Part shown: positions 1-64,000 of the stretch, in pieces
Position numbering within the stretch: position 1 is the first letter of the stretch
Layout of the letters: every line of letters starts with the position of its first letter
Source of the DNA: an uncultured Acidobacteriota bacterium
GTDB taxonomy: Bacteria; Acidobacteriota; Vicinamibacteria; Vicinamibacterales; JAKQTR01
Direction: 5' to 3'
Length of the DNA: 64,000 nucleotides
Assembly (NCBI GenBank): GCA_963809475.1
Contig: CAWEJS010000002.1
Span: 471,722-535,721 of the forward strand
Translations under genes and position numbers: made by a program
The notes under the pieces: generated by a model
What the model was told of the DNA's origin: nothing
Databases searched by the model: none
What the model saw: the letters and a program-made list of their open reading frames with translations, nothing else

Positions 1-233
1 CCATGGCCGAGCAGGCGTCGGTGCACTCAACCCCGTCGGCCCGCGCCCGCCTCGTCGCACGCCGGCTGTTCGAGCGCTGGGAACTGCAGGGCGCGGAAGT
101 GCTGCGCCAGTGGCGGGAGTGGGGCTGGAGTCCACCCGTGGTCGCCCTCGAGGGCCAACCTCTCGCCGGCTTCGATGTCAGTCTGTCTCACGACGGCCGT
201 TTCGTCGCCGCGAGCGTCGTCGGGCCGGCGTAG
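1..233 (+). CDS. 3' end of a 4'-phosphopantetheinyl transferase-like gene (start lies upstream of the window)
   Basis: The ORF is open from the window edge. The C-terminal ...FDVSLSHDGRFVAASVV resembles the S-x-SH-x-G-x-x-A motif of ACPS/Sfp-type PPTases. This is a short fragment only. Confidence 0.35.
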   Translation, partial: MAEQASVHSTPSARARLVARRLFERWELQGAEVLRQWREWGWSPPVVALEGQPLAGFDVSLSHDGRFVAASVVGPA

Positions 234-526
234 GCTGGTCATTCCATCACCGTTCGCTTGCCGCTCGCGGTCTTCCACGCGCGATCGTGCGTCGCCCAGT
301 AGGACAGGGCGGCGAGCGTGTCCTCGTCTGGCCGCACTGTCCGCGCCGACTGTCCTTCGCGCTGCCCTTCGCACCAGCCAAGTCGAGCCATTTTCCAGCA
401 GATCCGGCCTCGCGCCGGGTGGCCCGAGGCTTGCAGTGTCAGCCGGCAGAAGCCATGGGCTGGAAGTTGGGGCCGATGCGGAGACGCGGTCGCCGCGGTC
501 GCCGCGCGGGCTCGATGGAGGACATC

Positions 527-1030
527 ATGAAACCGACAACGCTCGTCGTCGCGGCCGGGGTCGTGCTGGCTGGCCTTGCGCTTGGCGCGCCGGTGAACGC
601 GCAGTCCGCGCGGATCGCCGTTGGCACCGTTTTCAGCACCGGCCCGCAGTACCCATCGCAGGGTCCGTATCAGGGGCGACCGGGCCCCGGCGGTTACGGC
701 AGCAATCGCGGATCCGGCGCGACCGAGTACGCGCTGAACCGCGGCTTCAACGACGGCTACGAACAGGGTCTCGACGCCGCGCGCGATCGCGATCGATTCG
801 ATCCGCGGCGCGAGCGGTGGTATCGAGACGCCGGGCGCGGGTATGACCGCGACTTTCGCATGTCGCGAAACGAGTATCGGGACATCTACCGGCGCGGGTT
901 CATGCAGGGATACGAATCGGGCTACCGCGACGCGCAGCGCGGCTGGCGCGGCGGGTACGGCGGATACAGCAGAGGCAATGGCGGCGGCTATCGCCAGCCG
1001 CAAGGCGGGCGGTGGCAGGACTGGCGGTAG
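527..1030 (+). CDS. secreted Gly/Arg/Tyr-rich repeat protein, function unknown
   Basis: An internal ATG at 527 of ORF 110..1030 gives MKPTTLVVAAGVVLAGLALGAPVNAQS, a signal-peptide-like N-terminus. It is followed by repeated RGF-x-x-GYE-x-G and GGY motifs. The upstream part of the ORF is Arg/Pro-rich and looks non-coding. Confidence 0.6.
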   Translation: MKPTTLVVAAGVVLAGLALGAPVNAQSARIAVGTVFSTGPQYPSQGPYQGRPGPGGYGSNRGSGATEYALNRGFNDGYEQGLDAARDRDRFDPRRERWYRDAGRGYDRDFRMSRNEYRDIYRRGFMQGYESGYRDAQRGWRGGYGGYSRGNGGGYRQPQGGRWQDWR

Positions 1031-1054
1031 CTGACCGCGCCGGGCCGGAACGTT

Positions 1055-1078
1055 GGGGTCAGACTCGCGTCTGACCCC
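1055..1078. terminator. hairpin between convergent genes (GGGGTCAGAC-tcgc-GTCTGACCCC)
   Basis: A perfect 10-bp inverted repeat with a 4-nt loop lies between the stop at 1030 (+) and the stop at 1085 (-). Confidence 0.55.
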
Positions 1079-1084
1079 AGCGTC

Positions 1085-2626
1085 TCAGCCCGGCTTTGAC
1101 ACCTCTCCGAGCACCTCCATCAGCACCGTGTTGTCGACCTCGACTCCGTAGCGCACGTCACCGATGCGCGCGGGGAGCGCGAATCTCAACGTGGCACCCG
1201 CCTTCTTCTTGTCGACGGCCATCGCCGCCCGGAGTTGAGCGGCGGTACTCTCGCCATACGTCGTGCGAAGGCCGACGCGGTCAAGGACCGTCGCAATCCG
1301 AGCGACGTCGCCGCCGTCGGCCATTCCCAGCCGTTCGGCGAGCCGTCCTTCCGCCACCAGCCCGATCGCGACCGCATCGCCATGCCGCATCGTGTAGCCC
1401 GAGACGGTTTCGACAGCGTGGCCGATCGTGTGCCCGAAGTTGAGCTTCGCCCGCTCGCCTCGCTCGAACGGGTCGGCTTCAACGACCCCGATCTTCACGC
1501 CAATCGTCTCGGCAATCTGGCGGAGGCTGCCGAAGGCCCGTGTCCCCTCGAGCGTGTCGAAGAGGCTCGGGCTCCCGATCACGGCATGCTTGACCACCTC
1601 GGCCATGCCGCTCACCCGTTCGACGGCCGGCAGCGTGGCAAGTGCCAGGGGGTCGGCCACGACCAGCGCGGGCGCGTGGAACGCCCCGACGAGGTTCTTC
1701 CCGGCCGGGAGATTCACGCCGGTCTTGCCGCCGACGCTGGCATCGACCATCGCCAGCAGCGTGGTGGGCACGTCGACCCACCGGACGCCTCGCATGAAGG
1801 TCGCAGCGGTGAAACCGGCGAGATCTCCAATCACGCCGCCGCCCAGGGCGATGACCGTGCCCGTCCGATCGAGACCGAGGCCAGCCAGACGTCCGCAGAG
1901 GCTGGCGCTCGACGCGGGAGTCTTCTGGGCCTCTCCGGCCGGAACGACGATGCGCGGGATGCCGTCCGGGAGTCGGGCCCCGAGACACCGAGCCACGTTC
2001 TCGTCCGTGACGAGCACGAACGGCCCGTCGAGACCTCGCGAAGCCAGCAGAGCCGGCAGTTCGTCGATCAACCCATAGCCCAGCGCGACGTCGTGCCGCA
2101 ACCCGGGCGCCTGCAGGGTGAGGGTGCGGAGCGCGATCGATTCCGCCACGTCGGCGACCGCCGCTGCGACGGTCCTGCCGGAGGTGTCGACGTGCTCGGG
2201 GAAGGACTCGTAGTGCGCCCGGCGGGATGCCAGCAGCCGGTCGAGCGTGCCGGCCGGATCGATGCCTGAGAGAAGCGGCCGCCCCTCGCCGTTCGCGAGT
2301 CTGGCCATCAGATCGGAGGAAGTCGCGTGCAGGCACACGATCGCGCCGGTTCGCTCCAGACGGCTCCGGCTGGCCGCATCGAGAAGCGCTCCGGCCCCGA
2401 GGGCAATGACCCGTCCGCCGCCTTCGGCGAGATCCGCGCAGCAGCCGGCTTCCAGTCGTCGAAACGCGGCTTCCCCGTCGCGCTCGAAGATCGCCGGGAT
2501 GGCAAGTCCGGCGCGCTGCGACACGAGCGCGTCCACATCGACGAACTCGCGGCCGAGTTGCGTCGCGAGCAGACGCCCGACGCTCGTCTTGCCGGCGGCC
2601 GGCGGCCCGTAGAGCATGATGTTCAC
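1085..2626 (-). CDS. aroKB: bifunctional shikimate kinase / 3-dehydroquinate synthase (AroK-AroB fusion)
   Basis: The N-terminus has a shikimate-kinase P-loop (LYGPPAAGKTSVGRLLA). The C-terminal 350 aa carry DHQ-synthase motifs (GGGVIGDLAGFTAATFMRGV, DASVGGKTGVN, FGHTIGHA). The likely start is GTG 2626, which overlaps the aroC stop as GTGA; ATG 2617 is the alternative. The ORF-track 5' extension is Arg/Pro-rich. Confidence 0.9.
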   Translation of the reverse strand: MNIMLYGPPAAGKTSVGRLLATQLGREFVDVDALVSQRAGLAIPAIFERDGEAAFRRLEAGCCADLAEGGGRVIALGAGALLDAASRSRLERTGAIVCLHATSSDLMARLANGEGRPLLSGIDPAGTLDRLLASRRAHYESFPEHVDTSGRTVAAAVADVAESIALRTLTLQAPGLRHDVALGYGLIDELPALLASRGLDGPFVLVTDENVARCLGARLPDGIPRIVVPAGEAQKTPASSASLCGRLAGLGLDRTGTVIALGGGVIGDLAGFTAATFMRGVRWVDVPTTLLAMVDASVGGKTGVNLPAGKNLVGAFHAPALVVADPLALATLPAVERVSGMAEVVKHAVIGSPSLFDTLEGTRAFGSLRQIAETIGVKIGVVEADPFERGERAKLNFGHTIGHAVETVSGYTMRHGDAVAIGLVAEGRLAERLGMADGGDVARIATVLDRVGLRTTYGESTAAQLRAAMAVDKKKAGATLRFALPARIGDVRYGVEVDNTVLMEVLGEVSKPG

Positions 2627-3825
2627 GGCCACAGGATCGACCCTTCCCGCCGCATCGGCAGGTCCTCCAGCCGCAGCCGGCGCAGGGCCTCGTAGCGAGG
2701 CTTCATCTCGGCCAGGGAGTCGCCGCCAAGCTTCTCGAGGAGCGCGTCCGCAATCACGACGCACACCATCGCCTCGCCGACGACGGCAGCGCGAGGCACG
2801 GCGCAGATGTCCGATCGCACGTGGCGGGCGGCGGACACGGCGCCGGTCGCCAGATCGACCGATCGAAGAGAGGCCGTCATCGTGGCGATCGGCTTCATCG
2901 CCGCGCGCACGACGAGCGGCTGGCCGTTCGTGATGCCGCCTTCCAGGCCGCCTGCGCGGTTGCTCCCGCGGACCAGACGCGATCCGTCGTCCGCGAGACC
3001 GAGTTCGTCGTGGACAGCCGTGCCGGGCAACCGCGCGTTCGTGAAGGCCTCGCCGATCTCGACCCCCTTGATCGCAGGGATGCTCATCAGCGCGGCCGCG
3101 AGCCTGGCTGTCAGGCGGCGATCCCAGTGCACGTGGCTGCCAAGCCCCGGAGGCACGCCGCAGGCGACCACGTCGAACACGCCCCCGACCGTATCACCCT
3201 CCCTGGCAGCCTCGCTGATGCGTTGGGCCATCGCGGCCGTACCCGACGCGGTCGGGCACGCCAGGTCGGAGAGCGCTGCCTGCTCCAGCCTGGCTTCGAG
3301 GGACATCGCAGACAGATCCGCCGCCACGCCGCCGATTTCGGCGACGTAGCTGCCCACCGAGACGCCGAATTCCACGAGGAGCTTCCGGCAGATCGCGCCG
3401 ACGGCGACACGCGCCGCGGTCTCGCGCGCTGATGACCGTTCGAGACCGAATTGCAGGTCCGTGTAGCCGTACTTCAAGGCGGCGGCGAGATCGGCGTGTC
3501 CCGGGCGGGGCACCGTCATCGGCTCGACGGCGCGTCCTTTCCAGTTCGCGTGATCACGGTTGCCGACCTGGACGGCAATCGGGGCGCCGGTCGTGACGCC
3601 ATCCAGCACGCCGCCGAGTATCTCGAGGGAGTCGTGCTCGAGGCTCATTCGCGGACTTGCGCCTCGATACGGACGGCCAGCCGGGCCGAGACCCCGGCGC
3701 CGCGCCAGATCCGGATCAATGTCGGCGGCGCTCATCGCGAGCCCCGCAGGCATCCCCTCCAGGATTGCGACGACTGAGGGTCCGTGCGATTCGCCGGCGG
3801 TCAGGAACCGGAGCCTCGAGTTCAT
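2623..3825 (-). CDS. aroC: chorismate synthase
   Basis: MNSRLRFLTAGESHGPSVVAILEGMPAG is a typical AroC N-terminus, and the length fits. ATG 3825 overlaps the aroA stop (ATGA). Confidence 0.95.
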   Translation of the reverse strand: MNSRLRFLTAGESHGPSVVAILEGMPAGLAMSAADIDPDLARRRGLGPAGRPYRGASPRMSLEHDSLEILGGVLDGVTTGAPIAVQVGNRDHANWKGRAVEPMTVPRPGHADLAAALKYGYTDLQFGLERSSARETAARVAVGAICRKLLVEFGVSVGSYVAEIGGVAADLSAMSLEARLEQAALSDLACPTASGTAAMAQRISEAAREGDTVGGVFDVVACGVPPGLGSHVHWDRRLTARLAAALMSIPAIKGVEIGEAFTNARLPGTAVHDELGLADDGSRLVRGSNRAGGLEGGITNGQPLVVRAAMKPIATMTASLRSVDLATGAVSAARHVRSDICAVPRAAVVGEAMVCVVIADALLEKLGGDSLAEMKPRYEALRRLRLEDLPMRREGSILWP

Positions 3826-5138
3826 CCTGCCTCCAACCTCTCTGCGGCCGACAAGGACTGCTGCACGCGCAACCCGTCGAGCACCTCGAAGTACCTCGGG
3901 AACGTCTTGGACACACACGAGGGATTCTCGATGGACACACCGGGGACACGAAGGCCCACGAGCGCAAACGCCATCGCCATGCGATGGTCGCCGTACGTGC
4001 GGATGGTGGCCGCGCGCATCTCGCGGCAGGGCTGAATCACGAATCCGTCCGCCCGCTCTTGAACCGCGACGCCGAGTCTCGAGAGTTCCCTGCAGGTCGC
4101 CGACACCCTGTCACATTCCTTGAGACGGGCCGAAGCAATGCCGCGCACCGTGGTCGGCGAGCCGGCGAACGGCGCGACAGCCGCGAGCGTCTGGGCCGTG
4201 TCGGGAATGTCGCCCAGGTCCACATCGACGCCTCGCAACTCCCGCGATCCGGTCACCTGAACCCAGCCGCCGCCTTCCTCGACCCGGCATCCCATGGCCG
4301 ACAGGACGTCCAGAAACTGGATGTCTCCCTGCCGCGAGCCGCGCGAGATCTTCTCGACTCTCACCGTGCCGCCTGCGATGGCGGCCGCGCCGAAGAAATA
4401 GGAGGCGGCCGAAGCGTCGCTCTCGACGTCGAAGACGGGCCGGCCGCGATACCGGCCGCAGGGGACGGCGAAACGCCGATACCCGTCGCGCGCGACTTCG
4501 ATGCCGAAGTCGGCCATGACGGCCAGTGTCATGTCGACGTAGGGCTTCGAGGACAGCGGCCGGCCAACCACCACCTCCACCGGTGACCGCGCGTACGGCG
4601 CAACGAGCAGGAGAGCGCTCACGAACTGGCTGCTCGTGTCCCCGTCAATGGCCGCCCGCCCGCCGGCCAGGCCATTCGCCTGGACCCGGACGGGCGGGCA
4701 GCCCGTCGGACACTCGATGGCGGCGCCGAGTTGTCTCAGGCCGTCGAGGAGATCCCCGATCGGCCGCTCACGCATCCGCGGACTTCCGTCGACCACGAAG
4801 TCGCCAGACCCGAGCGTCGTGAGCGCCACGAGAAAGCGAGCCGCCGTTCCGGCGTTCCCAACGTCAAGCCTGGCGCCGCAAACGGGAATGCGTCCCCCAA
4901 ACCCGTCCACGCCCGTGGTTCCGGCACCGCCTGCGCCGACATTCACGGAGAAACCCAACTGCTCGAGCGACTCGACCATGCGGACCGTGTCGTCGGCCAC
5001 CAACACATTCGTCAGCACCGTCGAACCCTCGGCGAGCGCGGCGACCACCAACGCGCGGTTCGTCAGACTCTTCGAGCCAGGCACGCTGACGGAGGCGCGA
5101 AGGAGATGGCCGACGGGAGCGATCGCGGCGGTGTCCAC
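3822..5138 (-). CDS. aroA: 3-phosphoshikimate 1-carboxyvinyltransferase (EPSP synthase)
   Basis: The LPGSKSLTNRAL-type motif (VPGSKSLTNRALVVAALAEG) is present, and the 438-aa length fits. Confidence 0.95.
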   Translation of the reverse strand: MDTAAIAPVGHLLRASVSVPGSKSLTNRALVVAALAEGSTVLTNVLVADDTVRMVESLEQLGFSVNVGAGGAGTTGVDGFGGRIPVCGARLDVGNAGTAARFLVALTTLGSGDFVVDGSPRMRERPIGDLLDGLRQLGAAIECPTGCPPVRVQANGLAGGRAAIDGDTSSQFVSALLLVAPYARSPVEVVVGRPLSSKPYVDMTLAVMADFGIEVARDGYRRFAVPCGRYRGRPVFDVESDASAASYFFGAAAIAGGTVRVEKISRGSRQGDIQFLDVLSAMGCRVEEGGGWVQVTGSRELRGVDVDLGDIPDTAQTLAAVAPFAGSPTTVRGIASARLKECDRVSATCRELSRLGVAVQERADGFVIQPCREMRAATIRTYGDHRMAMAFALVGLRVPGVSIENPSCVSKTFPRYFEVLDGLRVQQSLSAAERLEAG

Positions 5139-5144
5139 GGCTGA

Positions 5145-6062
5145 TCACGGGCTCCGGCGCATCGAGTTCGAATCGGTGACGCGACGGCGGGCAGCCGCGC
5201 ACATCCGTTCACGCCACATCTGTGCCTCGTCGAAGACCCGCTCGAGCGGAAGCGCGGTGGCGGCGTGCGTCTTCATGTGGTCGAGCGCCCCGATCAACTC
5301 GTCCAGCGCGACGCGGATGTTGTCCGCGTTTGTCAGGCAGATGTCGCGCCAGATCTCGAACGAGCTGTCCGCAAGCCGGGTCGTGTCCACGAGTCCGGGG
5401 CCGGCAAGCTCGAGACCCGCGTCCCCCGCCCCTTCGCCAGCCACGCGCATCAGGGCCGACGCCGCCAGTTGCGGAAGGTGGCTGATGAAGGCCAGGACGC
5501 GGTCGTGCTCGGCTGCACTCATCACGTGCGGCTCGGCGCCGAGCGTCCTCACGAACGCGCACAGCCGCGCCAGGACCTCGGGCGGCGTGCCTCCCTCAGG
5601 CGTGAGCACCCAGGGCCGCGCCGAGAAGAGGTCGGCCGTCGCCGCGTCGATCCCGCGCGAAGCCGCGCCGGCAATCGGATGCCCACCGACGAACGTGAGC
5701 GATCCGCCCGTGCCGCGCGCCGCGTCGACCATGACCCGCTTCGTGCTGCCGACATCGGTCACGATGGTGGCCGGGGAGACGTGACGGGCCACCTGCCTGA
5801 CGAGCTCGACGTTCTGCCGAACGGGCGCCGCCAGGATCACCAGGTCGGCCCTGGCGACGCTGTCGAGTTGCTCCGACGCGACGTCAACGACGCCGCGATC
5901 CAGGGCCGTGCGAAGCACGTCAGCCCGGTCGATCCCGGCAATGGCGGTGGCAGGCCGTGCTCTGCGGATGCCCAGCGCGATCGATCCGCCGACGAGCCCG
6001 AGGCCGACGATGGCAATGCGTTCAAATTCGGCGCCAGCCACGCCCGAGTCGGCTTCACTCAT
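5145..6062 (-). CDS. tyrA: prephenate dehydrogenase
   Basis: An N-terminal Rossmann motif (IAIVGLGLVGGS) and GGHPIAG are present. Operon context supports the call. Confidence 0.85.
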   Translation of the reverse strand: MSEADSGVAGAEFERIAIVGLGLVGGSIALGIRRARPATAIAGIDRADVLRTALDRGVVDVASEQLDSVARADLVILAAPVRQNVELVRQVARHVSPATIVTDVGSTKRVMVDAARGTGGSLTFVGGHPIAGAASRGIDAATADLFSARPWVLTPEGGTPPEVLARLCAFVRTLGAEPHVMSAAEHDRVLAFISHLPQLAASALMRVAGEGAGDAGLELAGPGLVDTTRLADSSFEIWRDICLTNADNIRVALDELIGALDHMKTHAATALPLERVFDEAQMWRERMCAAARRRVTDSNSMRRSP

Positions 6063-7218
6063 GCGGTGTCCCCTGCTCGTCGCCGGTTGACCGGCCGGAC
6101 CAGCCTGATCGTGCGTCCGCAGCCTGCTGCCGGCCGGCCGTCCAGCCCCGCCTCGCGGTCGGCTCGACGCAGATGCGCCGGCCGATGGCCGGCGCGATGA
6201 TCCGGAGTTCGGCCATCAGCCGATCGAACTGATCCGGGTAGAGCGACTGCGCGCCGTCGCTCAGCGCGTGGTCCGCGTCGCAGTGCACCTCGACGAGCAG
6301 GCCGTCAGCGCCGGCCGCGACAGCCGCGCGCGCCATTGGCACGACCTTGTCGCGCCGGCCGGTTCCATGGCTCGGATCCACGATAATCGGCAGGTGGCTC
6401 AGCTTCTTGACGACAGGAATCGCCGAGAGGTCGAGCGTGTTGCGTGTGGCGCTCTCGAAGGTGCGGATCCCCCGTTCGCACAAGACGACCGCTTCGTTCC
6501 CGCCGCTCAGCAGGTATTCGGCCGAGAGCAGCCATTCCTCGATCGTCGCTGAGATGCCGCGCTTGAGCAGGACCGGCTTGCGCGCATGGCCCAGCTCGCG
6601 GAGCAGGGTGTAGTTCTGCATGTTCCTCGCGCCGACCTGGAGCATGTCCGCGTAGCGGTCGACGATCTCGATCTGGGTGATGTCCATGACCTCGGACACC
6701 AGTTTCAGATCGTGCTGGTTCGCCGCCGCCCGGAGCATGCGCAGCCCGTCCTCGCCGAGGCCCTGGAAGCTGTACGGCGAACTGCGCGGCTTGAACGCGC
6801 CGCCTCGCATGATCTTCGCCCCCGCCCGCTTCACCGCCGCGGCCGTGGCCTCCACCTGCTCGTCGGTTTCCGCCGAGCAGGGACCCGCCATCACGATCAC
6901 CTCGCTGCCGCCGATCCGCACGTCCCCCACGGCAACGACGGTCCCGTCGGGCTTGAACGTGCGGCTCGCGAGCTTGTACGGCTCGGTGATCCGCAGCACC
7001 TCGAACACGCCGCTCAGGATTTCGATGCGTTCCGGCTCGACCGATCTCGTGCCTCCCACCGCTCCGAGCACGGTCCGCGAGGTGCCTGTCGAGCGGTGCA
7101 CCGCGAGACCCATCTCGACCAGCCGGGCGATCACCTGTTCGATCTGATCCTCGCTCGCTCGTTCTTCCATGACGACCACCACGGCAAGCTCCTTTCCCTG
7201 TGTCCACGCCACGCTCAC
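6055..7218 (-). CDS. 3-deoxy-7-phosphoheptulonate (DAHP) synthase, type I-beta with N-terminal ferredoxin-like/ACT-like regulatory domain
   Basis: The core matches the KDO8PS-like DAHPS family (GAFKPRSSPYSFQGLG, LLKRG, DPSH). An extra N-terminal domain of about 70 aa (VVVMEERASEDQIEQVIARLVEMG) resembles Thermotoga-type enzymes. An unusual C-terminal tail of about 35 aa overlaps the tyrA start by 8 nt. Confidence 0.9.
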   Translation of the reverse strand: MSVAWTQGKELAVVVVMEERASEDQIEQVIARLVEMGLAVHRSTGTSRTVLGAVGGTRSVEPERIEILSGVFEVLRITEPYKLASRTFKPDGTVVAVGDVRIGGSEVIVMAGPCSAETDEQVEATAAAVKRAGAKIMRGGAFKPRSSPYSFQGLGEDGLRMLRAAANQHDLKLVSEVMDITQIEIVDRYADMLQVGARNMQNYTLLRELGHARKPVLLKRGISATIEEWLLSAEYLLSGGNEAVVLCERGIRTFESATRNTLDLSAIPVVKKLSHLPIIVDPSHGTGRRDKVVPMARAAVAAGADGLLVEVHCDADHALSDGAQSLYPDQFDRLMAELRIIAPAIGRRICVEPTARRGWTAGRQQAADARSGWSGRSTGDEQGTPHE

Positions 7219-7538
7219 CTGTCCGGGCCGCTGACTGGCGCCGGACCGGCGCGCCCGCCCTCGCGAGCGGTGCCGCCGGCCATCTCGAGCTGGCGCGCCT
7301 CGTCGATGATCCGCTCGAAGAGCCGGCCGATGGCCTCTTCCGTCAGCGGCCCGCCCAGGTTCGCCGTGATCGCGCGCGCGCGGCGCACGACCGCCGCCTC
7401 CCGGTCGGGTTCGTAGATCGGCGAACCGCGCTCCCGTTTCAGCCGGCCAATTTCGATGGCGCAGGCGGCGCGAGTGTTCAGCAGCGCCACGAGCTGCTCG
7501 TCAATCACGTCGATTCGCTCCCGCAGTTCGTCGATCAT
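7215..7538 (-). CDS. chorismate mutase (AroQ class)
   Basis: MIDELRERIDVIDEQLVALLNTRAACAIEIGRLK... is a typical CM type II helix. ATG 7538 overlaps the trpA stop (ATGA), and the stop overlaps the DAHPS GTG start (GTGA). Confidence 0.85.
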   Translation of the reverse strand: MIDELRERIDVIDEQLVALLNTRAACAIEIGRLKRERGSPIYEPDREAAVVRRARAITANLGGPLTEEAIGRLFERIIDEARQLEMAGGTAREGGRAGPAPVSGPDR

Positions 7539-8368
7539 GATTCCTCGCCCGCTGTCGCGCCTCGATCGGTCCCTTCGCCGAGCAGCCACCGCACGTGGCC
7601 CCGCACCCGTTCCTCCAGGTCCGGTTCATTTCCGGCCTCCGCGATGACGCTCACGATGCTGCTGCCGACAACCGCGGCGTCGGCCGAGCGGCAGACTTCG
7701 CGGACCTGATCCGGATGCGAGATGCCAAAGCCGAGCGCAACAGGCAGCTGGCTCTCCGCCCGGATCCGGCCGACCAGATCTCGCGAGCCGGGGGGCAGCG
7801 ACGCTCGCGCGCCAGTGACGCCGAGCCGGGAGATGGCGTACAGGAACCCGCTCCCGAGCGCTGCCGCCTCTTGGATCCGCTCGGTGCTGGTGGTCGGGCT
7901 GATCAGGAAGATCACGTCGATTCCGGCGCGCGCCAGGGCCGCGCGAGCCTCTCCCGCTTCTTCGATCGGGAGGTCCAGCACGAGTACGCCGTCGACGCCT
8001 GCCTTTGCCGCGATCTCGGCAAACCGTTCGATGCCGAGCCGGAAGATCGGGTTTGCATAGCTGAACAGCACCAGCGGCGCGCTGAGTCTCGGCCTGACTT
8101 GCGCGACGAGATCGATCACCGCTCCGAGCGTCGTGCCGGCCGCCAGCGACCGCTCCGCCGCACGCTGGATGACCGGGCCGTCGGCGACAGGATCGGAGAA
8201 CGGCACGCCGATCTCGATCACGCTCGCCCCGGCGGTCTCGAGCGCCACGAGAATCTCGCCCGAGCGATCGAGATCCGGGTCACCGGCGGTGACGTAGGTC
8301 ACAAGCTTCGGGCGTATTTGCAGGCGCAGACGATCGAAGGTGGAGGACAGGCGTGACATCATCAGCAC
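7535..8368 (-). CDS. trpA: tryptophan synthase alpha chain
   Basis: The TrpA family sequence reads through (VTAGDPD, IEIGVPFSDPVADGPVIQ). The start is GTG 8368, or ATG 8362/8359. Confidence 0.93.
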   Translation of the reverse strand: MLMMSRLSSTFDRLRLQIRPKLVTYVTAGDPDLDRSGEILVALETAGASVIEIGVPFSDPVADGPVIQRAAERSLAAGTTLGAVIDLVAQVRPRLSAPLVLFSYANPIFRLGIERFAEIAAKAGVDGVLVLDLPIEEAGEARAALARAGIDVIFLISPTTSTERIQEAAALGSGFLYAISRLGVTGARASLPPGSRDLVGRIRAESQLPVALGFGISHPDQVREVCRSADAAVVGSSIVSVIAEAGNEPDLEERVRGHVRWLLGEGTDRGATAGEES

Positions 8369-9625
8369 TCAGGGATGAGGCGTCGGGGATTCCGAGTCCG
8401 GCGTGGCGTGCGCGGCGGCGACTGATCGAGTGACGGTGTCAGCGTCCTTGTCGCCGCGTCCGGACAGATTGACGAGCACGATCCGATCGGGCCCGAGCTC
8501 CCGCGCGAGAGCGCACGCAAACGCGACGGCGTGTGCCGATTCGAGCGCCGGCAGAACCCCCTCGAGCCTGGACAGAGTGACGAACGCCTCGAGGGCCTGG
8601 TCGTCGGTGACCCACGTATACTCCGTTCGTTTCAGGTCCCTCAGCCAGGCGTGTTCCGGACCGACGGCCGCGTAGTCGAGGCCGGCCGAGATGGAATGGG
8701 TCGGCTCGATGTTGCCCGCCTCGTCCTGCAGCACGAACGAGCGGGTCCCCTGCAGCACGCCCGCGCTTCCCGACGCGAAACGGGCGGCGTGCCGCCGGGG
8801 ACGAAGCGCGTCGCCGCCCGCCTCGACGCCGATCAGGCGGACGCGTTCGTCCGGCACGAAGGCGTCGAAGATGCCGAGCGAGTTGCTGCCGCCGCCGACG
8901 CAGGCGACGACCGCGTCCGGCAGACGGCCAGCCGCAGCCAGTATCTGCGCGCGCGCCTCGCGTCCGATCACCGACTGGAACTCGCGGACCATCAGCGGAT
9001 ACGGGTGCGGCCCGAGCACCGAACCCAGCAGGTAGTGCGTGTCGTCGACGTGTGCGACCCAGTCCCGCATGGCTTCGTTGATCGCATCCTTCAGCGTGCG
9101 GCTGCCTGCGTCGACGCGCGTGACCGACGCGCCGAGCAGGCGCATCCTGGCGACGTTCGGCGCCTGGCGGTCCATGTCCTCCGCGCCCATGTAGATGTCG
9201 CATCGAAGGCCCAGCAGGGCACAGGCGGCCGCCGTGGCCACACCGTGCTGCCCCGCGCCGGTCTCGGCCACGACGCGCGTCTTCCCCATCCGCGCGGCGA
9301 CGAGCGCCTGGCCCAGGGCGTTGTTGATCTTGTGGGCGCCCGTGTGCGCAAGATCCTCCCGTTTGAGGAAGATGCGAGCGCCGCCGGCCTCCCGGGCGAG
9401 ACGCTTCGCCTCGAAGAGCGCCGTCGGCCGGCCGACGTAGTCGCGAAGCAGTTGCGCCAGCTCCCGGGTGAACGCGGGGTCGTCGCGGGCCCGCAGGTAC
9501 TCGGCTGTCAGCGCCTCGACCGGGGCCACGAGCGTCTCGGGCACGAAGCGCCCGCCGTACGCGCCGAAATACCCGCGCGCGTCAGGATCCCGCCGGCCCC
9601 AGACAATCTCAGTCTGCTGGTTCAT
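8369..9625 (-). CDS. trpB: tryptophan synthase beta chain
   Basis: [24 protein letters not shown] and GGGSNS motifs are present. ATG 9625 overlaps the trpF stop (ATGA). A short, unusual Pro/Ser-rich C-terminal tail follows. Confidence 0.95.
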
Positions 9626-10251
9626 CTTCTTGCCCCGCCCGCGGTGGATCGAATCGCGTCGAACAACTGCTGGAGACGGCCATGGTCCTTGACTCCCGGA
9701 TCGCATTCGACTCCGGACGACACATCGACGCCATCGGGTTCAACGGCGCGGATCGCGGCGACCACGTTCTCAGGGCTGAGACCGCCGGCCAGAATGGTCC
9801 GCCGGCCGCGCGCCACCTCCCGTGCCGCCACCCAGTCGATGGTCCGGCCCGTTCCACCGCGAGCTACGGGATCATCGACGTCGAGGAGCACTGTCGCATT
9901 GGCAGGCACACTGGCAATTGCCGCCATGCGGAACCCCCTGCCGACCGGCACGGCCTTGATGACGGGCGCTGCGATTCGTGCGCAGTAGTCCGCTGTCTCG
10001 GCGCCGTGAAGCTGAACAGCCCCGAGGCGCAGTGACTGTGCAACCTCGTTGACGTGTTCCGCTGACTGATTCACAAACACTCCCACCCGTGCAACCGACG
10101 CCGGCAGACCGCGCGCGACGTCGCCGGCGTCCCTCGGCTGGATGAACCGGCGGCTTCCCGGCCAGAAGACGAAGCCCACCGCGGCGGCTCCGAGGTCCGC
10201 CGCGAGCCACGCATCCTCCCGTCGCGTGATGCCGCAGACTTTCACCCACAT
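9622..10251 (-). CDS. trpF: phosphoribosylanthranilate isomerase
   Basis: [14 protein letters not shown] is a typical TrpF N-terminus, and the 209-aa length fits. Confidence 0.92.
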
Positions 10252-11063
10252 CTCGGGTCACCTCCGGCTCGCCCGGCGGCCGACTCGGCGGCCCGCAGCA
10301 ATTCGGCCAGGGCCGCCCCTGGCTCCGGACTGCTCATCAGGTGCCCGCCAATCAGGAAGGCGTGATATCCGAGCCCCCGCAGTCGCGCCAGGTCCTCGGG
10401 CGAAGAGATACCACTCTCCGCAACGGCCACGGCACCCTCCGGCAGACACCCGGCGAGCGCCGCGCTCCCGGCCAGGTCCACTTCGAGCGTCTGCAGGCTT
10501 CGACTGTTCACGCCGATGAGCGTGGCGCCCCTGTCGATCGCGCGATGCAGATCGGGCTCATCATGCACTTCGACCAGCACGGAGAGATCGAGGCGGCGTG
10601 CTTCCGTGAGCAGGTCGCTGAAGCTCCGATCGTCGAGGGCGGCCGCAATCAGGAGCACCGCGTCGGCTCCGGCAGCACGCGCTTCGAGCAGCTGATACGC
10701 GTCGACGATGAAGTCTTTGCGCAGCACCGGAAGATCGACCACCTCGCGCACCTCGCTCAGGTGATCGAGCGCGCCCTCGAAGAACCTCGGCTCCGTCAGG
10801 ACCGACACCGCAACGGCGCCGGCGCGCTGATAGGCTTGCGCGATGCGGCCGGGCCGATACGGGGATCGAAGTACGCCCGCGGATGGCGATCGCCGTTTGC
10901 ACTCGGCGATCACGTTGATACGCCCGGGCCTCGACAGCGCGGCGACGAACGATCCCGCGCGCGGCGTGCGATCGCGAGCCAGCCTCTCCAGCGCCGGCTG
11001 CGGCACCCTGGCCTTGGCTGCGGCAAGGCCTCTTCGGACAGACGCCATGATCTCGTCCAGCAC
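10242..11063 (-). CDS. trpC: indole-3-glycerol phosphate synthase
   Basis: The TrpC body is present (VIAECKRRSPSAG, LRKDFI, IGVNSRSL). The start is uncertain: GTG 11063 (VLDEIMAS...) or ATG 11048. The ORF-track 5' extension overlaps trpD and is Arg-rich. Confidence 0.9.
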   Translation of the reverse strand: MLDEIMASVRRGLAAAKARVPQPALERLARDRTPRAGSFVAALSRPGRINVIAECKRRSPSAGVLRSPYRPGRIAQAYQRAGAVAVSVLTEPRFFEGALDHLSEVREVVDLPVLRKDFIVDAYQLLEARAAGADAVLLIAAALDDRSFSDLLTEARRLDLSVLVEVHDEPDLHRAIDRGATLIGVNSRSLQTLEVDLAGSAALAGCLPEGAVAVAESGISSPEDLARLRGLGYHAFLIGGHLMSSPEPGAALAELLRAAESAAGRAGGDPRCG

Positions 11064-11143
11064 GTTCGGCGCGCGGCCCTTTCGCTGCGGCGGACCGCTC
11101 GCGCGCTGACCGGACGCTGCGCCGTGTGGCCGTGGCCCGTCCG

Positions 11144-12172
11144 TCACGACACGGCTCCATCGTCTGTCTGCGACAGGGCCGCCAGCCTGGCGAGTGTCTG
11201 CAGGGCATCGCCTCGATCGATCGCTGCGGCGGCCATCGCCGCGCCGTCCCCGATGCTCGTCGCATGGCCGGCGATGAAGAGCGCCGCACCGGCGTTGAGG
11301 AGCACGACGTCGCGGGCGGGCCCACGCGTCCCCTTCAGAACGTCGAGCGCAATCGCCGCGTTCGCGGCGGTCGTGCCGCCGGCGAGCGCGGCCAGGCTCG
11401 ACGTCGGCAGGCCGGCGTCTGACGGGTGGACGTAGAACGTGCTCACCGTTCCACTCCGGCATTCAGACACCTTCGAGTACCCCGTCGTCGATAGCTCGTC
11501 GAGGCCGTCGGCGCCGTAGACGACCCAGGCGCGTTCGGACCCCAGCGACAGCAGCGCCCGCGCGAGGAGCTCGGTCAGCCCGGGGCTCGGGACGCCGACG
11601 AGCTGGCGTGCGGGGCCGGCCGGATTCGTGATGGGGCCGAGCAGGTTGAACGCCGTGCGGATGCCCAGTTCGCGCCGGACCGGCGCCGCGTGCCGCATCG
11701 AGGGATGAAACACGGGCGCGAACAGGAACGCGATGCCCGCTCCGTCGAGGTAGCCTGCCACCGTCGCCGGCGGCGCCGAGATGCGGACGCCGAGCGCCTC
11801 GAACACGTCGGCACTGCCGCAGGAGCTGGAGACGGCACGATTGCCGTGCTTGGCGACGCGGACGCCCGCACTCGCGGTCACGACGGCGGCCACCGACGAG
11901 ATGTTGAACGTGCCCGTGCGGTCGCCGCCTGTGCCACAGAGATCGAACACCGGCTCGGCGCGTCGCGGGAGCGGCAGCGCCTGCTTCCGCATCGTGCGGG
12001 CGAGCCCGACGATTTCGCCCGGCTGCTCGCCCTTCATGGCCAGGCCCACGAGCAGCCCGGAGATCTGCGTCGCGCTGGCGCGCCCCTCCATGATTTCCTG
12101 CATCGCCGCCGCGGCTTCGTCTGCCGTGAGGTCCTGCCTGCGACGCAGTTTCTCGAACACCTGTCTGAACAT
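11144..12172 (-). CDS. trpD: anthranilate phosphoribosyltransferase
   Basis: CGTGGDRTGTFNIS and VAKHGNRA motifs are present. Confidence 0.95.
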   Translation of the reverse strand: MFRQVFEKLRRRQDLTADEAAAAMQEIMEGRASATQISGLLVGLAMKGEQPGEIVGLARTMRKQALPLPRRAEPVFDLCGTGGDRTGTFNISSVAAVVTASAGVRVAKHGNRAVSSSCGSADVFEALGVRISAPPATVAGYLDGAGIAFLFAPVFHPSMRHAAPVRRELGIRTAFNLLGPITNPAGPARQLVGVPSPGLTELLARALLSLGSERAWVVYGADGLDELSTTGYSKVSECRSGTVSTFYVHPSDAGLPTSSLAALAGGTTAANAAIALDVLKGTRGPARDVVLLNAGAALFIAGHATSIGDGAAMAAAAIDRGDALQTLARLAALSQTDDGAVS

Positions 12173-12188
12173 CGGCTGTCCTCGGCCC

Positions 12189-12758
<570 letters not shown>

Positions 12759-12782
12759 CGCGCGCTCCAGGTTCCGACGGGT

Positions 12783-14261
12783 CTACCACTGAGCGGACGC
12801 GGCCAATTCGAGCGCCTCGACGAGCGCCTTGGCTTTTGCGCATGTCTCGTCGAACTCGGCGGCCGGCACCGAGTCGGCCACGATGCCCGCGCCCGCCTGG
12901 ATCCGGGCGATCCCGCGCTCGATCACGATTGTCCGGATGGCGATGCAGAAATCGAGGTTCCCGGCGAAGTCGACGTACCCGACGGCGCCGGCATAGATGC
13001 CCCGGCTTGCCGGCTCCAGTTCAGCGATGATCTGCATCGCCCGCACCTTGGGGGCACCCGAGACCGTGCCGGCCGGGAAACAGGAGGCCAGCGCGTCCAG
13101 GCGGTCGCAGCCCGCAGCGAGCCTCCCTTCGACGATCGACACCAGGTGCATGACGTGCGAATATCGCTCGACGGCCATGAACCTGGGCACGCGCACGGAG
13201 CCAATCTCGCTCACGCGCCCGATGTCGTTGCGGCCGAGGTCGACGAGCATGACGTGTTCAGCGCGCTCCTTCTCGTTCGCTTCGAGCTCGTCGGCCAGCT
13301 TCAGGTCCTCCTCGTCGGTCCGCCCGCGCGGGCGCGTGCCGGCGATCGGGTGCGTTTCGATCCGGGTTCCCTCGGCCCGGACCAGCATCTCGGGCGAGGC
13401 GCCCGCAATCGCCGTCGATCCCATGCGGAGGAAGAACATGTACGGCGACGGGTTGACGTGGCGCAATGCGCGATAGACGCGGAACGGATCCGCGTCGATC
13501 TCCGCCTCGAAGCACTGCGACAGCACGACCTGGCAGATGTCGCCGGCCGCGATGTACTCCAGCGCGCGGCGGACGCCCGCTTCGAACCGTTCACGCGTCA
13601 CGTTGGATCGGATCTCCAGTCGTCGATGGTGAGAAGGCTCCTGATGTGACAGCTCGCGCCTGAGCTCCTGCTCGAGGAACTCGATTCGGGCGCACCCGAA
13701 CCGGTAGAGCGCCTCGAGGTCGGCGCCCGGAGTCACCTGCGCGTTGGCGATGATCAGGATCCGATGCTGCGCGTGATCGAACGCCAGGATCGTGTCGAAG
13801 ATCATGAGCGCTGCCGGGATGTCGGGCGCGTGGCCGTCAGAGCGGGCCATGCTCTCAACGAGCGTCGGCTCGAACCACGCTGCCGCTTCGTACCCGACGT
13901 AACCGACGGCCCCCCCGGTGAAGCGGGGAAGGCCCGGCACTGCCGGCGCGCGATACTCGGCCATCAACCGGCGCAGCACGGCCATGAGCGGTTCGTCGAC
14001 ATCGGTGGTGGATCCCGAGCGGTCGATGGTGGTCCTGGCGCCGCTCGCCCGCACGACGAGCAACGGGTCCTTCCCGAGGAACGAATACCGCGCCACGTGT
14101 TCGCCTCCCTCGACGCTCTCGAGCAGGAAGGCGTAGTCGGTGTGCTCCGCAATCCGGAGGAACGCTGACACTGGCGTCAGCAGATCCGCCATGATCTCCT
14201 TCCAGATCGGCACGAATGTGCCGCGCCGTGCCAGCTCCACGAACTCATCGAACGACGTCAT
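12783..14261 (-). CDS. trpE: anthranilate synthase component I
   Basis: ATG 14261 is preceded by AGGAGA. The protein starts MTSFDEFVELARRG and has a chorismate-binding domain (GTVSGAPK, GIYAGAVGY). The ORF-track upstream extension of 184 codons overlaps aroDE and looks non-coding. Confidence 0.95.
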   Translation of the reverse strand: MTSFDEFVELARRGTFVPIWKEIMADLLTPVSAFLRIAEHTDYAFLLESVEGGEHVARYSFLGKDPLLVVRASGARTTIDRSGSTTDVDEPLMAVLRRLMAEYRAPAVPGLPRFTGGAVGYVGYEAAAWFEPTLVESMARSDGHAPDIPAALMIFDTILAFDHAQHRILIIANAQVTPGADLEALYRFGCARIEFLEQELRRELSHQEPSHHRRLEIRSNVTRERFEAGVRRALEYIAAGDICQVVLSQCFEAEIDADPFRVYRALRHVNPSPYMFFLRMGSTAIAGASPEMLVRAEGTRIETHPIAGTRPRGRTDEEDLKLADELEANEKERAEHVMLVDLGRNDIGRVSEIGSVRVPRFMAVERYSHVMHLVSIVEGRLAAGCDRLDALASCFPAGTVSGAPKVRAMQIIAELEPASRGIYAGAVGYVDFAGNLDFCIAIRTIVIERGIARIQAGAGIVADSVPAAEFDETCAKAKALVEALELAASAQW

Positions 14262-14268
14262 CTTCACG

Positions 14269-15753
14269 TCACTCTCCTGAAACTGAAGAGGTCCGATCGC
14301 GGCTGGCCACGGCGGTTCCGGCCGCGAGACGGCGCCCGGCGGCGGCGCGCATGGCCGCCACGGGCGCCGCGCGCCCGTTCCACCACTCGGCCTGCAGCGC
14401 GGCCTGTGCGACCAGCATGGGAAACCCGCCAATCGTCCTGCACCCGGCTGCCCTCGCCTCGCGGAGCAGCCGCGTTTCGGCTGGGTTGTACACGAGGTCG
14501 TAGACCAGGCCGCCGTCGAGGTGGCTCGCGGGGATCGGGGTCTCGTCGTCGCGGGGGACCGTCCCGACCGGCGTCGCATTGACCAGCAGATCCCACGTGC
14601 CGCATCCGGGGAGCCCGGTGCGGGCGTGGCCACCCACCGCGCGGGCCACCGCCGCCGCGCGCTCGAGTGTCCGGCCATAGACGGTGACGTGCGCGCCGGC
14701 CGAGGCGAGGGCCGCGGCGACCGACCGGGCGGCGCCGCCGCAGCCCAGGATCGCGGCACGCGCGTTCGCCAGATCCTCGCGACCGGCAAGCGGCTCGAGG
14801 AAACCGGCCACATCCGTGTTGCGGCCGATCCACTCGCCTCCCCGGCGGGCGATCGTGTTCACGGCGCCGACTCGCGTGGCCACGTCGTCCAGCCTGTCCA
14901 TCCTGCCTGCGAGGTCGACCTTGAGCGGCGCGGTCACGGCCATGCCTCTCACATCCATCGCTTCGGCAAACGCCAGCACGTCGTCTGCCGAGTCGGAGTG
15001 GAGCGGCACGAAGGCGGCGTCGATGCCAAGTGCGGCGAAACAGGCGTTGTGCAACGCGGGTGAAAGGGAATGGTCGAGCGGCGCGCCGGCGACTCCGTAG
15101 ATCCGCGTTCCGCTCGTGATGGAGCGGAAGCCGTACTCGTCGAGGAGACGGGCCACCGGCAGCTGGCCCGGCGCCGCGTCCCCGGCGTAGGTCCAGCACG
15201 AACCGAACCGCGCGGCGAGCACGCGCGTGGGCAATCCGGCGGCCCCCATGCCCACAACCACCGTCTTCGCCAGCGCGCCCCGTGTCAGATCGAGCAGACG
15301 CAGGCAGTCGCTGAGCCGCCGGACATGGACAGCGAGCTTGATGACTTCCGCCCCTGTGGCTCTCATGGCGGTGCAGATGAGGGCGAGATCGGGCGGCACG
15401 CCGCTGTAATCGTGCACCGACAGCACGAGACCCCTGCCGCCGCGGCACCGGACCAGATCGAGGAATCCGGCCCGCCACTCGACGTCCACGTACGCGGCGC
15501 CCAGCGCGATCGCCTCGGCGAGGATGGCGTGACGTTCCTCTTCGCTTCCGTGGAACTGCCCTCCCTCCCACGCCGGGCGGCAGGTGATGACGAGCGGAGT
15601 GGCGCAGCCGGCGAGCGCGGCCGGAACGTTGACGTCCTGCACACCGTCGAGCCGGAGCTCGATCAGGTCGGCGCCGCGGACGGCGTCGCGGCGACGGCGA
15701 AGTTCTTCCGTCGTGGCGGCCGTGACCGTGGCGCACAGAAGCGGTTCCGTCAT
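14269..15753 (-). CDS. aroDE: bifunctional 3-dehydroquinate dehydratase (type I) / shikimate 5-dehydrogenase (AroD-AroE fusion)
   Basis: The N-terminal 230 aa look like type I DHQase (LIELRLD, ITCR). The C-terminal half is AroE-like (IYGVAGAPLDHSLSPALHN, AILGCGGAARS). ATG 15753 is preceded by GAAGG. Confidence 0.88.
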   Translation of the reverse strand: MTEPLLCATVTAATTEELRRRRDAVRGADLIELRLDGVQDVNVPAALAGCATPLVITCRPAWEGGQFHGSEEERHAILAEAIALGAAYVDVEWRAGFLDLVRCRGGRGLVLSVHDYSGVPPDLALICTAMRATGAEVIKLAVHVRRLSDCLRLLDLTRGALAKTVVVGMGAAGLPTRVLAARFGSCWTYAGDAAPGQLPVARLLDEYGFRSITSGTRIYGVAGAPLDHSLSPALHNACFAALGIDAAFVPLHSDSADDVLAFAEAMDVRGMAVTAPLKVDLAGRMDRLDDVATRVGAVNTIARRGGEWIGRNTDVAGFLEPLAGREDLANARAAILGCGGAARSVAAALASAGAHVTVYGRTLERAAAVARAVGGHARTGLPGCGTWDLLVNATPVGTVPRDDETPIPASHLDGGLVYDLVYNPAETRLLREARAAGCRTIGGFPMLVAQAALQAEWWNGRAAPVAAMRAAAGRRLAAGTAVASRDRTSSVSGE

Positions 15754-15772
15754 TCGGAGCCTTCGGATGAAG

Positions 15773-15808
15773 CAAAAAGCCTCTTCAACCGGTCTGGCTG
15801 AAGAGGCT
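15773..15808 (-). terminator. intrinsic terminator in the 5' leader of the aromatic operon (attenuator terminator)
   Basis: The minus-strand RNA reads AGCCUCUUCA-GCCAGACCGGU-UGAAGAGGCU followed by UUUUGCUU. The stem is a perfect 10 bp, extendable into the loop. It ends 20 nt upstream of the aroDE ATG. Confidence 0.8.
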
Positions 15809-15848
15809 CTGAAGAACTGCCGGTGAAGTTCCAGTCTGGCAGACCCCC

Positions 15849-15989
15849 TCAGTGGTCGATGTCCCTCCACCAATAGGAGCAGGCAACGCCGGAGATCGTC
15901 GACAGACCGCCGCCCGCGCACGGGACGCCGCTCGGAGGCGGCATCCACGGAATCAGCGACGCACGGCGGAGATGTATGTTCACGATCAT
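15849..15989 (-). CDS. candidate leader peptide (46 aa) with Tyr-Trp-Trp near its C-terminus
   Basis: ATG 15989 gives MIVNIHLRRASLIPWMPPPSGVPCAGGGLSTISGVACSYWWRDIDH-stop. Tandem TGG codons lie at 15872-15867, and the stop is at 15851-15849. The ORF sits between a promoter-like element and the terminator. The SD (GGGA) is weak and close to the ATG, so the start is uncertain. Confidence 0.55.
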   Translation of the reverse strand: MIVNIHLRRASLIPWMPPPSGVPCAGGGLSTISGVACSYWWRDIDH

Positions 15990-16005
15990 TCGTCCCAAGC
16001 TCGCG

Positions 16006-16034
16006 ACAGTATCAGAGCTCGCGAGAGGTGTCAA
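16006..16034 (-). promoter_or_regulatory. sigma-70-like promoter of the aromatic operon leader
   Basis: The minus strand reads TTGACA (16034-16029), a 17-nt spacer, then TGa-TACTGT (extended -10, 16011-16006). The predicted TSS is about 10 nt before the leader ATG. Confidence 0.55.
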
Positions 16035-16195
16035 AGACGCTCCCGCCGCGATTGGCGAATCGTGTACCGTGATCTACAATGTCGGCGCGTTCATCATCGA
16101 GCCGGTGCGGGTGAGACTCTCCCGGGAAGGCCGCGCAGCGGCGATGGAGCGACGACCTTGCGCCATGCACCACCGGCGCTGAGAAGGGATACGGG

Positions 16196-16810
16196 ATGGT
16201 GCAGGGAACAGGTGACACGGGTGAGACGAGAGCCTCGGGCCTCCGGCCCGCTTCCGAGGCGGAACGAGAGGAACTGACGGCCCTTGGGATCTTGTCCGGC
16301 GGCGGCGAGCTGCTGGCGCCACCGCCGAAACCCGGCGCCACGTCAACCCGGCCGATGGTCCCGAGGCGCGCCATCACCGCGCATCAGGTCCTCAACGAAG
16401 CCTATGCCTACCCGCGCCCCTCGTCGTTTGCGCGCGGGATTCGCTTCGATCCCGGCGAGACCTCGTTGTTGCTCATCTCGGGAACGGCCAGCGTGGACGA
16501 GGCGGGCCTGACCGCACACGTGGGAAATTTCCGGGCGCAACTCTGGCGCACCTATCGCAACATCACGGCCCTTCTCGCCGCCGAGGGCGCCTCCTGGCAC
16601 GACATCGTCCGCACGACCTGCTATCTGCGCGACATCGAGCGCGACTACAGGGATTTCAACGACATCCGCACGGCGTTCTTCGGGTGGCTCGGGCTCGATC
16701 CGCTTCCGGCCAGCACCGGCATCCAGGCGAGGCTGTGCCGCGAGGATCTGCTGGTCGAGATCGAAGCGATTGCCGTCGTGGCCGCCGGGAAGCCGGCTGC
16801 GCGGGTGTGA
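16196..16810 (+). CDS. RidA/YjgF (endoribonuclease L-PSP) fold protein
   Basis: LLISGTASVDEAGL...VGNFRAQLWRTYRNITALLAAEGASWHDIVRTTCYL...PASTGIQA...LLVEIEAIAV fits the YjgF/RidA-fold pattern. The start is uncertain: 16196 or the internal ATG 16355. Confidence 0.7.
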   Translation: MVQGTGDTGETRASGLRPASEAEREELTALGILSGGGELLAPPPKPGATSTRPMVPRRAITAHQVLNEAYAYPRPSSFARGIRFDPGETSLLLISGTASVDEAGLTAHVGNFRAQLWRTYRNITALLAAEGASWHDIVRTTCYLRDIERDYRDFNDIRTAFFGWLGLDPLPASTGIQARLCREDLLVEIEAIAVVAAGKPAARV

Positions 16811-16850
16811 GCCTGGCACACGACCCGACCCTGGAGTTAGGATCCCTCTC

Positions 16851-19235
16851 ATGTCGACGCTCCCGAGCCGCACCCGGATCATCTTCGCCGTCATCGCCGT
16901 GATCGTGATCGCCATCGGTGGCGCCGCCGCCGTGACGCGGCTCTGGCCCGGGCAGCCACGCAGCCAGATCACGGTGGACTACCCCCTGGAGGGCGCCCTG
17001 TTCCCGCCCGACTTCGCGCCGCCGACTCTCGAGTGGCGTGATGCGAGTCAGGACGCCAAGGTCTGGACGATCGAGGTCGGCGCCCGCGGAGGGAACGCCC
17101 CGTCTGTGCACGTCACCTCGCGCGGCGAGCCGCCGCAGATCGGGGAAATCGATCAGGGCGCGATCGGCCCGACGAACGAGCTTCCCACGCTCACGCCGAC
17201 GCGCGCCGCGGCGCACACCTGGAAACCGGACGCCGCGACGTGGGAGGCGATCAAGCGGATCGCGACCGGCAGCCCTGCCACCGTCACGATTACCGGCTAC
17301 AGCGGCACGTGGCTGCGGCGCGCCGTGTCTCGCGGACAGGCCACGATTCAGGTGTCGACGGACCCGGTCGGCGCGCCCATCCTCTATCGAGACGTTCCGC
17401 TGCGGCCCACGGCAGGCGAGCGTGGCGTGATCCAGCCGCTCAGCAAGCAGTTGATGCCCCTCATCGCCTGGCGCCTGCGTGACCTGGCCGAGCCGGGCAG
17501 TCGTGTGCTGATGACGGGCCTCCACTCCTGTACAAACTGCCACTCGGTCTCCCGTGACGGCAAGACGATGGGGCTGGACCTCGACGGACCGCGGAACAAC
17601 AAAGGCGTCTACGCGTTGTTCCCGATCCAGCCCGAAGCCGCGATCCGCAAGGAGAACGTCATCGAATGGAGCACGTTCCGCGGCAAGCTGGGCGGCAAGC
17701 TGCGCGTGGCCTTCATGTCGCAGGTCTCGCCGGACGGCCGCTACGTGGTGACGACGATCAGCGATCCCGGCCGCGGCCAGACCGACTTCCAGCGCTGGCA
17801 GAGGCCCGACGACCTGCGCCAGAACTACTACGTCGCGAACTTCACGGACTACCGGTTCCTGCAGGTGTTCTACCCGACGCGCGGGGTCCTGGCTTGGTAC
17901 AGCAAGGCCACCGGCATGCTGAAGCCGCTGCCCGGCGCCGACGACCCCGGCGATGTCCACACGAATGCCACCTGGAGCCCGGACGGGAAGTACCTGGTCT
18001 TCGCTCGCGCCAAGGCGCGGGATTCGTATCCGCCGGGGGTCACGACCGCCACCTACGCCAACGATCCGAACGAGACGCAGATCCAGTACGACCTCTACCG
18101 CATCCCGTTCAACGACGGCCAGGGCGGCACGCCCACGCCGATCGCGGGTGCCTCGGCCAATGGCATGAGCAACAGCTTCCCGAAGATCTCGCCCGACGGA
18201 CGCTGGATCGTCTTCGTGCAGGCGCGCAATGGACAGCTGATGCGTCCTGACGGCAAGCTCTACATCGTTCCGGCCGAGGGCGGCGACGCGCGCCAGATGC
18301 GCGCGAACACCCCGCTGATGAACTCCTGGCACAGCTTCTCCCCCAACGGGCGCTGGATGGTGTTCTCCTCCAAGAGCCGCTCGCCGTACACCCAGATGTT
18401 TCTGACGCACATCGACGCCGAAGGCCACGACACTCCGGCGATCGTGGTCGAGAACAGCACGGCGGCCAACCGCGCGGTGAACATCCCGGAGTTCGTGAAC
18501 ATCCCGAGGGGCGGCCTGCTCAAGATCGACACGCCGGTCGCCGAGTACTTCCGCCTCATCGATCTCGCGTCAGATGCGATGGACGCCGGCCGGAGCGACG
18601 AGGCGCTGCCGCTCCTGAGGCAGGCCGTGGAGTTGAACCCGGGCGACGCGCAGGTCCACAACGAGTACGGATGCGCGCTCGCCGCAGGGGGGCACATCGC
18701 GGATGCGATCGCGCAGTTCCGCGTCGCGATCGGCTTGAGCCCGGACTTCCCCGATGCCCACAACAACCTGGCGTCGTCCCTGGCCCAGAGCGGCCAGACG
18801 GGTGACGCCTTCACCGAGTTCAAGAAGGCCATGGCCCTGCGCCCCGACTACCCCGAGGCGCAAGCGGGACTCGGCGGCCTGCTGACCCTCAGTGGCAGAA
18901 TCAGTGAGGCCATCCCGCTCCTGCTCGAGGCGGTCAAGGGCCGCCCGCAGAATTTCACGGCCCGAATGGGTCTGGCCCTGGCCCTGTCCAAGGCAGGCCG
19001 ACCACAAGAGGCCCTTCCGCATGCCAGGGAGGCCGTCGCTCTCTCGAATGGACAGGACCCGGAGCTCCTCGGCCTGCTCGGCCGGCTCTACGCTCAGACG
19101 GGCAGCACCGCGAACGCGATCGAATCGACACAAAGGGCGTTGGACGTGGCCGTGCACACCGGCGATCTGCGGCTGGTCGACGATCTCCGGGCGCGGCTCG
19201 CCTCGTACCGGGCCGCGACCACCAGTAATCGCTAG
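16851..19235 (+). CDS. membrane-anchored PD40 (TolB-like) beta-propeller / TPR protein with a single CXXCH motif
   Basis: ATG 16851 gives an N-terminal TM helix (IIFAVIAVIVIAIGGAAAV). A CTNCH motif lies at 17529-17543. Four SP(D/N)G(R/K)(Y/W)(V/L/I/M)V(F/T) PD40-type repeats follow. The C-terminal 230 aa are TPR-like repeats. Confidence 0.8.
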   Translation: MSTLPSRTRIIFAVIAVIVIAIGGAAAVTRLWPGQPRSQITVDYPLEGALFPPDFAPPTLEWRDASQDAKVWTIEVGARGGNAPSVHVTSRGEPPQIGEIDQGAIGPTNELPTLTPTRAAAHTWKPDAATWEAIKRIATGSPATVTITGYSGTWLRRAVSRGQATIQVSTDPVGAPILYRDVPLRPTAGERGVIQPLSKQLMPLIAWRLRDLAEPGSRVLMTGLHSCTNCHSVSRDGKTMGLDLDGPRNNKGVYALFPIQPEAAIRKENVIEWSTFRGKLGGKLRVAFMSQVSPDGRYVVTTISDPGRGQTDFQRWQRPDDLRQNYYVANFTDYRFLQVFYPTRGVLAWYSKATGMLKPLPGADDPGDVHTNATWSPDGKYLVFARAKARDSYPPGVTTATYANDPNETQIQYDLYRIPFNDGQGGTPTPIAGASANGMSNSFPKISPDGRWIVFVQARNGQLMRPDGKLYIVPAEGGDARQMRANTPLMNSWHSFSPNGRWMVFSSKSRSPYTQMFLTHIDAEGHDTPAIVVENSTAANRAVNIPEFVNIPRGGLLKIDTPVAEYFRLIDLASDAMDAGRSDEALPLLRQAVELNPGDAQVHNEYGCALAAGGHIADAIAQFRVAIGLSPDFPDAHNNLASSLAQSGQTGDAFTEFKKAMALRPDYPEAQAGLGGLLTLSGRISEAIPLLLEAVKGRPQNFTARMGLALALSKAGRPQEALPHAREAVALSNGQDPELLGLLGRLYAQTGSTANAIESTQRALDVAVHTGDLRLVDDLRARLASYRAATTSNR

Positions 19236-19237
19236 CC

Positions 19238-21457
19238 CTACTTCACCTTGACGATCTGATACCCGGTATCCGGCACGGTGCCGATGTAGTGCTCCGACTG
19301 CTTCGTTGTGCCATCCATCAGCCAGATCCAGACTTCGCCGTCCGACACGTTCCACCACAGGATGTCGGCCTTGGTGTTCCCGTCATAGTCGCCCGCGCCG
19401 GCGATACGGTAGTCCGTGTCGGGTACCGTGGCCACGTACGTCTCGCTGAGGCGCGCTGCACCGTTCATCGGCCAGATCCACACGTCCCCGTGCACGGTGT
19501 TCCACCACAGGATGCCGGCCTTCCCGCTGCCGTCGAAGTCCGCCACTGCCTGGATCTGGTACGTCGTGTCGGGCACCGTCCCGACGCAGGTCCGCGAGAG
19601 GCGCGACGTGCCGTTCATCAGCCACACCCACACGTCGCCCGCCGCGCCGTGCCAGACGATGTCGGCCTTGCCGTTGGCATCCAGGTCGCCCACGCCCTTG
19701 ATGACGTAGCCCGGGTCCACCGTGTCCACGTAGCCCTCGCTCGTCCGCGTCGCCCCGTTCATCAGCCAGATCCACACGTCGCCCACGGTCGCGTTCCGCC
19801 ACAGGATGTCGGACTTGCCATCGCCGTTGAAGTCGCCCGTCCCGGCGATGTCGTAGGCGGTGTCCACGGTCGCGACGTAGGTCTCCGCAAGAGGGGCGCC
19901 CGCGCTCATCGGCCAGTAGTAGATCATCCCGGTGGTCTTGTTCCGCCAGAGGAGGTCGGCCGTCCCGTCGCCGTTCTGGTCGCCGAGGCCGCGGATCTCC
20001 CAGTTCGTGTCAGCCACCGTCTGCACGTAGGCCGCCGGATCCATCGCCGCGCCATTCATCGGCCACAGCCACACGCCGCCGCCGGTGGCGTGTCGCCAGA
20101 GGATGTCGCTCTTCAGATCCCCCGTGAAGTCGCCGGGGGCCTGCGGCGGGTTCGTGGTATGCGTGACGTTCACCGTGATGGCGTCCGACACCGTTGTCGT
20201 GCCGATGGCCCTGACCTCGACGGCATGGTCGCCCGGGGCCAGCAACGAGGCGTCCCACGCGGCTTCCCAGAGCGCGGGATTCGCCGCAACCCGCGTCATC
20301 GGGTGCCACGTCGCGCCGCTGTCGATCCGGTAGGTCACCCCGCTGATCGTGCCCGAGTCGAAGACGAGCGCGCGAATCGGATTCGTCGTCGCATCCGGGA
20401 CGTCGTAGGCGTAGGGGTTGACCACGCCGGCGATGTACCGGTCAACGGGCGCCGTGATGAGCACGACCGGCCACGCGTTGGTGGACGGCGTGACCGACGA
20501 CAGGCCGTTGCAGTCAATCGCGACGAGACTGTAGTACGAGTTGCTCGATTTCCCGAGCGACGCGACGCTGTCGTAGCGGATGCCGTCACCGCTCATCAGG
20601 CCGGTGTAGCTGTCGCCATGGAACAGCGCCTGAGAGTACCGGTGCGTGTGGCCGTAGTCGTAGGTGGACGCCGAGTACGAGTCCAGCGCCTGGATGAAAC
20701 CCTGCTGACCGTAGAAGAGCCACGTGTCGCTCGACACGCCGGTGTCGGTCACCGGGTGATGCCCGAAGACCAGCGTCAGGGACGCGTCGCTGTTCGCCTG
20801 GAGTTCCTGGTTGATGAACGCCAGCTCGGTCGCGTCGAGCCCCGCGTTGTCGCCCCAGGGTCGTGTCAGGCTGAAGGCGGCGCCGTCGTTGCCGGCGGTA
20901 TTGACGCCGAGAAAGTGGTACTTCCCGAACGGGAACTGCCGTGTCCACGACTGCTGCGTCTGGCCGGTGGCCCGCCCCTGTACCGAGTTTGCGAGGTAGT
21001 ACGTGAAGTACCGATCGTTGTAGGCGTCGTGATTCCCCGGAAGGTCGTAGAAGAAGTCCGCCCCGGCGCCCGCGTTGGCCAGGATCGACTTGTACTCGTT
21101 CCATTCCTCCTGGTGCGGGCCGTTCGGCCAGCCGAGCCAGTTCCCATTCGTCGAGTCGGTCAGATCGCCCGTCGCGACGACGAACGCCGGGTTGATCACC
21201 GATCGGGCCGTCGTGACGAGCCACTGAAGCCGCGAAGAATCGTCCGTGCCCGACATCCCGATGTGCGGGTCCGACACCTGCAGGAACCAGAAGACCCGGG
21301 TGTTGTCGGCACTATAGAACGCGCCGTGAGGATTCCCCGCCTTGACAACGGCGCGAGAGGGGAACAGCACACACACGGCCAGGAGGAGTCTGATCACCGG
21401 GACTCTGAGCCGCCTCGCACAGGTCTCCATCTCGGGCCTCTCCTGTCGGTGGGTCAC
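19238..21457 (-). CDS. secreted calcineurin-like metallophosphoesterase fused to six FG-GAP/VCBS-like repeats
   Basis: A signal-like N-terminus is followed by QVSDPHIG, GDLTD and GNHD metallophosphoesterase motifs. The C-terminal 298 aa are six repeats of about 48 aa (GD-x-(N/D)GDGK-x-DILW-x-N...G-x-VW-x-W-x-MNG). Confidence 0.8.
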   Translation of the reverse strand: MTHRQERPEMETCARRLRVPVIRLLLAVCVLFPSRAVVKAGNPHGAFYSADNTRVFWFLQVSDPHIGMSGTDDSSRLQWLVTTARSVINPAFVVATGDLTDSTNGNWLGWPNGPHQEEWNEYKSILANAGAGADFFYDLPGNHDAYNDRYFTYYLANSVQGRATGQTQQSWTRQFPFGKYHFLGVNTAGNDGAAFSLTRPWGDNAGLDATELAFINQELQANSDASLTLVFGHHPVTDTGVSSDTWLFYGQQGFIQALDSYSASTYDYGHTHRYSQALFHGDSYTGLMSGDGIRYDSVASLGKSSNSYYSLVAIDCNGLSSVTPSTNAWPVVLITAPVDRYIAGVVNPYAYDVPDATTNPIRALVFDSGTISGVTYRIDSGATWHPMTRVAANPALWEAAWDASLLAPGDHAVEVRAIGTTTVSDAITVNVTHTTNPPQAPGDFTGDLKSDILWRHATGGGVWLWPMNGAAMDPAAYVQTVADTNWEIRGLGDQNGDGTADLLWRNKTTGMIYYWPMSAGAPLAETYVATVDTAYDIAGTGDFNGDGKSDILWRNATVGDVWIWLMNGATRTSEGYVDTVDPGYVIKGVGDLDANGKADIVWHGAAGDVWVWLMNGTSRLSRTCVGTVPDTTYQIQAVADFDGSGKAGILWWNTVHGDVWIWPMNGAARLSETYVATVPDTDYRIAGAGDYDGNTKADILWWNVSDGEVWIWLMDGTTKQSEHYIGTVPDTGYQIVKVK
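19241..20134 (-). repeat. coding tandem repeat (about 144-bp unit, 6 copies) encoding the FG-GAP-like blades
   Basis: Periodicity is visible in the translated sequence, and the recurring GACATCCTGTGG-type segments appear in the DNA. Confidence 0.7.
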
Positions 21458-21462
21458 CCGTC

Positions 21463-21972
21463 TCAGCGATTCAGCCTGGCCAGTCTCGCCCTGTACTCCG
21501 CAAGGCGCGCGAGCACATCCGGATCCGACGTGCGCTGCCTCGCCGCCTCGAGACGCGCGCTCGCGTGCGCCGCGTCTCCCAGTTCGCCGTACGCCAGCGC
21601 GGCGAGCACGCAGGCGTCAACGTTGCGCGGTTCGATCTCGCTCAGCCTGTCGTAGTGCGCGGCGGATCGCCGGAAGTCCTTGCGGAGGGAGTAGATTCGG
21701 CCGAGGTAGGCATGTGCCACCGCCGACGATGGCTGACGCGAGACCTCGAGTTCGAACGCGGCGATGGCCTGCTCGAACTCCACGGACGCCTCGCGATCGC
21801 GCTTCTGCGGCGTCAGTTCGTAGAAGGCCCGTTCGAAGTGGCTCACCCCCTGGCGGACACGCGCCGACGGTTCGGCGGGGTTCTGCTGAACCGGGGGAGG
21901 CGCACCGGATCGGGCCGCGGCGGGGACCAGCAGGACGGTGAGGAGGACGAGGGGCAGCAGCTTCCTGACCAT
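21463..21972 (-). CDS. secreted TPR-repeat protein
   Basis: The signal peptide is MVRKLLPLVLLTVLLVPAAA, followed by TPR-like AxxYLGRIY / ALAYGELGD helices. The gene ends 5 nt before the start of the downstream phosphoesterase gene. Confidence 0.7.
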   Translation of the reverse strand: MVRKLLPLVLLTVLLVPAAARSGAPPPVQQNPAEPSARVRQGVSHFERAFYELTPQKRDREASVEFEQAIAAFELEVSRQPSSAVAHAYLGRIYSLRKDFRRSAAHYDRLSEIEPRNVDACVLAALAYGELGDAAHASARLEAARQRTSDPDVLARLAEYRARLARLNR

Positions 21973-22128
21973 CGATCACCTCGGTCGCCCGTAAGGCTAA
22001 CACATCCGCCGAGCGGGCGCTGGAGGCGGTGGGCGGCCAGAACAGCTTGTGTCAGCCGTCCAAGGTGGTGACAATGCGCACAATGGCTCTGACCGGGCCA
22101 TGACTCGTGAGTCCGGGAGGTACTGCCT

Positions 22129-23103
22129 ATGAAAGCCGCCATCTACACGCGATACGGACCTCCGGATGTCGTCCGGATCGTGGACGTTGAAGTGCCCGTC
22201 CCCAGGGACAAGGAAGTCCTGGTCAAGGTTCGCGCGGCCTCGGTCAATCCGCTGGACTGGCATTTCCTGCGGGGCACGCCGCGCCTGGCTCGCATCGTCT
22301 TTGGGCTCGGTAAGCCGAAGAACCCCCGGCTTGGCGTCGATGTGGCGGGCCAGGTGGAAGCAGTGGGCAAGAGCGTCACGCGGCTCAAGCCGGGCGACGC
22401 CGTGTTCGGCGTGTGCAAGGGGGCCTTTGCCGAGTATACGTGCGCGTCCGAATCGGAACTGGTCACCAAGCCGGACCGCATCTCGTTCGAGCAGGCGGCC
22501 GGCGTCCCGATCGCGGCGCTCACGGCACTGCAGGGGCTTCGCGACCATGGACGCCTCCAGCCAGGACAGAAGGTCCTCATCAACGGCGCCGCGGGAGGCG
22601 TGGGCACGTTCGCCGTGCAAATCGGCAAGGCGCTCGGCGCGGACGTGACGGGCGTCTGCAGCACGAGTAACGTGGACCTGGTGCGATCCATCGGCGCGGA
22701 CCACGTCATCGACTACACGCGAGAGGATTTCACTGGAAGCGGGCAGCACGTCGATCTGCTCTTCGACTGTGTCGGGAACCGCGCGTTGTCGGCATGCAGG
22801 CGCGTCCTGACCCCGAACGGGATCTACGTCGGGATCGGAGGAGGAGGACCGGATACCAGCTCGTTCAGGCTGGTCTTCGATACCATCACGCAGATGGTGC
22901 TGTCCTGGTTCGTGAGCCAGAAGCTGCGCGGATTCATCGCGAAGACCCGCCAGGAGGACCTGGCCACCCTAAGTGAACTCATGACGAGCGGAAGGATCAC
23001 ACCCGTCATCGATAGACGCTTTCCACTGAGCGACGTCTCCGAGGCCATCCGCTACCTGGAAGCCGGGCACGCACGTGGAAAGGTGATCATCACGGTTGGA
23101 TGA
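22129..23103 (+). CDS. zinc-type/MDR-family NAD(P)-dependent oxidoreductase (quinone oxidoreductase-like)
   Basis: EVLVKVRAASVNPLDW and INGAAGGVGTFAVQIGKALGA motifs are present, and the 324-aa length fits. Confidence 0.85.
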   Translation: MKAAIYTRYGPPDVVRIVDVEVPVPRDKEVLVKVRAASVNPLDWHFLRGTPRLARIVFGLGKPKNPRLGVDVAGQVEAVGKSVTRLKPGDAVFGVCKGAFAEYTCASESELVTKPDRISFEQAAGVPIAALTALQGLRDHGRLQPGQKVLINGAAGGVGTFAVQIGKALGADVTGVCSTSNVDLVRSIGADHVIDYTREDFTGSGQHVDLLFDCVGNRALSACRRVLTPNGIYVGIGGGGPDTSSFRLVFDTITQMVLSWFVSQKLRGFIAKTRQEDLATLSELMTSGRITPVIDRRFPLSDVSEAIRYLEAGHARGKVIITVG

Positions 23104-23175
23104 CTCCGAGCGCGCGCACCGTCGCGCTGCCACCGGAGAACCTGTTGCCAGAGGACCGGCTGGAAGCTGTGGTAT

Positions 23176-23388
23176 CTACCGCCTGGCCTTCTTCTTCGTT
23201 GCACGCGGGCTGGCGCTGTTCGAGAGCCCGGCTTCCGAAAGCGCGATGGCGATGGCCTGTTTTCGATCCGTGACCTTTGGCCCCTTCCTGGAACCGGAGT
23301 GCAGCGTGCCTTCCTTGAACTTCAGCAACTCACCCTCTACCCGTCTCTGTTGTGCCTTCTTCGGTGCGCTCGGTTTCAGTTTTGGCAT
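23176..23388 (-). CDS. small basic protein (DUF6496-like)
   Basis: The internal ATG 23388 gives MPKLKPSAPKKAQQRRVEGELLKFKEGTLHSGSRKGPKVTDRKQAIAIALSEAG. The ...RKQAIAIALSEAG ending is what I recall for that small-protein family. Confidence 0.55.
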   Translation of the reverse strand: MPKLKPSAPKKAQQRRVEGELLKFKEGTLHSGSRKGPKVTDRKQAIAIALSEAGLSNSASPRATKKKARR

Positions 23389-23489
23389 GACTTCCTCACA
23401 GGGCTGTAACCTCGGCAGGCCGCGCGAGCGGCCGGAGGTCGAGCAACGCACTCCACGTGAGACACGGTCGACATTCAGAACTCGGCCGT

Positions 23490-23849
23490 CTAGCCGCGTA
23501 CGACGGAGCGGTGGCGATTCAGATACGCCGCAATGACCAGGGTGATGACCAGAGCGATCGCCGCGACCAGCAGCGCGTGCAGGTAAGCGACGATGCCGAG
23601 GATGAACGCTTCAAAGAGCCACGTGCCCGCGACGCTCAGGCCGAGAAGGACCAGTGCGCCGGTGGCCCACCGCCGACCGCGCCACACGCCGAACGCGGCC
23701 GCGAGCGCGCACACGGCCTGGAGAACGAAACCGACCAGCAGAGCCGGCACGGCCGGTCCCACCAGCATCGCGGGCACATAGCTGGCGACATAGACGCCAT
23801 ATCCCGCCAGCGCGACGATAATCAGGAGCAACGGGGTGGAGCGGTTCAT
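23490..23849 (-). CDS. small integral membrane protein (about 4 TM helices)
   Basis: MNRSTPLLLIIVALAGYGVYV... has four hydrophobic segments. I recognise no family. Confidence 0.55.
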   Translation of the reverse strand: MNRSTPLLLIIVALAGYGVYVASYVPAMLVGPAVPALLVGFVLQAVCALAAAFGVWRGRRWATGALVLLGLSVAGTWLFEAFILGIVAYLHALLVAAIALVITLVIAAYLNRHRSVVRG

Positions 23850-23933
23850 TCGGGCATCCTCACGTGTCAATCACGATTCCATTCCCGTGGTGATGATCGA
23901 ATCGGCAGACTCTTGACGCCATCTGCGGCAGGA

Positions 23934-24764
23934 TCACCCTTTCTCGCGTTCGGGTCTCGATGTGCCTCGATCTTGTGAACCGAGGGCCGCTCGGTTCAGC
24001 CACCCCTCCAGAGTGCGATTGAACTGGTCGGGCTGCTCGAAGGCGACGAGATGACCTGCGTGAGCGATCACTTCCAGCTGCGCGCCTCGGATGGCCTCGG
24101 CCAGCTTCTTCGACTCCGCCGGCGGGACCAGCATGTCGTCCGCGCCGGTGATCACCAGCGTCGGGACGACAATCTGCGCCAGGAAGGCGGTCGAATCGGG
24201 TCGCCCGGCCATCCCCAGCAAGGCCCCGACGACGCCCATGGGTTTCGACGAAGCCATGAATGCCCGCACGTGTTCCATCATCCGGGCATCCTGATTGCCC
24301 CCGGCGAGCATCTTGGGGGCCATCGCCTGGATCACGACCTCCACGCCTTCCGCCTTCACCTTCTCGGCCATTGCACGCCGCCCCGCCGCGGCGTCCGGCG
24401 CGTCCGGGCCGGCCTTGGTCCCGACCAGGACGAGGCCGCGCAGCATCTCGGGATACTGACGCGCGAAGGCGAGCGCCACGTATCCTCCCATGGAGTGTCC
24501 GACCAGCGCCACTGGTCCGGTCGCGAGTTGGAGGAGCAGCGCCCGCACGTCGGCGGCGTATTGGGCCATCGTCGTTGAGCCAGGCCGCGCGTCGCTCTCC
24601 CCGAAACCGGGGAGATCGGGCGCGATGACGCGATGCGAGGGCCGGAACGCGTCAATCTGCTTCTGCCAGACGCCGCGACTGAGCGGGAACCCATGCACGA
24701 AGACCAGCGGTATCCCGCGTCCCTCGTCGACCGTACTGAGACTGGTGATATTCGTCGTCTGCAT
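23934..24764 (-). CDS. alpha/beta-fold hydrolase
   Basis: The HG oxyanion motif (LVFVHGFPLS), the nucleophile elbow GHSMGG, and a C-terminal H are present. ATG 24764 is the start. Confidence 0.85.
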   Translation of the reverse strand: MQTTNITSLSTVDEGRGIPLVFVHGFPLSRGVWQKQIDAFRPSHRVIAPDLPGFGESDARPGSTTMAQYAADVRALLLQLATGPVALVGHSMGGYVALAFARQYPEMLRGLVLVGTKAGPDAPDAAAGRRAMAEKVKAEGVEVVIQAMAPKMLAGGNQDARMMEHVRAFMASSKPMGVVGALLGMAGRPDSTAFLAQIVVPTLVITGADDMLVPPAESKKLAEAIRGAQLEVIAHAGHLVAFEQPDQFNRTLEGWLNRAALGSQDRGTSRPEREKG

Positions 24765-25201
24765 GAGGGCTCCTTGCCCTTCAACCGGAGCGCGCGCGAT
24801 ACGCCACGTAGGCCAGGATGATGGCGAAGGCCACAAGTGCCAACCGTGCCATTCCCATCAGTGCGTGTGTGACCGACAGGCCGCGTTCCCTTGGGTTGAA
24901 TGGCGGTGACAGCGGCCACGCCGGCAATGATGACGGCCAGAGCGAGCCATGCGAGCCAGTTCATGGCTCAACTATGTGTGATCGGAGGCGGCGCCCGCTG
25001 TTCAATTGTGGACCTTCGACCCGCCTCAGCGTAGCACCACCGTGACGCGCCCCTGCTCTCCCTAGTTGTCCGGGTGGCCACGCACCGTGGAATCTGTTCA
25101 ATTCGGGACAGCCCGCCTGGTCGTCTTCTCCCTAGACTTGTGCCGGGAGTGTCTCGGGCAAGTCCTGCCGGAGCTGTAAACCTGACCCAAGCGGGGTGAA
25201 C

Positions 25202-26164
25202 ATGAATTCGATTCTGCGCGATAACGACCCGGTTTCGTTGCTCGAAGCGATGATGTTGATTCGGGCGTACGAGGAGAGGAACGTGGCCGAGCTGGCGGCG
25301 GGCCGATCCGCGGGCACCTGTACTTCTGTCGGACAAGAAGCCTCCTCGGTGGGAGTCGTGCGGTCTCTCGGCGTCAAGGATCTGATCCTGACCAATCACC
25401 GTAGCGCCGGGCATCTGCTGGCGCGCGGGGCCGATCCGGGCCGGATGATGGCGGAGGTGAAGGGTCGAACGACCGGCTACTGCCAGGGCAAGAGCGGAAC
25501 GCTGCACATCTCGGTGAAAGAGCTGGGAGTCATCTTGACCTCGACCATCGTCGGGGGCGAGCTGTCGCTGGCGACGGGCGTCGGGCTGTCGCAATCCATG
25601 CTGGGAACGGACGCGATTGTCGCCTGTTTCTTCGGCGACGGCGCATCGTGCGAGGGGATCTTCCACGAGTCGTTGAACCTGGCGGCTGTGTGGAACCTGC
25701 CGATCCTGTACGTCTGCGAGAACAACCAGTGGCAAGCATACGTGCGCCGTCAGGAGACGATGCTCATCGACAAGATCTCGACCCGCGGGGCTGCCTACGG
25801 CATCGAAGCCAAGACCGTGGACGGCAACGATGTCGAGGCCGTTCTGCAAGCGGCCACCGAGGCCGTCGCCACCATCCGCAAGACCGGCAAACCCTACCTC
25901 CTCGAGACCTACACCTACCGGACGCGTGGCCATTTCGAGCCGGACGATCAGTCGTACGTCGATGCGGGCGAGCTGGCGCGCTGGAAGGCCAGGGATCCGA
26001 TTGCATTGCTCAAGCAGCGCCTGCTGGAACGACAGGTCGTGACCCAGACCGAGCTCGACACGATGGGCGCGCGCGTGCTGGAAAGGATCGAGCAGGCCGC
26101 GGCGTTCGCGAACAGTTCGGCTTTTCCGGCGGCAAGCGAAGTCGCCACCGACGTCTACGCATAG
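25202..26164 (+). CDS. TPP-dependent 2-oxoacid/acetoin dehydrogenase E1 component, alpha subunit
   Basis: The E1-alpha pattern is present (FFGDGASCEG...NLPILYVCENNQW, YRTRGH). ATG 25202 follows GGGG; the ORF track starts at GTG 25196. Confidence 0.85.
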   Translation: MNSILRDNDPVSLLEAMMLIRAYEERNVAELAAGRSAGTCTSVGQEASSVGVVRSLGVKDLILTNHRSAGHLLARGADPGRMMAEVKGRTTGYCQGKSGTLHISVKELGVILTSTIVGGELSLATGVGLSQSMLGTDAIVACFFGDGASCEGIFHESLNLAAVWNLPILYVCENNQWQAYVRRQETMLIDKISTRGAAYGIEAKTVDGNDVEAVLQAATEAVATIRKTGKPYLLETYTYRTRGHFEPDDQSYVDAGELARWKARDPIALLKQRLLERQVVTQTELDTMGARVLERIEQAAAFANSSAFPAASEVATDVYA

Positions 26165-26176
26165 AGGCCCACGACC

Positions 26177-27145
26177 ATGACCACGACAAGAATAGGCACA
26201 CTTCAGGCGATCGCCCAGGGACTTGCCGAGGAGATGCGACGCGATCCGCGCGTCGTCATGTTCGGCGAAGGGGTCGCGACCAAGCGCAGGGACCTGGTAC
26301 AGGAGTTCGGGGACAGGCGGGTTCGCAACACACCGATGGCGGAAGGCATTATCGCGGGCACGGCAGCGGGTGCCGCCGCCACGGGATTGCGGCCGATCAT
26401 TGATCTTCTGTTCACTCCGTTCATCTGTCTTTCGATGGACGAGATCGTGAACAGCGCCGGAAAACTGCGGTACATCTCCGGCGGTCAGTTCTCGTTCCCG
26501 ATGGTCGTGATGGCGCTGACCGGATGTGGCTGGACCGTCGGGGCCCAGCACAACCACAACATCGAAGCATGGTTCGCCCACACCCCGGGGATCAAGGTCG
26601 TCATGCCGTCTACCCCTGCCGATTTCAAGGGCCTATTGAAAGCCGCGGTGCGCGACGACAACCCGGTCATGTTCTTCATGGACATAGGGCTCATGAACGC
26701 CGAAGGCGAGGTCCCAGACGGCGACCACATCGTACCGATCGGACAGGCCGCCACTCGGCGCCAGGGGCAGGACGTCACCGTCATCTCGTACGGGAAGCTG
26801 GTCGACACATCGCTGACGGCGGCCGAAGCCCTCGCGGCCGCGGGCGTGTCCGCTGAGGTGATCGACCTGCGCTCCCTCAAGCCCTATGACGAAGCGGCGG
26901 TCCTGACGTCCGTCAGGAAGACGGGCCGGGCCGTCGTCGTGCATGAAGCCAGCCGCACGTGCGGCGTTGGCGCGGAGATCGCGGCGACGATCGCCGAAAA
27001 GGCCTTCGGTGCGTTGAAGGGTCCGGTCGTCCGCATCGCCGGCCCGGATGCGCCGGCGCCGTCGAGCTACGCCCTGGAGATGGCGTTCGTGCCCCAGGCC
27101 GAGCAGATCGTGGCCGCGGCCAAGACGCTGACCGGAAAGGCCTGA
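26177..27145 (+). CDS. E1 component beta subunit (transketolase-like pyrimidine-binding plus C-terminal domain)
   Basis: GEGVA...FGDRRVRNTPMAEGIIAGTAAGAA and PxxPxD(E) motifs are present, and the 322-aa length fits. Confidence 0.85.
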   Translation: MTTTRIGTLQAIAQGLAEEMRRDPRVVMFGEGVATKRRDLVQEFGDRRVRNTPMAEGIIAGTAAGAAATGLRPIIDLLFTPFICLSMDEIVNSAGKLRYISGGQFSFPMVVMALTGCGWTVGAQHNHNIEAWFAHTPGIKVVMPSTPADFKGLLKAAVRDDNPVMFFMDIGLMNAEGEVPDGDHIVPIGQAATRRQGQDVTVISYGKLVDTSLTAAEALAAAGVSAEVIDLRSLKPYDEAAVLTSVRKTGRAVVVHEASRTCGVGAEIAATIAEKAFGALKGPVVRIAGPDAPAPSSYALEMAFVPQAEQIVAAAKTLTGKA

Positions 27146-27167
27146 CGCATACATGCGGCGGTCGTCA

Positions 27168-28793
27168 TCACTTTCCCGCTTTCGCCGTCTGCGCGTGGTA
27201 CTCCGCGGGATCGATCGGCACGTCGATCACGGTCGGCCCGGCGCCACCGAACGCCTCGCCAACGGCCGCGCTCAACTCGTCGAGCGTGCGCACCCTCACG
27301 CCACGCGCGCCGAGCGCCACACCGGCGGTGGCGAAGTCCACGTGACCATAGCTCACGCCGTAGTCCTCTTCGAGGCCGCGCTTCGCCCGCACCACGCGAA
27401 TCAGGCTCAACCCGTCGTCGTTGAAGACCACGATCGCGATCGGGAGCCGCAGGCGGACGCAGGTCTCGATGTCCGCCAGCCGCATGCCGAGCCCGCCGTC
27501 GCCGACGGTGCACAGCACCGGACGGTGCGGCTGGTGCAGTGCCGCGGCGATCGCGGCCGGCAGGCCGTATCCCATCGCTGACAAGCCGTTCGAAGCGAGA
27601 AACGTGAGCGGCTCGTGGCTCCGCCACGCCTGCGAGACGATGAACTTGACCGAGCCAACGTCGGTCGTGGCGATGGTGTCGCGCGGGCAGGCGTCCTGAA
27701 GACAGCGGGTCACCTCCCACGGCGAGAGGCCCCGGCCCGGCCGGACCGAGGGGCGAAGCCGTCCCTCGAGCTCGCGTCTAAAGTCCCCGAACTCGGCCTC
27801 CGCCCACCCGAATGGGCCCGGGCGCGCGGCGATGACGGCGTCCACCGTCTCGCGCAGGCTGCCTGTCACTTCGAGAGCGGGCCGGTACGCCCCGGACGCA
27901 ATCGACAGGGGCCCGAGCGAGACAATCGGATGCGTGCAGTGCCACAGTTTATCGGATTCGACCGGGTCGTAGCCGACGCCCACCAGCACGTCCGCGCGGT
28001 CGAAGAAGTCGAGCACCGCGCCGTCTCCCGCGACGCCGCCGCAGATGCCGAGGAACCGGGGGTGATCTTCCGGCAGCAGCCCCTTCACCTTCGGCGTCGC
28101 GAACACCGGCACGTCGAGGTGGTCCACGAGCGCACGGACCACGTCGCGGTGCGTGCGCGGATCGAGGTCGAGCCCAAGCAGCAGCACGGGCCGGCGTGCC
28201 GCGCGGATGGCGGCAATCACGTCGCGCAGCCGGGCGGGATCGGGCGGCTCCGGCGGCGGGGGCGCGAGCGACCACGCTGCGCTGTCGGGCTGCAGGTCGT
28301 CCATCCTGGCGACGTCGCTCGGCAGCGCGATGTGCACCGGCCCCATCCTCGGCGCGACCGCCAGGCGGCAGGCAGCGCGCATCGCCGCCAGCGTGCCGCG
28401 GCCGTCGAGCGCCACTGCCGCCTTGGTGAACGGGCGGTAGACGGCATTGAGGTCGATCTGCTGGTGCGTGGCGTACGGCGCGCTGGCGGTGGCCATCGAC
28501 GCCGTGATGGCGAGCACGGGCGACCGGTCGAGCCAGGCATTGGCGACACCCAGGGTCATGTTGATCGCGCCCGGGCCCAGCGTCGACACGCACACGGCGG
28601 GTCGCGCCGTCAGGAACCCCTCGGCGTCGGCGATGAACGCGGCCGTGGTTTCGTCGCGCGTGAGGATGAACTTGATGCCCGCACGGCGCGCGGCGTCGAT
28701 GAAATCGAGGATCTCTCCACCGGGCACGCCGTACATCCGGCTGACGCCGCACTCCGCCAGCGTGGCCGCCATGAGTTCAGCAACGGTTGCCAT
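27168..28793 (-). CDS. TPP-binding enzyme of the acetolactate synthase large-subunit family
   Basis: ATG 28793 gives MATVAELMAATLAECGVSRMYGVPGGEILDF. The C-terminal TPP motif is GDGGLGM...NDDGLS. Substrate specificity cannot be inferred. Confidence 0.8.
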   Translation of the reverse strand: MATVAELMAATLAECGVSRMYGVPGGEILDFIDAARRAGIKFILTRDETTAAFIADAEGFLTARPAVCVSTLGPGAINMTLGVANAWLDRSPVLAITASMATASAPYATHQQIDLNAVYRPFTKAAVALDGRGTLAAMRAACRLAVAPRMGPVHIALPSDVARMDDLQPDSAAWSLAPPPPEPPDPARLRDVIAAIRAARRPVLLLGLDLDPRTHRDVVRALVDHLDVPVFATPKVKGLLPEDHPRFLGICGGVAGDGAVLDFFDRADVLVGVGYDPVESDKLWHCTHPIVSLGPLSIASGAYRPALEVTGSLRETVDAVIAARPGPFGWAEAEFGDFRRELEGRLRPSVRPGRGLSPWEVTRCLQDACPRDTIATTDVGSVKFIVSQAWRSHEPLTFLASNGLSAMGYGLPAAIAAALHQPHRPVLCTVGDGGLGMRLADIETCVRLRLPIAIVVFNDDGLSLIRVVRAKRGLEEDYGVSYGHVDFATAGVALGARGVRVRTLDELSAAVGEAFGGAGPTVIDVPIDPAEYHAQTAKAGK

Positions 28794-29039
28794 CAGGGTC
28801 TCCCAGATTGGCAGCCCCGATGCTCGGCCGATTCTCGGGCTGGCTGTGAGGCGGGCCGACCACGGGCAACGGCCTCCACCAGAGCGCACGTTTCAGTTGG
28901 GCTGAACACCTCTCCGTGAGCTTCCCCGTCAAGTAGACAGTGCACAAGTAGACTCCCCGGCGGATTGACGTTGGTCCCTTGACGAGACAGCTCCAAGCTA
29001 GAGGCGGCGACCTCTTCCGGGTCCGGATGCACCTGACGG

Positions 29040-29218
29040 CGATGGTAGAACTCATCTGGGGTCAGGTGGCCCAGTGAGCTGTGCGGGCGGTGCCGATTGT
29101 AATCGATCCGCCACGCTTCGATCTTCGCCTTCGCATCCTCGATCGACGTGAACTGGTGCACGTTCAGACACTCGTCCCGGAGTCGCCCGTTGAATGCCTC
29201 AATGAAGGCGTCTTCCAC
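29040..29218 (-). mobile_element. IS3-family transposase remnant (C-terminal end of the rve/integrase core only)
   Basis: ...DAFIEAFNGRLRDECLNVHQFTSIEDAKAKIEAWRIDYNRHRPHSSLGHLTPDEF is the highly conserved IS3 OrfB C-terminus. There is no N-terminal part, no start and no recognisable inverted repeats. The frame then runs on through non-transposase sequence to 28793. Confidence 0.8.
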
Positions 29219-29406
29219 GGGTTTCCCTCAGGGCGACGATCTGTGCCCACCAGAACTGGCGAGAAATCGACGAGAGTATTTCAGTTGGTACGTCGCGACC
29301 GGTCGGGGCAGTGTGCCTTCGGCGACCCCGGGCCTGAAGACCCGGGGCTACAACCGCTTCGGAATTGCGGCGAATCCTCAGATTGCGGCGTGATTCCGGA
29401 AAAGCG

Positions 29407-29483
29407 TGGCGCGCCCGCCGCGACTCGAACGCGGGACCCCCGGCTTAGAAGGCCGGTGCTCTATCCGGCTGAGCTACGGGCGC
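29407..29483 (-). tRNA. tRNA-Arg (anticodon TCT), CCA encoded
   Basis: The manual cloverleaf is GCGCCCG-TA-GCTC-AGCCGGATA-GAGC-A-CCGGC-CTTCTAA-GCCGG-GGGTC-CCGCG-TTCGAGT-CGCGG-CGGGCGC-G-CCA. Confidence 0.9.
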
Positions 29484-29539
29484 CGATGGCGGACAATGGG
29501 GCCATTGTACGACGGATCGCCGGCTTCCCCGCCCGGGCG

Positions 29540-29926
29540 TCACATCTTGAAGGGCACCGAAGCCTTGAAGACCTTCCCGTCGATGTCCTTGGCCGTGACC
29601 GTGATGCGAGTCGCCTTGGTGTTCCGCGCGCTGAAGGGCACGTGGTCGCGATCGGTGAAGCTGGTGTGGGCCAGGCTCTGCTTCTCGCGGTTCTCCACCC
29701 TCGCGAGGCGCGCCGTGAAGTGGCTGGACGGGCCGGCCGGCTCGATCTCCACGACGACGTCCATCAACGCGCGCCCGGAGGTGTTCATCACCGAAACCTC
29801 GAATTGCGTTTGCGTGATCTGAATCTTGTCGAGATCCCCCGTGCCCGCGGCTCCGCCGCAGCTGAGGGCCAGCCCGGCGATCGCAGCGGCAACGAGGAGT
29901 CGTGTGCGGAGAAACCGGTGCGGCAT
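29540..29926 (-). CDS. small lipoprotein, function unknown
   Basis: ATG 29926 gives MPHRFLRTRLLVAAAIAGLALSCGG (lipobox LALSC), followed by a beta-rich domain of about 100 aa. Confidence 0.6.
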   Translation of the reverse strand: MPHRFLRTRLLVAAAIAGLALSCGGAAGTGDLDKIQITQTQFEVSVMNTSGRALMDVVVEIEPAGPSSHFTARLARVENREKQSLAHTSFTDRDHVPFSARNTKATRITVTAKDIDGKVFKASVPFKM

Positions 29927-30132
29927 GGACGCTGCTCCTTTCGGCGGACCGGGAACGATCCGCAGGCGCACGTAACCCCAGCCGGAACCGCCCCGCGCCG
30001 CCGGCGCACCCGCGGCGCTGACGCAGCCCGGCCCTCGCACGACGAAGCGAGTGAAATGTAGGCCCTGCCGCTCGCGGAGTCAAGCGCCCCGGCCCGCCCG
30101 GGGCCGTATGGTAAACTGATGCGTCGGGCCGT

Positions 30133-30208
30133 GGTGGGTATAGCTCAGCGGTAGAGCGCCGGACTGTGGCTCCGGAAGTCGCGGGTTCGAACCCCGTTAC
30201 CCACCCCA
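30133..30208 (+). tRNA. tRNA-His (anticodon GTG) with encoded G-1 and CCA
   Basis: The cloverleaf is G-GTGGGTA-TA-GCTC-AGCGGTA-GAGC-G-CCGGA-CTGTGGC-TCCGG-AAGTC-GCGGG-TTCGAAC-CCCGT-TACCCAC-C-CCA. Confidence 0.9.
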
Positions 30209-30309
30209 CTTTCCTTGTTCAGTTCCTCCAATAACTTGGCCTCGTGTCTGATGAAGGCAGGAGTGTCGGCGGATGGGACGTCGGAAAAAGCGGTCTGACA
30301 GGTTCCTTC

Positions 30310-31719
30310 TCACCACGCTCCGGCTCCGCGAATCGCGTCGCGAAGCTTGTCGGGCTCGGCACCCACCACGTAGAACAACACCATGCCGTCGCGGCCGATC
30401 AACACGGTGGTCGGCCACGCTCCTACCCGAAAGGCACGCGTCGCTTCACCCTTGGCATCCACCAGGGACGGCAGGGTATAGCCCCCCTTCTCCAGGAACT
30501 CCCGGGCGATAGCGGCAGGCTCGTCATCCACCCCATACACGACGAGACCACTGCCCTGAAGGCCACGATGGAACAACTCAATCACTGGCAAGGCTTGCCG
30601 GCACGGTCCGCACCACGTCGCCCAGAAATCGAGCAGGACAACCTTGCCCCGCAGGTCGCGTAGTCGGACCTCGCGGCCGGCGAGATCGCGAAGCGCGATG
30701 TCCGGAGCCATCTTGCCAACCATCGTTTCAGGCGCACGCCGGGCAGCCTGTTCCCGGTTCACCGCGTTCGTTGCGTCTGGCGAGAACGTGAATCTGTCAG
30801 GGACCGACTCTTCCCCCACACCCGCGACAGAAAACAGCGATTCGCGTCTGGTCTCCGAATCGGTGGTGACCGCCTTCTTGACGAGGTAGGTCGCGTCGTT
30901 CACCCACACGTCCTCCGTCGTCCCCCGTCCCAGGTCGATTCGCACGATCGTGCAGTCCTCACCATCCAGTCGCTCCTGGCCGACGATCTTCGGCGTGCTG
31001 CGGCCCTTGTCGAGAAGCCCGTAGTCGAAAGGTCGAGATGCCGGGTCCTGGCCGGTCTTTCTGTACTCGTTGGCTTGCGGATACACCTCCCACCGGGTCT
31101 TGCCGTCGGCGATCTCGATCTCGTCCTCTCTACCGCCCGTGGACTCTCTTCGCCACCTGTTTGGCGGCGAGAAGTGGACGATGGACCGCACCACGGAACG
31201 AGTTTCGCCCTTTCCAGCCTTCCGCTGAACGGTCTGCGTCAACTCAAGTCGTGAAGACGGCAGGTTGCGGTAGTTGTCAGCCACGCGGCGTAGAATCTCT
31301 CGGGCCTTTGCGGCTTCCGGCCCCTCCATCCTGGCGTTTTCGCGAACGAAGAACTCAGTCGCTCCTGAATCGGTGCGGCCTGACCCGTCCCGGTACTTTG
31401 TCCTGGTGACCAACAGCAGGCGGCCGTCCATTTGTGGAATAAGCTGCAGTTGCACCGTCGCGTACCCCTGGTCCCAGTCCACGGCGGCAATGCCGTTCCA
31501 CTGTTCAGTCGCCCTCTCACCCCAGTCGCAGTCCGACGGAGAGCAACTCCCCCAGATGTGCACGAGCATGCGGCCACTGTCATGTCGGACAACCACCTGC
31601 GTGATTCGTGACGTGTTGTTGTTCTCGTTGACCCAGCTTCCGGTGAGCAGGTCAGGTGGAGGAGTCTGACTGTTCAGAACCGCCGCCAGGGCGCCGACAG
31701 CAAGCAGGCCCGATCGCAT
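30310..31719 (-). CDS. secreted multidomain protein with C-terminal TlpA/ResA-like thioredoxin domain
   Basis: ATG 31719 precedes a signal-like MRSGLLAVGALAAVL. The C-terminal LLDFWATWCGPCRQALP carries the thioredoxin-fold CxxC. The middle part resembles LolA-like lipoprotein-sorting folds, though weakly. Confidence 0.75.
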   Translation of the reverse strand: MRSGLLAVGALAAVLNSQTPPPDLLTGSWVNENNNTSRITQVVVRHDSGRMLVHIWGSCSPSDCDWGERATEQWNGIAAVDWDQGYATVQLQLIPQMDGRLLLVTRTKYRDGSGRTDSGATEFFVRENARMEGPEAAKAREILRRVADNYRNLPSSRLELTQTVQRKAGKGETRSVVRSIVHFSPPNRWRRESTGGREDEIEIADGKTRWEVYPQANEYRKTGQDPASRPFDYGLLDKGRSTPKIVGQERLDGEDCTIVRIDLGRGTTEDVWVNDATYLVKKAVTTDSETRRESLFSVAGVGEESVPDRFTFSPDATNAVNREQAARRAPETMVGKMAPDIALRDLAGREVRLRDLRGKVVLLDFWATWCGPCRQALPVIELFHRGLQGSGLVVYGVDDEPAAIAREFLEKGGYTLPSLVDAKGEATRAFRVGAWPTTVLIGRDGMVLFYVVGAEPDKLRDAIRGAGAW

Positions 31720-31908
31720 CGTCACCCCCTGCACACGGTTGCTTCCAGCGAACCGCAGGTTGTTCCTGGCCAGCCCGCATGGATGTGGAGAATTCAATCC
31801 TCGTGGCCGAACGGGATTATCCTGCAAAACCGTCTCAGCCGCGACCATGACGAGTAACGGCCAGGGACCGTGAGCCCCCGACACCCCTGCGACTCACGCA
31901 GGGGTCTT

Positions 31909-32653
31909 CTATCTCAGCGTAAAGGTCATCTCGAGCGCGACCAGGACCGGCACCGGTTTCCCGTCCTTGGTCCCTGGCTCGAAGCGCCACTGCCTGACGG
32001 CCTTGATCGCTTCCTGATCGAGCCCGGCATCGAGCGACCTGATCACCTTGACGTCGCCGATGGTTCCGTCGATGTTCACCACGCACTCGAGGGTGACGAC
32101 GCCCTGGATCCTGGCTTCCTTCGCGTCGGGCGTGTACTGGGGTCTGACCTCCTTGACCACGACGGGCGCCGACACGCCGGCGCCGGGCTTGAAGGCACGG
32201 GTTGCCTCCGGCTGGCCCGTGCCGGGCGCGTCGCCGGGCGCGAGTGGCGGGACAGGAAACAGCGGCGGCGCGGGCGCGTCGCGAAGCGTGAAGGTCATCT
32301 CGAGCGTGACCCGGACCGGAACCGGCTTCCCGTCCTTGCGGCCTGGCTTGAAACGCCACTGCCTGACAGCCTTGATCGCTTCCTGATCGAGGCCCGGACT
32401 GAGGGCTTTCGTCACGCGGACCCCGCCAATCGTGCCATCCGGTTGCACGACGCACTCGAGGCTGACGACGCCCTGGACCCTGGCTCTCATTGCGCCGGCG
32501 GTGTACCTGTGGCTTGACCTCCTTGACGGCGACGGGCGCCGACACGCCGCTGCCGGGCTTGTAGACGGGGCCCTCCGCGCCCTGCGGCGGATTTGCGGCA
32601 ACCGAGCCTGCAACGAGGCACAAGACGATGGCGATCGCTGAAATGGCTCTCAT
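31909..32653 (-). pseudogene. secreted protein with two tandem TonB C-terminal-type domains, interrupted by an apparent +1 frameshift near 32516
   Basis: The signal peptide plus ...GSGVSAPVAVKEVKPQ is in one frame (ORF 31835..32653). The continuation YTAGAMRARVQGVVSLECVV... is in another frame (ORF 31909..32613). The second repeat reads GAGVSAPVVVKEVRPQYTPDAKEARIQGVVTLECVV uninterrupted. One extra G in CCACAG(G)TACACC explains the shift. Confidence 0.7.
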
Positions 32654-32816
32654 CGCTGCTTCTCCAAGGGGCGTCGCTCAATAGGACGCCGGGGCGGGCA
32701 GCCTGGCCTTCCCGTTGTGGCGTTTCGGGAGCAAGAGGGCCACCGGCGTAGCGCCTGACGAGTGTCCCGGGCCCATGCTACGATGGCCCGGATTCTTACC
32801 GGGAGGAACAGCTATC

Positions 32817-33872
32817 GTGGCCACATCGCGGAAATGGCGCATCGGCGTGATCGGGGCCGGCGCGTGGGGACCGAACCACGTCAGGAACTTCGCGGCGCTG
32901 CCGAACGTCGAGGTCGTCGCCGTCGCGGACCTGCGCGACGACCGCCTCGCACGCATCAAGGCGCTGGCGCCTGACGTCGCCCTGTTCCAGGACGCCGGCG
33001 AGATGATGGCTGCGGCGCAGCCGGATGCCATCGTGGTCGCGACGCCGACCAGGACGCACTACGACGTGGTGCGGCAGGCGCTCCTCGCCGGGAAGCACGT
33101 CCTGTGCGAAAAGCCGCTCACCGTCGCCAGCGACGACGCCGAGGACCTCGTGCGGCTGGCCGCCGAGCGCGACCTGCGCCTGATGGTCGGCCACGTCTTC
33201 ATGTTCAACGCCGGCATCCTCCGGCTCAAGGAACTCATCACGGCCGGTGAGCTGGGCAGCCGGCTCTACTACCTGTTCGCCAGGCGCACGAACCTCGGGC
33301 CGATCCGCAGCGACGTGAACGCGGTCCTCGATCTCGCCTCGCACGACGTGTCGATCTACAACTACCTGCTCGACGCCACGCCGGTCGAGGTGTCGGCCGT
33401 CGGCAAGTCGTTCCTGCAGCCGGGCATCCAGGACGTGAGCGTGATCACGCTCCAGTACCCGGGCGACGTCATCGGATCGATCCACGTGAGCTGGCTCGAC
33501 CCCAAGAAGGTCCGCGAGATCACGGTCGTCGGGGACCGGCGCATGGCGATCTGGGACGACCTCGCCACGCTCGGCCCGCTCATGGTGTTCGACAAGGGCG
33601 TGACGAAGAAGCCGCGCGAGTACGCGGACTTCGGCGAGTTCCAGCTGCTGGCCCGCGAGGGCGACGTGACGGTGCCTCGCGTGCCGCCGCAGGAGCCGCT
33701 CCGCGCGCAGGCGAAGGCGTTCATCGAGGCCCTGGACGCGCCGGAGACCATCCGCAGCGACGGGCGCGTGGGCGCCAACGTCGTGCGGGTCCTCGCCGCC
33801 ATCAACCAGTCCATTCTGAACAACGGGACGCCGGTCAGGGTGCCGGAACCGAGAGGCGGACGCCGTGGCTGA
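32817..33872 (+). CDS. Gfo/Idh/MocA-family NAD-dependent sugar-nucleotide oxidoreductase (WbpB/GnnA-like)
   Basis: GTG 32817 lies 7 nt after GGGAGG. The Rossmann motif is WRIGVIGAGAWGPNH. Confidence 0.8.
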   Translation: MATSRKWRIGVIGAGAWGPNHVRNFAALPNVEVVAVADLRDDRLARIKALAPDVALFQDAGEMMAAAQPDAIVVATPTRTHYDVVRQALLAGKHVLCEKPLTVASDDAEDLVRLAAERDLRLMVGHVFMFNAGILRLKELITAGELGSRLYYLFARRTNLGPIRSDVNAVLDLASHDVSIYNYLLDATPVEVSAVGKSFLQPGIQDVSVITLQYPGDVIGSIHVSWLDPKKVREITVVGDRRMAIWDDLATLGPLMVFDKGVTKKPREYADFGEFQLLAREGDVTVPRVPPQEPLRAQAKAFIEALDAPETIRSDGRVGANVVRVLAAINQSILNNGTPVRVPEPRGGRRG

Positions 33873-34506
33873 GAAGTTCTTCAAGCATCCGACGGCGCTC
33901 GTCGAGACCGACCGGATCGGCGAGCGGACGAACGTGTGGGCCTACGCCCACGTGATGAAGGGCGCGGTCGTGGGCAGCCACTGCAACATCGGCGACCACG
34001 CGTTCATCGAGAGCGGCGCGATCGTCGGCGACGAGGTGACGATCAAGAACGGCGTGGCGGTGTGGCAGTACGTCACGGTCGAGAACCGCGCGTTCCTGGG
34101 CCCGAACTGCTCCCTCACCAACGACAACCGGCCGCGCAGCAAGCGCGACTGGACGCCGGTGGCGACGACCATCCGCGAGGGCGCGACCATCGGCGCCAAC
34201 GCCACCATCGTGTGCGGCTGCCACATCGGCCGCTACGCCTTCGTCGGCGCGGGGGCGGTCGTGACGCGGCCGGTCCCCGACTACGCGATGGTCGTCGGCA
34301 ACCCGGGCCGCGTGCGAGGCTACGTCTGCGAGTGCTGCCAGCCCCTCGCCGGCCCCGGCGCCGTGCTGACCTGCACGGCGTGCGGCCTGCGGTACGTCAG
34401 GACGGCCGACGGCGTGGCGCCGTTCAAGGTCGGCCCGGAGCCGGCCCGGCGCGCGCGGGCGGCGAAGCCGAAGGTGAAGGCGGCCGGGAGTTCGACGAAG
34501 CCGTGA
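33865..34506 (+). CDS. left-handed beta-helix (hexapeptide) N-acetyltransferase (WbpD-like) with C-terminal CxxC...CxxC zinc-ribbon-like tail
   Basis: Hexapeptide repeats are present (IGDHAFIESGAIVGDEVTIKNGVAV...). The tail YVCECCQPLAGPGAVLTCTACGLRY is followed by a Lys/Ala-rich end. GTG 33865 lies 8 nt after GAGAGG. Confidence 0.8.
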   Translation: MAEKFFKHPTALVETDRIGERTNVWAYAHVMKGAVVGSHCNIGDHAFIESGAIVGDEVTIKNGVAVWQYVTVENRAFLGPNCSLTNDNRPRSKRDWTPVATTIREGATIGANATIVCGCHIGRYAFVGAGAVVTRPVPDYAMVVGNPGRVRGYVCECCQPLAGPGAVLTCTACGLRYVRTADGVAPFKVGPEPARRARAAKPKVKAAGSSTKP

Positions 34507-35234
34507 CGGCCGCCGTCCCCGCCCTCCGCGTGATGGCGGCCTCGATCGCCTTCAACGAGGCGGCGAAGATCGGGCGCGTCGTCGACCGCTTCACGCCCGG
34601 CCTCGTCGATCGCCTCGTGGTCGTGGACGACGCGTCGACGGACGCGACGCCGGCGATCGCCGCCCAAGAGGGCGCCGTGGTCCTGGCCCACGCGGTCCGG
34701 TCCGGGGCGGGAGCGGCCATTCGCACCGCGATCACGTACGCCAGGGCCGAAGGGTTCGACGTGCTGGTCGTGCTCGCCGGGAACGACAAGGACCGGCCGG
34801 CCGAGATCGAGCGTCTGCTCGCGCCGATCGTCCGCGACGGGTTCGATTTCGTGCAGGGATCGCGGTACCTGCGGGGCGGCGACTTCGGCAACATGCCGTT
34901 CTACCGCCAGCTGGCGACGCGCTACGTGCACCCGCTGCTCTTCTCGCTGCTCGTGGGCCGCCGCTTCACCGACACGACGAACGGGTTCCGCGCCATCCGC
35001 TTGTCGGCGCTGCGCGACCCGCGCATCGACCTCGACCAGCCCTGGCTGGACCACTACGAACTGGAGCCGTACCTCTTCTTCAAGATGGTCCGCCTCGGCT
35101 ACAAGGTGATGGAAGTGCCCGTCACGAAGATCTACCCGCCGCACGAGATCGGCTACACGAAGATGAAGCCCATCACGGGGTGGTGGAGCATCCTGCGGCC
35201 GCTGTTCCTGCTCGGACTTGGCATCAAGAGGTGA
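34503..35234 (+). CDS. family 2 glycosyltransferase
   Basis: The GTG 34503 start overlaps the upstream stop (GTGA). ...ASIAFNEAAKIG...VVVDDASTDAT... is a GT2 (DxD-type) pattern. A C-terminal hydrophobic helix is present. Confidence 0.75.
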   Translation: MTAAVPALRVMAASIAFNEAAKIGRVVDRFTPGLVDRLVVVDDASTDATPAIAAQEGAVVLAHAVRSGAGAAIRTAITYARAEGFDVLVVLAGNDKDRPAEIERLLAPIVRDGFDFVQGSRYLRGGDFGNMPFYRQLATRYVHPLLFSLLVGRRFTDTTNGFRAIRLSALRDPRIDLDQPWLDHYELEPYLFFKMVRLGYKVMEVPVTKIYPPHEIGYTKMKPITGWWSILRPLFLLGLGIKR

Positions 35235-35237
35235 TTC

Positions 35238-36350
35238 GTGGACATCGTACCGTTCGTTGATCTCGCCGCTCATCATGCGCCCGTGCGCGCGGAGATTCAG
35301 GCCGCCGTCGAGAAGGTGCTGCAGCACGGCAAGTACATCCTCGGCCCGGAAGTCGAGTCCTTCGAGCAGGGCTTTGCGAAGATGGTCGGCGCGAAGCACG
35401 CTGTCGGGGTCGGCACGGGCCTCGACGCGCTCCGGCTGTCCTTCGAAGCGGCCGGCGTCAAGGCGGGCGACGAAGTCATTGTCCCCGGCAACACGTTCAT
35501 CGCGACGGCACTGGCGGTGTCGGCCCTCGGCGCGGTGCCCGTGCTCGTGGACTGCGACCCGGTGACGTACAACATCGACGTCAATCTGATCCGGCCAATC
35601 ATCACGACGAAGACGAAGGCGATCTGCCCGGTCCATCTGTACGGCCAGGCCGCCGACCTCGACGCCGTGATGGCCATCGCGGCCGAGTACGGCCTGAAGG
35701 TGATCGAGGACGCCTGCCAGGCCCACGGCGCACAGTACAAGCGCCGGGGCTGCGGGTCGATCGGCGACCTCGGGTGCTTCAGCTTCTACCCCGGCAAGAA
35801 CCTCGGGGGCATGGGCGACGGCGGCATGGTCACGACCAACGACGACGGGCTCGCGATGGCGGTGCGGCGGCGGCGCAGCTACGGGGAGGCGAAGAAGTAC
35901 CATCACGTCGAGAAGGGCCTCAACGCGCGCCTGGACACGATGCAGGCGGCAATCCTGAACGTGAAGCTGCCCCGCCTCGGCTGGTCGAACGACAACCGCC
36001 GGCGCGCCGCACGCGTCTACGAGCAGGGGCTGGCGGGAATCGCTCCGGTCGTCGTCCCACAGGGGCCGGCGGACGCACTGGCGCACATCTACCATCTGTT
36101 CGTCATCCGCACGCCGCGCCGCGACGAACTCCAGGCGTTCCTGAACACGAAGGGGATCCAGACCGGCATCCACTACCCGATCCCGATCCACAAGCAGCCG
36201 GCGTACGCGGAGCTGGCGTCGTCGGGTGGCCGCCTGCCGGTCACAACGACGATCGCGGACGAGATCCTGTCGCTGCCGATGTTCCCGGAGTTGACGGACG
36301 AGCAGATCGGCCGCGTCTGCGCGGCCATCGCGGAGTTCCACCGGGCCTGA
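35238..36350 (+). CDS. DegT/DnrJ/EryC1/StrS-family PLP-dependent sugar aminotransferase (WbpE/GnnB-like)
   Basis: The family pattern is present (ILGPEVESFEQGFA, CFSFYPGKNLG, with the PLP lysine in the YPGKNLG context). Confidence 0.88.
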   Translation: MDIVPFVDLAAHHAPVRAEIQAAVEKVLQHGKYILGPEVESFEQGFAKMVGAKHAVGVGTGLDALRLSFEAAGVKAGDEVIVPGNTFIATALAVSALGAVPVLVDCDPVTYNIDVNLIRPIITTKTKAICPVHLYGQAADLDAVMAIAAEYGLKVIEDACQAHGAQYKRRGCGSIGDLGCFSFYPGKNLGGMGDGGMVTTNDDGLAMAVRRRRSYGEAKKYHHVEKGLNARLDTMQAAILNVKLPRLGWSNDNRRRAARVYEQGLAGIAPVVVPQGPADALAHIYHLFVIRTPRRDELQAFLNTKGIQTGIHYPIPIHKQPAYAELASSGGRLPVTTTIADEILSLPMFPELTDEQIGRVCAAIAEFHRA

Positions 36351-36359
36351 TCGGAACTC

Positions 36360-36387
36360 GGGGCTCGGGACTCGGGGCTCGGGATTC
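36360..36387 (+). repeat. heptamer array GGGGCTC-GGGACTC-GGGGCTC-GGGATTC
   Basis: Four tandem 7-nt units (GGGRYTC) lie directly after the stop of the aminotransferase gene. Together they form four G3+ tracts separated by 3-4 nt. Confidence 0.8.
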
Positions 36388-36389
36388 GG

Positions 36390-36412
36390 AAATAGGGGCC
36401 TGGCCCCTATTT
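36390..36412. terminator. hairpin AAATAGGGG-CCTGG-CCCCTATTT between convergent genes
   Basis: A perfect 9-bp stem with a 5-nt loop overlaps the stop codon (36407-36409) of the minus-strand membrane-protein gene. It contains the recurring GGGGCCTGGCCCC core. Confidence 0.6.
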
Positions 36413-37591
36413 CGACAGGAGGGCGGAGAGCCACGGCACGCCGATCGTCGGAATGCCGTGCCAGACGGAGAGGTTGCCGAGGATCACCAGCGGCCAGAAC
36501 CAGCGGCTCTTCACGACCTGCGCGTTGAACGCGAACGCCAACGGCAGCAGCACGCGGGGCGCGGCGCCCGGGTATCCGCCCCACACCGGGAAGCTGAGCA
36601 GCGGCAGGAGGGCGCAGTAGGCCGCGCCGACGCGCCACCACGGGCTCCGCCAATCCCACCGAAGCGCCAGGTAGCCCGCCTGCACGGTGATCGCGATCAT
36701 CAGGGCGACGTTGTAGCGGCCAAAGGTATGCCAGCCGAACCGCCGCACGTCGCTGGCCACCTCGGCCCACTTCCCCACGTAGCCGGAGAACGGGACGGCG
36801 AAGCTGTCCGGGTTCGAGTAACTGAACGCGGGGTAGATCGACTTGACGTATGCCGCCCACAGGAGGAACGGCGCCGCCACCAGGCACGCCTGCCCGGCGA
36901 GCGCCAGGACGTCGCGCCGGGTGCGCGGGATCGCGCGAACCAGCAGCCCGCTCGCGAGGACGTTCGTCTCACGCGCGAGGCCCGCCAGCCCCATCAGCGC
37001 GGCCGCCAGCCAGGACCGGTTCCGCTCGGCGGCCCACACCGCGAGCACGATGATGACCATGCTCGGCCCCTCGAGCAGGGCGAACCGGAACGAACCCGCG
37101 AGACCGACGCCAAAGAGGCACCCGAACCATGGGACGAAGTTGCGGGCCCGCGTTGGCGGAAACCAGCGCAGGAGCAGCCACGCCAGCAGCAGCCACGCGA
37201 TGATGTTCTGCACCGCGTACGCCTTCAGGATCGACGCCGGCCGCCCGAGGCCGAGCAGGTAGGCGGTCCAGGCGAAGAGGATCCGCCGCGCCCGGTACGG
37301 CGGGTTGTCGAGGGCATGGTCGAGGCGCCGATCGCGGAGCAGCGGCACGACCGCCAGTTGCGCGTAGAACTGCCCGTCGTACCCCGAGGACTGGTAGTGA
37401 ATGACGTGGGGCGCGTCATAGACGGCCCGAAGCGCGGTCGAATCGAACTGGTCACCGAAGCAGATGAGCGTCGTGAATCCGGTGGTCCGCTGGTAGTACT
37501 GCGGCAGCGACGCGAGGAACGCGACCACGGCCGCCGCGTACATGAGCGCGACCGGCGCCTTCCACCCCGCCGGCCAGAGTCGCACCATCAC
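36407..37591 (-). CDS. polytopic integral membrane protein, function unknown
   Basis: The 394-aa protein has many hydrophobic segments. I recognise no catalytic motif. It lies immediately downstream (1-nt gap) of the ABC ATPase gene and convergent to the sugar cluster. Confidence 0.6.
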   Translation of the reverse strand: MMVRLWPAGWKAPVALMYAAAVVAFLASLPQYYQRTTGFTTLICFGDQFDSTALRAVYDAPHVIHYQSSGYDGQFYAQLAVVPLLRDRRLDHALDNPPYRARRILFAWTAYLLGLGRPASILKAYAVQNIIAWLLLAWLLLRWFPPTRARNFVPWFGCLFGVGLAGSFRFALLEGPSMVIIVLAVWAAERNRSWLAAALMGLAGLARETNVLASGLLVRAIPRTRRDVLALAGQACLVAAPFLLWAAYVKSIYPAFSYSNPDSFAVPFSGYVGKWAEVASDVRRFGWHTFGRYNVALMIAITVQAGYLALRWDWRSPWWRVGAAYCALLPLLSFPVWGGYPGAAPRVLLPLAFAFNAQVVKSRWFWPLVILGNLSVWHGIPTIGVPWLSALLSK

Positions 37592-37592
37592 C

Positions 37593-38366
37593 TCACGCCT
37601 CCATCGCCGCGCCGCTCTTCGGCTTCCTCTGGCTGAGCAACTGCCTCGTCGCGGGGTGCTGCGGCGACTCCAGCACGCGCGCGGGCGGGCCCGTCTCGAC
37701 GACGCGCCCCTCGGCCATCACGATGACACGATCCGCGAAGTCGCGCACGAAGTCGTCGTCATGGGTCGCCGCGAGCAGCGAGCGCCCGGCCTGCGTGAGC
37801 CGCGCGAGGGTGTCCCCGAGATCGTCCCGCCGGGCGGGGTCGAGCGACGCGGTCGGCTCGTCCATCAGGAGCAGCGGGGGGTCGACGGCGAGGGCCCTGG
37901 CGATGGCGACACGTTGCGCTTCCCCGCCGGACAGCTCGCGCGGCAGCGCGTGCGCGCGCGCGGCGACGCCCATCTGCTCCAGGAGCGCGAGCGCCCGCCG
38001 CTCCGCCTCGTGCCTGGGCATCCCGTGCACGTGGACGGGGGCCAGCCACACGTTGCGGAGCGCGGTCATGTGCTCGAACAGGTAGTGGAACTGAAAAACC
38101 ATGCCGACCTTGCGGCGCAGGGCGCGCAGCACGTCCGGCGAGGGCTCGCGTCCCGGGTGCAGCACCACGCCGTCCACGGTCAGCGAGCCGGCGTCGAAGG
38201 GCTCGAGCCCGGCCACTGCGCGCAGGAACGTCGTCTTGCCGCCGCCCGACAGGCCCATCAGCGCGACGAACTCGCCGCGGCCGACCTGCAGATCGACGCC
38301 GCGCAGCACGTCGAGTGAACCCCGCCGCGTGGTGACGCCGCGCGCCTCGAGGACGGGGGCGCTCAT
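37593..38366 (-). CDS. polar amino-acid ABC transporter ATP-binding protein
   Basis: Walker A is GLSGGGKTT, the signature is LSGGEAQRVAIARAL, and Walker B is LLLMDEPT. ATG 38366 overlaps the upstream stop (ATGA). Confidence 0.9.
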   Translation of the reverse strand: MSAPVLEARGVTTRRGSLDVLRGVDLQVGRGEFVALMGLSGGGKTTFLRAVAGLEPFDAGSLTVDGVVLHPGREPSPDVLRALRRKVGMVFQFHYLFEHMTALRNVWLAPVHVHGMPRHEAERRALALLEQMGVAARAHALPRELSGGEAQRVAIARALAVDPPLLLMDEPTASLDPARRDDLGDTLARLTQAGRSLLAATHDDDFVRDFADRVIVMAEGRVVETGPPARVLESPQHPATRQLLSQRKPKSGAAMEA

Positions 38367-39916
38367 GGGGTGGGCGCCTTCCATTTCGCCTCCAGGCGCC
38401 GCGCGGCCCGGGAGAGCGGCAGCGACATCGCCAGGTACAGCAGCGCGCACACCGCGCCCGGCAGGACCCAGCTGCCGATGTTGGCCGCGAAGATCTGCGT
38501 CTGCTTGGTCAGCTCGACGACCGTCAGCACCGACACGAGCGACGAGTCCTTGAGCAGGGCGACGAAGTCGTTGGTCATGGGCGCCAGGGCGAGGCGCAGC
38601 GCCTGGGGCCCCCGGACCAGCGTGAACACCTGGCGCTCGCCGAGCCCGAGGACGCGGGCCGCCTCGAGCTGCCCGCGCGGCACCGCCTCGAGGGCGCCGC
38701 GGTAGATCTCGCTCTCGTACGCCGCGTAGTTCAGCCCGAGGCCGAGGAGCGCGGCCACGAACGCCGGGAGGCGGACGACTTCCGCGAGCCCGTAGTAGAG
38801 CACGAACAGCTGGAGCAGGACAGGCGTCCCGCGGGTCACCTCCACGTACGCCGTCAGGGCGCCCCGCAGGATCCGGCCGCCGTACACCCGCCCGCTCGCC
38901 ACGAGCACGCCCACCGCGACCGCGAGCGCCATCGCCAGGCAGGACAACACGATCGTGATGAGGGCGGCCTTGAAGAGCGCGGGAAGGTATCGGATCGCCG
39001 CCGCGGTCCGGTCGAGTTGGCCGTAAGCCGGCGCGGCCGCCGAAGGACCGGGGGACGCCGCAGAGCCGGGGGATGGCGCGGCGCCGGCCGCCGCCGCATC
39101 GGCGAGCACACGGGCGTAGTGCGTTGGCTGGTCGTCGTTCCAGATGCCGTAGTGGCGGAAGATCCGCTCGAGCGTGCCGTCGCGCATGGCCTGCAGGAGG
39201 ATGGCGTCGATCCGGTCGCGCAACGCCGCATTCCGCCGGTCGAGGACGCCCACGTAGTAGCCGACGGCGACGGTGTCCGGCAGCGTCGCAATGCCGCGCA
39301 GTCGCCGCATGGCCTTCTCGGCGAGGACGTGGTCCAGCAGCACGCCGTCCAACCGGCCCAGCACCACGTCGTCGTACGGATGCACGTCATCGTCGTACGA
39401 CACGGCGACCAGCCCGGAATCCGCCTGGGCCTTCAGGAGAATCTCGTACGCGATCGTGCCGCCGAGCGTGCCGACGCGCTTGCCTGTGAAGTCACTGAGG
39501 GACTTGAGGCGCGTGGCATCGGCCGCCCGCACGGTCAGCACTTCGCGGAACTCGTAGTAGGGCACCGTGACGGCGAGGGTGGCCCGGCGCGCGGGCGTGT
39601 CCTCGATCCCGCTCAGGCCGATGGTGAAATCGCCGCGCTTGACCGAGGCGTCGATCGACGTGAACTGCACCGAGACGAACCGGGGCCGCAGGCCGAGCTT
39701 CGACGCGATGAGCGTGGCCACGTCCACGTCGAAGCCCACGACGCGCGCAGGATCGGCCGGATCGGCCTCGACGTACGGATAGCCGCCTTCGGGATCGCCG
39801 CCCCAGCGGAGGTCTCCCGATGGCGCCGGCGATTGCGCGGCCGCGCGTGCCGCCAGCAGCAGCACGCCCAGCCACGCGGCCGCGAGGCGCAATCGTCTCC
39901 GTGAAACGTGGTTCAT
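38363..39916 (-). CDS. fused periplasmic substrate-binding domain plus permease of a polar amino-acid ABC transporter
   Basis: ATG 39916 precedes a signal peptide, then an SBP type 3-like domain (VGFDVDVATLIASKLG). An Ala/Pro/Ser linker follows, then a HisM/GlnP-type permease (EAARVLGLGERQ-type EAA loop). Confidence 0.8.
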   Translation of the reverse strand: MNHVSRRRLRLAAAWLGVLLLAARAAAQSPAPSGDLRWGGDPEGGYPYVEADPADPARVVGFDVDVATLIASKLGLRPRFVSVQFTSIDASVKRGDFTIGLSGIEDTPARRATLAVTVPYYEFREVLTVRAADATRLKSLSDFTGKRVGTLGGTIAYEILLKAQADSGLVAVSYDDDVHPYDDVVLGRLDGVLLDHVLAEKAMRRLRGIATLPDTVAVGYYVGVLDRRNAALRDRIDAILLQAMRDGTLERIFRHYGIWNDDQPTHYARVLADAAAAGAAPSPGSAASPGPSAAAPAYGQLDRTAAAIRYLPALFKAALITIVLSCLAMALAVAVGVLVASGRVYGGRILRGALTAYVEVTRGTPVLLQLFVLYYGLAEVVRLPAFVAALLGLGLNYAAYESEIYRGALEAVPRGQLEAARVLGLGERQVFTLVRGPQALRLALAPMTNDFVALLKDSSLVSVLTVVELTKQTQIFAANIGSWVLPGAVCALLYLAMSLPLSRAARRLEAKWKAPTP

Positions 39917-40034
39917 GCTCGTCTCGATGGCTGAGAGCCTCGGAGAGCGATTATACGGTGCGCCAGGGCCGGACCGGTGGACATGCGATACGATGAGCCG
40001 CGTTGGGACGGACTCTGGATTCGGGGGAGAGACG

Positions 40035-42167
40035 ATGTCACGCAGCATTGGAGTGTCCGCTATTCTCATGACGGCTGCGCTGGCGACGGCGCTGGCGCAG
40101 GGGCCCGCGAAGGCGGCGCCGAAGCACAACCTGATGCCGGTACCGAAGTCGGTGACGTTCCAGGCCGGGCGGCTGCCGATTCAGGCGGCGATGACCGTCG
40201 CCGTCAGCCAGCACTCGGACGCGCGCCTGCTGGCGGGGCTCGACCGCGCGCTCAGGCGCCTCGAGCGCCGGACGGGCCTCGAGTTCCCGCGCGGCCTCGC
40301 AGCGGACGCGTCGGGCGCGACCCTCGTGGTGAAGGTGGACGGCCCCGGCAGCCGCGTGCCGTCGCTCGACGAGAACGAGTCCTACTCGCTCGCCGTCGAT
40401 GCGAAGCAGGCGCGCCTCGAAGCGCCCACCGTGGTCGGCGCCCTGCGGGGCCTCGAAACCGTGCTACAGCTCCTCGCGGGCGACCGGGACGGCTACTACC
40501 TGCCCGCCGTCACCATCACCGACGAGCCGCGGTTCCCCTGGCGGGGGCTGATGATCGACGTCGGCCGCCACTTCCAGCCCATCGAGGTCATCAAGCGCAA
40601 CCTCGACGGCATGGCGGCGGTGAAGCTGAACGTGCTGCACCTGCACCTGACCGAGGACCAGGGATTCCGGATCGAGAGCAAGAAGTTCCCGACGCTCCAC
40701 CAGAAGGGCTCCGACGGGCTGTACTTCACGCAGGATCAGATCCGCGAGATCATCGCCTACGCCGCCGGGCGCGGCATCCGGGTCGTGCCCGAATTCGACA
40801 TGCCCGGCCACATCACGTCGTGGCTCGTCGGGCACCCGGAGCTCGCCGCGGCGCCCGGGCCGTACGAGATCGTCCGGAGGTGGGGCGTCTTCGACGCCGG
40901 CTTCGATCCGACCAGAGAGGAGACCTACAAGTTCCTCGACGTCTTCCTCGGCGAGATGGCCGCGCTGTTCCCAGACGCGTACCTGCACATCGGCGGCGAC
41001 GAGCACGAAGGCAAGCAGTGGAAGGCCAACCCGGCCATCCAGGCGTTCATGACGAAGAACAAGCTGGCCGACGCCCACGCGCTCCAAGCGTACTTCAACC
41101 GGCGTCTGCTGAAGATCGTCACGAAGCACGGCAAACGCATGGTGGGCTGGGACGAGATCTTCCACCCGGATCTGCCGAAGGACATCGTCGTCCAGTCGTG
41201 GCGCGGGCCGAGGTCGCTGGCCGAGGGCGCGCGCCAGGGCTACACGGGCATTCTCTCGAACGGCTACTACATCGACCTGATGCAACCGGCGTCGCAGCAC
41301 TACCTGGTGGACCCGATCCCGGACTCGCTCGGCCTAACGCCGGCTGAGGCCGCGCGCATCGTCGGCGGCGAGGCGACGATGTGGTCGGAGTGGGTGTCGC
41401 CGGAGACCATCGACTCGCGCATCTGGCCCCGGACCGCGGCCATCGCCGAACGGTTCTGGTCGGCGGCGTCCGTGCGCGACGTGCCCGACATGTACCGCCG
41501 GCTCGTGGCGGTGTCGCTGCAGCTCGAGGATCTCGGCCTGCAGCACGAGAGCCAGGCGGCCGTGATGCTGCGGCGCATGACGGGGACCCACGCCATCGGC
41601 CCTGTCGCGACGCTCGCGGCGGTGGTCGAACCCGTCCAGGGCTACCGGCGCGGCCGCGAACGGCCCGGCGGGCAGTTCCAGCCGCTGACCGGGCTCATCG
41701 ATGTCGCGAGGGCCGACAGCCGGGCCGCGCTCCGGTTCAGCGCGGCGGCGGACGACATGCTCTCGGACGCGCCGCGGTTCCGCGAGCGCCGCGAGGACAT
41801 CGTGGCCGCGCTCCAGTCGTGGCGCGACGTCAGGCCGGGCATCGACCGGATCATCGACGGCGCGCCGATGCTGCGCGAGGCCGCGCCGCTCGCGGTCGAC
41901 CTCTCGGCGCTGGGCACGCTCGGGCTCGAGGCCGTGTCCTACCTGGAGGCGGGCGAGGCGCCGCCGGCGGGCTGGCGCGAGGCGGCGATGGCGCAGCTCG
42001 ACGCGGCCGCGAAGCCGCGCGCGGGACTGGAACTCGCCGTCGTGCCATCCATGCGCAGGCTCGTCGTGGCCTGCGCGGAGATCGCGCAGCTCTCCGCCAT
42101 GACGCGCGAGGCATGGAAGGCGCGGGTCGAGTCGCTCGCGGCACCCCCGCCGCCGCGGAAGAGGTAG
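40035..42167 (+). CDS. secreted GH20 beta-N-acetylhexosaminidase with long C-terminal extension
   Basis: ATG 40035 precedes the signal MSRSIGVSAILMTAALATALA. RFPWRGLMIDVGRHF and LHIGGDE(H) are GH20 catalytic-region motifs. Confidence 0.85.
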   Translation: MSRSIGVSAILMTAALATALAQGPAKAAPKHNLMPVPKSVTFQAGRLPIQAAMTVAVSQHSDARLLAGLDRALRRLERRTGLEFPRGLAADASGATLVVKVDGPGSRVPSLDENESYSLAVDAKQARLEAPTVVGALRGLETVLQLLAGDRDGYYLPAVTITDEPRFPWRGLMIDVGRHFQPIEVIKRNLDGMAAVKLNVLHLHLTEDQGFRIESKKFPTLHQKGSDGLYFTQDQIREIIAYAAGRGIRVVPEFDMPGHITSWLVGHPELAAAPGPYEIVRRWGVFDAGFDPTREETYKFLDVFLGEMAALFPDAYLHIGGDEHEGKQWKANPAIQAFMTKNKLADAHALQAYFNRRLLKIVTKHGKRMVGWDEIFHPDLPKDIVVQSWRGPRSLAEGARQGYTGILSNGYYIDLMQPASQHYLVDPIPDSLGLTPAEAARIVGGEATMWSEWVSPETIDSRIWPRTAAIAERFWSAASVRDVPDMYRRLVAVSLQLEDLGLQHESQAAVMLRRMTGTHAIGPVATLAAVVEPVQGYRRGRERPGGQFQPLTGLIDVARADSRAALRFSAAADDMLSDAPRFRERREDIVAALQSWRDVRPGIDRIIDGAPMLREAAPLAVDLSALGTLGLEAVSYLEAGEAPPAGWREAAMAQLDAAAKPRAGLELAVVPSMRRLVVACAEIAQLSAMTREAWKARVESLAAPPPPRKR

Positions 42168-42179
42168 CGGGGCCGCCGG

Positions 42180-43124
42180 ATGAGCACGCTCGTCACTCGC
42201 AGCGCGGAGGACCGGCGGCTGAACCAGCGCGCGATGCGCCTGTCGCTGGCCGTCGGCGTCGCGATGCTCGTCGGCAAGGTCGCCGCGTACGTGCTGACCG
42301 GCTCGTCGGCCATTCTCTCCGATGCTCTCGAGTCGGTGATCCACGTGCTGGCGGTCGCGTTCGCGTCCTTCAGCCTGCACCTCAGCGTGAAGCCGGCCGA
42401 CTCGCGGTTCCCGTACGGCTACGAGCGGATCGCGTTCTTCTCGGCCGGCTTCGAGGGCGCCCTGATCATCCTGGCGGCCGCCGCCATCATCTGGACCGCC
42501 GCCTACAAGTGGTCGCACGGCCTCCACATCGAGCGGCTCGGCACCGGCACGCTCCTCGTCCTGGCGGCATCCATCATCAACGGCGCGCTCGGGTGGTACC
42601 TCGTCCGCACCGGCCGCCGCTCGAAGTCGATCATCCTCGAAGCGAACGGCCGGCATGTGCTGACCGACTCCTGGACCAGCCTCGGTGTCGTCGGCGGGCT
42701 CTGCCTGGTGATGCTCACGGGCTGGCTCCCCTTCGACCCGATCCTGGCGATCGCGGTCGCCGTGAACATCCTGTGGTCGGGCGCCCACCTCGTCTGGCGG
42801 TCGGTCAGCGGGCTCATGGACTACACCGATCCCAGCCGGACGACCCGGGTGGAATCGACCATCGAGCCGCTCTCCCGCGACCTGGGATTCAAGCACCACG
42901 GGCTGCGCGTCCGGCATACCGGCCAACGGGTGCTGGTCGAGCTCCATCTGCTCTTCCCGTTTGCCGTGACGCTCGGCGACGCCCACCGGCGGGCGACCGT
43001 CCTCGAACACCACCTGGCTGAGGCGCTCGGGGAGGAGGCCGAGGTGGTCACGCACCTCGAGTCGCTCGAAGACCACGCCGTCGTGCACGACCAGGCACAC
43101 TGGGGTCAGGACGGCTCGGCCTGA
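42180..43124 (+). CDS. cation diffusion facilitator (CDF) family metal efflux transporter
   Basis: The typical CDF layout is present: six TM segments (SAILSDALESVIHV) plus a C-terminal cytoplasmic domain. Confidence 0.85.
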   Translation: MSTLVTRSAEDRRLNQRAMRLSLAVGVAMLVGKVAAYVLTGSSAILSDALESVIHVLAVAFASFSLHLSVKPADSRFPYGYERIAFFSAGFEGALIILAAAAIIWTAAYKWSHGLHIERLGTGTLLVLAASIINGALGWYLVRTGRRSKSIILEANGRHVLTDSWTSLGVVGGLCLVMLTGWLPFDPILAIAVAVNILWSGAHLVWRSVSGLMDYTDPSRTTRVESTIEPLSRDLGFKHHGLRVRHTGQRVLVELHLLFPFAVTLGDAHRRATVLEHHLAEALGEEAEVVTHLESLEDHAVVHDQAHWGQDGSA

Positions 43125-43128
43125 CCCC
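43102..43128 (+). terminator. hairpin GGGGTCAGG-acggctcgg-CCTGACCCC overlapping the CDF stop
   Basis: A 9-bp perfect stem has arms resembling the 1055..1078 hairpin (GGGGTCAG/CTGACCCC). There is no U-run. Confidence 0.4.
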
Positions 43129-43261
43129 GACTCCAAATTCGTCACCGGGTTGACGGAACGGGATGCCGGCCGTCAAACGCCCGCCGGCCGGCTCCGTGGT
43201 GCGCGCTGGCAAGTGGCTTCTGACCATGCACTTGCGCGTGCAAGGCACGCGTCTGGCGAGC

Positions 43262-43277
43262 TGGCAGCCGGCTTGCT
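43262..43277 (+). promoter_or_regulatory. sigma-54-like -24/-12 element TGGCAG-ccggc-TTGCT
   Basis: This is a close match to TGGCAC-N5-TTGCW inside an ORF-free gap. The palindrome TGCAC-N6-GTGCA lies at 43227-43242, and TTGACGG-N13-CCGTCAA lies at 43150-43176 upstream. A chance match is not excluded. Confidence 0.3.
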
Positions 43278-43667
43278 CCTCTACGTGGTGCGAGGAATGC
43301 GCAAGCACTCCAGACCGACGCCCGTGACGTGGTGGCCTCCACGTCGACGGCCCCGGGAGAGGCGGGTCTGACCCGCTCGCCTCTCCCACTCCACATCTCG
43401 TCTCATCCTAGCGAGGTAGCCGGGGGGCACGTGCTCCCCGGCTGCGCCTCTCGAGCGGCAACACCATCGGAGTCATGGTCCATGAGCGAGCGACTCCGCG
43501 TTGCCGAGCCTCGCGGGGCACGGGTCCTGTCCGCGCCGTTCCCATCTGTGCTCGGCTGACCAATCGAATCGTCCGGCGATTTGCCTGCGCGCAGATGGGA
43601 GCCGCCGCGGCCACCCGCTGAGGGGCCATGTGTCCTCGGCGGAGTCGTTGCCGGTAAGGGGTCGCGT

Positions 43668-44924
43668 CTATTCGTATCGCAGCGATTCGATCGGATCGAG
43701 GCGGGAGGCGCGCAGCGCGGGCCAGAGGCCGCTGAGGATCCCGGTCAGCATCAGGATCACGGTCGTCGAGATCAGCACGTCGGGCGTGAGGATGAGGTTG
43801 ATGTCGGTGTCTCCGGTCGGGTCGCCGATGAGGTGCGCGAGGAACGGCCTCCTGCCGGCGGCGTGCACCAGGACCCACGTGAGCGCCATCCCGGCGACGC
43901 CGCCGAACCCCGTGATGACGAGCGCCTCGAGCAGGAACTGCAGCAGGATGTGGCGGCGCCGTGCGCCGAGCGCCTTCCGCACGCCGATCTCCCGCGTGCG
44001 CTCCGTCACCGACACCAGCATGATGTTCATCACGCCGACGCCGCCAATCATGAGCGTCAGCGTCCCGACGAACACGAGCACGAGCTTCAGGCCCATGGTC
44101 ATCCCGCCGAAGATCCGCCGGATCTCGGCACTGTCGTTGATGGACAGGGCGCGATCGTCCCGCGGGTCGAACCGGTGCCGTTCTGCCAGGACGCCCCGCA
44201 CCTGCGTCATGCCCCGCTCGTGGAACGCCGGGGCGATGGTCTGCACGACGATGGTGTCGAGGTAGTCCTGGTGGAAGAGCTGCTCCGTCACCGAGTACGG
44301 GATGAAGACGCTCATCTTGTCGGGCCAGAAGTAGTTCGACAGCTGCGCCTTGTCCGTCAGGACCCCCACCACCTCGAAGGACAGCCCCCGGATCCGGATC
44401 GTCTGCCCGACGGCCGGGCTGTTGCCGAACAGCTTGAGCGCAACCTCGGTGCCCAGGAACGCCACGCGCCGCCGCCGTTCGACGTCCTCGGCGTTGATGA
44501 ACCGCCCGTCCGACGGCGTCTCGGTGCGCATGACGCCGTACTCCGGGGCCACCCCCCGCACGCCGGCCGACGTCGCCCGGCTGCCGTAGCTGAGGGGCAG
44601 CGTCTCGAAGATCTCGGGGCTGACGGACTTCACGAGGCCGAGTTGTTTCAGCGGCTCGATGTCGGCGTACTTGAGGTACACGCGCCGGCCCGCCCGCTCC
44701 CCGCCCGCCTGCATGCTGGTCTGGCCGCCGTAGATCACGGCGACGCCGTCGGAGAACGCGTTGCCGAAGCCGACGAACATCGCCCGGTGGAACCCGTTGC
44801 CGTACGCCATCATCGACGTGACGGTCACGATCCCCCACGCGATGCCGAGCATCGTCAGGCCCGCCCGGAACCGGTGGGCGACGATGGAGTTCCAGGCTTG
44901 GGAAACCGTCTCTCTGAAAAGCAC
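43668..44924 (-). CDS. MacB/FtsX-type ABC transporter permease (paralog 2)
   Basis: The GTG 44924 start gives (M)[30 protein letters not shown], parallel to the paralog 1 N-terminus. A periplasmic domain and a C-terminal FtsX 3-TM bundle follow ([14 protein letters not shown]). Confidence 0.88.
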
Positions 44925-45012
44925 GTGTCCCTCGTCGCGAGTCAGAACCGTCAGAAGCCAGGAGACAGGAGTCCGAATTCAGAATGATGGCCGCGTGGGG
45001 ACATCCATGATG

Positions 45013-45043
<31 letters not shown>

Positions 45044-45044
45044 T

Positions 45045-46367
45045 CTACGCTTCATAGCGTAACGCTTCGATCGGCGTCAGGCCCGCGGCCCGCCGCGCCG
45101 GGTACGTCGCCGCCGACACGCCGATCAGCGCGAGCGCCGCCACGGCGAACAGCCCGGTCCGCCACGTGACGATCAGCCCGGTGAACCGCTCGGGCATCGG
45201 GGCGAGGTTGACCAGGTCGCACAGCCCCATCCCGATCGCGAAGCCGATGAGCCCGCTCAGGCCCGTGAGCAGCAACCCCTCGGCGAAGAACTGCCACTGG
45301 ATGCGCGCGGCCGTGGCCCCGATGGCCTTCCGCACGCCGATCTCAATCGTGCGCTCCCGCACGGCCACGAGCATGATGTTCATCACGCCGATGCCGCCGA
45401 GGAGCAGCGTGACGATCGCCACCGCCAGGAAGAAATCGTCCATGCCCTCGATCATCTTGTCGAACATGACCGACTCGACGGCGGTGTTCCAGAAGCTGAG
45501 CGCCTCCGCGTCGGCCGGATCGAAGTCGTGGCGCTTCGCCAGGATCTGGCGCACCTCGGATTCGACGGGCCCCCTGGCCTCGAGACCGGCGAAGCTGATG
45601 AGGCCCTTCTCCCGGTCGATCATCTCGCGGATCTGAACCGTCACGTGCGGATACGGCGCGGCGATGATCGTCGAGACGCTGTCCTGGCTGTTCAGCAGCC
45701 CGGGCATCGGAAAGTCCTTGCGCGCCGTCTCGTACGGGATGAACAGCCGCCCGTCGTCCTGGCCGGTGTAGTTCGAGTCCTGCTGCTTCTTGCGGACGCG
45801 TCCGATCACGGTGTACGGCAGCCCGTTCACCGTGACGGCCATGCCCACGGGATCGCGGTCGGCGAACAACTGCTTCGACGCGTCGAACCCGAGCACGGCG
45901 ACGCGCCGGACTTCCTGGCAGTCCTTCTCGTTGATCGGACGTCCCCGGTCGACTTCGATCGTCCGCATGTACTGGTAGATGGGCCACACACCGCTCATCG
46001 ACGTGGCGCTCGAGTTGTAGGCGCTCTTCACCCGCAACCCGCCGCGGAGGATCTCGGGGCTGAAGTACTGCAGCAGCTTCGACTCGGCTTGCAGCGCCCG
46101 CACGTCGTCGAAGGTGAGCCGGATGGCCCGCCCCGCGCGCAGGCCGCCGGCCTGCAGCGATGTGCGGCCGTTCCGGATGATGACGATGTTCTTGCCCAGC
46201 TCCGCGAGGACCTTCTGGTTGCCTCTCGAGAAGCCCTCTCCCAGCGCCGACAGGAGGATGAACGAGATCACGCCCCAGGCGATGCCGAACATCGTGAGGA
46301 ACGAGCGGAGCTTGTTGGCCCGCAGGTTCGCCCACGTCTGCCAGAAGAGGTCCCTGATGAACAGCAT
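45045..46367 (-). CDS. MacB/FtsX-type ABC transporter permease (paralog 1)
   Basis: MLFIRDLFWQTWANLRANKLRSFLTMFGIAWG... shows the MacB-like periplasmic domain, and the FtsX domain carries GVRKAIGATAARI. Confidence 0.88.
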   Translation of the reverse strand: MLFIRDLFWQTWANLRANKLRSFLTMFGIAWGVISFILLSALGEGFSRGNQKVLAELGKNIVIIRNGRTSLQAGGLRAGRAIRLTFDDVRALQAESKLLQYFSPEILRGGLRVKSAYNSSATSMSGVWPIYQYMRTIEVDRGRPINEKDCQEVRRVAVLGFDASKQLFADRDPVGMAVTVNGLPYTVIGRVRKKQQDSNYTGQDDGRLFIPYETARKDFPMPGLLNSQDSVSTIIAAPYPHVTVQIREMIDREKGLISFAGLEARGPVESEVRQILAKRHDFDPADAEALSFWNTAVESVMFDKMIEGMDDFFLAVAIVTLLLGGIGVMNIMLVAVRERTIEIGVRKAIGATAARIQWQFFAEGLLLTGLSGLIGFAIGMGLCDLVNLAPMPERFTGLIVTWRTGLFAVAALALIGVSAATYPARRAAGLTPIEALRYEA

Positions 46368-46375
46368 GATGTGTT

Positions 46376-46403
46376 GAGTCCCGAGTCCCGAGTCCCGAGT
46401 CCC
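46376..46403 (-). repeat. heptamer array (GGGACTC)x4 on the mRNA-sense strand
   Basis: The plus strand reads GAGTCCC x4, perfect copies. The array fills most of the 44-nt spacer between the MFP stop (46412) and the permease 1 ATG (46367). The last unit ends 8 nt before the ATG. Confidence 0.9.
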
Positions 46404-46411
46404 GTCTGGAT

Positions 46412-47605
46412 CTACTGCAGCACGACCCGCTGCCCCTCGCTCAGCCCGCTGAGCACCTGCGTCTTCGTGCCGTTGCTCACGCCGACCTTGATGGGCCGCC
46501 GCTCGCGGTGGTTCTTCGCGCCCGGCACGTAGAGGTCCACCGAGGCATTGCGCTTCGTGTCGTACACGATGGCCGCCTCCGGGACGACGAGGGTCCGCTT
46601 GTGCTCCTCGAGGATGATCTCGGCGTTGGTCGTCATGTTGGCGAGGAGCTCGCCCGAGGCGTTGTCAATCGACACCTTGACCTCGAACGAGATCACGTTG
46701 TCCTTGTCGGTGCCCATCGGCGAGATCTGCGTGACCTTGCCGTCGAACTGCTTGTCACGGAAGGTCTCCACCTTGATGCGCGCCGGCTGGTTCAGCCGGA
46801 CCATGCCGATGTCGGCCTCGTCCACGTTGCCCTTCACGTAGACGCGGCTGATGTCGCCGAGCACCATCACGAGCGTCGCGTTCGCCCCGAGGTTCTGGAT
46901 GGACGAAACCGGGCTGCCGAGTTCGACGGGCCGCGAGAGCACCATCCCGTCGATAGGCGATCGGATGGTCGCGTTCGTGAGCTCCTCCTCTGCCCGCTCG
47001 ACGGACGCCTGGGCCGCCGCCACCGACGCCCGCGCCTGCGCCGTCTTCGCCTGGGCGATCCCGAGCTGCGTCTTGGCGGCCTGCTGCCGGTTCGCCGCCA
47101 TCTCGAGGGCGCTGCGGGCGTCGTCCAGGCCCTGCTGCGGCAGCAGCCGGTCGCCGAACAGCTTCTCGGCGCGCTCGAGGTTCCGGCGCGCGAAGGGCAC
47201 GTCGGGCCCCTCGGCTTCGACCTTGTTCTTCTCGAACTCCGCCTCCGCGGCCGTCACCGCCGCCTGCGCGCCGACGAGCGCCGCCCTCGCCTCGCGCAGC
47301 CGCGCCGCCAGGTTGTCCTTGTCCAGTTCGACGAGCACCTGCCCCACGGTCACCCGGTCGCCGACGTCGACCTTCAGTTCTTTGACGATGCCGTTCGCTT
47401 TCGACTTGATCTCGACCTTGGAGATCGGCTCGATGCGGCCCGTGGCTACGACCGATTTGGCCACGTCGCCGCGCTCGATCGCCGCAAGGCGTGCCGGGTC
47501 GATATCGCCACTGGACCCTCGGAGAGCCACCCACGCGGAACTGCTGACGATCAGCAGCGCAACCAGTACCCCCGCCCAGAAAAACCGCTTCTTCGTGATC
47601 TGCAT
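46412..47605 (-). CDS. HlyD/MacA-type membrane fusion (periplasmic adaptor) protein
   Basis: An N-terminal TM segment is followed by biotinyl-lipoyl-like, coiled-coil hairpin (ARLREARAALVGAQAAV...) and beta-barrel segments. Confidence 0.88.
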   Translation of the reverse strand: MQITKKRFFWAGVLVALLIVSSSAWVALRGSSGDIDPARLAAIERGDVAKSVVATGRIEPISKVEIKSKANGIVKELKVDVGDRVTVGQVLVELDKDNLAARLREARAALVGAQAAVTAAEAEFEKNKVEAEGPDVPFARRNLERAEKLFGDRLLPQQGLDDARSALEMAANRQQAAKTQLGIAQAKTAQARASVAAAQASVERAEEELTNATIRSPIDGMVLSRPVELGSPVSSIQNLGANATLVMVLGDISRVYVKGNVDEADIGMVRLNQPARIKVETFRDKQFDGKVTQISPMGTDKDNVISFEVKVSIDNASGELLANMTTNAEIILEEHKRTLVVPEAAIVYDTKRNASVDLYVPGAKNHRERRPIKVGVSNGTKTQVLSGLSEGQRVVLQ

Positions 47606-47813
47606 GTGTCAGGCCCCCACCCGCTTACGCTTTCATACGCACCCGGCCGGAACGCAGTTCCCAGTGTCAACTCATTGACGCTCATGGACCGGCTAGCGGA
47701 CAGACTCGGCGCGGCCGCGTGTTATGATGGGAAATCCTTGGAGTTCAGCCCGCCGGCCGGCGCGAAACGCGCGCCCGGAGCGGGCGTGTAGGGAAAGGAC
47801 GACACGAAGGCAC

Positions 47814-48155
47814 ATGGCAAAGATGACGAAGAAGACCGAGACGACAACCGGTGCGGCCAAGCCGGCCGCGCGACGCAAGACGACCGCCGCCCCGGCGCCC
47901 GAGGCGGAGAAGGCGACGACCCGGCGGCGCACGAAGTCCCAGTTGGAGCCGTCGCAGCCGGTGGCGGCCGCTGACAGCCGGCCCGTGAAGGCTGAACGGC
48001 CCGTGCGCACGGCCTTGCGTCACGAGCCCACCCACGAGGAGATCGCGCTGCGCGCGTATCACCTCTTCCTGCGCCGCCGCGGCTGGCCGGGAAGCCCGGA
48101 ACACGACTGGCTGCAGGCGGTCCACGAACTGCGGAGGGAGCGCGGGCTTCTCTGA
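47814..48155 (+). CDS. DUF2934-type small protein
   Basis: ATG 47814 precedes a low-complexity Lys/Thr/Ala/Pro N-terminus. The C-terminal PTHEEIALRAYHLFLRRRGWPGSPEHDWLQAVHEL matches the DUF2934 pattern I recall. Confidence 0.65.
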   Translation: MAKMTKKTETTTGAAKPAARRKTTAAPAPEAEKATTRRRTKSQLEPSQPVAAADSRPVKAERPVRTALRHEPTHEEIALRAYHLFLRRRGWPGSPEHDWLQAVHELRRERGLL

Positions 48156-48179
48156 TTCCGGATTTGCGTGGTTCGAGCC

Positions 48180-48239
48180 GGGGCCAAGCCCTTTATGGGG
48201 CCTGGCCCTTTTTCACTTTCTGCATAGGGGCCTGGCCCC
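48180..48239. repeat. three tandem copies of a GGGGCC(A/T)(A/G)GCCC(C) hairpin core
   Basis: The copies are GGGGCCAAGCCC (48180-48191), GGGGCCTGGCCC followed by TTTTT (48197-48213), and GGGGCCTGGCCCC (48227-48239). They lie between convergent genes, and the same core occurs at 36395-36407. Confidence 0.7.
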
Positions 48240-48249
48240 ATTTCCGTTT

Positions 48250-50638
48250 TCAGAAGGCGAGGGAGAGCCCGGCGTAGACGTTCCGGCCGGCGGCCGGGAT
48301 GAAGAGCGCCACTCCGCTGTCCACGTAGCCGAACGACGTGTAGCGCCGGTTCAGCAGGTTGTTCATCCGCAGGTCGAGGGCCCAGCGCCCCTTTCCCAGC
48401 ATCCCTGTCACGCGGACCGGCAGCGGCACCTTCGCCGCGGCGTCGACGGTCGTGTAGGAGGGATTCACCCGATCGGCGCGCGCCGTGTTGTCGAGGAAGA
48501 ACCGCCCGGCGTGCCGGAGTGCCATGGAGACCCGGCTCGCGCCGATGTCGGCGTGGGCGGACGCCGACGCCATCACGTCGGGGAACCCGGCCACGCGGTT
48601 CCCGTCGTAGACGGCCGTGCCGCCCTCGAAGTCGTGCTCCCGGTAGCGGACGAAGGTGTTCCGCGCGACGGACAGCGCCGCGTCCAGGCCGATCCGGGCC
48701 GGGAGGCTGACGCTGCCGTCGAACTCCAGGCCGCGGCGCCGGGACCGCGCGCCGTTGCCGTACACCGGCACGCCGTTGTCGTCGAGCGCGCCGGCGTAGA
48801 CGATCTCGTTGCGGAAGTCCATCCAGAACGCATTGGCGCGCAGGCGCCATCTCTTGCGCCGCCACGAGGTCCCCGCCTCGAGGTTCCACACGTCTTCGGG
48901 ATCGAGGATGGCCGGGGCCGTCGCATAGTAGTCCTGCGGATCGTAGAGGTTCCGGAAGAACGGCTCGCGCATGCCGCGGGCCGCGGTGGCGTAGGCGTCG
49001 CCGCCCGCGCCGAGCTTCACCACGACGCCGGCGCGCGGCAGCACGAAGCCGTAGGACCTCGTGAAGGCGACGCCCCTCAACCGGTCCTCGGACATCTCGT
49101 AGGTATGTCGCGAGAGCTGCAGCCCGGCGCTCAGCGTCACGCGTGGCGAAGCCGCCACCCGCGCCGACACGGCCCCGGTGGCGGTGTGCTTGGCCACCCG
49201 GTAGTCGTAGTAGCGGTGGTCCGGTTCGACGCCCGCCGGGTAGTACTGGGCCCAGGTGACCTCGCCGACGTGGTGCGCCCGGTGGAGGCGCCACTCCCCC
49301 GTCACGTCGAGGCCCACGCGCCCGAACTGCCGCGTCCACGACGGCACCCAGCCGGCGTCCCACTCGTCGACGTTCCGGCGCCGCACGAGGTCGCTGCGCG
49401 CAATCGCCGCGCCGTCGGAGCCCCGTGCATCGGGCAGGTCGTACTCGAAGAGCCAGCGCTGCCCGCGGAACTGGTCGTAGTACCCCGACCCCTGGAACGC
49501 GTAGATCGTCTGGCTGAACGTCGACTGATCGGAGAGCCTGACGTCGTGGACGAGCTGGTAGTGCGGCTGGAAGAAGTGGTCGGTCTCGCCGGGCCAGGAG
49601 ATCGGGTTCGTGCGCCGATCGCGACTGGCGTCGCCGGTGAGGCCCCCGTTCAGGGTCTCGCGATCGATGCCGCTGTACGCAAGGTGCGTCCGCTCGGGCC
49701 CGCCGAAGAACACCGCCCGCACGCGCGACCGCTCTCCGAACCGCGCCAGTGACACGTAGTAGTTCCACATGTCGGCCCACGACTGGTCGCGGTAGCCGTC
49801 GGTCGTCAGCCGCGAGTAGCGGGCCGAAAGGGCCCACGCGCCGTGCAGGAGACCGGACTCCCAGACGAGCGACAGCCGGCGCGTGCCGAACGACCCCGCG
49901 CCCGTCTGCATCGAGAACGCCGGCTGCACGGACGGCTGCGCGGTCGTGAAGTCGAGGGCGCCGCCGAGGCCCGAGAGCCCCGTCACGCCGCGTTGCACCT
50001 GCACGTCGCCCGTGGTGGCCAGGAAGTCGGCGAGGTCGATGAAGAACAGCTCGCCCGACTCGGCGTCGTTGAGCGGCGCGGCGTTCAGCATCACGCGGGT
50101 GCGGGCCTGGCCGAACCCCCGAATCGAGAAGTACGAGTAGCCGATGCCGTTGCCGCTGTCGTTCGTCGCGAACACGCCGGGCACGAGCTGCGCCAGCAGC
50201 ATTGCGGGATCCTGGCCCCAGTGCGCGTCGCTGATGGCCTGCCGCGGCACGTTCGAGAACGTCGCGGCGTCCGCCCCCTCGCGGGCGCGGCCGGCCGTCA
50301 CTTCGATGCGGTCGGACACGGTGACGATTGGCGCCAGGCGCACGTCGAGCTGGGTGCCCGGCCGATCGACCACGGCCCGCTGAACGTAGTAGCCGGGGCT
50401 ACGAGACGACCAGCGTCACGCTCCCCGCGGGGCCGGCATCGACGGCAAAGCGTCCGTCGCCGTCCGCGACGACCGACGTTCCGCGATCGGGAATCTCGAC
50501 ACGCGCGGCAACGGGCGCGCCGGTTTCGGCATCGACGATCCGCCCGGTGATGGTCAGGGTCTGCGCCGCGCCCGGGACGACCAGGGCGGGCATGGCAGCG
50601 AGGAAGGCCGCGACGAACAGGAGGCGCGCGAGTTTCAT
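48250..50638 (-). pseudogene. TonB-dependent outer-membrane receptor with N-terminal CarboxypepD_reg-like domain, apparent frameshift near 50399
   Basis: ORF 50399..50638 encodes a signal peptide plus TITGRIVDAETGAPV...SVTLVVS-stop. After a 1-nt shift the text continues SPGYYVQRAVVDRPGTQLDV... into the 707-aa plug plus barrel ORF, which ends ...YAGLSLAF. The large ORF has no signal peptide of its own. Confidence 0.75.
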
Positions 50639-50756
50639 CGTTCCCTACGCCGGTGTGACCCGGATCAGGTTCAAAGGGTGTGATCTCAGCCCCGCGTTGT
50701 GCGGGACACCCCTACGACTGTGGCTGGATGTACTGTGACCCAGGCGCGCGCCGCGG

Positions 50757-51185
50757 TCAAGAGCGGTGCGACTGGAGCAGCAGGACCGGCACCTTCAGCA
50801 GGTGCCGCACCTTGTCCGCGGTGGCCCCGAGGATGATGTCCTTCACGAGGCGGTGGCCGTGGGTGGCCATCGCCACGAGGTCGGCGTGCTCGGAGTCGGC
50901 CGCGCGGACGATCTCGGTGGCCGGGTCGCCCTTGGCGAGGCGCGCCTCCACGGCGTAGCCGTCCGCGGCGAGGCCCGCGCGCAACCCGTCGAGATACTCC
51001 CGATCCTCCTGGATCTCCTTCGACTCGCGCAGCGCGAGTTCGTCATAGGCCCGGGCCGCCCACCCGTCCGCGACGTGCAGCAGCACCAGCGTCGCGCCGC
51101 ACATCTTCGCCAGGGGCTTCACGTGCTCGATGATCGTGCCGTCGGCGTCCGAGTGTTCCACCGCCACCAGGATCCGCTTGTACAT
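50757..51185 (-). CDS. universal stress protein (UspA family)
   Basis: The internal ATG 51185 gives MYKRILVAVEHSD...LVAMATHGH...GATADKVRHLLKVPVLLL. It lies 5 nt downstream of the mntH stop. Confidence 0.85.
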   Translation of the reverse strand: MYKRILVAVEHSDADGTIIEHVKPLAKMCGATLVLLHVADGWAARAYDELALRESKEIQEDREYLDGLRAGLAADGYAVEARLAKGDPATEIVRAADSEHADLVAMATHGHRLVKDIILGATADKVRHLLKVPVLLLQSHRS

Positions 51186-51190
51186 CGTCG

Positions 51191-52501
51191 TCAGCCCCCC
51201 CAGATCGTCTGCGCGAGCAGCCACACGTTCAAACCCGCGATCAGAATCGCCACGGGCCACGCGAGCCCGCGCAGCCAGAGCGGCGCCACCGCGCGCCCCA
51301 TCTTCTTCCTGTCGCCCGTGAACATCACGAGCGGGAACACGGCGAACGGCAGCTGCAGACTCAGGATCACCTGGCTCAGGATGAGCAGCTTGCCGATCCC
51401 CCCGTCGCCGTAGATGACGATCGTGACGAGCGCCGGCACGATGGCGACGGACCGGGTGATGAGCCGGCGCAGCCACGGCCGCAGCCGGAGGTTCAGGAAT
51501 CCCTCCATCACGATCTGGCCGGCCAGCGTCCCGGTCAGCGTCGAGTTCTGGCCGGAGAAGAGCAGCGTCACCGCGAACAGCGTGCTCGCGAGCGTCGTGC
51601 CGAGGAGCGGGGCCAGCAGCTTGTGGGCGTCCGTGATGTCCGCCACCCATTCGTACTGCGTGCCGTGGAACGCGGCGGCCGACACAACGAGGATGGCGCC
51701 GTTGATGAAGAGCGCCGACATCAGCGCCACCGTCGAGTCGATGGTCGCGAAGCGGATCGCCTCGCCCCGCCCTTCGTCCGTGTCCGCGTACATGCGCGTC
51801 TGCACGACCGAGGAGTGGAGGTACAGGTTGTGCGGCATCACCGTCGCGCCGAGGATCCCCACGGCGATGTACAGCATGTCCGGGTTGCGCAGGATCTCGG
51901 CGGTCGGCACGAAGCCGTGCAGGACGCCCGCGAGGCTCGGCTTCGCCAGGACGAGCTCGATCGCGAACCCGCCGGCGATCCCGAGGATCAGCGTGAGCAC
52001 GATCCCCTCGAGGATCCGGAACCGGTGCTGCTGCACGAACAGGACGATGAGCACGTCGAGCGAGGTGAGGAGCACGCCGAAGACCAGCGGCACGCCGAAG
52101 AGCAGGCGGAGCGCGACGGCCGAGCCGATCACCTCCGCGAGGTCGCAGGCGGCGATGGCGATCTCCGCGAGCACCCAGAGCGCGATGGCCACCGGCTTCC
52201 GGTAGTACGCCCGGCAGGCCTGGGCGAGGTCGTAGCTCGTGCCGACGCCCAGCCGCACCGCGAGGGCCTGCAGCAGGATCGCCATCAGGTTCGACAGCAT
52301 GATCACGCTGAGCAGCGCGTAGCCGAAGCGGGCGCCGCCGGCGAGGTCCGTCGCCCAGTTGCCCGGGTCCATATAGCCGACCGCGATGAGGTAGCCGGGC
52401 CCCGAGAACGCGAGCAGCTTGCGCCAGAACCCTGCGCCCGCCGGGATCGGCACCGTCCCGTGCGACTCGGGCAGGCTCTTCCGGGATGGTTCCATGCCCA
52501 C
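51191..52501 (-). CDS. mntH: Nramp-family divalent metal (Mn2+/Fe2+) transporter
   Basis: The GYMDPGNWATDL motif, 11-12 TM segments and the 436-aa length fit. Confidence 0.92.
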   Translation of the reverse strand: MGMEPSRKSLPESHGTVPIPAGAGFWRKLLAFSGPGYLIAVGYMDPGNWATDLAGGARFGYALLSVIMLSNLMAILLQALAVRLGVGTSYDLAQACRAYYRKPVAIALWVLAEIAIAACDLAEVIGSAVALRLLFGVPLVFGVLLTSLDVLIVLFVQQHRFRILEGIVLTLILGIAGGFAIELVLAKPSLAGVLHGFVPTAEILRNPDMLYIAVGILGATVMPHNLYLHSSVVQTRMYADTDEGRGEAIRFATIDSTVALMSALFINGAILVVSAAAFHGTQYEWVADITDAHKLLAPLLGTTLASTLFAVTLLFSGQNSTLTGTLAGQIVMEGFLNLRLRPWLRRLITRSVAIVPALVTIVIYGDGGIGKLLILSQVILSLQLPFAVFPLVMFTGDRKKMGRAVAPLWLRGLAWPVAILIAGLNVWLLAQTIWGG

Positions 52502-52531
52502 GGCGGTACTTTACAACAGAGGCCGGAAGAA

Positions 52532-52556
52532 CCCCGAGTCCCGAATCCCGAGTCCC
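52532..52556 (-). repeat. heptamer array GGGACTC-GGGATTC-GGGACTC-GGGG (minus-strand reading)
   Basis: The plus strand reads CCCCGAGTCCCGAATCCCGAGTCCC. The array lies 31 nt upstream of the mntH ATG and about 30 nt upstream of the divergent tRNA-Arg gene. It holds three GANTC sites at 7-bp spacing. Confidence 0.8.
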
Positions 52557-52586
52557 GAACGTCGCTGTGGTATCATCGACTTCCGT

Positions 52587-52660
<74 letters not shown>

Positions 52661-52671
52661 CTCTCGTAATT

Positions 52672-52748
<77 letters not shown>

Positions 52749-52806
52749 CTCTTCGCAGCAGTCCGGATCCCGGCCGCCCACCCTGCCGCCGTGCTATCGT
52801 GGCGCC

Positions 52807-54378
52807 ATGCGCGCAGAACTTCGCTGGATGCTCATCCTGAGCGTGGTGACGGTCGGCGGTTGCGGAGGCGGCAACGGCAGCTCGGGGGGCACGGGGGGCA
52901 CGACCGGCTCCTGGACCAAGGGCGTATTCGAGCCGTCGGTCACCTTCCAGAACCAGTGCGCCAGCCCGCGCACGGGCATCGATCCCGGGACCGGCACGCG
53001 CTATCCCGATGTCCAGGGCTCGACCCTGACCGAGAACCGCTTCCTGCGTTCGTGGACCAACGAACTGTATCTCTGGTACAGCGAAGTCCCGGACCTCAAT
53101 CCCGCGTCGTACTCGACCCCGGGCTACTTCAACGTGCTGAAGACGACCTCCGTTACGCCGTCCGGCAACTTGAAGGACCGGTTTCATTTCACGTATTCGA
53201 CGGCCGAGTGGGACGCGCTGTCGCAGTCCGGCGTGGAAGCGGGATACGGCGCGCAGTTCCTCGTGATTGCGTCGAGGCCGCCCCGCCTCGTCCGGGTCGC
53301 GTACACGGAACCGGGCTCTCCCGCGACGACGGCGCCCGCGAACCTGGTTCGGGGGGCGACGGTGCTGACCGTCGACGGGGTGGACGTCGTCAACGCAGCC
53401 GACAGCGCGAGCGTCGCCACGCTGAATGAAGGCATGTTCCCATCCAAGGCCGGAGCGTCCCACACGTTTTCCATCCTCGACGTCGGGGCGAGCACGCCTC
53501 GCACCATCACGATGGTCTCCGCCAACGTGACGTCGACGCCGGTGCAGAACGCCGGAACCATCAGCACCGCGGCCGGCAAGGTGGGCTACATGCTGTTCAA
53601 CGATCACCTCGCGACGGCAGAGCAGGCGCTGGTGAACGCCTTCCGCCAGCTTGCGGCGGCGAACGTCGCCGACCTGGTGCTCGACATCCGCTACAACGGC
53701 GGCGGCTACCTCGACATCGCCAGCGAGGTGGCCTACATGGTCGCGGGCTCCGGGCAAACCGCCGGGCGGACGTTCGAGAAGACCGTGTTCAATGACAAGC
53801 ACCCGACGCGGGATCCCGTCACCGGACAGCCGATCGTGCCGGTCCCGTTCTATACGACCTCCCAGGGATTCTCCGTGCCGAGCGGCCAGACTCTGCCGAC
53901 CCTCAACCTCTCGCGGGTGGTCGTGCTGACCGGAGCGAATACCTGCTCGGCCAGCGAGTCCATCATCAACGGCCTCAACGGCGCGGGCGTTCAGGTCCTG
54001 CAGATCGGATCGACGACCTGCGGAAAGCCCTACGGCTTCTATCCTCAGGACAACTGCGGCACGACGTACTTCTCGATCGAATTCAAGGGCATCAACGACA
54101 AGGGGTTCGGGGACTACCCGGACGGGTTCTCCCCGGCCAACGCCACGGGCCCGGCCGGCGTTCTGACGCCCGGCTGTGCGGTGGCCGACGATTTTGATCA
54201 CGGCCTCGGCGATCCGAACGAAGGCAGATTGGCGGCGGCCCTGGGCTACCTGGCCGACGGGACCTGCCCAGCCGCGTCTGCCGTTTCCCCGGCTGCGGGC
54301 GAAACTCAGGCGCCGGTCCCGGGCGAAGGGTCGCTTTCCAGATCTCCGTGGCGTGAGAACCGCATCCTGCGGCGGTGA
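52807..54378 (+). CDS. lipoprotein, S41-family (tail-specific/C-terminal processing type) peptidase-like
   Basis: ATG 52807 gives MRAELRWMLILSVVTVGGCGG (lipobox). LVLDIRYNGGGYLDIASEVAYM resembles the S41 DLRxNxGG region. The assignment is moderate. Confidence 0.65.
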   Translation: MRAELRWMLILSVVTVGGCGGGNGSSGGTGGTTGSWTKGVFEPSVTFQNQCASPRTGIDPGTGTRYPDVQGSTLTENRFLRSWTNELYLWYSEVPDLNPASYSTPGYFNVLKTTSVTPSGNLKDRFHFTYSTAEWDALSQSGVEAGYGAQFLVIASRPPRLVRVAYTEPGSPATTAPANLVRGATVLTVDGVDVVNAADSASVATLNEGMFPSKAGASHTFSILDVGASTPRTITMVSANVTSTPVQNAGTISTAAGKVGYMLFNDHLATAEQALVNAFRQLAAANVADLVLDIRYNGGGYLDIASEVAYMVAGSGQTAGRTFEKTVFNDKHPTRDPVTGQPIVPVPFYTTSQGFSVPSGQTLPTLNLSRVVVLTGANTCSASESIINGLNGAGVQVLQIGSTTCGKPYGFYPQDNCGTTYFSIEFKGINDKGFGDYPDGFSPANATGPAGVLTPGCAVADDFDHGLGDPNEGRLAAALGYLADGTCPAASAVSPAAGETQAPVPGEGSLSRSPWRENRILRR

Positions 54379-54761
54379 CTGACGTGCGGCGCTTGACGTG
54401 CATGGTGAGCGTGGCGGGAACGCTGCTCGTGGCCGGTTGCCACCAGCGGTGGGTACCGCCCGAGGTGCCCGCCGTGCTCACGAGCCCGACCGCGCCGAGT
54501 CACGCGGAGCTGGTGCGCGTCGTGAGTGCGGCGATGGACGGGGCGCCGGTGACCCTCGCCGACAACGCCCTGACGGCCGACGGCATGCTGATCGTCGAGC
54601 GGGCTCAACATCGCGGCGCAAAGGACATGAACCTCAGCGGGCGCGAGACCGGCCGGCCTGCGCACTTCAGGCTGGTGAAGAGCGGTTCGCGGTGTGTGCT
54701 GGTGCACCAGGAGACTGCCCGGCGTTGGACGCTGACGTCCGCGACCTGCTCGCCGCGCTGA
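54375..54761 (+). CDS. small lipoprotein, function unknown
   Basis: The GTG 54375 start overlaps the upstream stop (GTGA). The lipobox is SVAGTLLVAGC. Confidence 0.55.
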   Translation: MTDVRRLTCMVSVAGTLLVAGCHQRWVPPEVPAVLTSPTAPSHAELVRVVSAAMDGAPVTLADNALTADGMLIVERAQHRGAKDMNLSGRETGRPAHFRLVKSGSRCVLVHQETARRWTLTSATCSPR

Positions 54762-54787
54762 GCGCGATCAGAGTAGCTGGGCAAGCC

Positions 54788-55687
54788 TCACACGAGCGTC
54801 TTGAGATAGGCGACGCTCTGCTGGGTCAACTCCCAGTTCTGTTCGACGTAGTAGCTCTGGATCCCCGCCGCCTTCGCCGCCTTGAAGGTCGTCACCCAGT
54901 CGATGCTCCCCTTCCCGACCGCCACCTGCGGGCGCCGCCCCCCGCGTCCGCTGGCGTCCGGAGGCGGCACCGGGGCGTTCATGTCGATGTCCTGCAGGTG
55001 CATCGAGTTGAACCGGCCGGGGTACTTCGCGAAGTACTCGGCGCCGACCAGACCGGCGGTGATCGTGGACATCTGGAACTGGAACTTCACCAGCTTCGGA
55101 TCGAGCAGTTCCAGCAACAGGTCGTACACCCGCCTGCCCTCGACCATCGCGATCTCGAATCCCTCGTTGTGCAGGCCCTGTTGCATCCCGGCCTTTGCCG
55201 CCACGGCGGCGATCGCGTTGTACTCATCCGCCGCGTGCTTCACCTGGTCGAGGGTCGGCGAGTTCCCGCCGTTCCCGTCGCCGAGCGTCGCGGTGACCAT
55301 CTGGGTGATGCCCACGTCTTTCGCCCACGCGATGCTCTGCTGCTGGGTGGCCCTCAGCTCCTTCATGCTGAAGTGGCTGCTCTCGGCCTTCATGCCGTGA
55401 TCCGCGAGGATCGTCCGGACAGCCTTGCCGTCGGCCAGCGAAGCGAAGTCGGCGCCGTAGCCGATCGGCGAGCACAGCTCGAGCCGGGTCACGCCGATGC
55501 CGGCCATCATCTTGACGAAGGCCGGGAAGTCCTTCAGCATCGAGCGCACGGGATAGACCTGGCTCCCGATGGGCAGGCCCAGCGGGTTCGCACGAAGGCG
55601 CGGCGCGCGCGCGGCCATGAATCCGGTTGCTCCCGCGGCGGCTGCCCTCTCCATGAATTCACGTCTCGAAAGTCGAGTCATTGCCAT
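54788..55687 (-). CDS. Tat-exported sugar phosphate isomerase/epimerase (xylose isomerase-like TIM barrel)
   Basis: The twin-arginine leader is MAMTRLSRREFMERAAAAGATGF. The AP endonuclease 2/TIM-barrel-like body fits at 299 aa. Confidence 0.75.
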   Translation of the reverse strand: MAMTRLSRREFMERAAAAGATGFMAARAPRLRANPLGLPIGSQVYPVRSMLKDFPAFVKMMAGIGVTRLELCSPIGYGADFASLADGKAVRTILADHGMKAESSHFSMKELRATQQQSIAWAKDVGITQMVTATLGDGNGGNSPTLDQVKHAADEYNAIAAVAAKAGMQQGLHNEGFEIAMVEGRRVYDLLLELLDPKLVKFQFQMSTITAGLVGAEYFAKYPGRFNSMHLQDIDMNAPVPPPDASGRGGRRPQVAVGKGSIDWVTTFKAAKAAGIQSYYVEQNWELTQQSVAYLKTLV

Positions 55688-55709
55688 CTCTCCTGTCTAC
55701 TGTCTACAC

Positions 55710-57257
55710 CTACCAGCCTGCGCGGTACTCGCGCGTGAGGAACGCGTTCGCCTCGGGCACGTTCGTGATCTTCGCGGCGGCGGAGTCCCAGAGCAGCCGC
55801 CGCCCGCCGAGGCGCAGCGAAATGGCTGCCAGGTTGACCGCGTCGCAAATCGGTCCCGCCAGCTGGAAATCGCCGTAGCTCCGCGGCCCGCCCTTGAAGG
55901 CCGCAATCCACGCCGCGTCGCGCTCGGAGACGCGCGGGCGGCCGTCCCGTTCACCGCGGGCCCGGGGCTGGGGCGGCTCAGGTTCCGGCAGGTTGTTCGC
56001 CGCCCGGTAGGCGCGCATCTTTGCATCGGGGATCACCAGCGGGTTCTCGGCGCGGAAGCCTCCCAGAATCCTGCCCGCGTCGCCGACGAACAGCATCCCC
56101 TCCTCGGAGAGTTCCTTGTTCTCGGCCATCAGCTCCTCCGGCACGGGCGGCTTGATGCCGCCGTCGTACCAGAAGATGTCGAGCGCCGGACGGGAGCCTT
56201 TAGGAGCAAACCTCATCCGGATCGTGCACGCGGCCGGGAAGGAATAGTCGTTCCTGATCTGGATGCACACGTCGCCGTCCACCCCGCACACGTGGCTGGG
56301 CGTCGACTCGACGCTCATCGGCGCGTCCAGCTCGAGCAGCTGGAAGATCGGCCACAGGCTGTAGTGCCCCATGTCGGCGATGGACCCTCCACCGAACTCG
56401 AACCAGCCGCGGAAGTTCGTGTGCGTGTAGGCGGGGTGGTACGGGCGGTCGAGCGACGGGCCGAGCCAGAGCGTCCAGTCGAAACCCGCGGGAACCGGCG
56501 GCGTGTCCGTCGGCACGGTCGGGAACTGGGGCCACATCGGGCGCATGGACCAGTTGTGGATCTCGCGCAGGCTCCCGATGGCGCCGTTCTTGACCATGTC
56601 CAGCGCCTGCTTCTGGGCGGCGCCCTCGCTCGCGGGGAGGAAGTGGGTGGCCAGCTTCGCCGCGCGGGCGGCGTCGATGACGGCCCGCGCCTCCAGCAGG
56701 CGATTGGCCAGGGGCTTGTGCACGATCACGTTCATGCCCTTCCGCAGGGCCGCGATCGAAATGGCCGCGTGGGTGTGGTCCGGCGTCATGACCTTCACCG
56801 CCGTGACGTCCTTCTCCTTCTCCAGCAGTTCGCGGAAGTCCACGTAGGTCGCACACCCCGTCGACGGCTGTGTGCCCCGCTCCTTCGCGTAGTAGGCGTC
56901 CACGATCTCCTTGCCGACGTCGCGTCCGCCGGGCACGTGGTTGAAGCCCTCCCGCCACGTCGGGTTCTCGATGAGCCTCCTGATGCCGTCCCTGATCTGG
57001 TTCTTGCCCCATTCCAGGTAGTTGACGCCGTCCTTCTCGACGTCGCACACGGCGACCACCTCGACGTCCGGGCTGGCGAGGATGCCGCCGATCTCCCGGA
57101 TCGCCTGGGTGCCGAATCCGACGCATGCGAGCGTGATCTTGTCGCTCGGCGCCACGAACCCGGCGCCCCCCAGCACGCGTCGCGGCACGATCGTGAACGT
57201 GGCGGCGGCCGCCGCCGCGCCGGAGAGGAACTCGCGTCGATTCATTTCAGATGGCAT
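55710..57257 (-). CDS. Tat-exported Gfo/Idh/MocA-family oxidoreductase
   Basis: ATG 57257 gives MPSEMNRREFLSGAAAAAATFTIV (twin-arginine), then the Rossmann motif ITLACVGFGTQA. Confidence 0.8.
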   Translation of the reverse strand: MPSEMNRREFLSGAAAAAATFTIVPRRVLGGAGFVAPSDKITLACVGFGTQAIREIGGILASPDVEVVAVCDVEKDGVNYLEWGKNQIRDGIRRLIENPTWREGFNHVPGGRDVGKEIVDAYYAKERGTQPSTGCATYVDFRELLEKEKDVTAVKVMTPDHTHAAISIAALRKGMNVIVHKPLANRLLEARAVIDAARAAKLATHFLPASEGAAQKQALDMVKNGAIGSLREIHNWSMRPMWPQFPTVPTDTPPVPAGFDWTLWLGPSLDRPYHPAYTHTNFRGWFEFGGGSIADMGHYSLWPIFQLLELDAPMSVESTPSHVCGVDGDVCIQIRNDYSFPAACTIRMRFAPKGSRPALDIFWYDGGIKPPVPEELMAENKELSEEGMLFVGDAGRILGGFRAENPLVIPDAKMRAYRAANNLPEPEPPQPRARGERDGRPRVSERDAAWIAAFKGGPRSYGDFQLAGPICDAVNLAAISLRLGGRRLLWDSAAAKITNVPEANAFLTREYRAGW

Positions 57258-57392
57258 GTCGTCGGCCTCCACGAAAGCTGGAATCCTGGCCGGGAGGAGC
57301 CCCGCGCGACGCGGGCGCGCCCCTGCCTGCACGGAGGTTCATAGCACGATCGCCGTCTGATTGCACGGGCCGCTCGCGGAACCGGCCGGGCG

Positions 57393-58973
57393 TCACGTCC
57401 CTGGCCCGCCCGGGGTTCGTCTCCACTGCCGTCCGTCCCGGGCCATCAGCGCGTCGGCCTCGGCCGGCCCCCAGGTGAACGCCGGATACTCGTGGAGCAG
57501 CGCCGAAGGCGACGCGTCAATGAGGTCTAGAATGGGCGCGACGACCTTCCACCCGGCTTCGACCATGTCGGCCCGATGGAACAGCGTCGCGTCGCCGTTC
57601 ATGCAGTCGTAGAGCAGGGTCTCGTACCCGGTGCTGGGCGCGCCGGGGAAGTAGTCCGCGTAGCTGAAGGCCATGTTGACCGTGCCCAGGCGCACCTGGT
57701 TGCCGGGCACCTTGGCCTGGAATGTGAGCGAGATCCCCTCGTCTGGCTGGATCCGGATCGCCAGCTCGTTCGGCTCGAGACACTCGATCGGCGTGTCACG
57801 AAAGAGCCTCAGCGGCGGGCGGCGGAACTGGATGGCGATTTCGGACGCGCGCACGGGCAGCCGCTTCCCGGTGCGCAGGTAGAACGGCACGTCCGCCCAC
57901 CGCCAATTGTCGACGAGCAGCTTGAGCGCCACGTACGTCTCGGTCGTAGAGCCCGGCGCCACGTGCGGTTCGGCGCGGTAGCCGGGGACGCCGCGGCCGC
58001 CGTCTTCCCCCGCCGTGTACTGGCCGCGCACCACGCTCGCCCGCACCTCCTCGGGGGAACAGAGGTGGATGGCGTGCAGCACCTTCACCCGCTCGTCGCG
58101 CACGGCGTCCGCGTCGAACGAGATGGGAGGCTCCATCGCCGTCAGCGCGAGCAACTGGAACAGGTGGTTCTGCACCATGTCCCGGAGCGCGCCGGCGCCG
58201 TCGTAGTAGAGCCCGCGGTCCTCGACGCCGACCGTCTCCGCGACGGTGATCTGCACGTGGTCCACGTAACGCCGGTTCCAGATCGGCTCGAAGATCCCGT
58301 TCGCGAACCGGAACGCCATCAGGTTCTGGACGGTCTCTTTCCCGAGGTAGTGATCGATGCGGTAGATCTGGTGCTCGCCCAGCGTGGCCTTCAGCTGCTG
58401 GTTGAGACGGACTGCGGACGCGAGGTCGTACCCGAAGGGCTTCTCGACGATCACGCGCCGCCACCGGTCCGGCTCCTCGTGCAGCAGGCCGGCGGCGCCG
58501 AGCCGGAGGATGATCTCGGGCATCGCGTTCGGCGGCGTCGCGAGATAGAACAGGCGGCCGGCCGGCGGATGGCCCGGCCCGTCGAGGGAGTCCAGCCTCC
58601 GGGAGAGCGCGTCGTAGCTCGCGGTGCTGTCGAGCGCCTCGAACGCGTAGAACAGGCGCGGCGCCAGCCACGTCCACAGGCCGGGGTCGGGCGCCGCCGC
58701 GCCGAAGTCGCGAAGATCCTGCTGCACCTTCGCGCGGTAGGCCTCGTCGTCCATCGGTTGCCGGCCGACCGCCAGCACGCGGAACCGATCGGGGAGCGCC
58801 TGCCGGCTGGCGAGGTTGTAGATCGCCGGCAGGAGCTTGCGCTTGGCCAGGTCGCCGGTGGCGCCGAAGATGACCACCGTGCACGGGTCAGCCACACGCA
58901 CCAGGAGCGGGTTCGTGGCGTCGCCGCAGCCGCCGGGGTGCCCGGTCTGCATGTGTGGAGGGTCGGTGCTCAT
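57393..58973 (-). CDS. zwf: glucose-6-phosphate 1-dehydrogenase
   Basis: ATG 58973 shares one nt with the pgl stop (TGATG). FGATGDLAKRKL and RIDHYLGKE motifs are present. Confidence 0.95.
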   Translation of the reverse strand: MSTDPPHMQTGHPGGCGDATNPLLVRVADPCTVVIFGATGDLAKRKLLPAIYNLASRQALPDRFRVLAVGRQPMDDEAYRAKVQQDLRDFGAAAPDPGLWTWLAPRLFYAFEALDSTASYDALSRRLDSLDGPGHPPAGRLFYLATPPNAMPEIILRLGAAGLLHEEPDRWRRVIVEKPFGYDLASAVRLNQQLKATLGEHQIYRIDHYLGKETVQNLMAFRFANGIFEPIWNRRYVDHVQITVAETVGVEDRGLYYDGAGALRDMVQNHLFQLLALTAMEPPISFDADAVRDERVKVLHAIHLCSPEEVRASVVRGQYTAGEDGGRGVPGYRAEPHVAPGSTTETYVALKLLVDNWRWADVPFYLRTGKRLPVRASEIAIQFRRPPLRLFRDTPIECLEPNELAIRIQPDEGISLTFQAKVPGNQVRLGTVNMAFSYADYFPGAPSTGYETLLYDCMNGDATLFHRADMVEAGWKVVAPILDLIDASPSALLHEYPAFTWGPAEADALMARDGRQWRRTPGGPGT

Positions 58974-59755
58974 CACGGTTTCTCCTGCGCCGGCGACGCA
59001 TGCCGCCGCGACGCCGTCAATGCCGACGCCGCGGCCCGGTCGGCCAGCCACATCACGATGCCTCGCGCATCGCGCAGACCCTGGATCGGGAGCCGCTCGG
59101 GCAGGTGCGGTCCCTCGAACACGTCCCGGAGAGCCGCGGCCTTCTCCTGGCCGGCCACGAGCACGAGCGTGCACGCCGCACTCGTCAGCACCGGCATCGA
59201 CAGCGTGATCCGGAACGCGTCGAGCGTCTCCACCCACGGCGCAACGACCAGGCGCGTCCGCTCGCGCAGGGCGGGGGATCCCGGGAAGAGCGACGCCGTG
59301 TGGCCGTCGGCGCCCATGCCCAGCAGCAGCAGGTCGAACGACGGGCGCTCGCCCTCCCCCAGGTCGAACACGCCGCGCAGCGTCACCTCGTACGCGGAGG
59401 CGGCCGACTCCGGATCCGCGCACTCGGAGGCGATGCGGTGGATCTGGGCGGCGGGGATTGGCACGTGGTCCAGCAGCGCTTCCCGGGCCATCCGATAGTT
59501 GCTGTCACGGTGCGCGGGCGGGACGTGGCGTTCGTCGCCCCAACAGACGTGCACGCCGGACCACGGCACGGCATCCCGGAACTTCGGCTCTCCGGCGAGC
59601 ATGCGGTAGAGCCGTTCCGGGGTCGAGCCGCCGGAGAGGGCGATGACGAAGCGGCCGCGCCGCTCCACCGACTCCCGCGCGAGACGGACCACCGTTTCCG
59701 CCGCGGACCGTGCGAGGTCCTCAGCCGTGTCGAGAACGGTCAGGTCCTGTTGCAT
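58973..59755 (-). CDS. pgl: 6-phosphogluconolactonase
   Basis: ALSGGSTP and LLLGMGADGHTASLFPG motifs are present. Confidence 0.92.
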   Translation of the reverse strand: MQQDLTVLDTAEDLARSAAETVVRLARESVERRGRFVIALSGGSTPERLYRMLAGEPKFRDAVPWSGVHVCWGDERHVPPAHRDSNYRMAREALLDHVPIPAAQIHRIASECADPESAASAYEVTLRGVFDLGEGERPSFDLLLLGMGADGHTASLFPGSPALRERTRLVVAPWVETLDAFRITLSMPVLTSAACTLVLVAGQEKAAALRDVFEGPHLPERLPIQGLRDARGIVMWLADRAAASALTASRRHASPAQEKP

Positions 59756-59921
59756 GGCCTCCAGGTCGTTGTCGCACGGCCCGGCGCCGCACCGTGAGGG
59801 AAGGTCGCCGCTTCATCATCGCACACGCCTGCCTCTCCCGAGCCTCCAGCCCCGCTTGCCTCGCCGAAGCCCCGCCGAGGGGGTGTGCGGACCGAGCCGA
59901 GGGCGGAGGCGGGAGCCCCGA

Positions 59922-61088
59922 ATGTATAGTTCCCCCATGACCTACGACTTCGACCTCCCCGTCGACCGCCTCCATTCCGACAGCACCAAGTGGCGCGTCT
60001 ACGGCCCGGACGTGCTGCCGCTCTGGACCGCCGACATGGACTTCCGCGTGCCGGAACCGGTCATCGCCGCCATGCGCGCGCGGGTCGATCACGGCATCTT
60101 CGGCTACTGCGTCGAGCCGCCCGAACTGCGCGAGGTCCTTGTCGAGCGCCTCGACCGCCTCTATCAATGGCGCGTCGCACCCGAAGCCATCATCTTTGAG
60201 ACCGGCGTGCTGACGGGGTTCCAGCACGTCTGTCGAGTGGCTGCGGGCGCGGCGGACGGCATCATCGTGCAGCCGCCCGTCTATCCGCCCATCTTCGGCG
60301 CGCCGCGGCACAACGGCTCGATCCACCAGGAGGCGCCGCTCGTGACGCGGCCGGACGGCCGCTGGGAGATCGACGTCGACGCGTTCGAGTCCGCCATCAC
60401 CGGCCAGACGCGGGTGTTCATCCTGTGCAACCCGCACAACCCCGTCGGCCGCGTGTTCCGCCGCGACGAACTCGAGCGCCTTGCCGCGATCTGCCTCCGC
60501 CGGAACGTCCTCGTCTGCTCCGACGAGATCCACTGCGATCTTGTGTTTCCCGGCTATCGGCACACGCCCATCGCGTCGCTCGATGCGGAGGTCGCGCAGC
60601 ACAGCGTGACGCTGATGGCGCCGAGCAAGACGTTCAACGTGCCGGGCCTGCGCTGCTCGTTCGCCATCGTGCCGGACCCTGCGCTCCGCAAGCGGCTGGC
60701 TGGAGACGAGTCGCACCAGTTCTCAGAGGTCAACAACATGGGCCTGGTCGCCGCGCTCGCGGCGTATCGCGACGGCCAGGAGTGGCTCGACCAGGTGCTC
60801 GCCTACCTGCTCGCGAACCGCGACTTCGTCGCCGAGTTCGTGCGACGGGAGATGCCGGGCGTCGAGATGGCCGTGCCCGAAGCGACCTACCTGGCGTGGC
60901 TGGACTGCCGGCGCAGCGGAATCCAAGGCAGCCCGCAGCAGTTCTTCCTTGAACGCGCCCGGGTGGCGCTCCACGACGGCGCCTGGTTCGGGACGCGCGG
61001 CGACGGGTTCGTACGCCTCAACTTCGGCTGCACCCGCGCGACGCTCGCCGCCGCGCTCTCACGCATGAGCGCGGCGCTGCGAGGCTAG
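59922..61088 (+). CDS. class I/II PLP aminotransferase of the MalY/PatB (cystathionine beta-lyase-like) type
   Basis: ATG 59922 follows GGAGGCGGGAG. ...DRLHSDSTKW...PLWTADMDF... and the SKTFNVPGL PLP-lysine region are present. Confidence 0.85.
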   Translation: MYSSPMTYDFDLPVDRLHSDSTKWRVYGPDVLPLWTADMDFRVPEPVIAAMRARVDHGIFGYCVEPPELREVLVERLDRLYQWRVAPEAIIFETGVLTGFQHVCRVAAGAADGIIVQPPVYPPIFGAPRHNGSIHQEAPLVTRPDGRWEIDVDAFESAITGQTRVFILCNPHNPVGRVFRRDELERLAAICLRRNVLVCSDEIHCDLVFPGYRHTPIASLDAEVAQHSVTLMAPSKTFNVPGLRCSFAIVPDPALRKRLAGDESHQFSEVNNMGLVAALAAYRDGQEWLDQVLAYLLANRDFVAEFVRREMPGVEMAVPEATYLAWLDCRRSGIQGSPQQFFLERARVALHDGAWFGTRGDGFVRLNFGCTRATLAAALSRMSAALRG

Positions 61089-61221
61089 CGGGCAGGACCC
61101 GCGTACCGGCGCGCGCCCACGCGGGTGACGGCGGCGCTTTCCATCTGGCCGCAGGCATATCAGCGTCAGTTCAGCCGAGCACAGATGGAAACGTCGCCGG
61201 CAGGACCCGCGCACCGGCGCG

Positions 61222-62010
61222 CTACAGATGCCGCCACCAGGCGCGGTGCTTATCGTGGAGCTCTTCCATCGTCGGCATGCGGTAGAAGAGGAAGCGCTCG
61301 CCGTCCGAGAAGTAGAACCCCGGCTGGATGTTCTTGAAGCTCGTCAGGTCCAGGTTGCCGTTGAGGCTGAGCGTCTTCGTCCGCTTGGCCGGGATGTCGG
61401 CCAGCTCTTTGAGCGTGCTCGAGAGGTTCGCCGGGTTCACGTTGGGGAGCAGGCCGCTGTGCGACAGCACGTCGCGCCGGTTCACGATCGCTTCGGCGTC
61501 GATGTCCCACTGGGCGAAGAAGATCTTCGGGGCGCCCTTCGACCACGTGCCTGCCGTGATGTAGGCCCCGAACGACCTTGGCTCCAGGCTGGAGGCCACC
61601 ACCAGCCGCAGCGGGCAGATCTCCTGGTAGACGCGGACGCGGCCCTTCCGGCCCTGATCCACCGGCTCGTCGCTCGCGTCGAGCCCGAGGACGGCGCCGT
61701 CGGTGGTCACGAGGTAGAGCTTCCGCAACGCGGAGAGGTCGATGTGCTCGAGCACGCGGTACGACCTCACGAACTTGGTGCGTTTCGGCTTGCCGGGCTC
61801 GCCCGACTCCGTCTGGCCGAGGTACTCGTCGATGCGCAGGTACTCGTTCCGGTACGCGAGGTCCACCTCGGCGAAGATCACCTTGCCCGTGAAGTGCCTC
61901 GGGCTGCCGATCGAATAGTGGGCGCCGAATGCCTCCGGGGACAGCTGCGACGCCACGAGCGCCTCGTTCGGATGGAGGATCAGGTACAGGTGCTTCTGGA
62001 ACTCGGACAT
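61222..62010 (-). CDS. conserved-looking hypothetical protein (262 aa), no family recognised
   Basis: ATG 62010 gives MSEFQKHLYLILHPNEALVASQL.... The composition is balanced and protein-like. There is no signal peptide or TM segment, and no motif I can name. Confidence 0.6.
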   Translation of the reverse strand: MSEFQKHLYLILHPNEALVASQLSPEAFGAHYSIGSPRHFTGKVIFAEVDLAYRNEYLRIDEYLGQTESGEPGKPKRTKFVRSYRVLEHIDLSALRKLYLVTTDGAVLGLDASDEPVDQGRKGRVRVYQEICPLRLVVASSLEPRSFGAYITAGTWSKGAPKIFFAQWDIDAEAIVNRRDVLSHSGLLPNVNPANLSSTLKELADIPAKRTKTLSLNGNLDLTSFKNIQPGFYFSDGERFLFYRMPTMEELHDKHRAWWRHL

Positions 62011-62116
62011 CAGCCACTCCTGCGCGAAAGGCCGGCGGAGGGCCGGCACGAGGGAATCCTGTGAAGTTTATATCGGAACTGGCGGTCCTGCAGGCCCGCG
62101 GTATCATCGGGGTTCC

Positions 62117-63394
62117 ATGACCGAACGCCCCGGTTCGCCCCCTCCCGGAGGAGCCGGCGCGGTGCCGCGCCAGGCGTGGGCCGTGCTCTGGCTGATGACC
62201 GGCTTCAACGTCCTCAACTTCGTGGACCGGCAGCTCATCGCCAGCCTCGCGCCGCTCCTCATGGCCGATCTGCACCTGTCGCGCTCGCAGATCGGCCTGC
62301 TCGCCGGCTTCGCCTTCGTCGTGTTCTACACGCTCGTCGGCATGGTGCTGGGCGTCGCGGCCGACCGCTGGTCGCGGCGGGCCATCATCGCGTGGGGCGT
62401 GTCGCTCTGGAGCGTCATGACCGCCGTGTCCGGCGCGGCGCGCGGCTTCCTCCACCTCGCCGTCCCGCGCGTGCTGGTCGGCGTCGGCGAGGCGACCCTC
62501 ACCCCGGCCGCCCTGTCCATGCTGGCCGACGCCTTCCCGAGCCGGCGGCTCGGCCTTGCCACCGGCATCTACTACACCGGACTGCCCGTCGGGACCGCGC
62601 TGAGCCTTGTCGTGGCGGGTCTGGTGGCGCCCCGCTTCGGCTGGCGCGCCTGTTTCTACGTGCTCGGCGCGACCGGACTGCTGGCCGTCGGGCTGCTCTA
62701 TGCCGTGCGCGAGCCGCTGCGGCGCGCGAGAACGACATCGGCGGCGGCGGCCGGAGCCAGCGGCACGCCTTCGCTCGGCGCCATCGCCGGCGACCTGCGC
62801 AGAGCGCTCACGGGGCAGCCGTCGCTCGGCCTCGTCATGCTCGGCGGCGCGGGCCTCGCATATGGGTCGGCCGCCGCGATACACGGCATCACCTGGCTCG
62901 TCCAGGAGCGCGGGTTCACCTTCGCCGGCGCCGTCTACACGGCGGGTCTGATGACCGTCACGTCCGGGCTCCTCGGCAACATCGCCGGCGGATGGGCGGC
63001 GGATTGGTGCGCCCGCCGCTGGCGCGGCGGCCGGAGCTGGAGCCTCGTGCTCCTCACCCTGTTCTTCGCCCCGTTCAGCGCCGGCTTCTACCTGCTGCCC
63101 GCGTCCTCGCCGCTCTTCTACCTGTGCTGGTTCGTCTCGGCCGCGTCCACCGTGGCGTACTTCGGCCCCGTCTTCTCGGCCGTACAGGAGCTTTCGCCGC
63201 CGCACGTCGGCTCCAGCGCCGTGGCCTTCGGCCTGCTCGTGCTGAACATCGTCGGCGTCGGGCCGGGCTCGTGGCTGACCGGCCTCATTGGCGATCGCGC
63301 CAGCCTGACGGCCGGCTTGTTGACGAGCGTCGCGATCAGCACCGCGTCCGTGCTGGCGTTCACCGCCGCCGCGCGCCGATCGCCTCGTCGATGA
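62117..63394 (+). CDS. MFS transporter
   Basis: There are twelve hydrophobic segments, and the DRWSRR-type loop 2-3 motif is GVAADRWSRRA. Confidence 0.88.
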   Translation: MTERPGSPPPGGAGAVPRQAWAVLWLMTGFNVLNFVDRQLIASLAPLLMADLHLSRSQIGLLAGFAFVVFYTLVGMVLGVAADRWSRRAIIAWGVSLWSVMTAVSGAARGFLHLAVPRVLVGVGEATLTPAALSMLADAFPSRRLGLATGIYYTGLPVGTALSLVVAGLVAPRFGWRACFYVLGATGLLAVGLLYAVREPLRRARTTSAAAAGASGTPSLGAIAGDLRRALTGQPSLGLVMLGGAGLAYGSAAAIHGITWLVQERGFTFAGAVYTAGLMTVTSGLLGNIAGGWAADWCARRWRGGRSWSLVLLTLFFAPFSAGFYLLPASSPLFYLCWFVSAASTVAYFGPVFSAVQELSPPHVGSSAVAFGLLVLNIVGVGPGSWLTGLIGDRASLTAGLLTSVAISTASVLAFTAAARRSPRR

Positions 63395-63466
63395 CACGTG
63401 ACGTGACCGCTCGTGTTTGACAACTGATCTGTCCGCTTCCGCGGGGGTGGCGCTGCCGCGGTGTTC

Positions 63467-63475
63467 TGATATAAT
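63467..63475 (+). promoter_or_regulatory. extended -10 element TGaTATAAT upstream of tRNA-Lys
   Basis: A perfect TATAAT at 63470-63475 is preceded by TGa, 66 nt before the tRNA 5' end. There is no convincing -35. Confidence 0.4.
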
Positions 63476-63541
63476 CGCTGTTCCCGGTAGCCACTGCCGG
63501 GCTCGCTGACGGCGCAGGCCGCCAGCGGGGCGCACCAGAGT

Positions 63542-63617
63542 GGGCCGCTAGCTCAATTGGCAGAGCAGCAGACTCTTAATCTGCGGGTTCACGGTTCGAC
63601 TCCGTGGCGGCTCACCA
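63542..63617 (+). tRNA. tRNA-Lys (anticodon CTT), CCA encoded
   Basis: The cloverleaf is GGGCCGC-TA-GCTC-AATTGGCA-GAGC-A-GCAGA-CTCTTAA-TCTGC-GGGTT-CACGG-TTCGACT-CCGTG-GCGGCTC-A-CCA. Confidence 0.9.
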
Positions 63618-63761
63618 GCCTTCGCTCCCCTCCAGATTGCCGCCTCCTTCGGGGAGCTACGGGTAAGCCAAGAACTGGATCGCGACCGTGGCGAGAAACG
63701 CCGCCTGGCCGGGCGTGTTACGGGCTGTTCGGCCTTGCGGAGGCGATGAGGGGTGCCCGGG

Positions 63762-64000
63762 TCAACTCGGGCGGGCCAGCCGCCTGAGCGCTGCAGTCAA
63801 TCGCTCCGTCGCGCGCTCGAGGCGTGCCAGGCCTCCGGTGGCGCCGTCCAAATCAGCGGCCTCGCCCATCATCTCCAAGTGTGCTGCCGCTTCCACAACG
63901 GGCGCCGCGCCAAAGATTCCAGCCGCCCCTTTGAGCGTGTGCGCTGCCAACCGGATCTTCGCGGCATCGCCTCGTTCAACGGCCTCACGAACATCACGCA
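63762..64000 (-). CDS. HPt (histidine phosphotransfer) domain protein, 3' part (start lies beyond the window end)
   Basis: ...AAHTLKGAAGIFGA... is the HxxKG phosphotransfer motif. The frame stays open to the window edge. Confidence 0.7.
   Translation of the reverse strand, partial: RDVREAVERGDAAKIRLAAHTLKGAAGIFGAAPVVEAAAHLEMMGEAADLDGATGGLARLERATERLTAALRRLARPS

Follow-up and report, generated by a model that had tools for sequence, protein, structure and literature searches.

The 64-kb stretch of DNA analysed here (the window) comes from a soil acidobacterium of the order Vicinamibacterales and carries, on its minus strand at positions 1085-15753, 14 tightly packed co-directional genes identified by Pfam and NCBIfam. 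The order proposed in a preliminary description of this DNA, aroD-aroE fusion, trpEGDCFBA, AroQ chorismate mutase (CM), type I-beta DAHP synthase (DAHPS), tyrA, aroA, aroC and aroK-aroB fusion, held for every gene, as did the view that one co-directional block covers all shikimate, Trp and CM/TyrA steps; the products represent 16 enzyme activities, namely seven shikimate steps, seven Trp-branch polypeptides, chorismate mutase and TyrA. Specifically, the aroD-aroE fusion (14269-15753; type I dehydroquinase plus shikimate dehydrogenase, 494 aa; Pfam, NCBIfam and PDB matches) is followed by trpE (12783-14267; anthranilate synthase I, Pfam Anth_synt_I_N and Chorismate_bind, TIGR00564 at 533 bits, above cutoff), trpG (12189-12758; glutamine amidotransferase, Pfam GATase, 2e-55), trpD (11144-12172; Glycos_trans_3N and Glycos_transf_3), trpC (10242-11063; Pfam IGPS match from the residue encoded at about 11060), trpF (9622-10251; PRAI, sharing 10 nt with trpC), trpB (8369-9625; TIGR00263 at 600 bits, ATGA overlap with trpF) and trpA (7535-8368; Trp_syntA, 1e-83). 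The remaining genes encode the AroQ-class chorismate mutase (7215-7538; 107 aa, Pfam CM_2, ATGA overlap with trpA, and a TIGR01807 score of 70.2 bits that is barely over the NCBIfam cutoff), DAHPS with an N-terminal ferredoxin-like regulatory domain (6055-7182; Pfam DAHP_snth_FXD and DAHP_synth_1, NF006421 at 488 bits), the prephenate/arogenate dehydrogenase core TyrA (5145-6062; PDH_N and PDH_C, no ACT domain, gene sharing 8 nt with that of DAHPS), EPSP synthase (aroA, 3822-5138; EPSP_synthase, 1e-113), chorismate synthase (aroC, 2623-3825; Chorismate_synt, 3e-109, ATGA overlap with aroA) and the aroK-aroB fusion (1085-2626; shikimate kinase plus dehydroquinate synthase, 513 aa; Pfam and NCBIfam). 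Neither pheA (PDT domain) nor an aromatic aminotransferase, both previously noted as missing, was found in the operon or in any confidently coding ORF of the window; the sole class I/II PLP enzyme, a C-S lyase of the PatB family, is encoded at about 59.9-61.1 kb. The neighbours of the block are a RidA-like gene, a gene for a TPR protein and one for a signal-peptide protein without a Pfam match.

All seven stop/start overlaps listed previously are present in the sequence, namely GTGA at 2623-2626 and 7215-7218, ATGA at 3822-3825, 7535-7538 and 9622-9625, and the longer ATGAGTGA at 6055-6062 and ATGTGGGTGA at 10242-10251, but the one at 7215-7218 probably does not contain the start in use. The DAHPS start common to the relatives is GTG 7182 (VVVVMEERASE), with AAGGAG ahead of it, suggesting that this overlap is probably not functional and that CM and DAHPS are spaced by 32 nt. 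The start of trpC is ambiguous (GTG 11063, ATG 11048 or GTG 11147); given GTG 11063, the trpD/trpC spacer of 80 nt is the largest possible, in agreement with the earlier claim that no gap exceeds this length, and GTG 11147 would create one more GTGA overlap. The aroKB start, VAVNIMLYGPPAAGKT, agrees with that of the relatives. Such overlaps and very short spacers would hold expression of the 14 genes in step. Beyond the aroKB stop, at a distance of 6 nt, a GC-rich hairpin without a T-run, GGGGTCAGAC-GCGA-GTCTGACCCC (1055-1078, minus strand; located by sequence and fold), sits between convergent genes and is a probable terminator of the transcription unit. A search of the sense strand revealed no canonical terminator (hairpin then T-run) within the block.

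We found that the order aroDE-trpEGDCFBA-CM-DAHPS-tyrA recurs in 10 Vicinamibacterales genomes at AroDE identities of only 50-57%, which provides the synteny that the preliminary description had called for. L015 retains the tail tyrA-aroA-aroC-aroKB, and in L099 the genes from aroDE through aroA are present up to the contig end. The gene order is identical in the complete chromosomes OZ252227.1 and OZ253543.1, and the arrangement is kept across the whole order at 50-87% identity. Some relatives have gaps of 130-190 nt at trpD/trpC or CM/DAHPS, and aroDE, the trp block and the CM-to-aroKB segment occur in differing combinations. As judged from these sequence comparisons, the arrangement is conserved among Vicinamibacterales and modular in build.

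Directly upstream of position 15753, where the preliminary description ended, we located a control region (15774-16034, minus strand) that it had overlooked. A -35 hexamer TTGACA (16029-16034) and a -10 hexamer TACTGT (16006-16011), separated by 17 nt, were read from the sequence. In 11 related loci, TTGACA or TTGACG occupies the equivalent place, 17-18 nt from TAnnGT, the -10 elements being TACCGT, TAGCGT, TAACGT or TACGCT. The hexamer TACTGT is weak, with three of six consensus matches, and was missed by a consensus scanner, so that phylogenetic conservation is its only support. Downstream lies a leader ORF of 46 codons (15849-15989; alternative start GTG 15983 possible), MIVNIHLRRASLIPWMPPPSGVPCAGGGLSTISGVACSYWWRDIDH, with homologous ORFs in 17 related loci; its peptide ends in SYWWRDIDH and contains the putative regulatory codons TAT TGG TGG (Tyr-Trp-Trp, 15867-15875); no second TGGTGG occurs within the 400 nt that precede aroDE. 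The same count of one TGGTGG per 400 nt of upstream DNA holds in each of 11 relatives, and its distance to the T-run is 95-110 nt in every case. The candidate antiterminator 5' strand, ACTGAGGGGGTC (15842-15853), overlaps the leader stop TGA (15851-15849) and forms a duplex of -15.9 kcal/mol with the 5' arm of the predicted intrinsic terminator, GAGCCTCTTCAGCC / AGACC / GGTTGAAGAGGC plus TTTTT (15774-15809; fold of -24.1 kcal/mol), which ends 20 nt ahead of aroDE. Between 900 and 16100 (15.2 kb scanned), the sense strand has no run of at least four T besides this one.

Promoter, tandem-Trp leader ORF and terminator were found together in 11 loci of complete Vicinamibacterales genomes, and leader and terminator also in five closer metagenome relatives. 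In the window, 11 of the 14 bases of the terminator 5' arm pair with the antiterminator when the Trp codons are taken to be occupied by a ribosome, as against five when the ribosome is set at the stop; across loci, the corresponding figures for upstream pairing are 8-14 of 13-15 arm bases and 0-8. The partner strand always lies within -25 to +9 nt of the leader stop codon and gave a more stable predicted duplex with the arm than shuffled sequence did in each of 12 loci, exceeding all 300 shuffles in five, with a duplex little better than shuffles in several (z -0.3 to -1.3). Antiterminator pairing was kept in 94.6% of cells over 17 leaders, compared with 40-56% in slid registers, mainly through conservation and G-U-tolerant changes with a double change at one pair only, and the terminator was paired in 95.9% of cells with compensatory changes at four pairs.

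We propose, with a probability of roughly 75%, that the block is a lineage-specific, unusually complete aromatic supraoperon, transcribed as one unit of about 15 kb under classical ribosome-mediated attenuation; we infer a single transcript for the 14 genes. Transcription would begin at the conserved sigma-70-type promoter (16034-16006) and cross the 46-codon leader first. With an ample supply of charged tRNA-Trp, and probably tRNA-Tyr, the ribosome would reach the leader stop and cover the G-rich strand ACUGAGGGGGUC, whereupon hairpin and U-tract would form and transcription stop 20 nt before aroDE. A ribosome stalled at UAU-UGG-UGG would free the G-rich strand to pair with the terminator 5' arm, and the resulting antiterminator would let RNA polymerase continue into the 14 genes. 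The leader and terminator hairpin very probably switch the whole operon on and off, with a read-through that would depend on amino acids. If true, an attenuator responding to Trp and Tyr alone would leave the cell short of Phe whenever Trp and Tyr abound; Phe codons are absent from the vicinity of the control site in the window leader, and basal read-through or a second promoter would therefore be needed.

The design resembles trpL-type attenuation of E. coli in its short leader ORF with tandem Trp codons, its mutually exclusive antiterminator and terminator hairpins, the masking of the antiterminator strand by a ribosome at the leader stop, and the U-tract terminator immediately ahead of the first structural gene. 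However, the Vicinamibacterales leader is longer (about 44-46 codons versus 14), its Trp codons are flanked by Tyr codons in nearly all members, and the window attenuator would govern the whole common pathway and the Tyr branch instead of trp genes only. In addition, its host phylum is Acidobacteriota, for which the literature searched describes no attenuator of this kind, and it matched no Rfam family by sequence or structure, even at E <= 10. Ribosome-mediated attenuation is also known for the trp genes of Corynebacterium and Streptomyces, according to work cited in PMC4833913.

A less likely alternative is that the cluster is conserved but divided into several transcription units, with internal promoters, for example before trpE, the DAHPS gene or aroA, limiting the reach of the attenuator. 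The Bacillus subtilis supraoperon, aro-trp-hisC-tyrA-aroE, offers a precedent for internal promoters and for regulation of only part of a block. Extra promoters would also be favoured by a Phe supply independent of Trp/Tyr status, could lie within coding sequence or, in some relatives, in the 130-190-nt gaps, and would fit the modular evolution of the three segments. Against this, window spacers are at most 80 nt with most junctions overlapping, the block contains no hairpin plus T-run, and the consensus scanner, which also missed TACTGT, found no promoter-like sense-strand site inside it. Moreover, four operons without the trp block (L095-97 and L101; aroDE-CM-DAHPS-tyrA-aroA-aroC-aroKB) still have promoter, leader and terminator, and their homologous leaders (YSYRWSY) read AYAYSYRWSY or AAYSYRWSY, with three or four Tyr and one Trp, versus YSYWW(W) where the trp block is present. 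Leader codons therefore appear to track operon products and the leader to sense for genes far downstream, the shift having been read from the DNA of these four, which are related and amount to essentially one trp-loss lineage, to which P0002 adds a further trp-loss locus. No leader was detectable in L010 and L016, which also lack CM-DAHPS next to aroDE.

Attenuation of a single unit remains our preferred reading, and it sets the window apart from B. subtilis, whose supraoperon is controlled by TRAP, which binds (G/U)AG repeats; a sequence scan of the window operon region found no repeats of this type. Both blocks combine co-directional aro, trp and tyrA genes with overlapping stop/start codons, but the Bacillus one lacks DAHPS, aroD, aroE(SDH), aroK and trpG and has hisC, whereas that of the window has all 16 activities and no aminotransferase, and is rightly called the more complete.

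A reading of the cluster as a dedicated second copy of the aromatic pathway seems very improbable. Redundant aro/trp supraoperons exist (PMC1173090, which also treats the supraoperon concept), and paralogues may lie elsewhere, the visible DNA being 64 kb only; but there are no adjoining tailoring, NRPS/PKS or export genes, the arrangement is kept order-wide at 50-87% identity, and a Trp/Tyr leader attenuator is a hallmark of a primary biosynthetic operon.

Each fusion is a single polypeptide, as had been claimed. AroDE, from one ORF (15753-14269), contains DHquinase_I, Shikimate_dh_N, Shikimate_DH and SDH_C and matches NCBIfam aroE above cutoff and PRK09310 over its full length; the known motifs SVHDY, IKLAV, SLSPALHN, TAPLK, NTD and GCGGAAR were recognised in it by eye. 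Independent assemblies supply more than 3,900 homologues (E <= 1e-30), and the top 120 listed all have the same fused domain architecture (462-528 aa). AroKB, also one ORF (2626-1085), contains SKI, DHQ_synthase and DHQS_C, scores above the TIGR01357 cutoff and matches the bifunctional NCBIfam models PRK14021 and PRK13951 over its full length, with full-length fusions in dozens of metagenome contigs. High-GC DNA is prone to spurious long ORFs, the only point in favour of frameshift joins or a chimeric contig, but the conservation of both fusions in relatives, their coverage by curated models and the same gene order in two complete chromosomes make such an artefact practically negligible.

The suggested likeness of AroDE to the plant enzyme was borne out: its best solved-structure match is Arabidopsis DHQ-SDH (2gpt, E 2.5e-73), over residues 4-465 and both domains, and the plant and chlamydial enzymes (2gpt/6bmb; PRK09310) likewise have a type I DHQase followed by SDH in one chain. 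Residues 6-459 align to positions 2-454 of the 477 in the chlamydial equivalog model PRK09310, but at 170 bits, where the cutoff is 598, AroDE falls outside that subfamily. The SDH half matches the stand-alone bacterial AroE 2egg (147 bits over 253 residues) with a per-residue similarity comparable to that of the plant match, so the plant enzyme is not singled out as a relative.

Another known attenuator-preceded block also unites aromatic common-pathway genes, tyrA and a seven-gene trp operon, but has a different gene order, an alternative early-pathway enzyme pair and pheA, and does not cover all shikimate steps. In the Thermotoga maritima aro operon, tyrA is flanked by the genes of every common step, of which two are fused (PMC1173090); it shares with the window the order DAHPS-tyrA-aroA-...-aroC-aroK·aroB, the aroK-aroB fusion (PRK13951, full length) and the ferredoxin-like regulatory domain of DAHPS. 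The window DAHPS matches the T. maritima enzyme (1rzm/3pg9) over its full length, residues 1-337 (E 1.8e-107), including this domain, in accordance with the regulatory N-domain described before; the domain would add enzyme-level control of carbon entry, with Tyr and Phe the likely allosteric ligands by analogy with Thermotoga. The window differs in that aroE has moved out of the core to become the second half of a fusion with type I aroD that heads the operon, in the seven-gene trp block and chorismate mutase inserted between head and core, and in the leader attenuator. The Thermotoga-like core order is widespread in metagenomes, being found in L018, L026, L036, L047 and L071.

The G+C content of the window, about 69-70%, makes spurious long ORFs plentiful on both strands, and gene identity was therefore set by profile searches. 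In order along the minus strand (15753 to 1085), Pfam placed first a single ORF with DHquinase_I and shikimate-dehydrogenase domains (aroDE); then anthranilate synthase I and a class-I amidotransferase, followed by TrpD, IGPS, PRAI, TrpB and TrpA; then a CM_2 chorismate mutase (CM), a DAHP_synth_1 protein with a DAHP_snth_FXD ferredoxin-like domain in front (DAHPS), the N and C domains of prephenate dehydrogenase (tyrA), EPSP synthase (aroA) and chorismate synthase (aroC); and last a single ORF with SKI, DHQ_synthase and DHQS_C domains (aroKB). NCBIfam was concordant with Pfam. Start codons were chosen by in-frame candidates, upstream purine-rich motifs and the N-termini of homologues in relatives. 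The gene list and coordinates in a preliminary description of this region (1085-15753) were thus correct. Common-pathway genes, Trp-branch genes and tyrA follow one another without a break and in one direction, which makes the block an aromatic supraoperon as Jensen uses the term and as in Bacillus, and a synteny comparison across relatives revealed that this supraoperon arrangement is conserved.

Spacers inside the operon are at most 80 nt, the largest possible being that between trpD and trpC (80 nt). Every stop/start overlap listed in the preliminary description is present as a string, but that at 7215-7218 (GTGA) is probably unused, since the DAHPS of relatives starts at a conserved VVVVMEERASE, corresponding here to GTG 7182 behind AAGGAG. 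The trpD-trpC spacer (11064-11147, minus strand) continues the trpC frame upstream to a GTG overlapping the trpD stop codon (GTGA 11144-11147), and a start at this GTG would add a low-complexity N-terminal extension of 28 aa; across relatives, the junction ranges from a 4-nt overlap (locus L099) to gaps of 170-190 nt (L005 and L007). The DAHPS is of the Thermotoga type, with the FL domain (PF18152, 2.9e-19) N-terminal to the catalytic barrel; it scored 488 bits against NF006421 (cutoff, 335) and aligned to 1rzm/3pg9 over 1-337, and we infer that it is inhibited by Tyr or Phe.

The control region of the operon, which lies outside the coordinates of the preliminary description, is a 440-nt divergent intergenic region read on the operon strand. 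A promoter, TTGACA-N17-TACTGT, was read from the sequence at 16034-16006 (minus strand), followed on the same strand by a leader ORF of 46 codons (MIVNIHLRRASLIPWMPPPSGVPCAGGGLSTISGVACSYWWRDIDH) running from ATG 15989 to TGA 15849 and ending in SYWWRDIDH, and by a terminator at 15809-15774 consisting of a 14-bp hairpin and then TTTTT (-24.1 kcal/mol); aroDE starts at 15753, 20 nt beyond the terminator. The full-length leader RNA gave a fold better than that of every shuffle (z = -3.1), with the terminator formed. A consensus promoter/terminator scanner found nothing inside the operon, but it also missed the promoter, because of a weak -10, and the attenuator terminator, because the stem reaches into the T-run, so that its failure to find sites within the operon carries little weight alone. 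A direct T-run scan of the sense strand (900-16100) was used in its place, and found no hairpin plus T-run inside the operon and only one T-run of at least 4, that of the attenuator. Thus, the only canonical intrinsic terminator of the 15-kb unit stands in front of the unit, which is the signature of an attenuator. In the middle of the leader peptide (15900-15935, minus strand), a stretch SGV(V/P)CAG(G/S/V)G is kept in L095 and L099-L103, loci whose leaders are otherwise divergent; in the predicted fold of the window leader, a long GC hairpin occupies it, and what is conserved could be a pause or 1:2 structure and not the peptide itself.

The same elements recur in related genomes. A TTGAC(A/G)-N17/18-TAnnGT promoter lies upstream of aroDE in 11/11 complete Vicinamibacterales loci with AroDE 50-57% identical to that of the window, as do a small WW- or WWW-containing ORF and a GC hairpin that runs into a T5-7 tract; a twelfth locus (L011), cut by the contig end, retains only the hairpin and T-run. 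The sequence TGGTGG occurs exactly once per 400 nt upstream of aroDE, always 95-110 nt before the T-run, and clustered Trp codons, WW or WWW, are present in the leaders of all 16 trp-containing loci. The intrinsic terminator, which separates the leader ORF from aroDE, is conserved with compensatory changes: in a 17-sequence alignment, its helix was 95.9% paired, with such changes at four pairs, and the antiterminator helix was 94.6% paired, compared with 40-56% in a slid register, with one double change only.

Constrained folding was performed on 12 loci for two ribosome positions. For a ribosome placed at the Trp codons, the terminator 5'-arm (13-15 bases) was predicted to pair through 8-14 bases with an upstream G-rich strand, whereas with the ribosome at the leader stop codon this partner strand would be masked, and 0-8 arm bases would pair, weakly. 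In 12/12 loci the partner strand falls within -25 to +9 nt relative to the stop codon, and its binding to the arm beats that of shuffled sequence in all 12 (all 300 shuffles in 5/12). Computationally, this is a mutually exclusive antiterminator, predicted to be masked at the stop and free at the control codons, and the modelled logic is that of classical four-segment trpL-type attenuation. Searches of Rfam found no leader family at the gathering score in the whole window, and at E <= 10 only two chance matches in 15700-16200, with no T-box, riboswitch or known leader family; the leader is of the same mechanism class as Rfam Trp_leader, but is not a member of any curated family. As a candidate, TRAP-type control of the Bacillus type was rejected, there being no run of spaced (G/U)AG triplets in the leader.

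We put at about three in four the probability that the block forms a single transcription unit controlled by ribosome-mediated attenuation, which would sense charged tRNA-Trp, and probably charged tRNA-Tyr too, with translational coupling acting along the 14 genes and allosteric control at DAHPS. Short spacers, overlaps and the lack of an internal hairpin plus T-run are indirect evidence that the block would be co-transcribed. Internal promoters, which would make the block polycistronic only in part, seem a distinctly less probable explanation, to which we would give perhaps one chance in five. Phe synthesis needs eight of the operon enzymes, yet Phe codons are missing from the control site of the leader in the window, a physiological point in favour of such promoters, although some relatives do have them there (WWYHWF, WWYCAF and FYWWYF). 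With pheA also unlinked, the lack of a Phe control codon in the window raises the question of what provides the cell with Phe when both Trp and Tyr abound. That the block might be a dedicated copy of the pathway for secondary metabolism is very improbable.

The codons of the leader may be compared with the content of the operon, which makes Trp and carries tyrA without pheA, while its leader carries Trp and Tyr codons. In closer relatives, gathered by exact-protein look-ups, trpE next to aroDE goes with tandem Trp codons in the leader (YSYWWYSDH in L099, FYWWYFSDH in L100, YSYWWW in L102 and YSYWWWYSDH in L103), and the Trp run is flanked by Tyr codons in 11 of 12 more distant leaders. Other relatives lack the trp block, aroDE leading straight to CM-DAHPS-tyrA-aroA-aroC-aroKB, and keep the promoter, leader and terminator; their control stretch is AYAYSYRWSYTGH in L095-97 and AAYSYRWSYPGH in L101, where one Trp codon stands among three or four for Tyr. 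The gene list of a further contig (P0002) is trp-less in the same way. Loss of the trp genes is accompanied by loss of Trp codons, with Tyr codons kept or more numerous. This change, from WW(W) to YxYRWxY, lends indirect support to a read-through that would respond to the supply of charged tRNA. No leader was seen upstream of aroDE in two shorter arrangements, aroDE-tyrA (L010) and aroDE-aroA-aroC-aroKB (L016).

The closest relative, with 87% AroDE identity (L098:1-2111, ENA ERZ27241349 k141_870047), carries a deletion scar in which the first ~55 trpE codons run into the last ~30 trpA codons, with CM next; upstream, its leader is cut right after TTGGTGGTATAG and the terminator is gone. This may be a strain variant that has lost regulation, or else an oddity of the assembly. 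A TrpA remnant could not be recognised at the AroDE C-terminus in the trp-less L095 and L101, the only clear scar being that in L098. Because trp-containing operons occur across the whole identity range of 50-76%, the full supraoperon is probably ancestral in the group, as judged from these comparisons, with the trp-less forms derived. Somewhat short of even odds, in our estimate, is the further idea that one leader reads Trp and Tyr, the end products of the branch genes of the operon, and that changes in cargo re-tune its codons from WW(W)+Y to YxYRWxY. If true, the Vicinamibacterales operon would form a natural series in which the logic of the attenuator is readable directly from operon content, and would be the first documented case in Acidobacteriota of classical attenuation governing an entire pathway of 16 activities. 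The literature searched contained no description of trp attenuation or of an aromatic supraoperon in Acidobacteria/Vicinamibacter; a prior mention is possible, the central reviews being outside the search. Deletion variants caught in mid-course, together with a parallel shift in leader codons, would make an unusually clear example of co-evolution between an operon and its sensor.

Bacillus has a known aro/trp supraoperon, and to our knowledge it has not been described with all seven shikimate steps plus all trp genes. These are together in the window, and the view that its operon is more complete than the Bacillus analogue was upheld. The Bacillus supraoperon includes the aminotransferase gene hisC, whereas neither the block nor the window has an aminotransferase. 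Gene order in the distal half, DAHPS-tyrA-aroA-aroC-aroK·aroB, matches that of a widespread operon (loci L018, L026, L036, L047 and L071), and this half resembles the Thermotoga operon, described as having genes for all the common steps, including two fused ones, on the flanks of tyrA (PMC1173090); the DAHPS aligned with that of Thermotoga end to end, regulatory domain included. Compared with this widespread or Thermotoga-type operon, aroE in the window has moved to the head, where a type I aroD precedes it in the fusion, the canonical trpEGDCFBA and the AroQ mutase lie between head and core, and an attenuator is present. Other aro/trp supraoperons, those of Desulfovibrio vulgaris and Nostoc, are likewise not described with all seven shikimate steps plus all trp genes (PMC1173090). 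The arrangement first described, and its interpretation, hold. As a variant of known aromatic supraoperons, the operon is unusually complete and specific to its lineage; it is modular, with an aroDE head, a trp block and a Thermotoga-like core, and the added value lies in the conserved Trp/Tyr leader-peptide attenuator co-varying with operon content. Acidobacteriota are abundant in soil and hard to grow, and their gene regulation is almost uncharted; a complete aromatic pathway minus the Phe branch under one predicted attenuator would give the phylum a definite regulatory model open to experiment, and the compact 15-kb cassette of 16 activities could serve pathway engineering in high-GC hosts.

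Both fusions are of already known kinds. Domain searches with Pfam and NCBIfam placed both halves of each in one ORF, as the preliminary description had proposed: AroDE has DHQase at the N-terminus with SDH following, and AroKB has the SKI and DHQ synthase domains on one polypeptide. Curated NCBIfam models exist for both bifunctional proteins, PRK09310 for DHQase/SDH and PRK14021 and PRK13951 for SK/DHQS, and the alignments span the full length of the proteins in the window; for AroKB they covered 5-499 (PRK14021) and 1-506 (PRK13951), both below the equivalog cutoffs, with the aroB model TIGR01357 above its cutoff. The proposed likeness in arrangement between AroDE and plant DHQ-SDH agrees with the structure search, the best match among solved structures being the Arabidopsis bifunctional DHQ-SDH over both domains (E 2.5e-73). 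Catalytic motifs are intact in the AroDE translation: SVHDY and IKLAV, which we take to hold the His and Schiff-base Lys of type I DHQase, and SLSPALHN, TAPLK, NTD and GCGGAAR, presumably the SDH motifs.

A search of 5.8 billion proteins returned more than 3,900 AroDE homologues at E <= 1e-30, and the best 120 of them, drawn from NCBI, JGI, ENA and Logan assemblies and 462-528 aa long, all have the DHquinase_I and SDH domains together (120/120). A look-up of public assemblies for the exact TrpG sequence of the window gave no match. Thirteen AroDE loci, two complete chromosomes among them, were found in the genome collection; by title, 12 are MAGs of Acidobacteriota or Vicinamibacterales, and one (L002, CAYJPQ010000005.1) is an 'uncultured Bifidobacteriaceae bacterium'. 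The latter has the full Vicinamibacterales-type operon plus leader at 55-75% identity, and a wrong label or contamination of the MAG is the probable explanation. Dozens of metagenome contigs carry full-length AroKB fusions. An artefactual origin of the fusions or the block can be dismissed, as the fused architectures recur in independent assemblies and complete chromosomes, which excludes assembly error.

Upstream of the operon, a RidA-family gene starts from 16196 on the opposite strand, with a TPR/PD40 protein beyond; downstream, a convergent gene for a signal-peptide protein ends at 1030. Between the latter and the aroKB stop codon, a perfect 10-bp GC hairpin (GGGGTCAGAC/GTCTGACCCC, 1055-1078), without a T-run on either strand, is a candidate U-tract-less bidirectional terminator. 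The absence of pheA and an aromatic aminotransferase, noted earlier for the operon, extends to the whole 64-kb window in Pfam and NCBIfam searches: no prephenate dehydratase was found by Pfam among all ORFs with coding-like GC3 in the other 48 kb, where the sole class I/II PLP enzyme is a PatB C-S lyase (NCBIfam, above cutoff). In five loci of distant lineages with DAHPS-tyrA-aroA-aroE-aroC-aroKB (L047, L071, L086, L026 and L036), the gene just upstream of DAHPS was judged by eye to be pheA in three, on the basis of a PheA-type ACT domain end and the ESRP motif, and an AroH-type mutase in two, indicating that the absence of pheA here is a real difference; no leader or terminator was seen ahead of these DAHPS-led operons.

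Elsewhere in the window, a glucose-6-phosphate dehydrogenase gene adjoins that of 6-phosphogluconolactonase (57396-59812, minus strand), and since their stop-to-stop frames overlap by ~500 nt, the start of the former needs refinement. Five tRNA genes are present, at 52587-52748 (+), 29407-29483 (-), 30134-30208 (+) and 63542-63617 (+), including a tandem pair of tRNA-Arg(TCG) and tRNA-Arg(CCG) 10 nt apart. A TPP riboswitch (50625-50723, minus strand; 72 bits, above the gathering score) lies directly ahead of a gene for a TonB-dependent receptor with Plug and beta-barrel domains (48253-50415, minus strand), and the two probably constitute a thiamine-regulated outer-membrane uptake system.

Follow-up and report, generated by a model that had tools for sequence, protein, structure and literature searches.

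A predicted leader-peptide attenuator in front of an aromatic amino acid gene cluster of an acidobacterium

The aromatic gene cluster and its leader ORF

How would one short leader govern a gene cluster that combines the shikimate pathway with the synthesis of tryptophan and tyrosine? This question was raised by a 64-kb stretch of DNA (hereafter, the window), in which a sequence-only reading had placed a leader peptide and a terminator ahead of such a cluster. Judging from the sequence, from folding models, and above all from comparison with related loci, we consider it highly probable that the element works as a transcription attenuator of the classical, ribosome-mediated (leader-peptide) kind. 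Features described below lie on the minus strand unless the plus strand is indicated.

The first structural gene of the cluster, aroDE (14269–15753, ATG at 15753), encodes a fusion of 3-dehydroquinate dehydratase and shikimate dehydrogenase with the Pfam domains DHquinase_I, Shikimate_dh_N, Shikimate_DH, and SDH_C. The DHquinase_I match begins 7 residues past the ATG, and an external gene call gave the identical 494-aa product. A putative Shine-Dalgarno-like GAAGG was located 6 nt 5' of the ATG (15760–15764). Thirteen more genes, closely packed at 1085–14270, were identified with Pfam: trpE, trpG (12189–12758), trpD, trpC, trpF, trpB, trpA (7535–8368), the chorismate mutase CM_2 (7215–7589), DAHP synthase (6055–7218), tyrA (5145–6062), aroA (3822–5138), aroC, and the aroK-aroB fusion aroKB (1085–2764). 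This content agrees with the 14-gene shikimate-trp-tyr cluster described in the sequence-only reading. The genes are arranged in the order aroDE-trpEGDCFBA-aroQ-aroF-tyrA-aroA-aroC-aroKB, neighboring ORFs abut or overlap, and the 14 genes probably form a single transcription unit in an operon-like cluster. In 85 related loci, trpE was found 3' of aroDE on the same strand. A RidA-like gene (16430–16810, plus strand) is the divergent neighbor upstream of the leader. The relatives belong to Acidobacteriota / Vicinamibacterales, in line with the earlier suggestion of an Acidobacteria-type genome.

Direct reading of the sequence confirmed the proposed TTGACA-17 nt-TGaTACTGT promoter at 16034–16006. 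The −35 hexamer TTGACA (16029–16034) is followed by a 17-nt spacer ending in TGa and by the hexamer TACTGT (16011–16006), giving an extended −10 element of the form TGn + TAnnnT (TGaTACTGT, 16006–16014). The −10 hexamer is weak, agreeing with TATAAT at three of six positions, and for this reason the predicted promoter was missed by a generic promoter scan. The TTGAC(A/G) / TGn / TAnnnT layout was kept at the same relative position in approximately 64 of 74 orthologous leaders.

The leader ORF (MIVNIHLRRASLIPWMPPPSGVPCAGGGLSTISGVACSYWWRDIDH*, 15849–15989) comprises 46 codons and a stop, running from the ATG at 15989 to the TGA at 15851–15849, and ends in Ser-Tyr-Trp-Trp-Arg-Asp-Ile-Asp-His as had been reported. 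Because its ATG lies 16 nt past the −10 element, the implied 5' UTR is about 10 nt or less; the ORF, whose translation is predicted, appears to be leaderless or nearly so. The putative regulatory codons UAU-UGG-UGG (15867–15875) specify Tyr (15875–15873), Trp (15872–15870), and Trp (15869–15867). Among the genes of the operon, Trp accounts for 0.76% of codons. The operon contains the trp genes and tyrA without pheA, matching the Trp and Tyr codons of the leader.

We aligned 74 leader sequences, built a covariance model (R1) from them, and scanned 93 Acidobacteriota (Vicinamibacterales-type) loci with it. Matches 5' of aroDE and in its orientation were obtained in 86 of the 93 loci, that is, in 86 of the 88 that could be evaluated, since in five of the seven misses the DNA available 5' of aroDE is too short; the two evaluable relatives without the element are L010 and L060. 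The window contains one match. The AroDE proteins of the compared loci are just 48–69% identical (L004, which has an internal stop, was left out of the protein alignment).

Orthologous leader ORFs are 22–50 codons long. Starts were scored in the 64 leaders with a recognizable promoter; two yielded no start codon, and the in-frame ATG or GTG was mostly 9–12 nt past the −10 element. At least one in-frame Trp codon was present in all 74 aligned leaders, 2–5 were present in 71, and Tyr adjoined them in most. The motifs of the Trp block include WW(W)YW, WRWYW, and YWWW, and Phe codons are also interleaved with the Trp codons in some leaders. At the aromatic position adjoining the Trp codons, TAT occurred 48 times, TAC 10 times, and TGG 7 times. 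Across the 74 leaders, the first Trp codon lay 19–50 nt from the antiterminator strand described below.

Terminator and antiterminator helices

The leader ORF is followed by a hairpin with a perfect 10-bp stem, AGCCUCUUCA (15808–15799) with UGAAGAGGCU (15787–15778). RNAfold extended this stem to 15 bp (15810–15796 with 15790–15776) with a 5-nt loop (15795–15791) and a free energy of −24.5 kcal/mol; the 5' arm AGAGCCUCUUCAGCC (15796–15810) and the 3' arm GGUUGAAGAGGCUUU (15776–15790) are referred to as segments 3 and 4. The terminator had been placed at 15808–15773 with a UUUU run. Its stem was upheld, and its extent needed correction: direct reading showed the U-tract UUUUU at 15778–15774, followed by GCUU, with G at 15773. 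The terminator ends about 20 nt 5' of aroDE, and transcription would be expected to stop at this hairpin.

A scan of both strands of the window (68.6% GC) for perfect stems of at least 9 bp followed by T4 or longer returned the leader hairpin as the sole match, and block shuffles yielded 0–2. A generic terminator scan missed the hairpin, because the maximal stem probably absorbs three of the U's. As a separate observation, canonical terminators are very rare in this genome, with one in the 64-kb window. In the alignment, a T-run was found 3' of the hairpin in all leaders. The terminator helix was paired in 96.6% of alignment cells compared to 31–60% in slid controls, 28 cells had changed on both sides, and RNAalifold independently recovered the helix. 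In approximately 30 related loci, the terminator arm also holds the sole Shine-Dalgarno-like sequence of aroDE, so that the switch would act there on both transcription and translation.

The 5' strand of the antiterminator (segment 2, 15838–15859) has the core CUGAGGGGGUCUG (15852–15840) and includes the leader stop codon UGA (15851–15849). Within it, C-UGA-GGGGG (15852–15844) is complementary to CCUCUUCAG (15806–15798) over 9 bp, two of which are G:U. Folding bore out the earlier claim that this pairing excludes the terminator and lengthened the helix, pairing CUGAGGGGGUCUG with CAGA.GCCUCUUCAG; in the fold of the nascent transcript, 15852–15840 paired with 15811–15798 at −23 kcal/mol. Because segment 3 is common to the antiterminator and terminator helices, the two are mutually exclusive. 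The antiterminator complementarity of the window taken singly was −18.6 kcal/mol, compared to −13.4 ± 2.7 kcal/mol for shuffled sequences, and was equaled by 39 of 1000 shuffles; being only modestly unusual, it leaves the significance to rest on conservation and not on a single sequence. In the orthologous leaders, the antiterminator was paired in 92.8% of cells compared to 38–53% in slid controls; both sides had changed in 14 cells, and none of 500 shuffles matched its percentage paired or its covariation score. At arm column 207, where U changes to C, both partners are G, and three strands change together.

Two further pairings were seen in the window. In the full-length minimum free energy (MFE) structure, segment 1 (15866–15890), which holds the Tyr/Trp codons, pairs with 15859–15838 to form a 1:2 hairpin, a candidate anti-antiterminator or pause helix, whose position is not conserved in other leaders. 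The family alignment contains a helix between the UGG strand and CCAC(C/U)GC, which was considered as a universal 1:2 structure and not adopted as such, being only 70% paired and differing in position between subgroups. A near-copy of the terminator arm, UUCUUCAG (15809–15816), is a candidate decoy that may pair with segment 2; it was found only in the window and in its closest relative, L015. In the full-length fold of the window with a stalled ribosome, segment 2 pairs at equilibrium with UUCUUCAG and the terminator still forms, so that antitermination in the window would have to be kinetic. No further copies of the terminator/antiterminator module were found within the window.

Nascent RNAs of the 74 leaders were then folded in silico with the ribosome footprint masked. 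With the ribosome placed on the first Trp codon, 71 of the 74 leaders formed the antiterminator; with the ribosome at the stop codon, none did. The full-length MFE structure was the terminator in 71 leaders, and 53 still formed the antiterminator as nascent RNA with no ribosome. The nascent RNA of the window showed the same dependence on ribosome position. The folds thus produced the two exclusive structures that the sequence-only reading had anticipated, together with its proposed geometry, in which a stalled ribosome frees the antiterminator strand and a ribosome at the stop codon covers it. The orthologous leaders also came out in its favor: ORF and terminator are retained, Trp codons remain in frame, and the antiterminator covaries.

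A proposed mechanism and its rivals

The mechanism that we propose builds on what was observed in silico: each sequence element and how it is conserved, covariation in both helices, and folds that depend on where the ribosome sits. Transcription would start at the conserved TTGACA / TGnTAnnnT promoter, and the short, nearly leaderless ORF would come first on the RNA. When charged tRNA-Trp, and probably charged tRNA-Tyr, is plentiful, the ribosome would reach the leader stop codon, which lies inside the purine-rich antiterminator strand in the window and no more than about 17 nt from it in relatives, and the ribosome footprint would mask that strand. Formation of the GCCUCUUCAG / CUGAAGAGGC hairpin, together with the U-tract, would then stop RNA polymerase some 20 nt short of aroDE. 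During a shortage of charged tRNA, the ribosome would stall at UAU-UGG-UGG and leave the antiterminator strand, 17–20 nt downstream, free. This strand would pair with the 5' arm of the terminator once the arm is made, no terminator would form, and transcription would read through into aroDE...aroKB. The attenuator would accordingly be expected to respond to Trp and Tyr, and most likely the operon would be switched on only when aromatic amino acids run short.

The same helices might instead form a real switch that is set by a trans-acting factor, such as a TRAP-like protein, an uncharged tRNA acting in a T-box-like manner, or a metabolite, with the Trp codons kept for RNA pairing. UGG has no synonymous codon, and conservation of UGGUGG by itself cannot separate decoding from pairing; many leaders also have a CCAC(C/U)GC block complementary to the UGG strand. 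However, that helix is 70% paired with a subgroup-dependent position, and the neighboring Tyr codon varies synonymously between TAT and TAC. The Trp codons are also always in frame with a start just past the promoter and with a stop within a ribosome footprint of the antiterminator strand, at −10 to +17 nt relative to its 3' end in the aligned leaders. Sequence conservation among the relatives does not extend to the 5' half of the leader, so that there is no aptamer-like domain. TRAP-regulated trp leaders of Bacillus carry 9–11 (G/U)AG triplets that are 2–3 nt apart and overlap the antiterminator; such an array was absent from the 252-nt leader, which has six triplets, none of them 2–3 nt apart (longest chain 1). 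T-box leaders are marked by a Stem I / specifier loop and a conserved T-box sequence. In a cmscan of positions 15000–17000 at E ≤ 10, neither the T-box model (RF00230) nor any riboswitch or other Rfam family matched the leader; the four sub-threshold matches, to two miRNA-precursor and two sRNA families, lie elsewhere. At gathering thresholds, the whole window gave a TPP riboswitch and tRNAs only. The aromatic supraoperon of Bacillus is under TRAP control (PMC1173090), which lends the trans-acting reading some precedent, but on this evidence we regard it as very unlikely.

Even less is to be said for a TnaC-like nascent arrest peptide, which would sense free tryptophan in the ribosome and block release at the stop codon, and which would not respond to tRNA charging. 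In peptides of this type, Trp, Asp, and Pro stand at set distances from the stop. Trp at a fixed distance from the stop and a C-terminus, (T/S)EEASALA*, that looks conserved in many relatives would suit such a peptide. Yet codon-position periodicity is absent 3' of the Trp block of the aligned leaders, third positions are not relaxed, and non-conservative Glu-to-Gly changes (GAA to GGA) retain G:U pairing; the constraint there thus acts on the RNA, as expected of an antiterminator strand, and conservation of the C-terminus as a peptide was rejected. Peptide tails are wholly different between subgroups (RDIDH*, QSAEGA*, GGAVI*, EEEPVS*), and no amino-acid-level conservation of the TnaC type was found among the aligned leaders. 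A ribosome held at the stop would moreover cover the antiterminator and favor termination, with the same sign as attenuation under Trp-replete conditions, so that arrest of this type adds no explanatory power and is extremely improbable. We give an equally slight chance to a hairpin that is a constitutive terminator, an insulator, or a chance structure beside a short ORF that is a high-GC artifact with no regulatory role. Spurious ORFs do abound in high-GC genomes, and unannotated ORFs from the ORF list overlap here (15852–16277, plus strand; 16012–16377, minus strand); the complementarity statistic of the window alone is also weak. Against this, the hairpin lies in a 5' leader between divergent genes and therefore has no upstream gene on its strand to terminate, constitutive termination 20 nt ahead of an essential cluster of 14 biosynthetic genes would be harmful, and the ORF, Trp codons, antiterminator, and terminator are kept together in 86 loci. 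Leader-peptide attenuation is the reading that we carry forward.

Known attenuators and biological meaning

Attenuators of the trpL type are known from Proteobacteria (RF00513; E. coli, Sinorhizobium) and Actinobacteria (Corynebacterium glutamicum, Streptomyces venezuelae). The leader described here resembles them in its short ORF with tandem Trp codons, in a stop codon adjoining the antiterminator strand, and in mutually exclusive antiterminator and intrinsic terminator helices directly 5' of the first biosynthetic gene. Actinobacterial leader ORFs are commonly reported to be leaderless, as the present ORF appears to be or nearly so. It differs from trpL in its phylum, in having no sequence or structure homology, and in mixing Tyr codons, and in some leaders Phe codons, with those for Trp. 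Downstream of it lie aroDE, the whole shikimate pathway, and tyrA in addition to the trp genes, and no 1:2 pause helix conserved across the family was evident. By cmscan at E ≤ 10, the leader matched neither Trp_leader (RF00513) nor Bacteroid-trp (RF01692).

Bacteroid-trp, a trp-associated motif, is a Trp leader-peptide attenuator. Table 1 of Weinberg et al. (2010, PMC2864571) includes it among the likely cis-regulatory RNAs of Bacteroidetes. The His leader of Firmicutes is a computationally predicted classical leader-peptide attenuator (Naville & Gautheret 2010, PMC2965389); both belong to other phyla, and their sequences are unrelated to the present leader. The sequence-only reading named Proteobacteria and Actinobacteria as the groups with such attenuation, but the mechanism is not confined to them. 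In Corynebacterium glutamicum, according to the summary of Neshat et al. (2014) in PMC11802643, the aroR leader peptide 5' of the aroF operon contains Phe-Tyr-Phe and responds to Phe. As far as that summary goes, aroR is likewise a leader-peptide attenuator with aromatic codons before common-pathway (DAHP synthase / shikimate) genes; the present leader instead has Trp-Trp with Tyr and places the trp operon and the common pathway behind a single attenuator.

In the aro-trp supraoperon of Bacillus subtilis, TRAP binds (G/U)AG repeats 5' of trpE, inside the supraoperon, and attenuator-headed aromatic supraoperons have been predicted in Enterococcus, Streptococcus, and Desulfovibrio vulgaris (PMC1173090). 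The present cluster shares with these a trp operon within a larger aromatic cluster and attenuation-type control. Unlike in Bacillus, there is no triplet array and the cluster begins with the sensor; it also has a different gene order and differs in its aroDE and aroKB fusions.

Among searchable papers, none dealing with trp or aromatic leader peptides was found for Acidobacteria or Vicinamibacteria, though a mention in the broadest attenuator survey (Lopatovskaya et al. 2010, PMID 20198868) is possible; Rodionov (2004, PMC545781) contained nothing relevant to such leaders. A 2010 survey predicted attenuators in Acidobacteriota, almost none with an assigned function (PMC2965389). Since leader-peptide attenuation and attenuator-headed supraoperons are known elsewhere, the novelty is taxonomic and contextual and not mechanistic. 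Our verdict is that the leaders, with what is probably a classical mechanism, represent a sequence family that is itself new and comes from a new phylum. We suggest more tentatively, at somewhat less than even chances, that this is the first leader-peptide attenuator family recognized in Acidobacteriota, in which one near-leaderless mini-ORF senses whether tRNA-Trp and tRNA-Tyr (and tRNA-Phe in some relatives) are charged, one terminator gates the shikimate steps, the Trp branch, and tyrA, and in about 30 loci the switch acts on transcription and translation at once.

Acidobacteriota are an abundant and poorly studied phylum of soil bacteria. The finding reveals no new mechanism; it would extend a textbook mechanism of gene control to this phylum and predicts that 14 aromatic-pathway genes are coordinated by one sensor. 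The family, absent from Rfam and ready for use as a covariance model with its 74 seeds, may improve the annotation of Vicinamibacteria genomes and metagenomes. It would also allow transcription-translation coupling, leaderless translation, and intrinsic termination to be tested in a natural setting, in a lineage of high GC content that otherwise almost lacks canonical terminators. If the more tentative reading above is true, transcription and translation would be tightly coupled and intrinsic termination efficient in a phylum almost without canonical terminators.

Leader elements and the aromatic gene cluster

The region upstream of aroDE was examined by reading the minus strand of 15600-16300. 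A -35 element, TTGACA (16034-16029), was followed by a 17-nt spacer ending in TGa and a -10 hexamer, TACTGT (16011-16006), as the sequence-only reading had proposed; the hexamer is weak (3/6 match) and was overlooked by a generic promoter scan. The proposed 46-codon ORF was also present, extending from the ATG at 15989 to the UGA at 15851-15849 and ending in Ser-Tyr-Trp-Trp-Arg-Asp-Ile-Asp-His. Further downstream, AGCCUCUUCA and UGAAGAGGCU formed a perfect 10-bp terminator stem (15808-15778), which RNAfold extended to 15 bp (15810-15796 with 15790-15776, -24.5 kcal/mol), and UUUUU (15778-15774) lay directly 3' of the hairpin. The stem and U-tract had thus been read correctly, except that the run had been taken to end at 15773, which is a G. 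The complementarity noted earlier between C-UGA-GGGGG (15852-15844) and CCUCUUCAG (15806-15798), inside the terminator 5' arm, was found as well. The aroDE ATG is at 15753. Covariance model R1, built from 74 non-identical leaders, matched the window only at 15770-15875, and neither R1 nor pattern searches revealed a second copy of the leader module there.

Pfam analysis identified 14 tightly packed minus-strand genes downstream of the leader, in agreement with the claimed shikimate-trp-tyr content. An aroD-aroE fusion (14269-15753) comes first, followed in order by trpE, trpG, trpD, trpC, trpF, trpB and trpA. The cluster also contains a type II chorismate mutase (7215-7589) and a DAHP synthase (6055-7218) with an N-terminal ferredoxin-like domain (DAHP_snth_FXD), presumably an allosteric regulatory domain; tyrA, aroA and aroC follow the DAHP synthase, and an aroK-aroB fusion (1085-2764) is last. 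No pheA was detected by Pfam in the 14-gene cluster. The nearest upstream genes, encoding a RidA/L-PSP-like protein (16430-16810) and a TPR/PD40 protein, are both on the plus strand; therefore, the hairpin is located between divergent genes and cannot be the terminator of an upstream gene. A sigma-70-like site, TTGGCG-17-TACAAT (16052-16080, plus strand), overlaps the region just 5' of the leader promoter and points away from the leader; it may drive the divergent RidA-like gene.

The window has a G+C content of 68.6% and 22 runs of T4 or longer on both strands combined. When both strands were scanned for a perfect stem of at least 9 bp followed by T4 or longer, the attenuator hairpin was the sole match in 64 kb, and shuffles gave 0-2. 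Canonical intrinsic terminators are otherwise essentially absent from 1-64000, and ordinary gene ends in the window must use another termination mode. Elsewhere, a TPP riboswitch (RF00059; 50625-50723, minus strand; 72.3 bits, gathering score 54.3) and five tRNA genes, two of them adjacent, were detected (29410-29483, minus strand; 30134-30205, 52587-52660, 52672-52745 and 63542-63614, plus strand).

Conservation of the leader in related loci

An AroDE protein scan of one genome per species recovered 13 Acidobacteriota/Vicinamibacterales loci (50-57% identity), and a metagenome scan with the AroDE alignment added 80 further loci (48-69% identity). In 85 of the related loci, trpE follows aroDE on the same strand. 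The same leader architecture precedes aroDE in almost all relatives, with R1 matches in the aroDE orientation in 86/93 acidobacterial loci. Among the seven loci without a match, five had too little upstream DNA to evaluate; in the other two, L010 (1-390) and L060 (420-790), the search with R1 indicated that the leader is truly absent. A divergent gene starts about 95 nt upstream of aroDE in L060, and L010 looks similar. The attenuator was either lost or never gained in this one sublineage.

The promoter pattern of the relatives is TTGAC(A/G)/TGn/TAnnnT, and an in-frame ATG or GTG most often lies 9-12 nt past the -10, a position implying that the leader ORF would be leaderless or nearly so. The ORFs comprise 22-50 codons and are followed by a purine-rich block, CUGAAGAGGC or a variant, then the nearly invariant hairpin arms (A)GCCUCUUCAGCC / GGUUGAAGAGGCU and a U-tract. 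Both the ORF and its Trp codons were kept in the aligned leaders: in-frame Trp codons occur in the conserved block of 74/74, and 71/74 carry 2-5 of them, while codon usage in the operon genes is 0.76% for Trp and 1.2% for Tyr. Aromatic motifs include A-W-W-Y-W, W-R-W-Y-W, S-Y-W-W-W and G-W-W-Y-Y, with Phe added in a few leaders (e.g., W-W-W-F-F-Y-F). At the codon after the Trp pair, 48 leaders have TAT, 10 have TAC and 7 have TGG. The synonymous TAT/TAC change keeps an aromatic codon, which favours a constraint on decoding; of the two Tyr codons, TAT is the less frequent in the genome (6 vs 28). This Trp and Tyr composition mirrors the operon content, which comprises trp genes and tyrA and lacks pheA.

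Several loci showed individual peculiarities. In L004 (3001-4467), a Vicinamibacterales MAG contig, the leader is intact and the aroDE frame has an internal stop, which marks either a pseudogene or an error in the sequence. L002 (CAYJPQ010000005.1) is labelled "uncultured Bifidobacteriaceae bacterium" and carries a Vicinamibacterales-type aroDE and leader, its AroDE being 55% identical to that of the window; the bin is probably misassigned. Repeats occur in the terminator-aroDE spacer of L012 (about 2890-2925, CCCGAAT three to four times), L011 (about 90-135, GGAACCC-type) and L043 (about 245-300, GGATATC three times and ATTTGTTTTCGG twice).

In about 30 of 77 related loci (L020, L026, L035, L041, L062-L064, L072, L073, L081 and about 20 others), the terminator 3' arm ends in a GAGG that is separated from the aroDE ATG by 8-15 nt, with only U's between (e.g., GAAGAGGCTTTTTTTATG), and the arm is therefore the sole Shine-Dalgarno-like sequence. 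The hairpin would thereby also mask the ribosome-binding site in these loci, giving dual transcriptional and translational control, and this role could be the reason why the arm sequence is so extremely conserved. The window is excluded from this overlap, having its own GAAGG at 15764-15760.

Covariation and ribosome-dependent folding

The window leader folded more stably than shuffles overall (z = -3.4). Its antiterminator duplex had an energy of -18.6 kcal/mol versus -13.4 ± 2.7 kcal/mol for dinucleotide shuffles, 39/1000 of which were equally good. This complementarity alone is only modestly unusual, so the argument depends on the comparative evidence. Helix pairing was counted on leader alignment A2. 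The terminator (13 pairs) was paired in 96.6% of cells against 31-60% in slid controls, with 28 cells changed on both sides, and was independently recovered by RNAalifold. The antiterminator, in which the purine block pairs with the terminator 5' arm (10 pairs), was paired in 92.8% of cells against 38-53%, with 14 cells changed on both sides; 0/500 shuffles reached its percentage paired or covariation score. Where the arm U is replaced by C (GCCCC arms), the partner bases in the 3' arm and in the antiterminator strand are G, and CUCUCC arms behave likewise; therefore, the three strands co-vary. Conservation across the family was not demonstrable for a 1:2 pause or anti-antiterminator helix.

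The distance from the first Trp codon to the antiterminator strand is 19-50 nt across the family and 19-22 nt in most leaders, the last Trp codon is at least 10 nt away in all but two, and the stop codon lies between 10 nt inside the strand and 17 nt past it. For folding, nascent RNA was taken as far as the terminator loop, and its 5' portion was masked to 12 nt beyond the A-site. The antiterminator formed in 71/74 leaders with the ribosome at the first Trp codon and in 68/74 at the last, whereas it formed in 0/74 at the stop codon, in accordance with the proposal that stalling on Trp frees the antiterminator strand and the stop position covers it. The terminator was present in the full-length MFE structure of 71/74 leaders, and 53/74 nascent leaders still chose the antiterminator without a ribosome.

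The window behaved like the family, forming the antiterminator with the ribosome on UGG (15852-15840 with 15811-15798, -23 kcal/mol); with the ribosome on UGA, nothing competed for the terminator 5' arm. When the full-length RNA is folded untranslated, the Trp codons are hidden together with the antiterminator strand in a 1:2 hairpin (15890-15866 with 15859-15838). A near-duplicate, UUCUUCAG (15816-15809, minus strand), resembles CUCUUCAG of the terminator arm, lies directly 5' of it and is confined to the window and its closest relative, L015. In the window fold, pairing of the antiterminator strand with this decoy is possible and leaves the terminator intact. Even in the stalled state, the equilibrium structure thus retains the terminator, and any antitermination in the window would need to be kinetic.

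Alternative mechanisms and known attenuators

A constitutive terminator or an artefact is excluded by the position and conservation of the hairpin. An apparent peptide motif, (T/S)EEASALA*, might recall a TnaC-like arrest peptide. Downstream of the Trp block, no three-base periodicity of conservation was found, and Glu-to-Gly replacements (GAA to GGA, GAG to GGG) preserve G:U pairing; thus, the motif reflects RNA constraint, and since conservation is missing at the peptide level, an arrest peptide is excluded. The Rfam scan gave no match to a T-box, riboswitch or other family at the leader, and the (G/U)AG array of TRAP-type control is absent from it.

The predicted mechanism is of the classical trpL type, and the actinobacterial trpL and aroR leaders are the closest functional analogues. 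Bacteroid-trp is a leader-peptide attenuator. It is catalogued as a trp-associated cis-regulatory motif of Bacteroidetes (RF01692; PMC2864571). The aroR leader carries Phe-Tyr-Phe and precedes the aroF operon (PMC11802643). The sequence-only reading had named Proteobacteria and Actinobacteria as the groups in which classical trpL-type attenuation is established; outside them, a His leader-peptide attenuator has also been predicted in Firmicutes (PMC2965389). There are also predictions of aromatic supraoperons with an attenuator at their head, in Enterococcus, Streptococcus and Desulfovibrio (PMC1173090). No earlier description of the present leader was found in the literature searched, whose coverage did not extend to one broad Russian survey (PMID 20198868).

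Termination, the response to amino acids and a single transcript over the 14 genes are predictions. The prediction of a ribosome-mediated Trp(/Tyr) attenuator is well supported. Both the sequence family of the leader and its phylum, the Acidobacteriota, are new for this type of attenuator, and the leader heads an unusually comprehensive, predicted aromatic operon.

Follow-up and report, generated by a model that had tools for sequence, protein, structure and literature searches.

Known sigma-54 small RNA (sRNA) genes often adjoin the gene of their activator. The Qrr sRNAs are about 100 nt long and multi-copy, and qrr1 adjoins luxO. The genes of GlmY, CrcZ and NrsZ also adjoin an activator gene; GlmY is a decoy for RapZ, CrcZ is a decoy for Hfq/Crc, and NrsZ is processed. 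In Myxococcus, the Pxr sRNA controls development and was reported to be sigma-54-dependent. Acidobacteria are among the most abundant bacteria of soil and sediment, few of them are genetically tractable, and to our knowledge their RNA regulators are almost entirely uncharacterised. Sigma-54 and its activators are near-universal in LPS diderms (PMC3162934). The Qrr sRNAs act on the ribosome-binding sites of target mRNAs (PMC13501541). The Cuckoo / CcsR / alpha-r14 (NfeR1) RNAs of Alphaproteobacteria carry CCUCCUCCC anti-Shine-Dalgarno motifs, and CCUCC-type repeats have been suggested to pair with ribosome-binding sites and so repress translation (PMC4615179, PMC10746234).

The 64-kb stretch of DNA analysed here (the window) contains a gap at 43125-43667 between the stop codons of two convergent genes, which a sequence-only reading had proposed as a possible RNA gene. 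Both boundaries of the gap were correct, and each of the sequence elements listed in that reading was found at its coordinates. The description of the window as tightly packed was only roughly true, since other gaps of several hundred bases exist (e.g. 47606-48249 and 50416-51190). Comparison with homologous loci suggests that the gap contains a previously undescribed sRNA family from a group of uncultured Acidobacteria, a familiar kind of bacterial regulator whose expression is predicted. We consider it likely that 43141-43450 is the complete, independently transcribed plus-strand gene of a trans-acting sRNA dependent on sigma-54 and an enhancer-binding protein. The features of the locus are as follows.

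42180-43124, plus strand: CDF transporter ORF, ending with TGA
43141-43154, no strand assigned: activator-type site 1, GTCACCGGGTTGAC (GTCA-N6-TGAC), conserved in 24 aligned upstream regions
43172-43185, no strand assigned: activator-type site 2, GTCAAACGCCCGCC, family consensus GTCAg-N5-CGAC
43227-43242, no strand assigned: element between enhancer and promoter, GCACTTGCGCG in the window and there inside the palindrome TGCAC-N6-GTGCA, family consensus cACTTa.G.G
43262-43277, plus strand: sigma-54-type -24/-12 promoter TGGCAG-N5-TTGCT, conserved across homologues
43287-43450, plus strand: predicted small RNA of about 160 nt, placed by covariance model, promoter geometry and fold
43294-43311, plus strand: hairpin P1, GGAAUGC-GCAA-GCACUCC, with a GNRA-type tetraloop
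43297-43371, plus strand: 24-codon mini-ORF (MRKHSRPTPVTWWPPRRRPRERRV), present and unconserved
43320-43351, plus strand: hairpin P2, apical loop UGGCCU, with the block GUGGUGGCCUCCAC nearly invariant
43355-43387, plus strand: hairpin P3, 13 bp, with an invariant heptaloop CUGACCC and a conserved 3' strand GCCUCUCC
43388-43417, plus strand: unpaired, G-poor, pyrimidine-rich linker with CCUCC repeats in most homologues
43418-43443, plus strand: hairpin P4, AGCCGGGGGGC-ACGU-GCUCCCCGGCU, GC-rich and terminator-like, with no U tract
43451-43667, no strand assigned: remainder of the gap, outside the RNA family, with no similarity in homologous loci at this position
43456-43506, no strand assigned: lineage-specific nested hairpin, unconserved among homologues
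43514-43620, no strand assigned: dispersed hairpin-forming repeat of about 105 nt, recurring elsewhere
43668-44924, minus strand: MacB_PCD/FtsX permease (permease 2), ending with TAG

Homologous loci were obtained from Acidobacteriota MAGs and metagenomes by two routes, one through close permease homologues and then their contigs, the other by a metagenome scan with a DNA pattern that was blind to gene context (21 of its 23 matches were true). By sequence comparison, promoter, enhancer and RNA were conserved together, and the RNA was present in single copy at a fixed place beside an HlyD-FtsX-FtsX efflux operon. The module of upstream sites, -24/-12 element, spacer and RNA recurs in 25 distinct homologous loci, whose carriers probably belong to Vicinamibacterales. 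Among 79 more distant Acidobacteriota loci (permease at most 65% identical), no sigma-54 motif was found downstream of the permease gene and the covariance model gave no match, so the RNA family is either clade-restricted or located elsewhere in those genomes. The identity of the RNA core was 82-91% versus 80-86% for the adjacent coding DNA, and the flanking spacer was unalignable. Because the clade is narrow and synteny is generally kept, shared ancestry could account for some of the sequence conservation and some of the association with the operon. GGTGGCCTCC, CTGACCC and CCTCYCC are invariant as a result of ascertainment in those 21 loci that came from the DNA-pattern scan. The conserved portion comprises only the left 60% of the gap. 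The nested hairpin at 43456-43506, which had been listed among the elements of the gap, exists at its coordinates but does not belong to the RNA, which ends near 43445-43450; this hairpin and the remaining ~220 bp thus lie outside the family as judged from the homologues. Further copies of the dispersed repeat were found at window positions 61121-61216 (minus strand) and in locus L095.

The sigma-54-like promoter and the upstream inverted repeats seen in the window are both conserved in homologues. With GG and GC placed 10 bp apart, directly upstream of the RNA, as in the consensus TGGCAC-N5-TTGCW, the element TGG-N8-TTGC precedes the conserved RNA block by 44-55 nt in 35 of 35 loci (24 distinct sequences); locus L118 has the variant cGGCAG-N5-TTGC. 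Information content is highest on TGGCAG.CCG.TTGC and stays near zero across the 20 nt before and ~10 nt after it. The spacer to the RNA (~10 nt) is variable, and conservation resumes at ~43287-43288, in agreement with the transcription start that had been predicted near 43288. The motif in the window by itself is not significant (2 matches with at most 1 mismatch versus 1.12 expected), but the conservation of the -24/-12 element in 24 of 24 distinct homologues is, on the aligned sequences, far beyond chance. No sigma-70 promoter consensus was matched in a scan of 42900-43900. The check for rpoN and nearby enhancer-binding-protein genes came out negative: a six-frame search for GAFTGA, Walker A/B, ELFG and RpoN box motifs matched only Walker A motifs of ABC ATPases in the 64-kb window and the fetched sRNA loci, so that it is promoter conservation that argues for the use of sigma-54.

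Upstream of the promoter, site 1 has the consensus tttcGTCAccggG.tGACg over the 24 regions and is centred at about -139.5 from the predicted start. Site 2 is centred at about -108.5, 31 bp from site 1, and its right half is degenerate in the window copy. This spacing of three helical turns is kept across homologues, and the GTCA-N6-YGAC pair is predicted to bind an enhancer-binding protein. The inverted repeat TTGACGG-N13-CCGTCAA read at 43150-43176 is present, but it is not a conserved unit, as it consists of the inner halves of the two palindromes. Likewise, TGCAC-N6-GTGCA was correctly located, but it is conserved only in part, as CACTT..G.G, and most homologues have no palindrome there; the element is possibly a site for a DNA-bending protein or for a second regulator. 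The only other GTCA-N6-TGAC in the window lies at 47666-47679, just upstream of hlyD. It was considered as a regulator site shared with the pump operon and set aside as probably due to chance, because it is missing at the same position in 9 other loci.

The comparative alignment and covariation check that had been proposed for the gap revealed a conserved module with compensatory pairs. The covariance model scored 158.1 bits on the window (E 1e-30), which was the sole match even with filters off, and in the homologues it scored 79-166 bits on the forward strand versus at most 37 bits on the reverse strand. The fold of the 162-nt RNA has -90.5 kcal/mol (z = -4.6, none of 200 shuffles equal), and the layout is P1 to P3, then a pyrimidine tract that is poor in G and bears CCUCC repeats, and then the GC-rich, terminator-like P4. 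When an unfitted MAFFT alignment was used, 87% of the cells were paired versus 45-50% in slid controls, and 16 pairs showed double changes; none of 500 shuffles did as well. In the model-fitted alignment, 92.5% of the cells were paired versus 43-52% in slid controls, with compensatory changes in 27 of 40 pairs. Covariation was present in all five helices, P4 included, and RNAalifold independently recovered P2 and P3.

P1 is paired in 95% of cells, with changes on both sides in 5 of 6 pairs and a loop that is mostly GAAA, GCAA or GCGA among homologues; in three to six divergent ones another 5' hairpin takes its place. P2 has covarying pairs of CG/GC (13/8) and CG/UA (13/7). Its loop was invariant also in the loci reached through the permease protein rather than the DNA pattern, and reads U-GCCU in L118. 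P3 shows compensatory changes in 7 of 13 pairs (e.g. AU 18 / GC 5). G-U pairs are frequent in it and would read as A-C mismatches if the opposite strand were the RNA, which fixes the strand. In the linker of 24 homologues, at least one CCUCC was found in 19 and CUCC or CCUC in all 24; pyrimidines make up 63-92% and G 0-22%, so that composition is conserved and sequence is not. The window carries the most degenerate copy, in which the CCUCC motifs are lost and only ACUCC is left. The palindrome noticed at 43420-43441 is part of P4, whose full stem spans 43418-43443; all 11 pairs of P4 are changed on both sides across homologues, and 92% of cells are paired. A scan of 42900-43900 for the intrinsic-terminator consensus gave no match, and P4 has no U tract. 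A pseudoknot between CAGACC (P1/P2 junction) and GGUCUG (P3) was considered by eye and rejected, as the U-to-C and A-to-U changes are uncompensated.

From these features we infer that the RNA is transcribed with sigma-54 and acts in trans on its targets through an anti-Shine-Dalgarno mechanism. An enhancer-binding protein, not encoded in the 64-kb window, would bind the two tandem GTCA-N6-YGAC sites and activate sigma-54 RNA polymerase at TGGCAG-N5-TTGC. The transcript would start at ~43287-43288, as judged from the geometry of the promoter and from where conservation sets in, and would run past the GC-rich hairpin to an estimated 3' end just after P4 (~43443-43450). The ~160-nt product would fold into P1 (GNRA), P2 (UGGCCU) and P3 (CUGACCC), and downstream of these a pyrimidine tract would stay unstructured, with abundant CCUCC as the core of an anti-Shine-Dalgarno. 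The RNA would most likely pair in trans with purine-rich ribosome-binding sites of mRNAs, and a signal sensed by the activator would thereby be converted into post-transcriptional repression.

Four other explanations were weighed against this trans-acting sRNA. That the gap holds a decayed protein gene (e.g. a lost MacB-type ATPase) or a small protein, namely the 24-codon ORF with its Trp-Trp pair, has almost no probability. The gap does contain mechanical ORFs of 48-113 aa, and no ATPase gene is adjacent to the HlyD-FtsX-FtsX operon. However, GC by codon phase is flat across 43140-43620 (0.62-0.80) while both flanking genes reach ~0.93-1.00 in one phase, 7 gap ORFs gave no Pfam match at E<=1, and substitutions track base-pairing rather than codon periodicity. 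The mini-ORF was correctly placed but is not conserved, as many homologues have AUU in place of its AUG and its frame is broken by 1-2-nt indels. The decayed-gene option was therefore rejected, and the earlier statement that no ORF in the gap is protein-like held. It is also highly improbable that the conserved block acts as DNA, in regulation or structure, or that the promoter serves something else, with no stable RNA made. In favour of this, the upstream part (43141-43277), with its conserved sites, is clearly predicted to be protein-binding DNA. Against it, conservation starts at the predicted +1, no gene on the plus strand lies downstream for the promoter to serve, and compensatory changes preserve Watson-Crick and G-U pairs for a single strand, which is a signature of selection at the RNA level.

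Action in cis on the efflux operon, through convergent transcription interference or as antisense to the 3' end of the permease mRNA, is unlikely, although the neighbourhood speaks for it in several ways. The RNA gene faces permease 2 in every informative locus, while the gene on its other side changes (CDF, GH20, MST/DinB gene or asparagine synthase). In several compact loci 6-10 nt lie between the end of P4 and the stop codon of the permease gene, and in L118, where P4 is missing and the CU tail abuts that stop codon, the transcript would run antisense into the permease gene. P4 would then be mainly a shared bidirectional terminator, and it possibly serves both convergent transcription units in any case. 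On the other hand, in most lineages the RNA and the permease gene are separated by a strong hairpin, with a further 165-300 nt of spacer in the window and L083/L112, interference alone needs no three covarying hairpins with invariant loops, and no conserved complement of these loops was found in the adjacent operon mRNA. Quite unlikely, in our estimate, is a structured RNA that binds a protein or ligand (as decoy, sponge or scaffold) and does not base-pair, in which the C-rich, G-poor tract would serve for Rho loading or protein binding and not as a seed. In its favour, invariance such as that of UGGCCU, CUGACCC and GUGGUGGCCUCCAC is to be expected of a recognition surface more than of a seed, only composition is kept in the linker, and P4 without a U tract fits factor-dependent termination. 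Against such binding, the RNA resembles no Rfam family, protein-binding sRNAs included, repeated GGA-type motifs are absent, and the CCUCC repeats match the anti-Shine-Dalgarno core specifically, beyond generic C-rich sequence.

If the trans-acting sRNA is real, the sigma-54-to-sRNA wiring of Proteobacteria and Myxococcus probably extends to Acidobacteria. The locus reveals no new principle, but it offers a cleanly bounded predicted sRNA gene with a readable tandem enhancer, -24/-12 element, start and terminator-like hairpin, and it yields a usable covariance model. A possible but rather doubtful extension is that the RNA and the MacB-type efflux operon, which are unseparated in the sampled lineages, are functional partners, and that a sigma-54 activator signal sets pump or envelope output. 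An RNA mimicking the anti-Shine-Dalgarno of rRNA and/or convergent transcription would then set the pump output or envelope-related translation, and with the pump operon driven by an ECF-type promoter, two alternative sigma-factor circuits would be linked. If true, Acidobacteria would have their first riboregulator whose input and output are both defined.

No described family was recognised when the gap was compared with Rfam. When the whole window was scanned at the gathering threshold, and the gap and 8 homologous loci by E-value, noise only was returned, of microRNA type in Rfam 15 (14-24 bits versus 32-160 required), and Qrr, GlmY/GlmZ, CrcZ, Pxr, Acido-1, 6S and others stayed below threshold. 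A literature search for acidobacterial sigma-54 sRNAs found nothing relevant. Acido-1 and Acido-Lenti-1 are likewise structured non-coding RNAs of Acidobacteria that came from comparative genomics; they gave no match at E<=10 in the gap or E<=1 in the 8 homologous loci, and by this comparison the RNA here is a distinct family. The Cuckoo-type RNAs share repeated CCUCC-type anti-Shine-Dalgarno motifs with it. In contrast to the RNA here, they have 2-4 modular hairpins with the motif in every loop, and RpoHI/HII-type promoters. In the RNA here, CCUCC is located in the single-stranded linker, with a part in the loop/stem of P2; the hairpins have GNRA, UGGCCU and CUGACCC loops instead of adjacent CCUCCUCCC loops, and the promoter is of sigma-54 type. 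The likeness is limited to how the RNAs are presumed to act.

The sequence-only suggestion of a gene of the sigma-54-dependent sRNA class is supported by the promoter, the inverted repeats, the covarying hairpins, the terminator-like hairpin and the lack of a downstream gene. A -24/-12 promoter lies directly upstream of the RNA, the two predicted GTCA-N6-YGAC sites form an inverted-repeat enhancer within ~80-150 bp upstream, and the RNA is non-coding with a conserved structure and a terminator-like hairpin of its own, albeit one with no U tract. Unlike many known genes of this class, it is not beside an activator gene. Pxr is also a multi-hairpin sRNA with a -24/-12 promoter, from a soil bacterium of high GC content with many enhancer-binding proteins, but of another phylum and with no detectable similarity. 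GlmY (GlrR), CrcZ (CbrB) and NrsZ (NtrC) of Proteobacteria have no homology to the RNA here and likewise combine a sigma-54 promoter with tandem upstream activator sites. The sites near -140/-108 with their three-turn spacing presumably resemble the classic NtrC enhancer of glnAp2, while GTCA-N6-TGAC differs from the NtrC consensus. Qrr1-5 of Vibrio (LuxO and sigma-54) differ in having no sequence or structure similarity to this single-copy RNA of ~160 nt, which comes from another phylum and has no activator gene nearby. They share with it a stand-alone sRNA gene, a -24/-12 promoter with an upstream site for an NtrC-family activator, and several hairpins followed by a terminator.

The gap between the CDF gene and permease 2 (43125-43667) very probably holds a real structured RNA gene, whose predicted product is an sRNA of about 160 nt (43287-43450, + strand). 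The features of the region are as follows.

42180-43124, + strand: Cation_efflux/ZT_dimer (CDF) gene, converging on permease 2 across the gap
43141-43154: upstream palindromic site 1, GTCA-N6-YGAC, centred at about -139.5 if +1 is 43287
43172-43185: upstream palindromic site 2, GTCA-N6-YGAC, 31 bp from site 1, centred at about -108.5
within 43227-43242: middle element cACTTa.G.G, partly conserved
43262-43277, + strand: -24/-12 element TGGCAG-N5-TTGC, conserved in an ungapped alignment of 24 sequences
43294-43311, + strand: hairpin P1, GNRA loop
43320-43351, + strand: hairpin P2, loop UGGCCU
43355-43387, + strand: hairpin P3, 13 bp, loop CUGACCC
43388-43417, + strand: pyrimidine-rich linker
43418-43443, + strand: hairpin P4, terminator-like
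43456-43506: nested hairpin, z = -2.5 (+ strand) and -1.6 (- strand)
43514-43620, + strand: long imperfect hairpin repeat of about 105 nt
43668-44924, - strand: MacB_PCD/FtsX permease 2, last gene of the operon, adjoining the gap
45045-46367, - strand: MacB_PCD/FtsX permease 1 of the same operon
46412-47605, - strand: HlyD gene of the HlyD - MacB_PCD/FtsX - MacB_PCD/FtsX operon

All motifs named by the sequence-only reading were found where it had placed them. Its statement that the gap has no protein-like ORF holds as regards coding signal; several mechanical ORFs of 48-113 aa exist, such long ones being common in G+C-rich DNA (68.6% in the window). Codon-phase GC is flat (0.62-0.80) over about 43140-43620, whereas both flanking genes reach 0.93-1.00 in one phase, and none of seven gap ORFs matched Pfam at E<=1; the flat phase GC and the lack of Pfam matches rule out a pseudogene. 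The 24-codon ORF at 43297 was rejected as a small protein gene, because its AUG is AUU in many homologues and its frame is shifted by indels of 1-2 nt.

In the permease search, the window was assigned to Acidobacteriota. The top genome match was a MAG with 79% identity (locus L001), followed by Vicinamibacterales MAGs at 65%; Vicinamibacterales also occurs among the cluster names. L001 shares the gene order of the window (Nramp - HlyD - permease 1 - permease 2 - gap - GH20), with the CDF gene absent, and its gap carries the identical TGGCAG-N5-TTGC and shares the block GTGGTGGCCTCCAC-N22-GGTCTGACCC-N4-GCCTCTCC. Contigs with closer permease homologues (70-93% identity) all show a gap of at least 360 bp after permease 2, with the same module wherever the DNA suffices. 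A context-blind scan of metagenome contigs with the pattern GGTGGCCTCC-N23-30-CTGACCC-N3-6-CCTCYCC gave 23 loci, 21 of them true homologues and two chance matches within coding sequence. Having been picked out by the pattern, these 21 loci necessarily agree in its three blocks; the blocks are also invariant in the loci reached through the permease (window, L001, L081/82, L083-86, L089, L090-94 and L118), except for one G deleted in L118. In total, 25 distinct versions of the module were obtained, L118 included. The P1-P3 core is 82-91% identical between the window and its closer relatives, in which the permease coding DNA is 80-86% identical and the spacer around the core is unalignable.

The covariance model built from the RNA alignment (R1) found a single copy in the window (43287-43450, 158 bits), also with filters off, and had no match in 79 loci from more distant Acidobacteriota. 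As far as sampled, the RNA family is limited to one Acidobacteriota clade, is single-copy and is locked to the 3' end of the MacB-type efflux operon. Wherever a locus extends far enough, the RNA gene is followed by the oppositely oriented permease gene; a leader or riboswitch is ruled out, as a downstream + strand gene is absent. Its other flank differs among loci, being occupied by CDF, GH20, an MST/DinB-family gene or asparagine synthase. In the window, L083, L098, L099, L112 and L113 the CDF gene separates GH20 from the sRNA locus, and it is absent there in L001, L081, L089, L106 and L115; this insertion or deletion lies directly upstream of the putative sRNA enhancer and leaves it intact. 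The HlyD-FtsX-FtsX operon (43668-47605, and all homologous loci) is without an adjacent ABC ATPase gene anywhere, and the nearest ABC_tran genes, beyond GH20 (L081 and others), have twin ATPase motifs of sugar-importer type. Upstream of a TonB-dependent receptor gene (48250-50415, - strand) there is a TPP riboswitch (50625-50723, - strand, 72 bits). L001, syntenic elsewhere, apparently lacks this receptor segment, and window 51185-50802 alone aligns there ahead of HlyD.

For the window RNA the computed folding energy is -90.5 kcal/mol (z = -4.6, equalled by 0 of 200 shuffles; reverse strand z = -2.8). From a plain MAFFT alignment RNAalifold recovered both P2 and P3, and 8 of the 19 pairs showed compensatory changes. 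When a five-helix structure was counted on this unfitted alignment, 87.2% of cells were paired, versus 45-50% with partners slid by 1-3 columns, and changes on both sides were seen in 16 pairs and 43 cells versus 7-12 pairs and 8-19 cells; none of 500 shuffles attained the observed values. After realignment to R1, which favours the structure, 92.5% were paired (slid controls 43-52%), compensatory changes occurred in 27 of 40 pairs, and all 11 pairs of P4 varied on both sides. G-U pairs are common in P3 and, read from the opposite strand, would become A-C, and R1 scores are 79-166 bits on the forward and at most 37 bits on the reverse strand. In L001, L096 and L102, P1 (GGAAUGC-GNRA-GCACUCC) is swapped for another 5' sequence (GCUGACAGU...), with a promoter-to-P2 distance of 44 nt versus 53-55 nt, and L090 and L107 have a shortened 5' variant; the 5' domain is thus the variable module of the family.

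The sigma-54-like hexadecamer alone is unremarkable (2 window matches at <=1 mismatch versus 1.12 expected). Along the ungapped alignment (24 sequences), information content is about zero over the 20 nt preceding the -24/-12 element, near maximal on TGGCAG.CCG.TTGC, about zero again for some 10 nt, and then climbs at 43287 (GGUGCGAGGA...), exactly the +1 given by sigma-54 geometry. Alignment of the upstream regions yielded the consensus tttcGTCAccggG.tGACg - N15-17 - cGTCAg-N5-CGaCgc; the TTGACGG-N13-CCGTCAA noted earlier is present, but really consists of the inner halves of the two GTCA-N6-YGAC sites. With +1 at 43287, their positions match the classic layout of NtrC-type enhancers, as at glnAp2; the NtrC consensus differs from the site sequence here. 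Neither a sigma-70 promoter nor a U-tailed terminator was found by a scan of the gap region. Judged from the aligned sequences, the putative enhancer/-24/-12 architecture is conserved together with the strand-specific structured product and its terminator-like 3' hairpin. The conserved promoter element, the upstream sites and the strand-specific covarying structure support the sequence-only reading of a sigma-54-dependent sRNA, and dependence on sigma-54 is likely. Genes for RpoN and an activator were found neither in the window nor in the fetched loci; their presence in the carriers would be expected, as LPS diderms in general have sigma-54 and its activators (PMC3162934).

Upstream of the operon start codon (hlyD ATG 47605) by about 30 nt, GGAAC-N17-CGTA/CGTC (47661-47636, - strand) looks like an ECF-sigma-type promoter and is kept in 10 of 10 loci examined (window, L001, L083, L089, L090, L098, L099, L102, L106 and L112), so that the pump operon and the sRNA appear to be on two different alternative sigma factors. 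The sole other GTCA-N6-TGAC in the 64-kb window (47666-47679), directly upstream of this ECF-like promoter, is not conserved in the nine other loci and is probably a chance match rather than a shared regulator site.

The remainder of the gap (43451-43667) shows no conservation at the equivalent position in homologous loci. The nested hairpin of the earlier reading is present, but falls in this part, outside the RNA. The repeat of about 105 nt (core GCGGGTCCTG.CCGCG.CGTTCCCATCTGTGCTCGGCTGA ... TGCCTGCG..CAGATGGGAAGCGCCGC..CACCCGC), which explains the unusual length of the window gap, recurs inverted with 74% identity in another convergent-gene gap (61121-61216, - strand) and occurs in L095 (about 1420-1593) with an insertion of about 87 nt at its centre. 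It matched no Rfam entry; it looks like a REP/MITE-like element, although a multi-copy RNA is another possibility. In other lineages the sRNA-flanking spacers carry repeats of their own: several GGACCCCGGCCTTCGCCGGGGTGACGC-like hairpin copies on both sides of the sRNA gene in L083 (5070-5643), and tandem GGGCTACGTACAAACGGTCC units with GGGGGTT repeats in L090-L093 (5258-6004), the GGGCTACGTACAAACGGTCC copy number differing between L090 and L092.

The best lead to the mode of action is the linker, in which composition is conserved (63-92% pyrimidine, 0-22% G) and sequence is not. CCUCC, the anti-Shine-Dalgarno core, occurs at least once in the linker of 19 of 24 homologues, with a maximum of four, and one more spans the P2 loop and stem (GGCCUCCAC). 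Repeated CCUCC(UCCC) motifs characterise the cuckoo/CcsR/NfeR1 sRNAs of Alphaproteobacteria, for which pairing with ribosome-binding sites has been proposed (PMC4615179, PMC10746234). Because of this likeness, a trans-acting translational repressor is tentatively favoured. The gene would be transcribed by sigma-54 holoenzyme, activated by an enhancer-binding protein. Against anti-SD pairing, the linker in the window has lost every CCUCC motif, and the UGGCCU and CUGACCC loops, both invariant, have no assigned role.

Alternatively, the RNA may act in cis, or as an antisense RNA, on the pump operon, given that its convergence on the permease gene is invariable, that in compact loci 6-10 nt separate P4 from the permease stop codon, and that P4 is wholly absent in L118; a conserved complement of the invariant loops was sought in the adjacent operon, however, and is absent there. 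L118 (6232-6371, - strand, ERZ25039554:contig_10148; permease 70% identical) is the most divergent homologue, with promoter cGGCAG-N5-TTGC and a P2 loop without one G; its CU-rich tail directly adjoins the stop codon of the permease gene, and its transcript would therefore be antisense to the 3' end of that gene. The RNA could also bind a protein, or its C-rich tract could be a Rho-loading site.

Rfam 15 scans gave nothing above noise for the window gap or for eight homologous loci, which rules out membership in any Rfam family, and such an RNA was not found described for Acidobacteria in the literature. The RNA lies outside all described families and is best filed as a new one; it gives a clean, testable entry to riboregulation in an abundant, poorly studied phylum, with no new principle. 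Qrr, GlmY, CrcZ and NrsZ of Proteobacteria and Pxr of Myxococcus are sigma-54-dependent sRNAs, and the predicted RNA would be like them in wiring, while in action it may resemble the anti-SD sRNAs.
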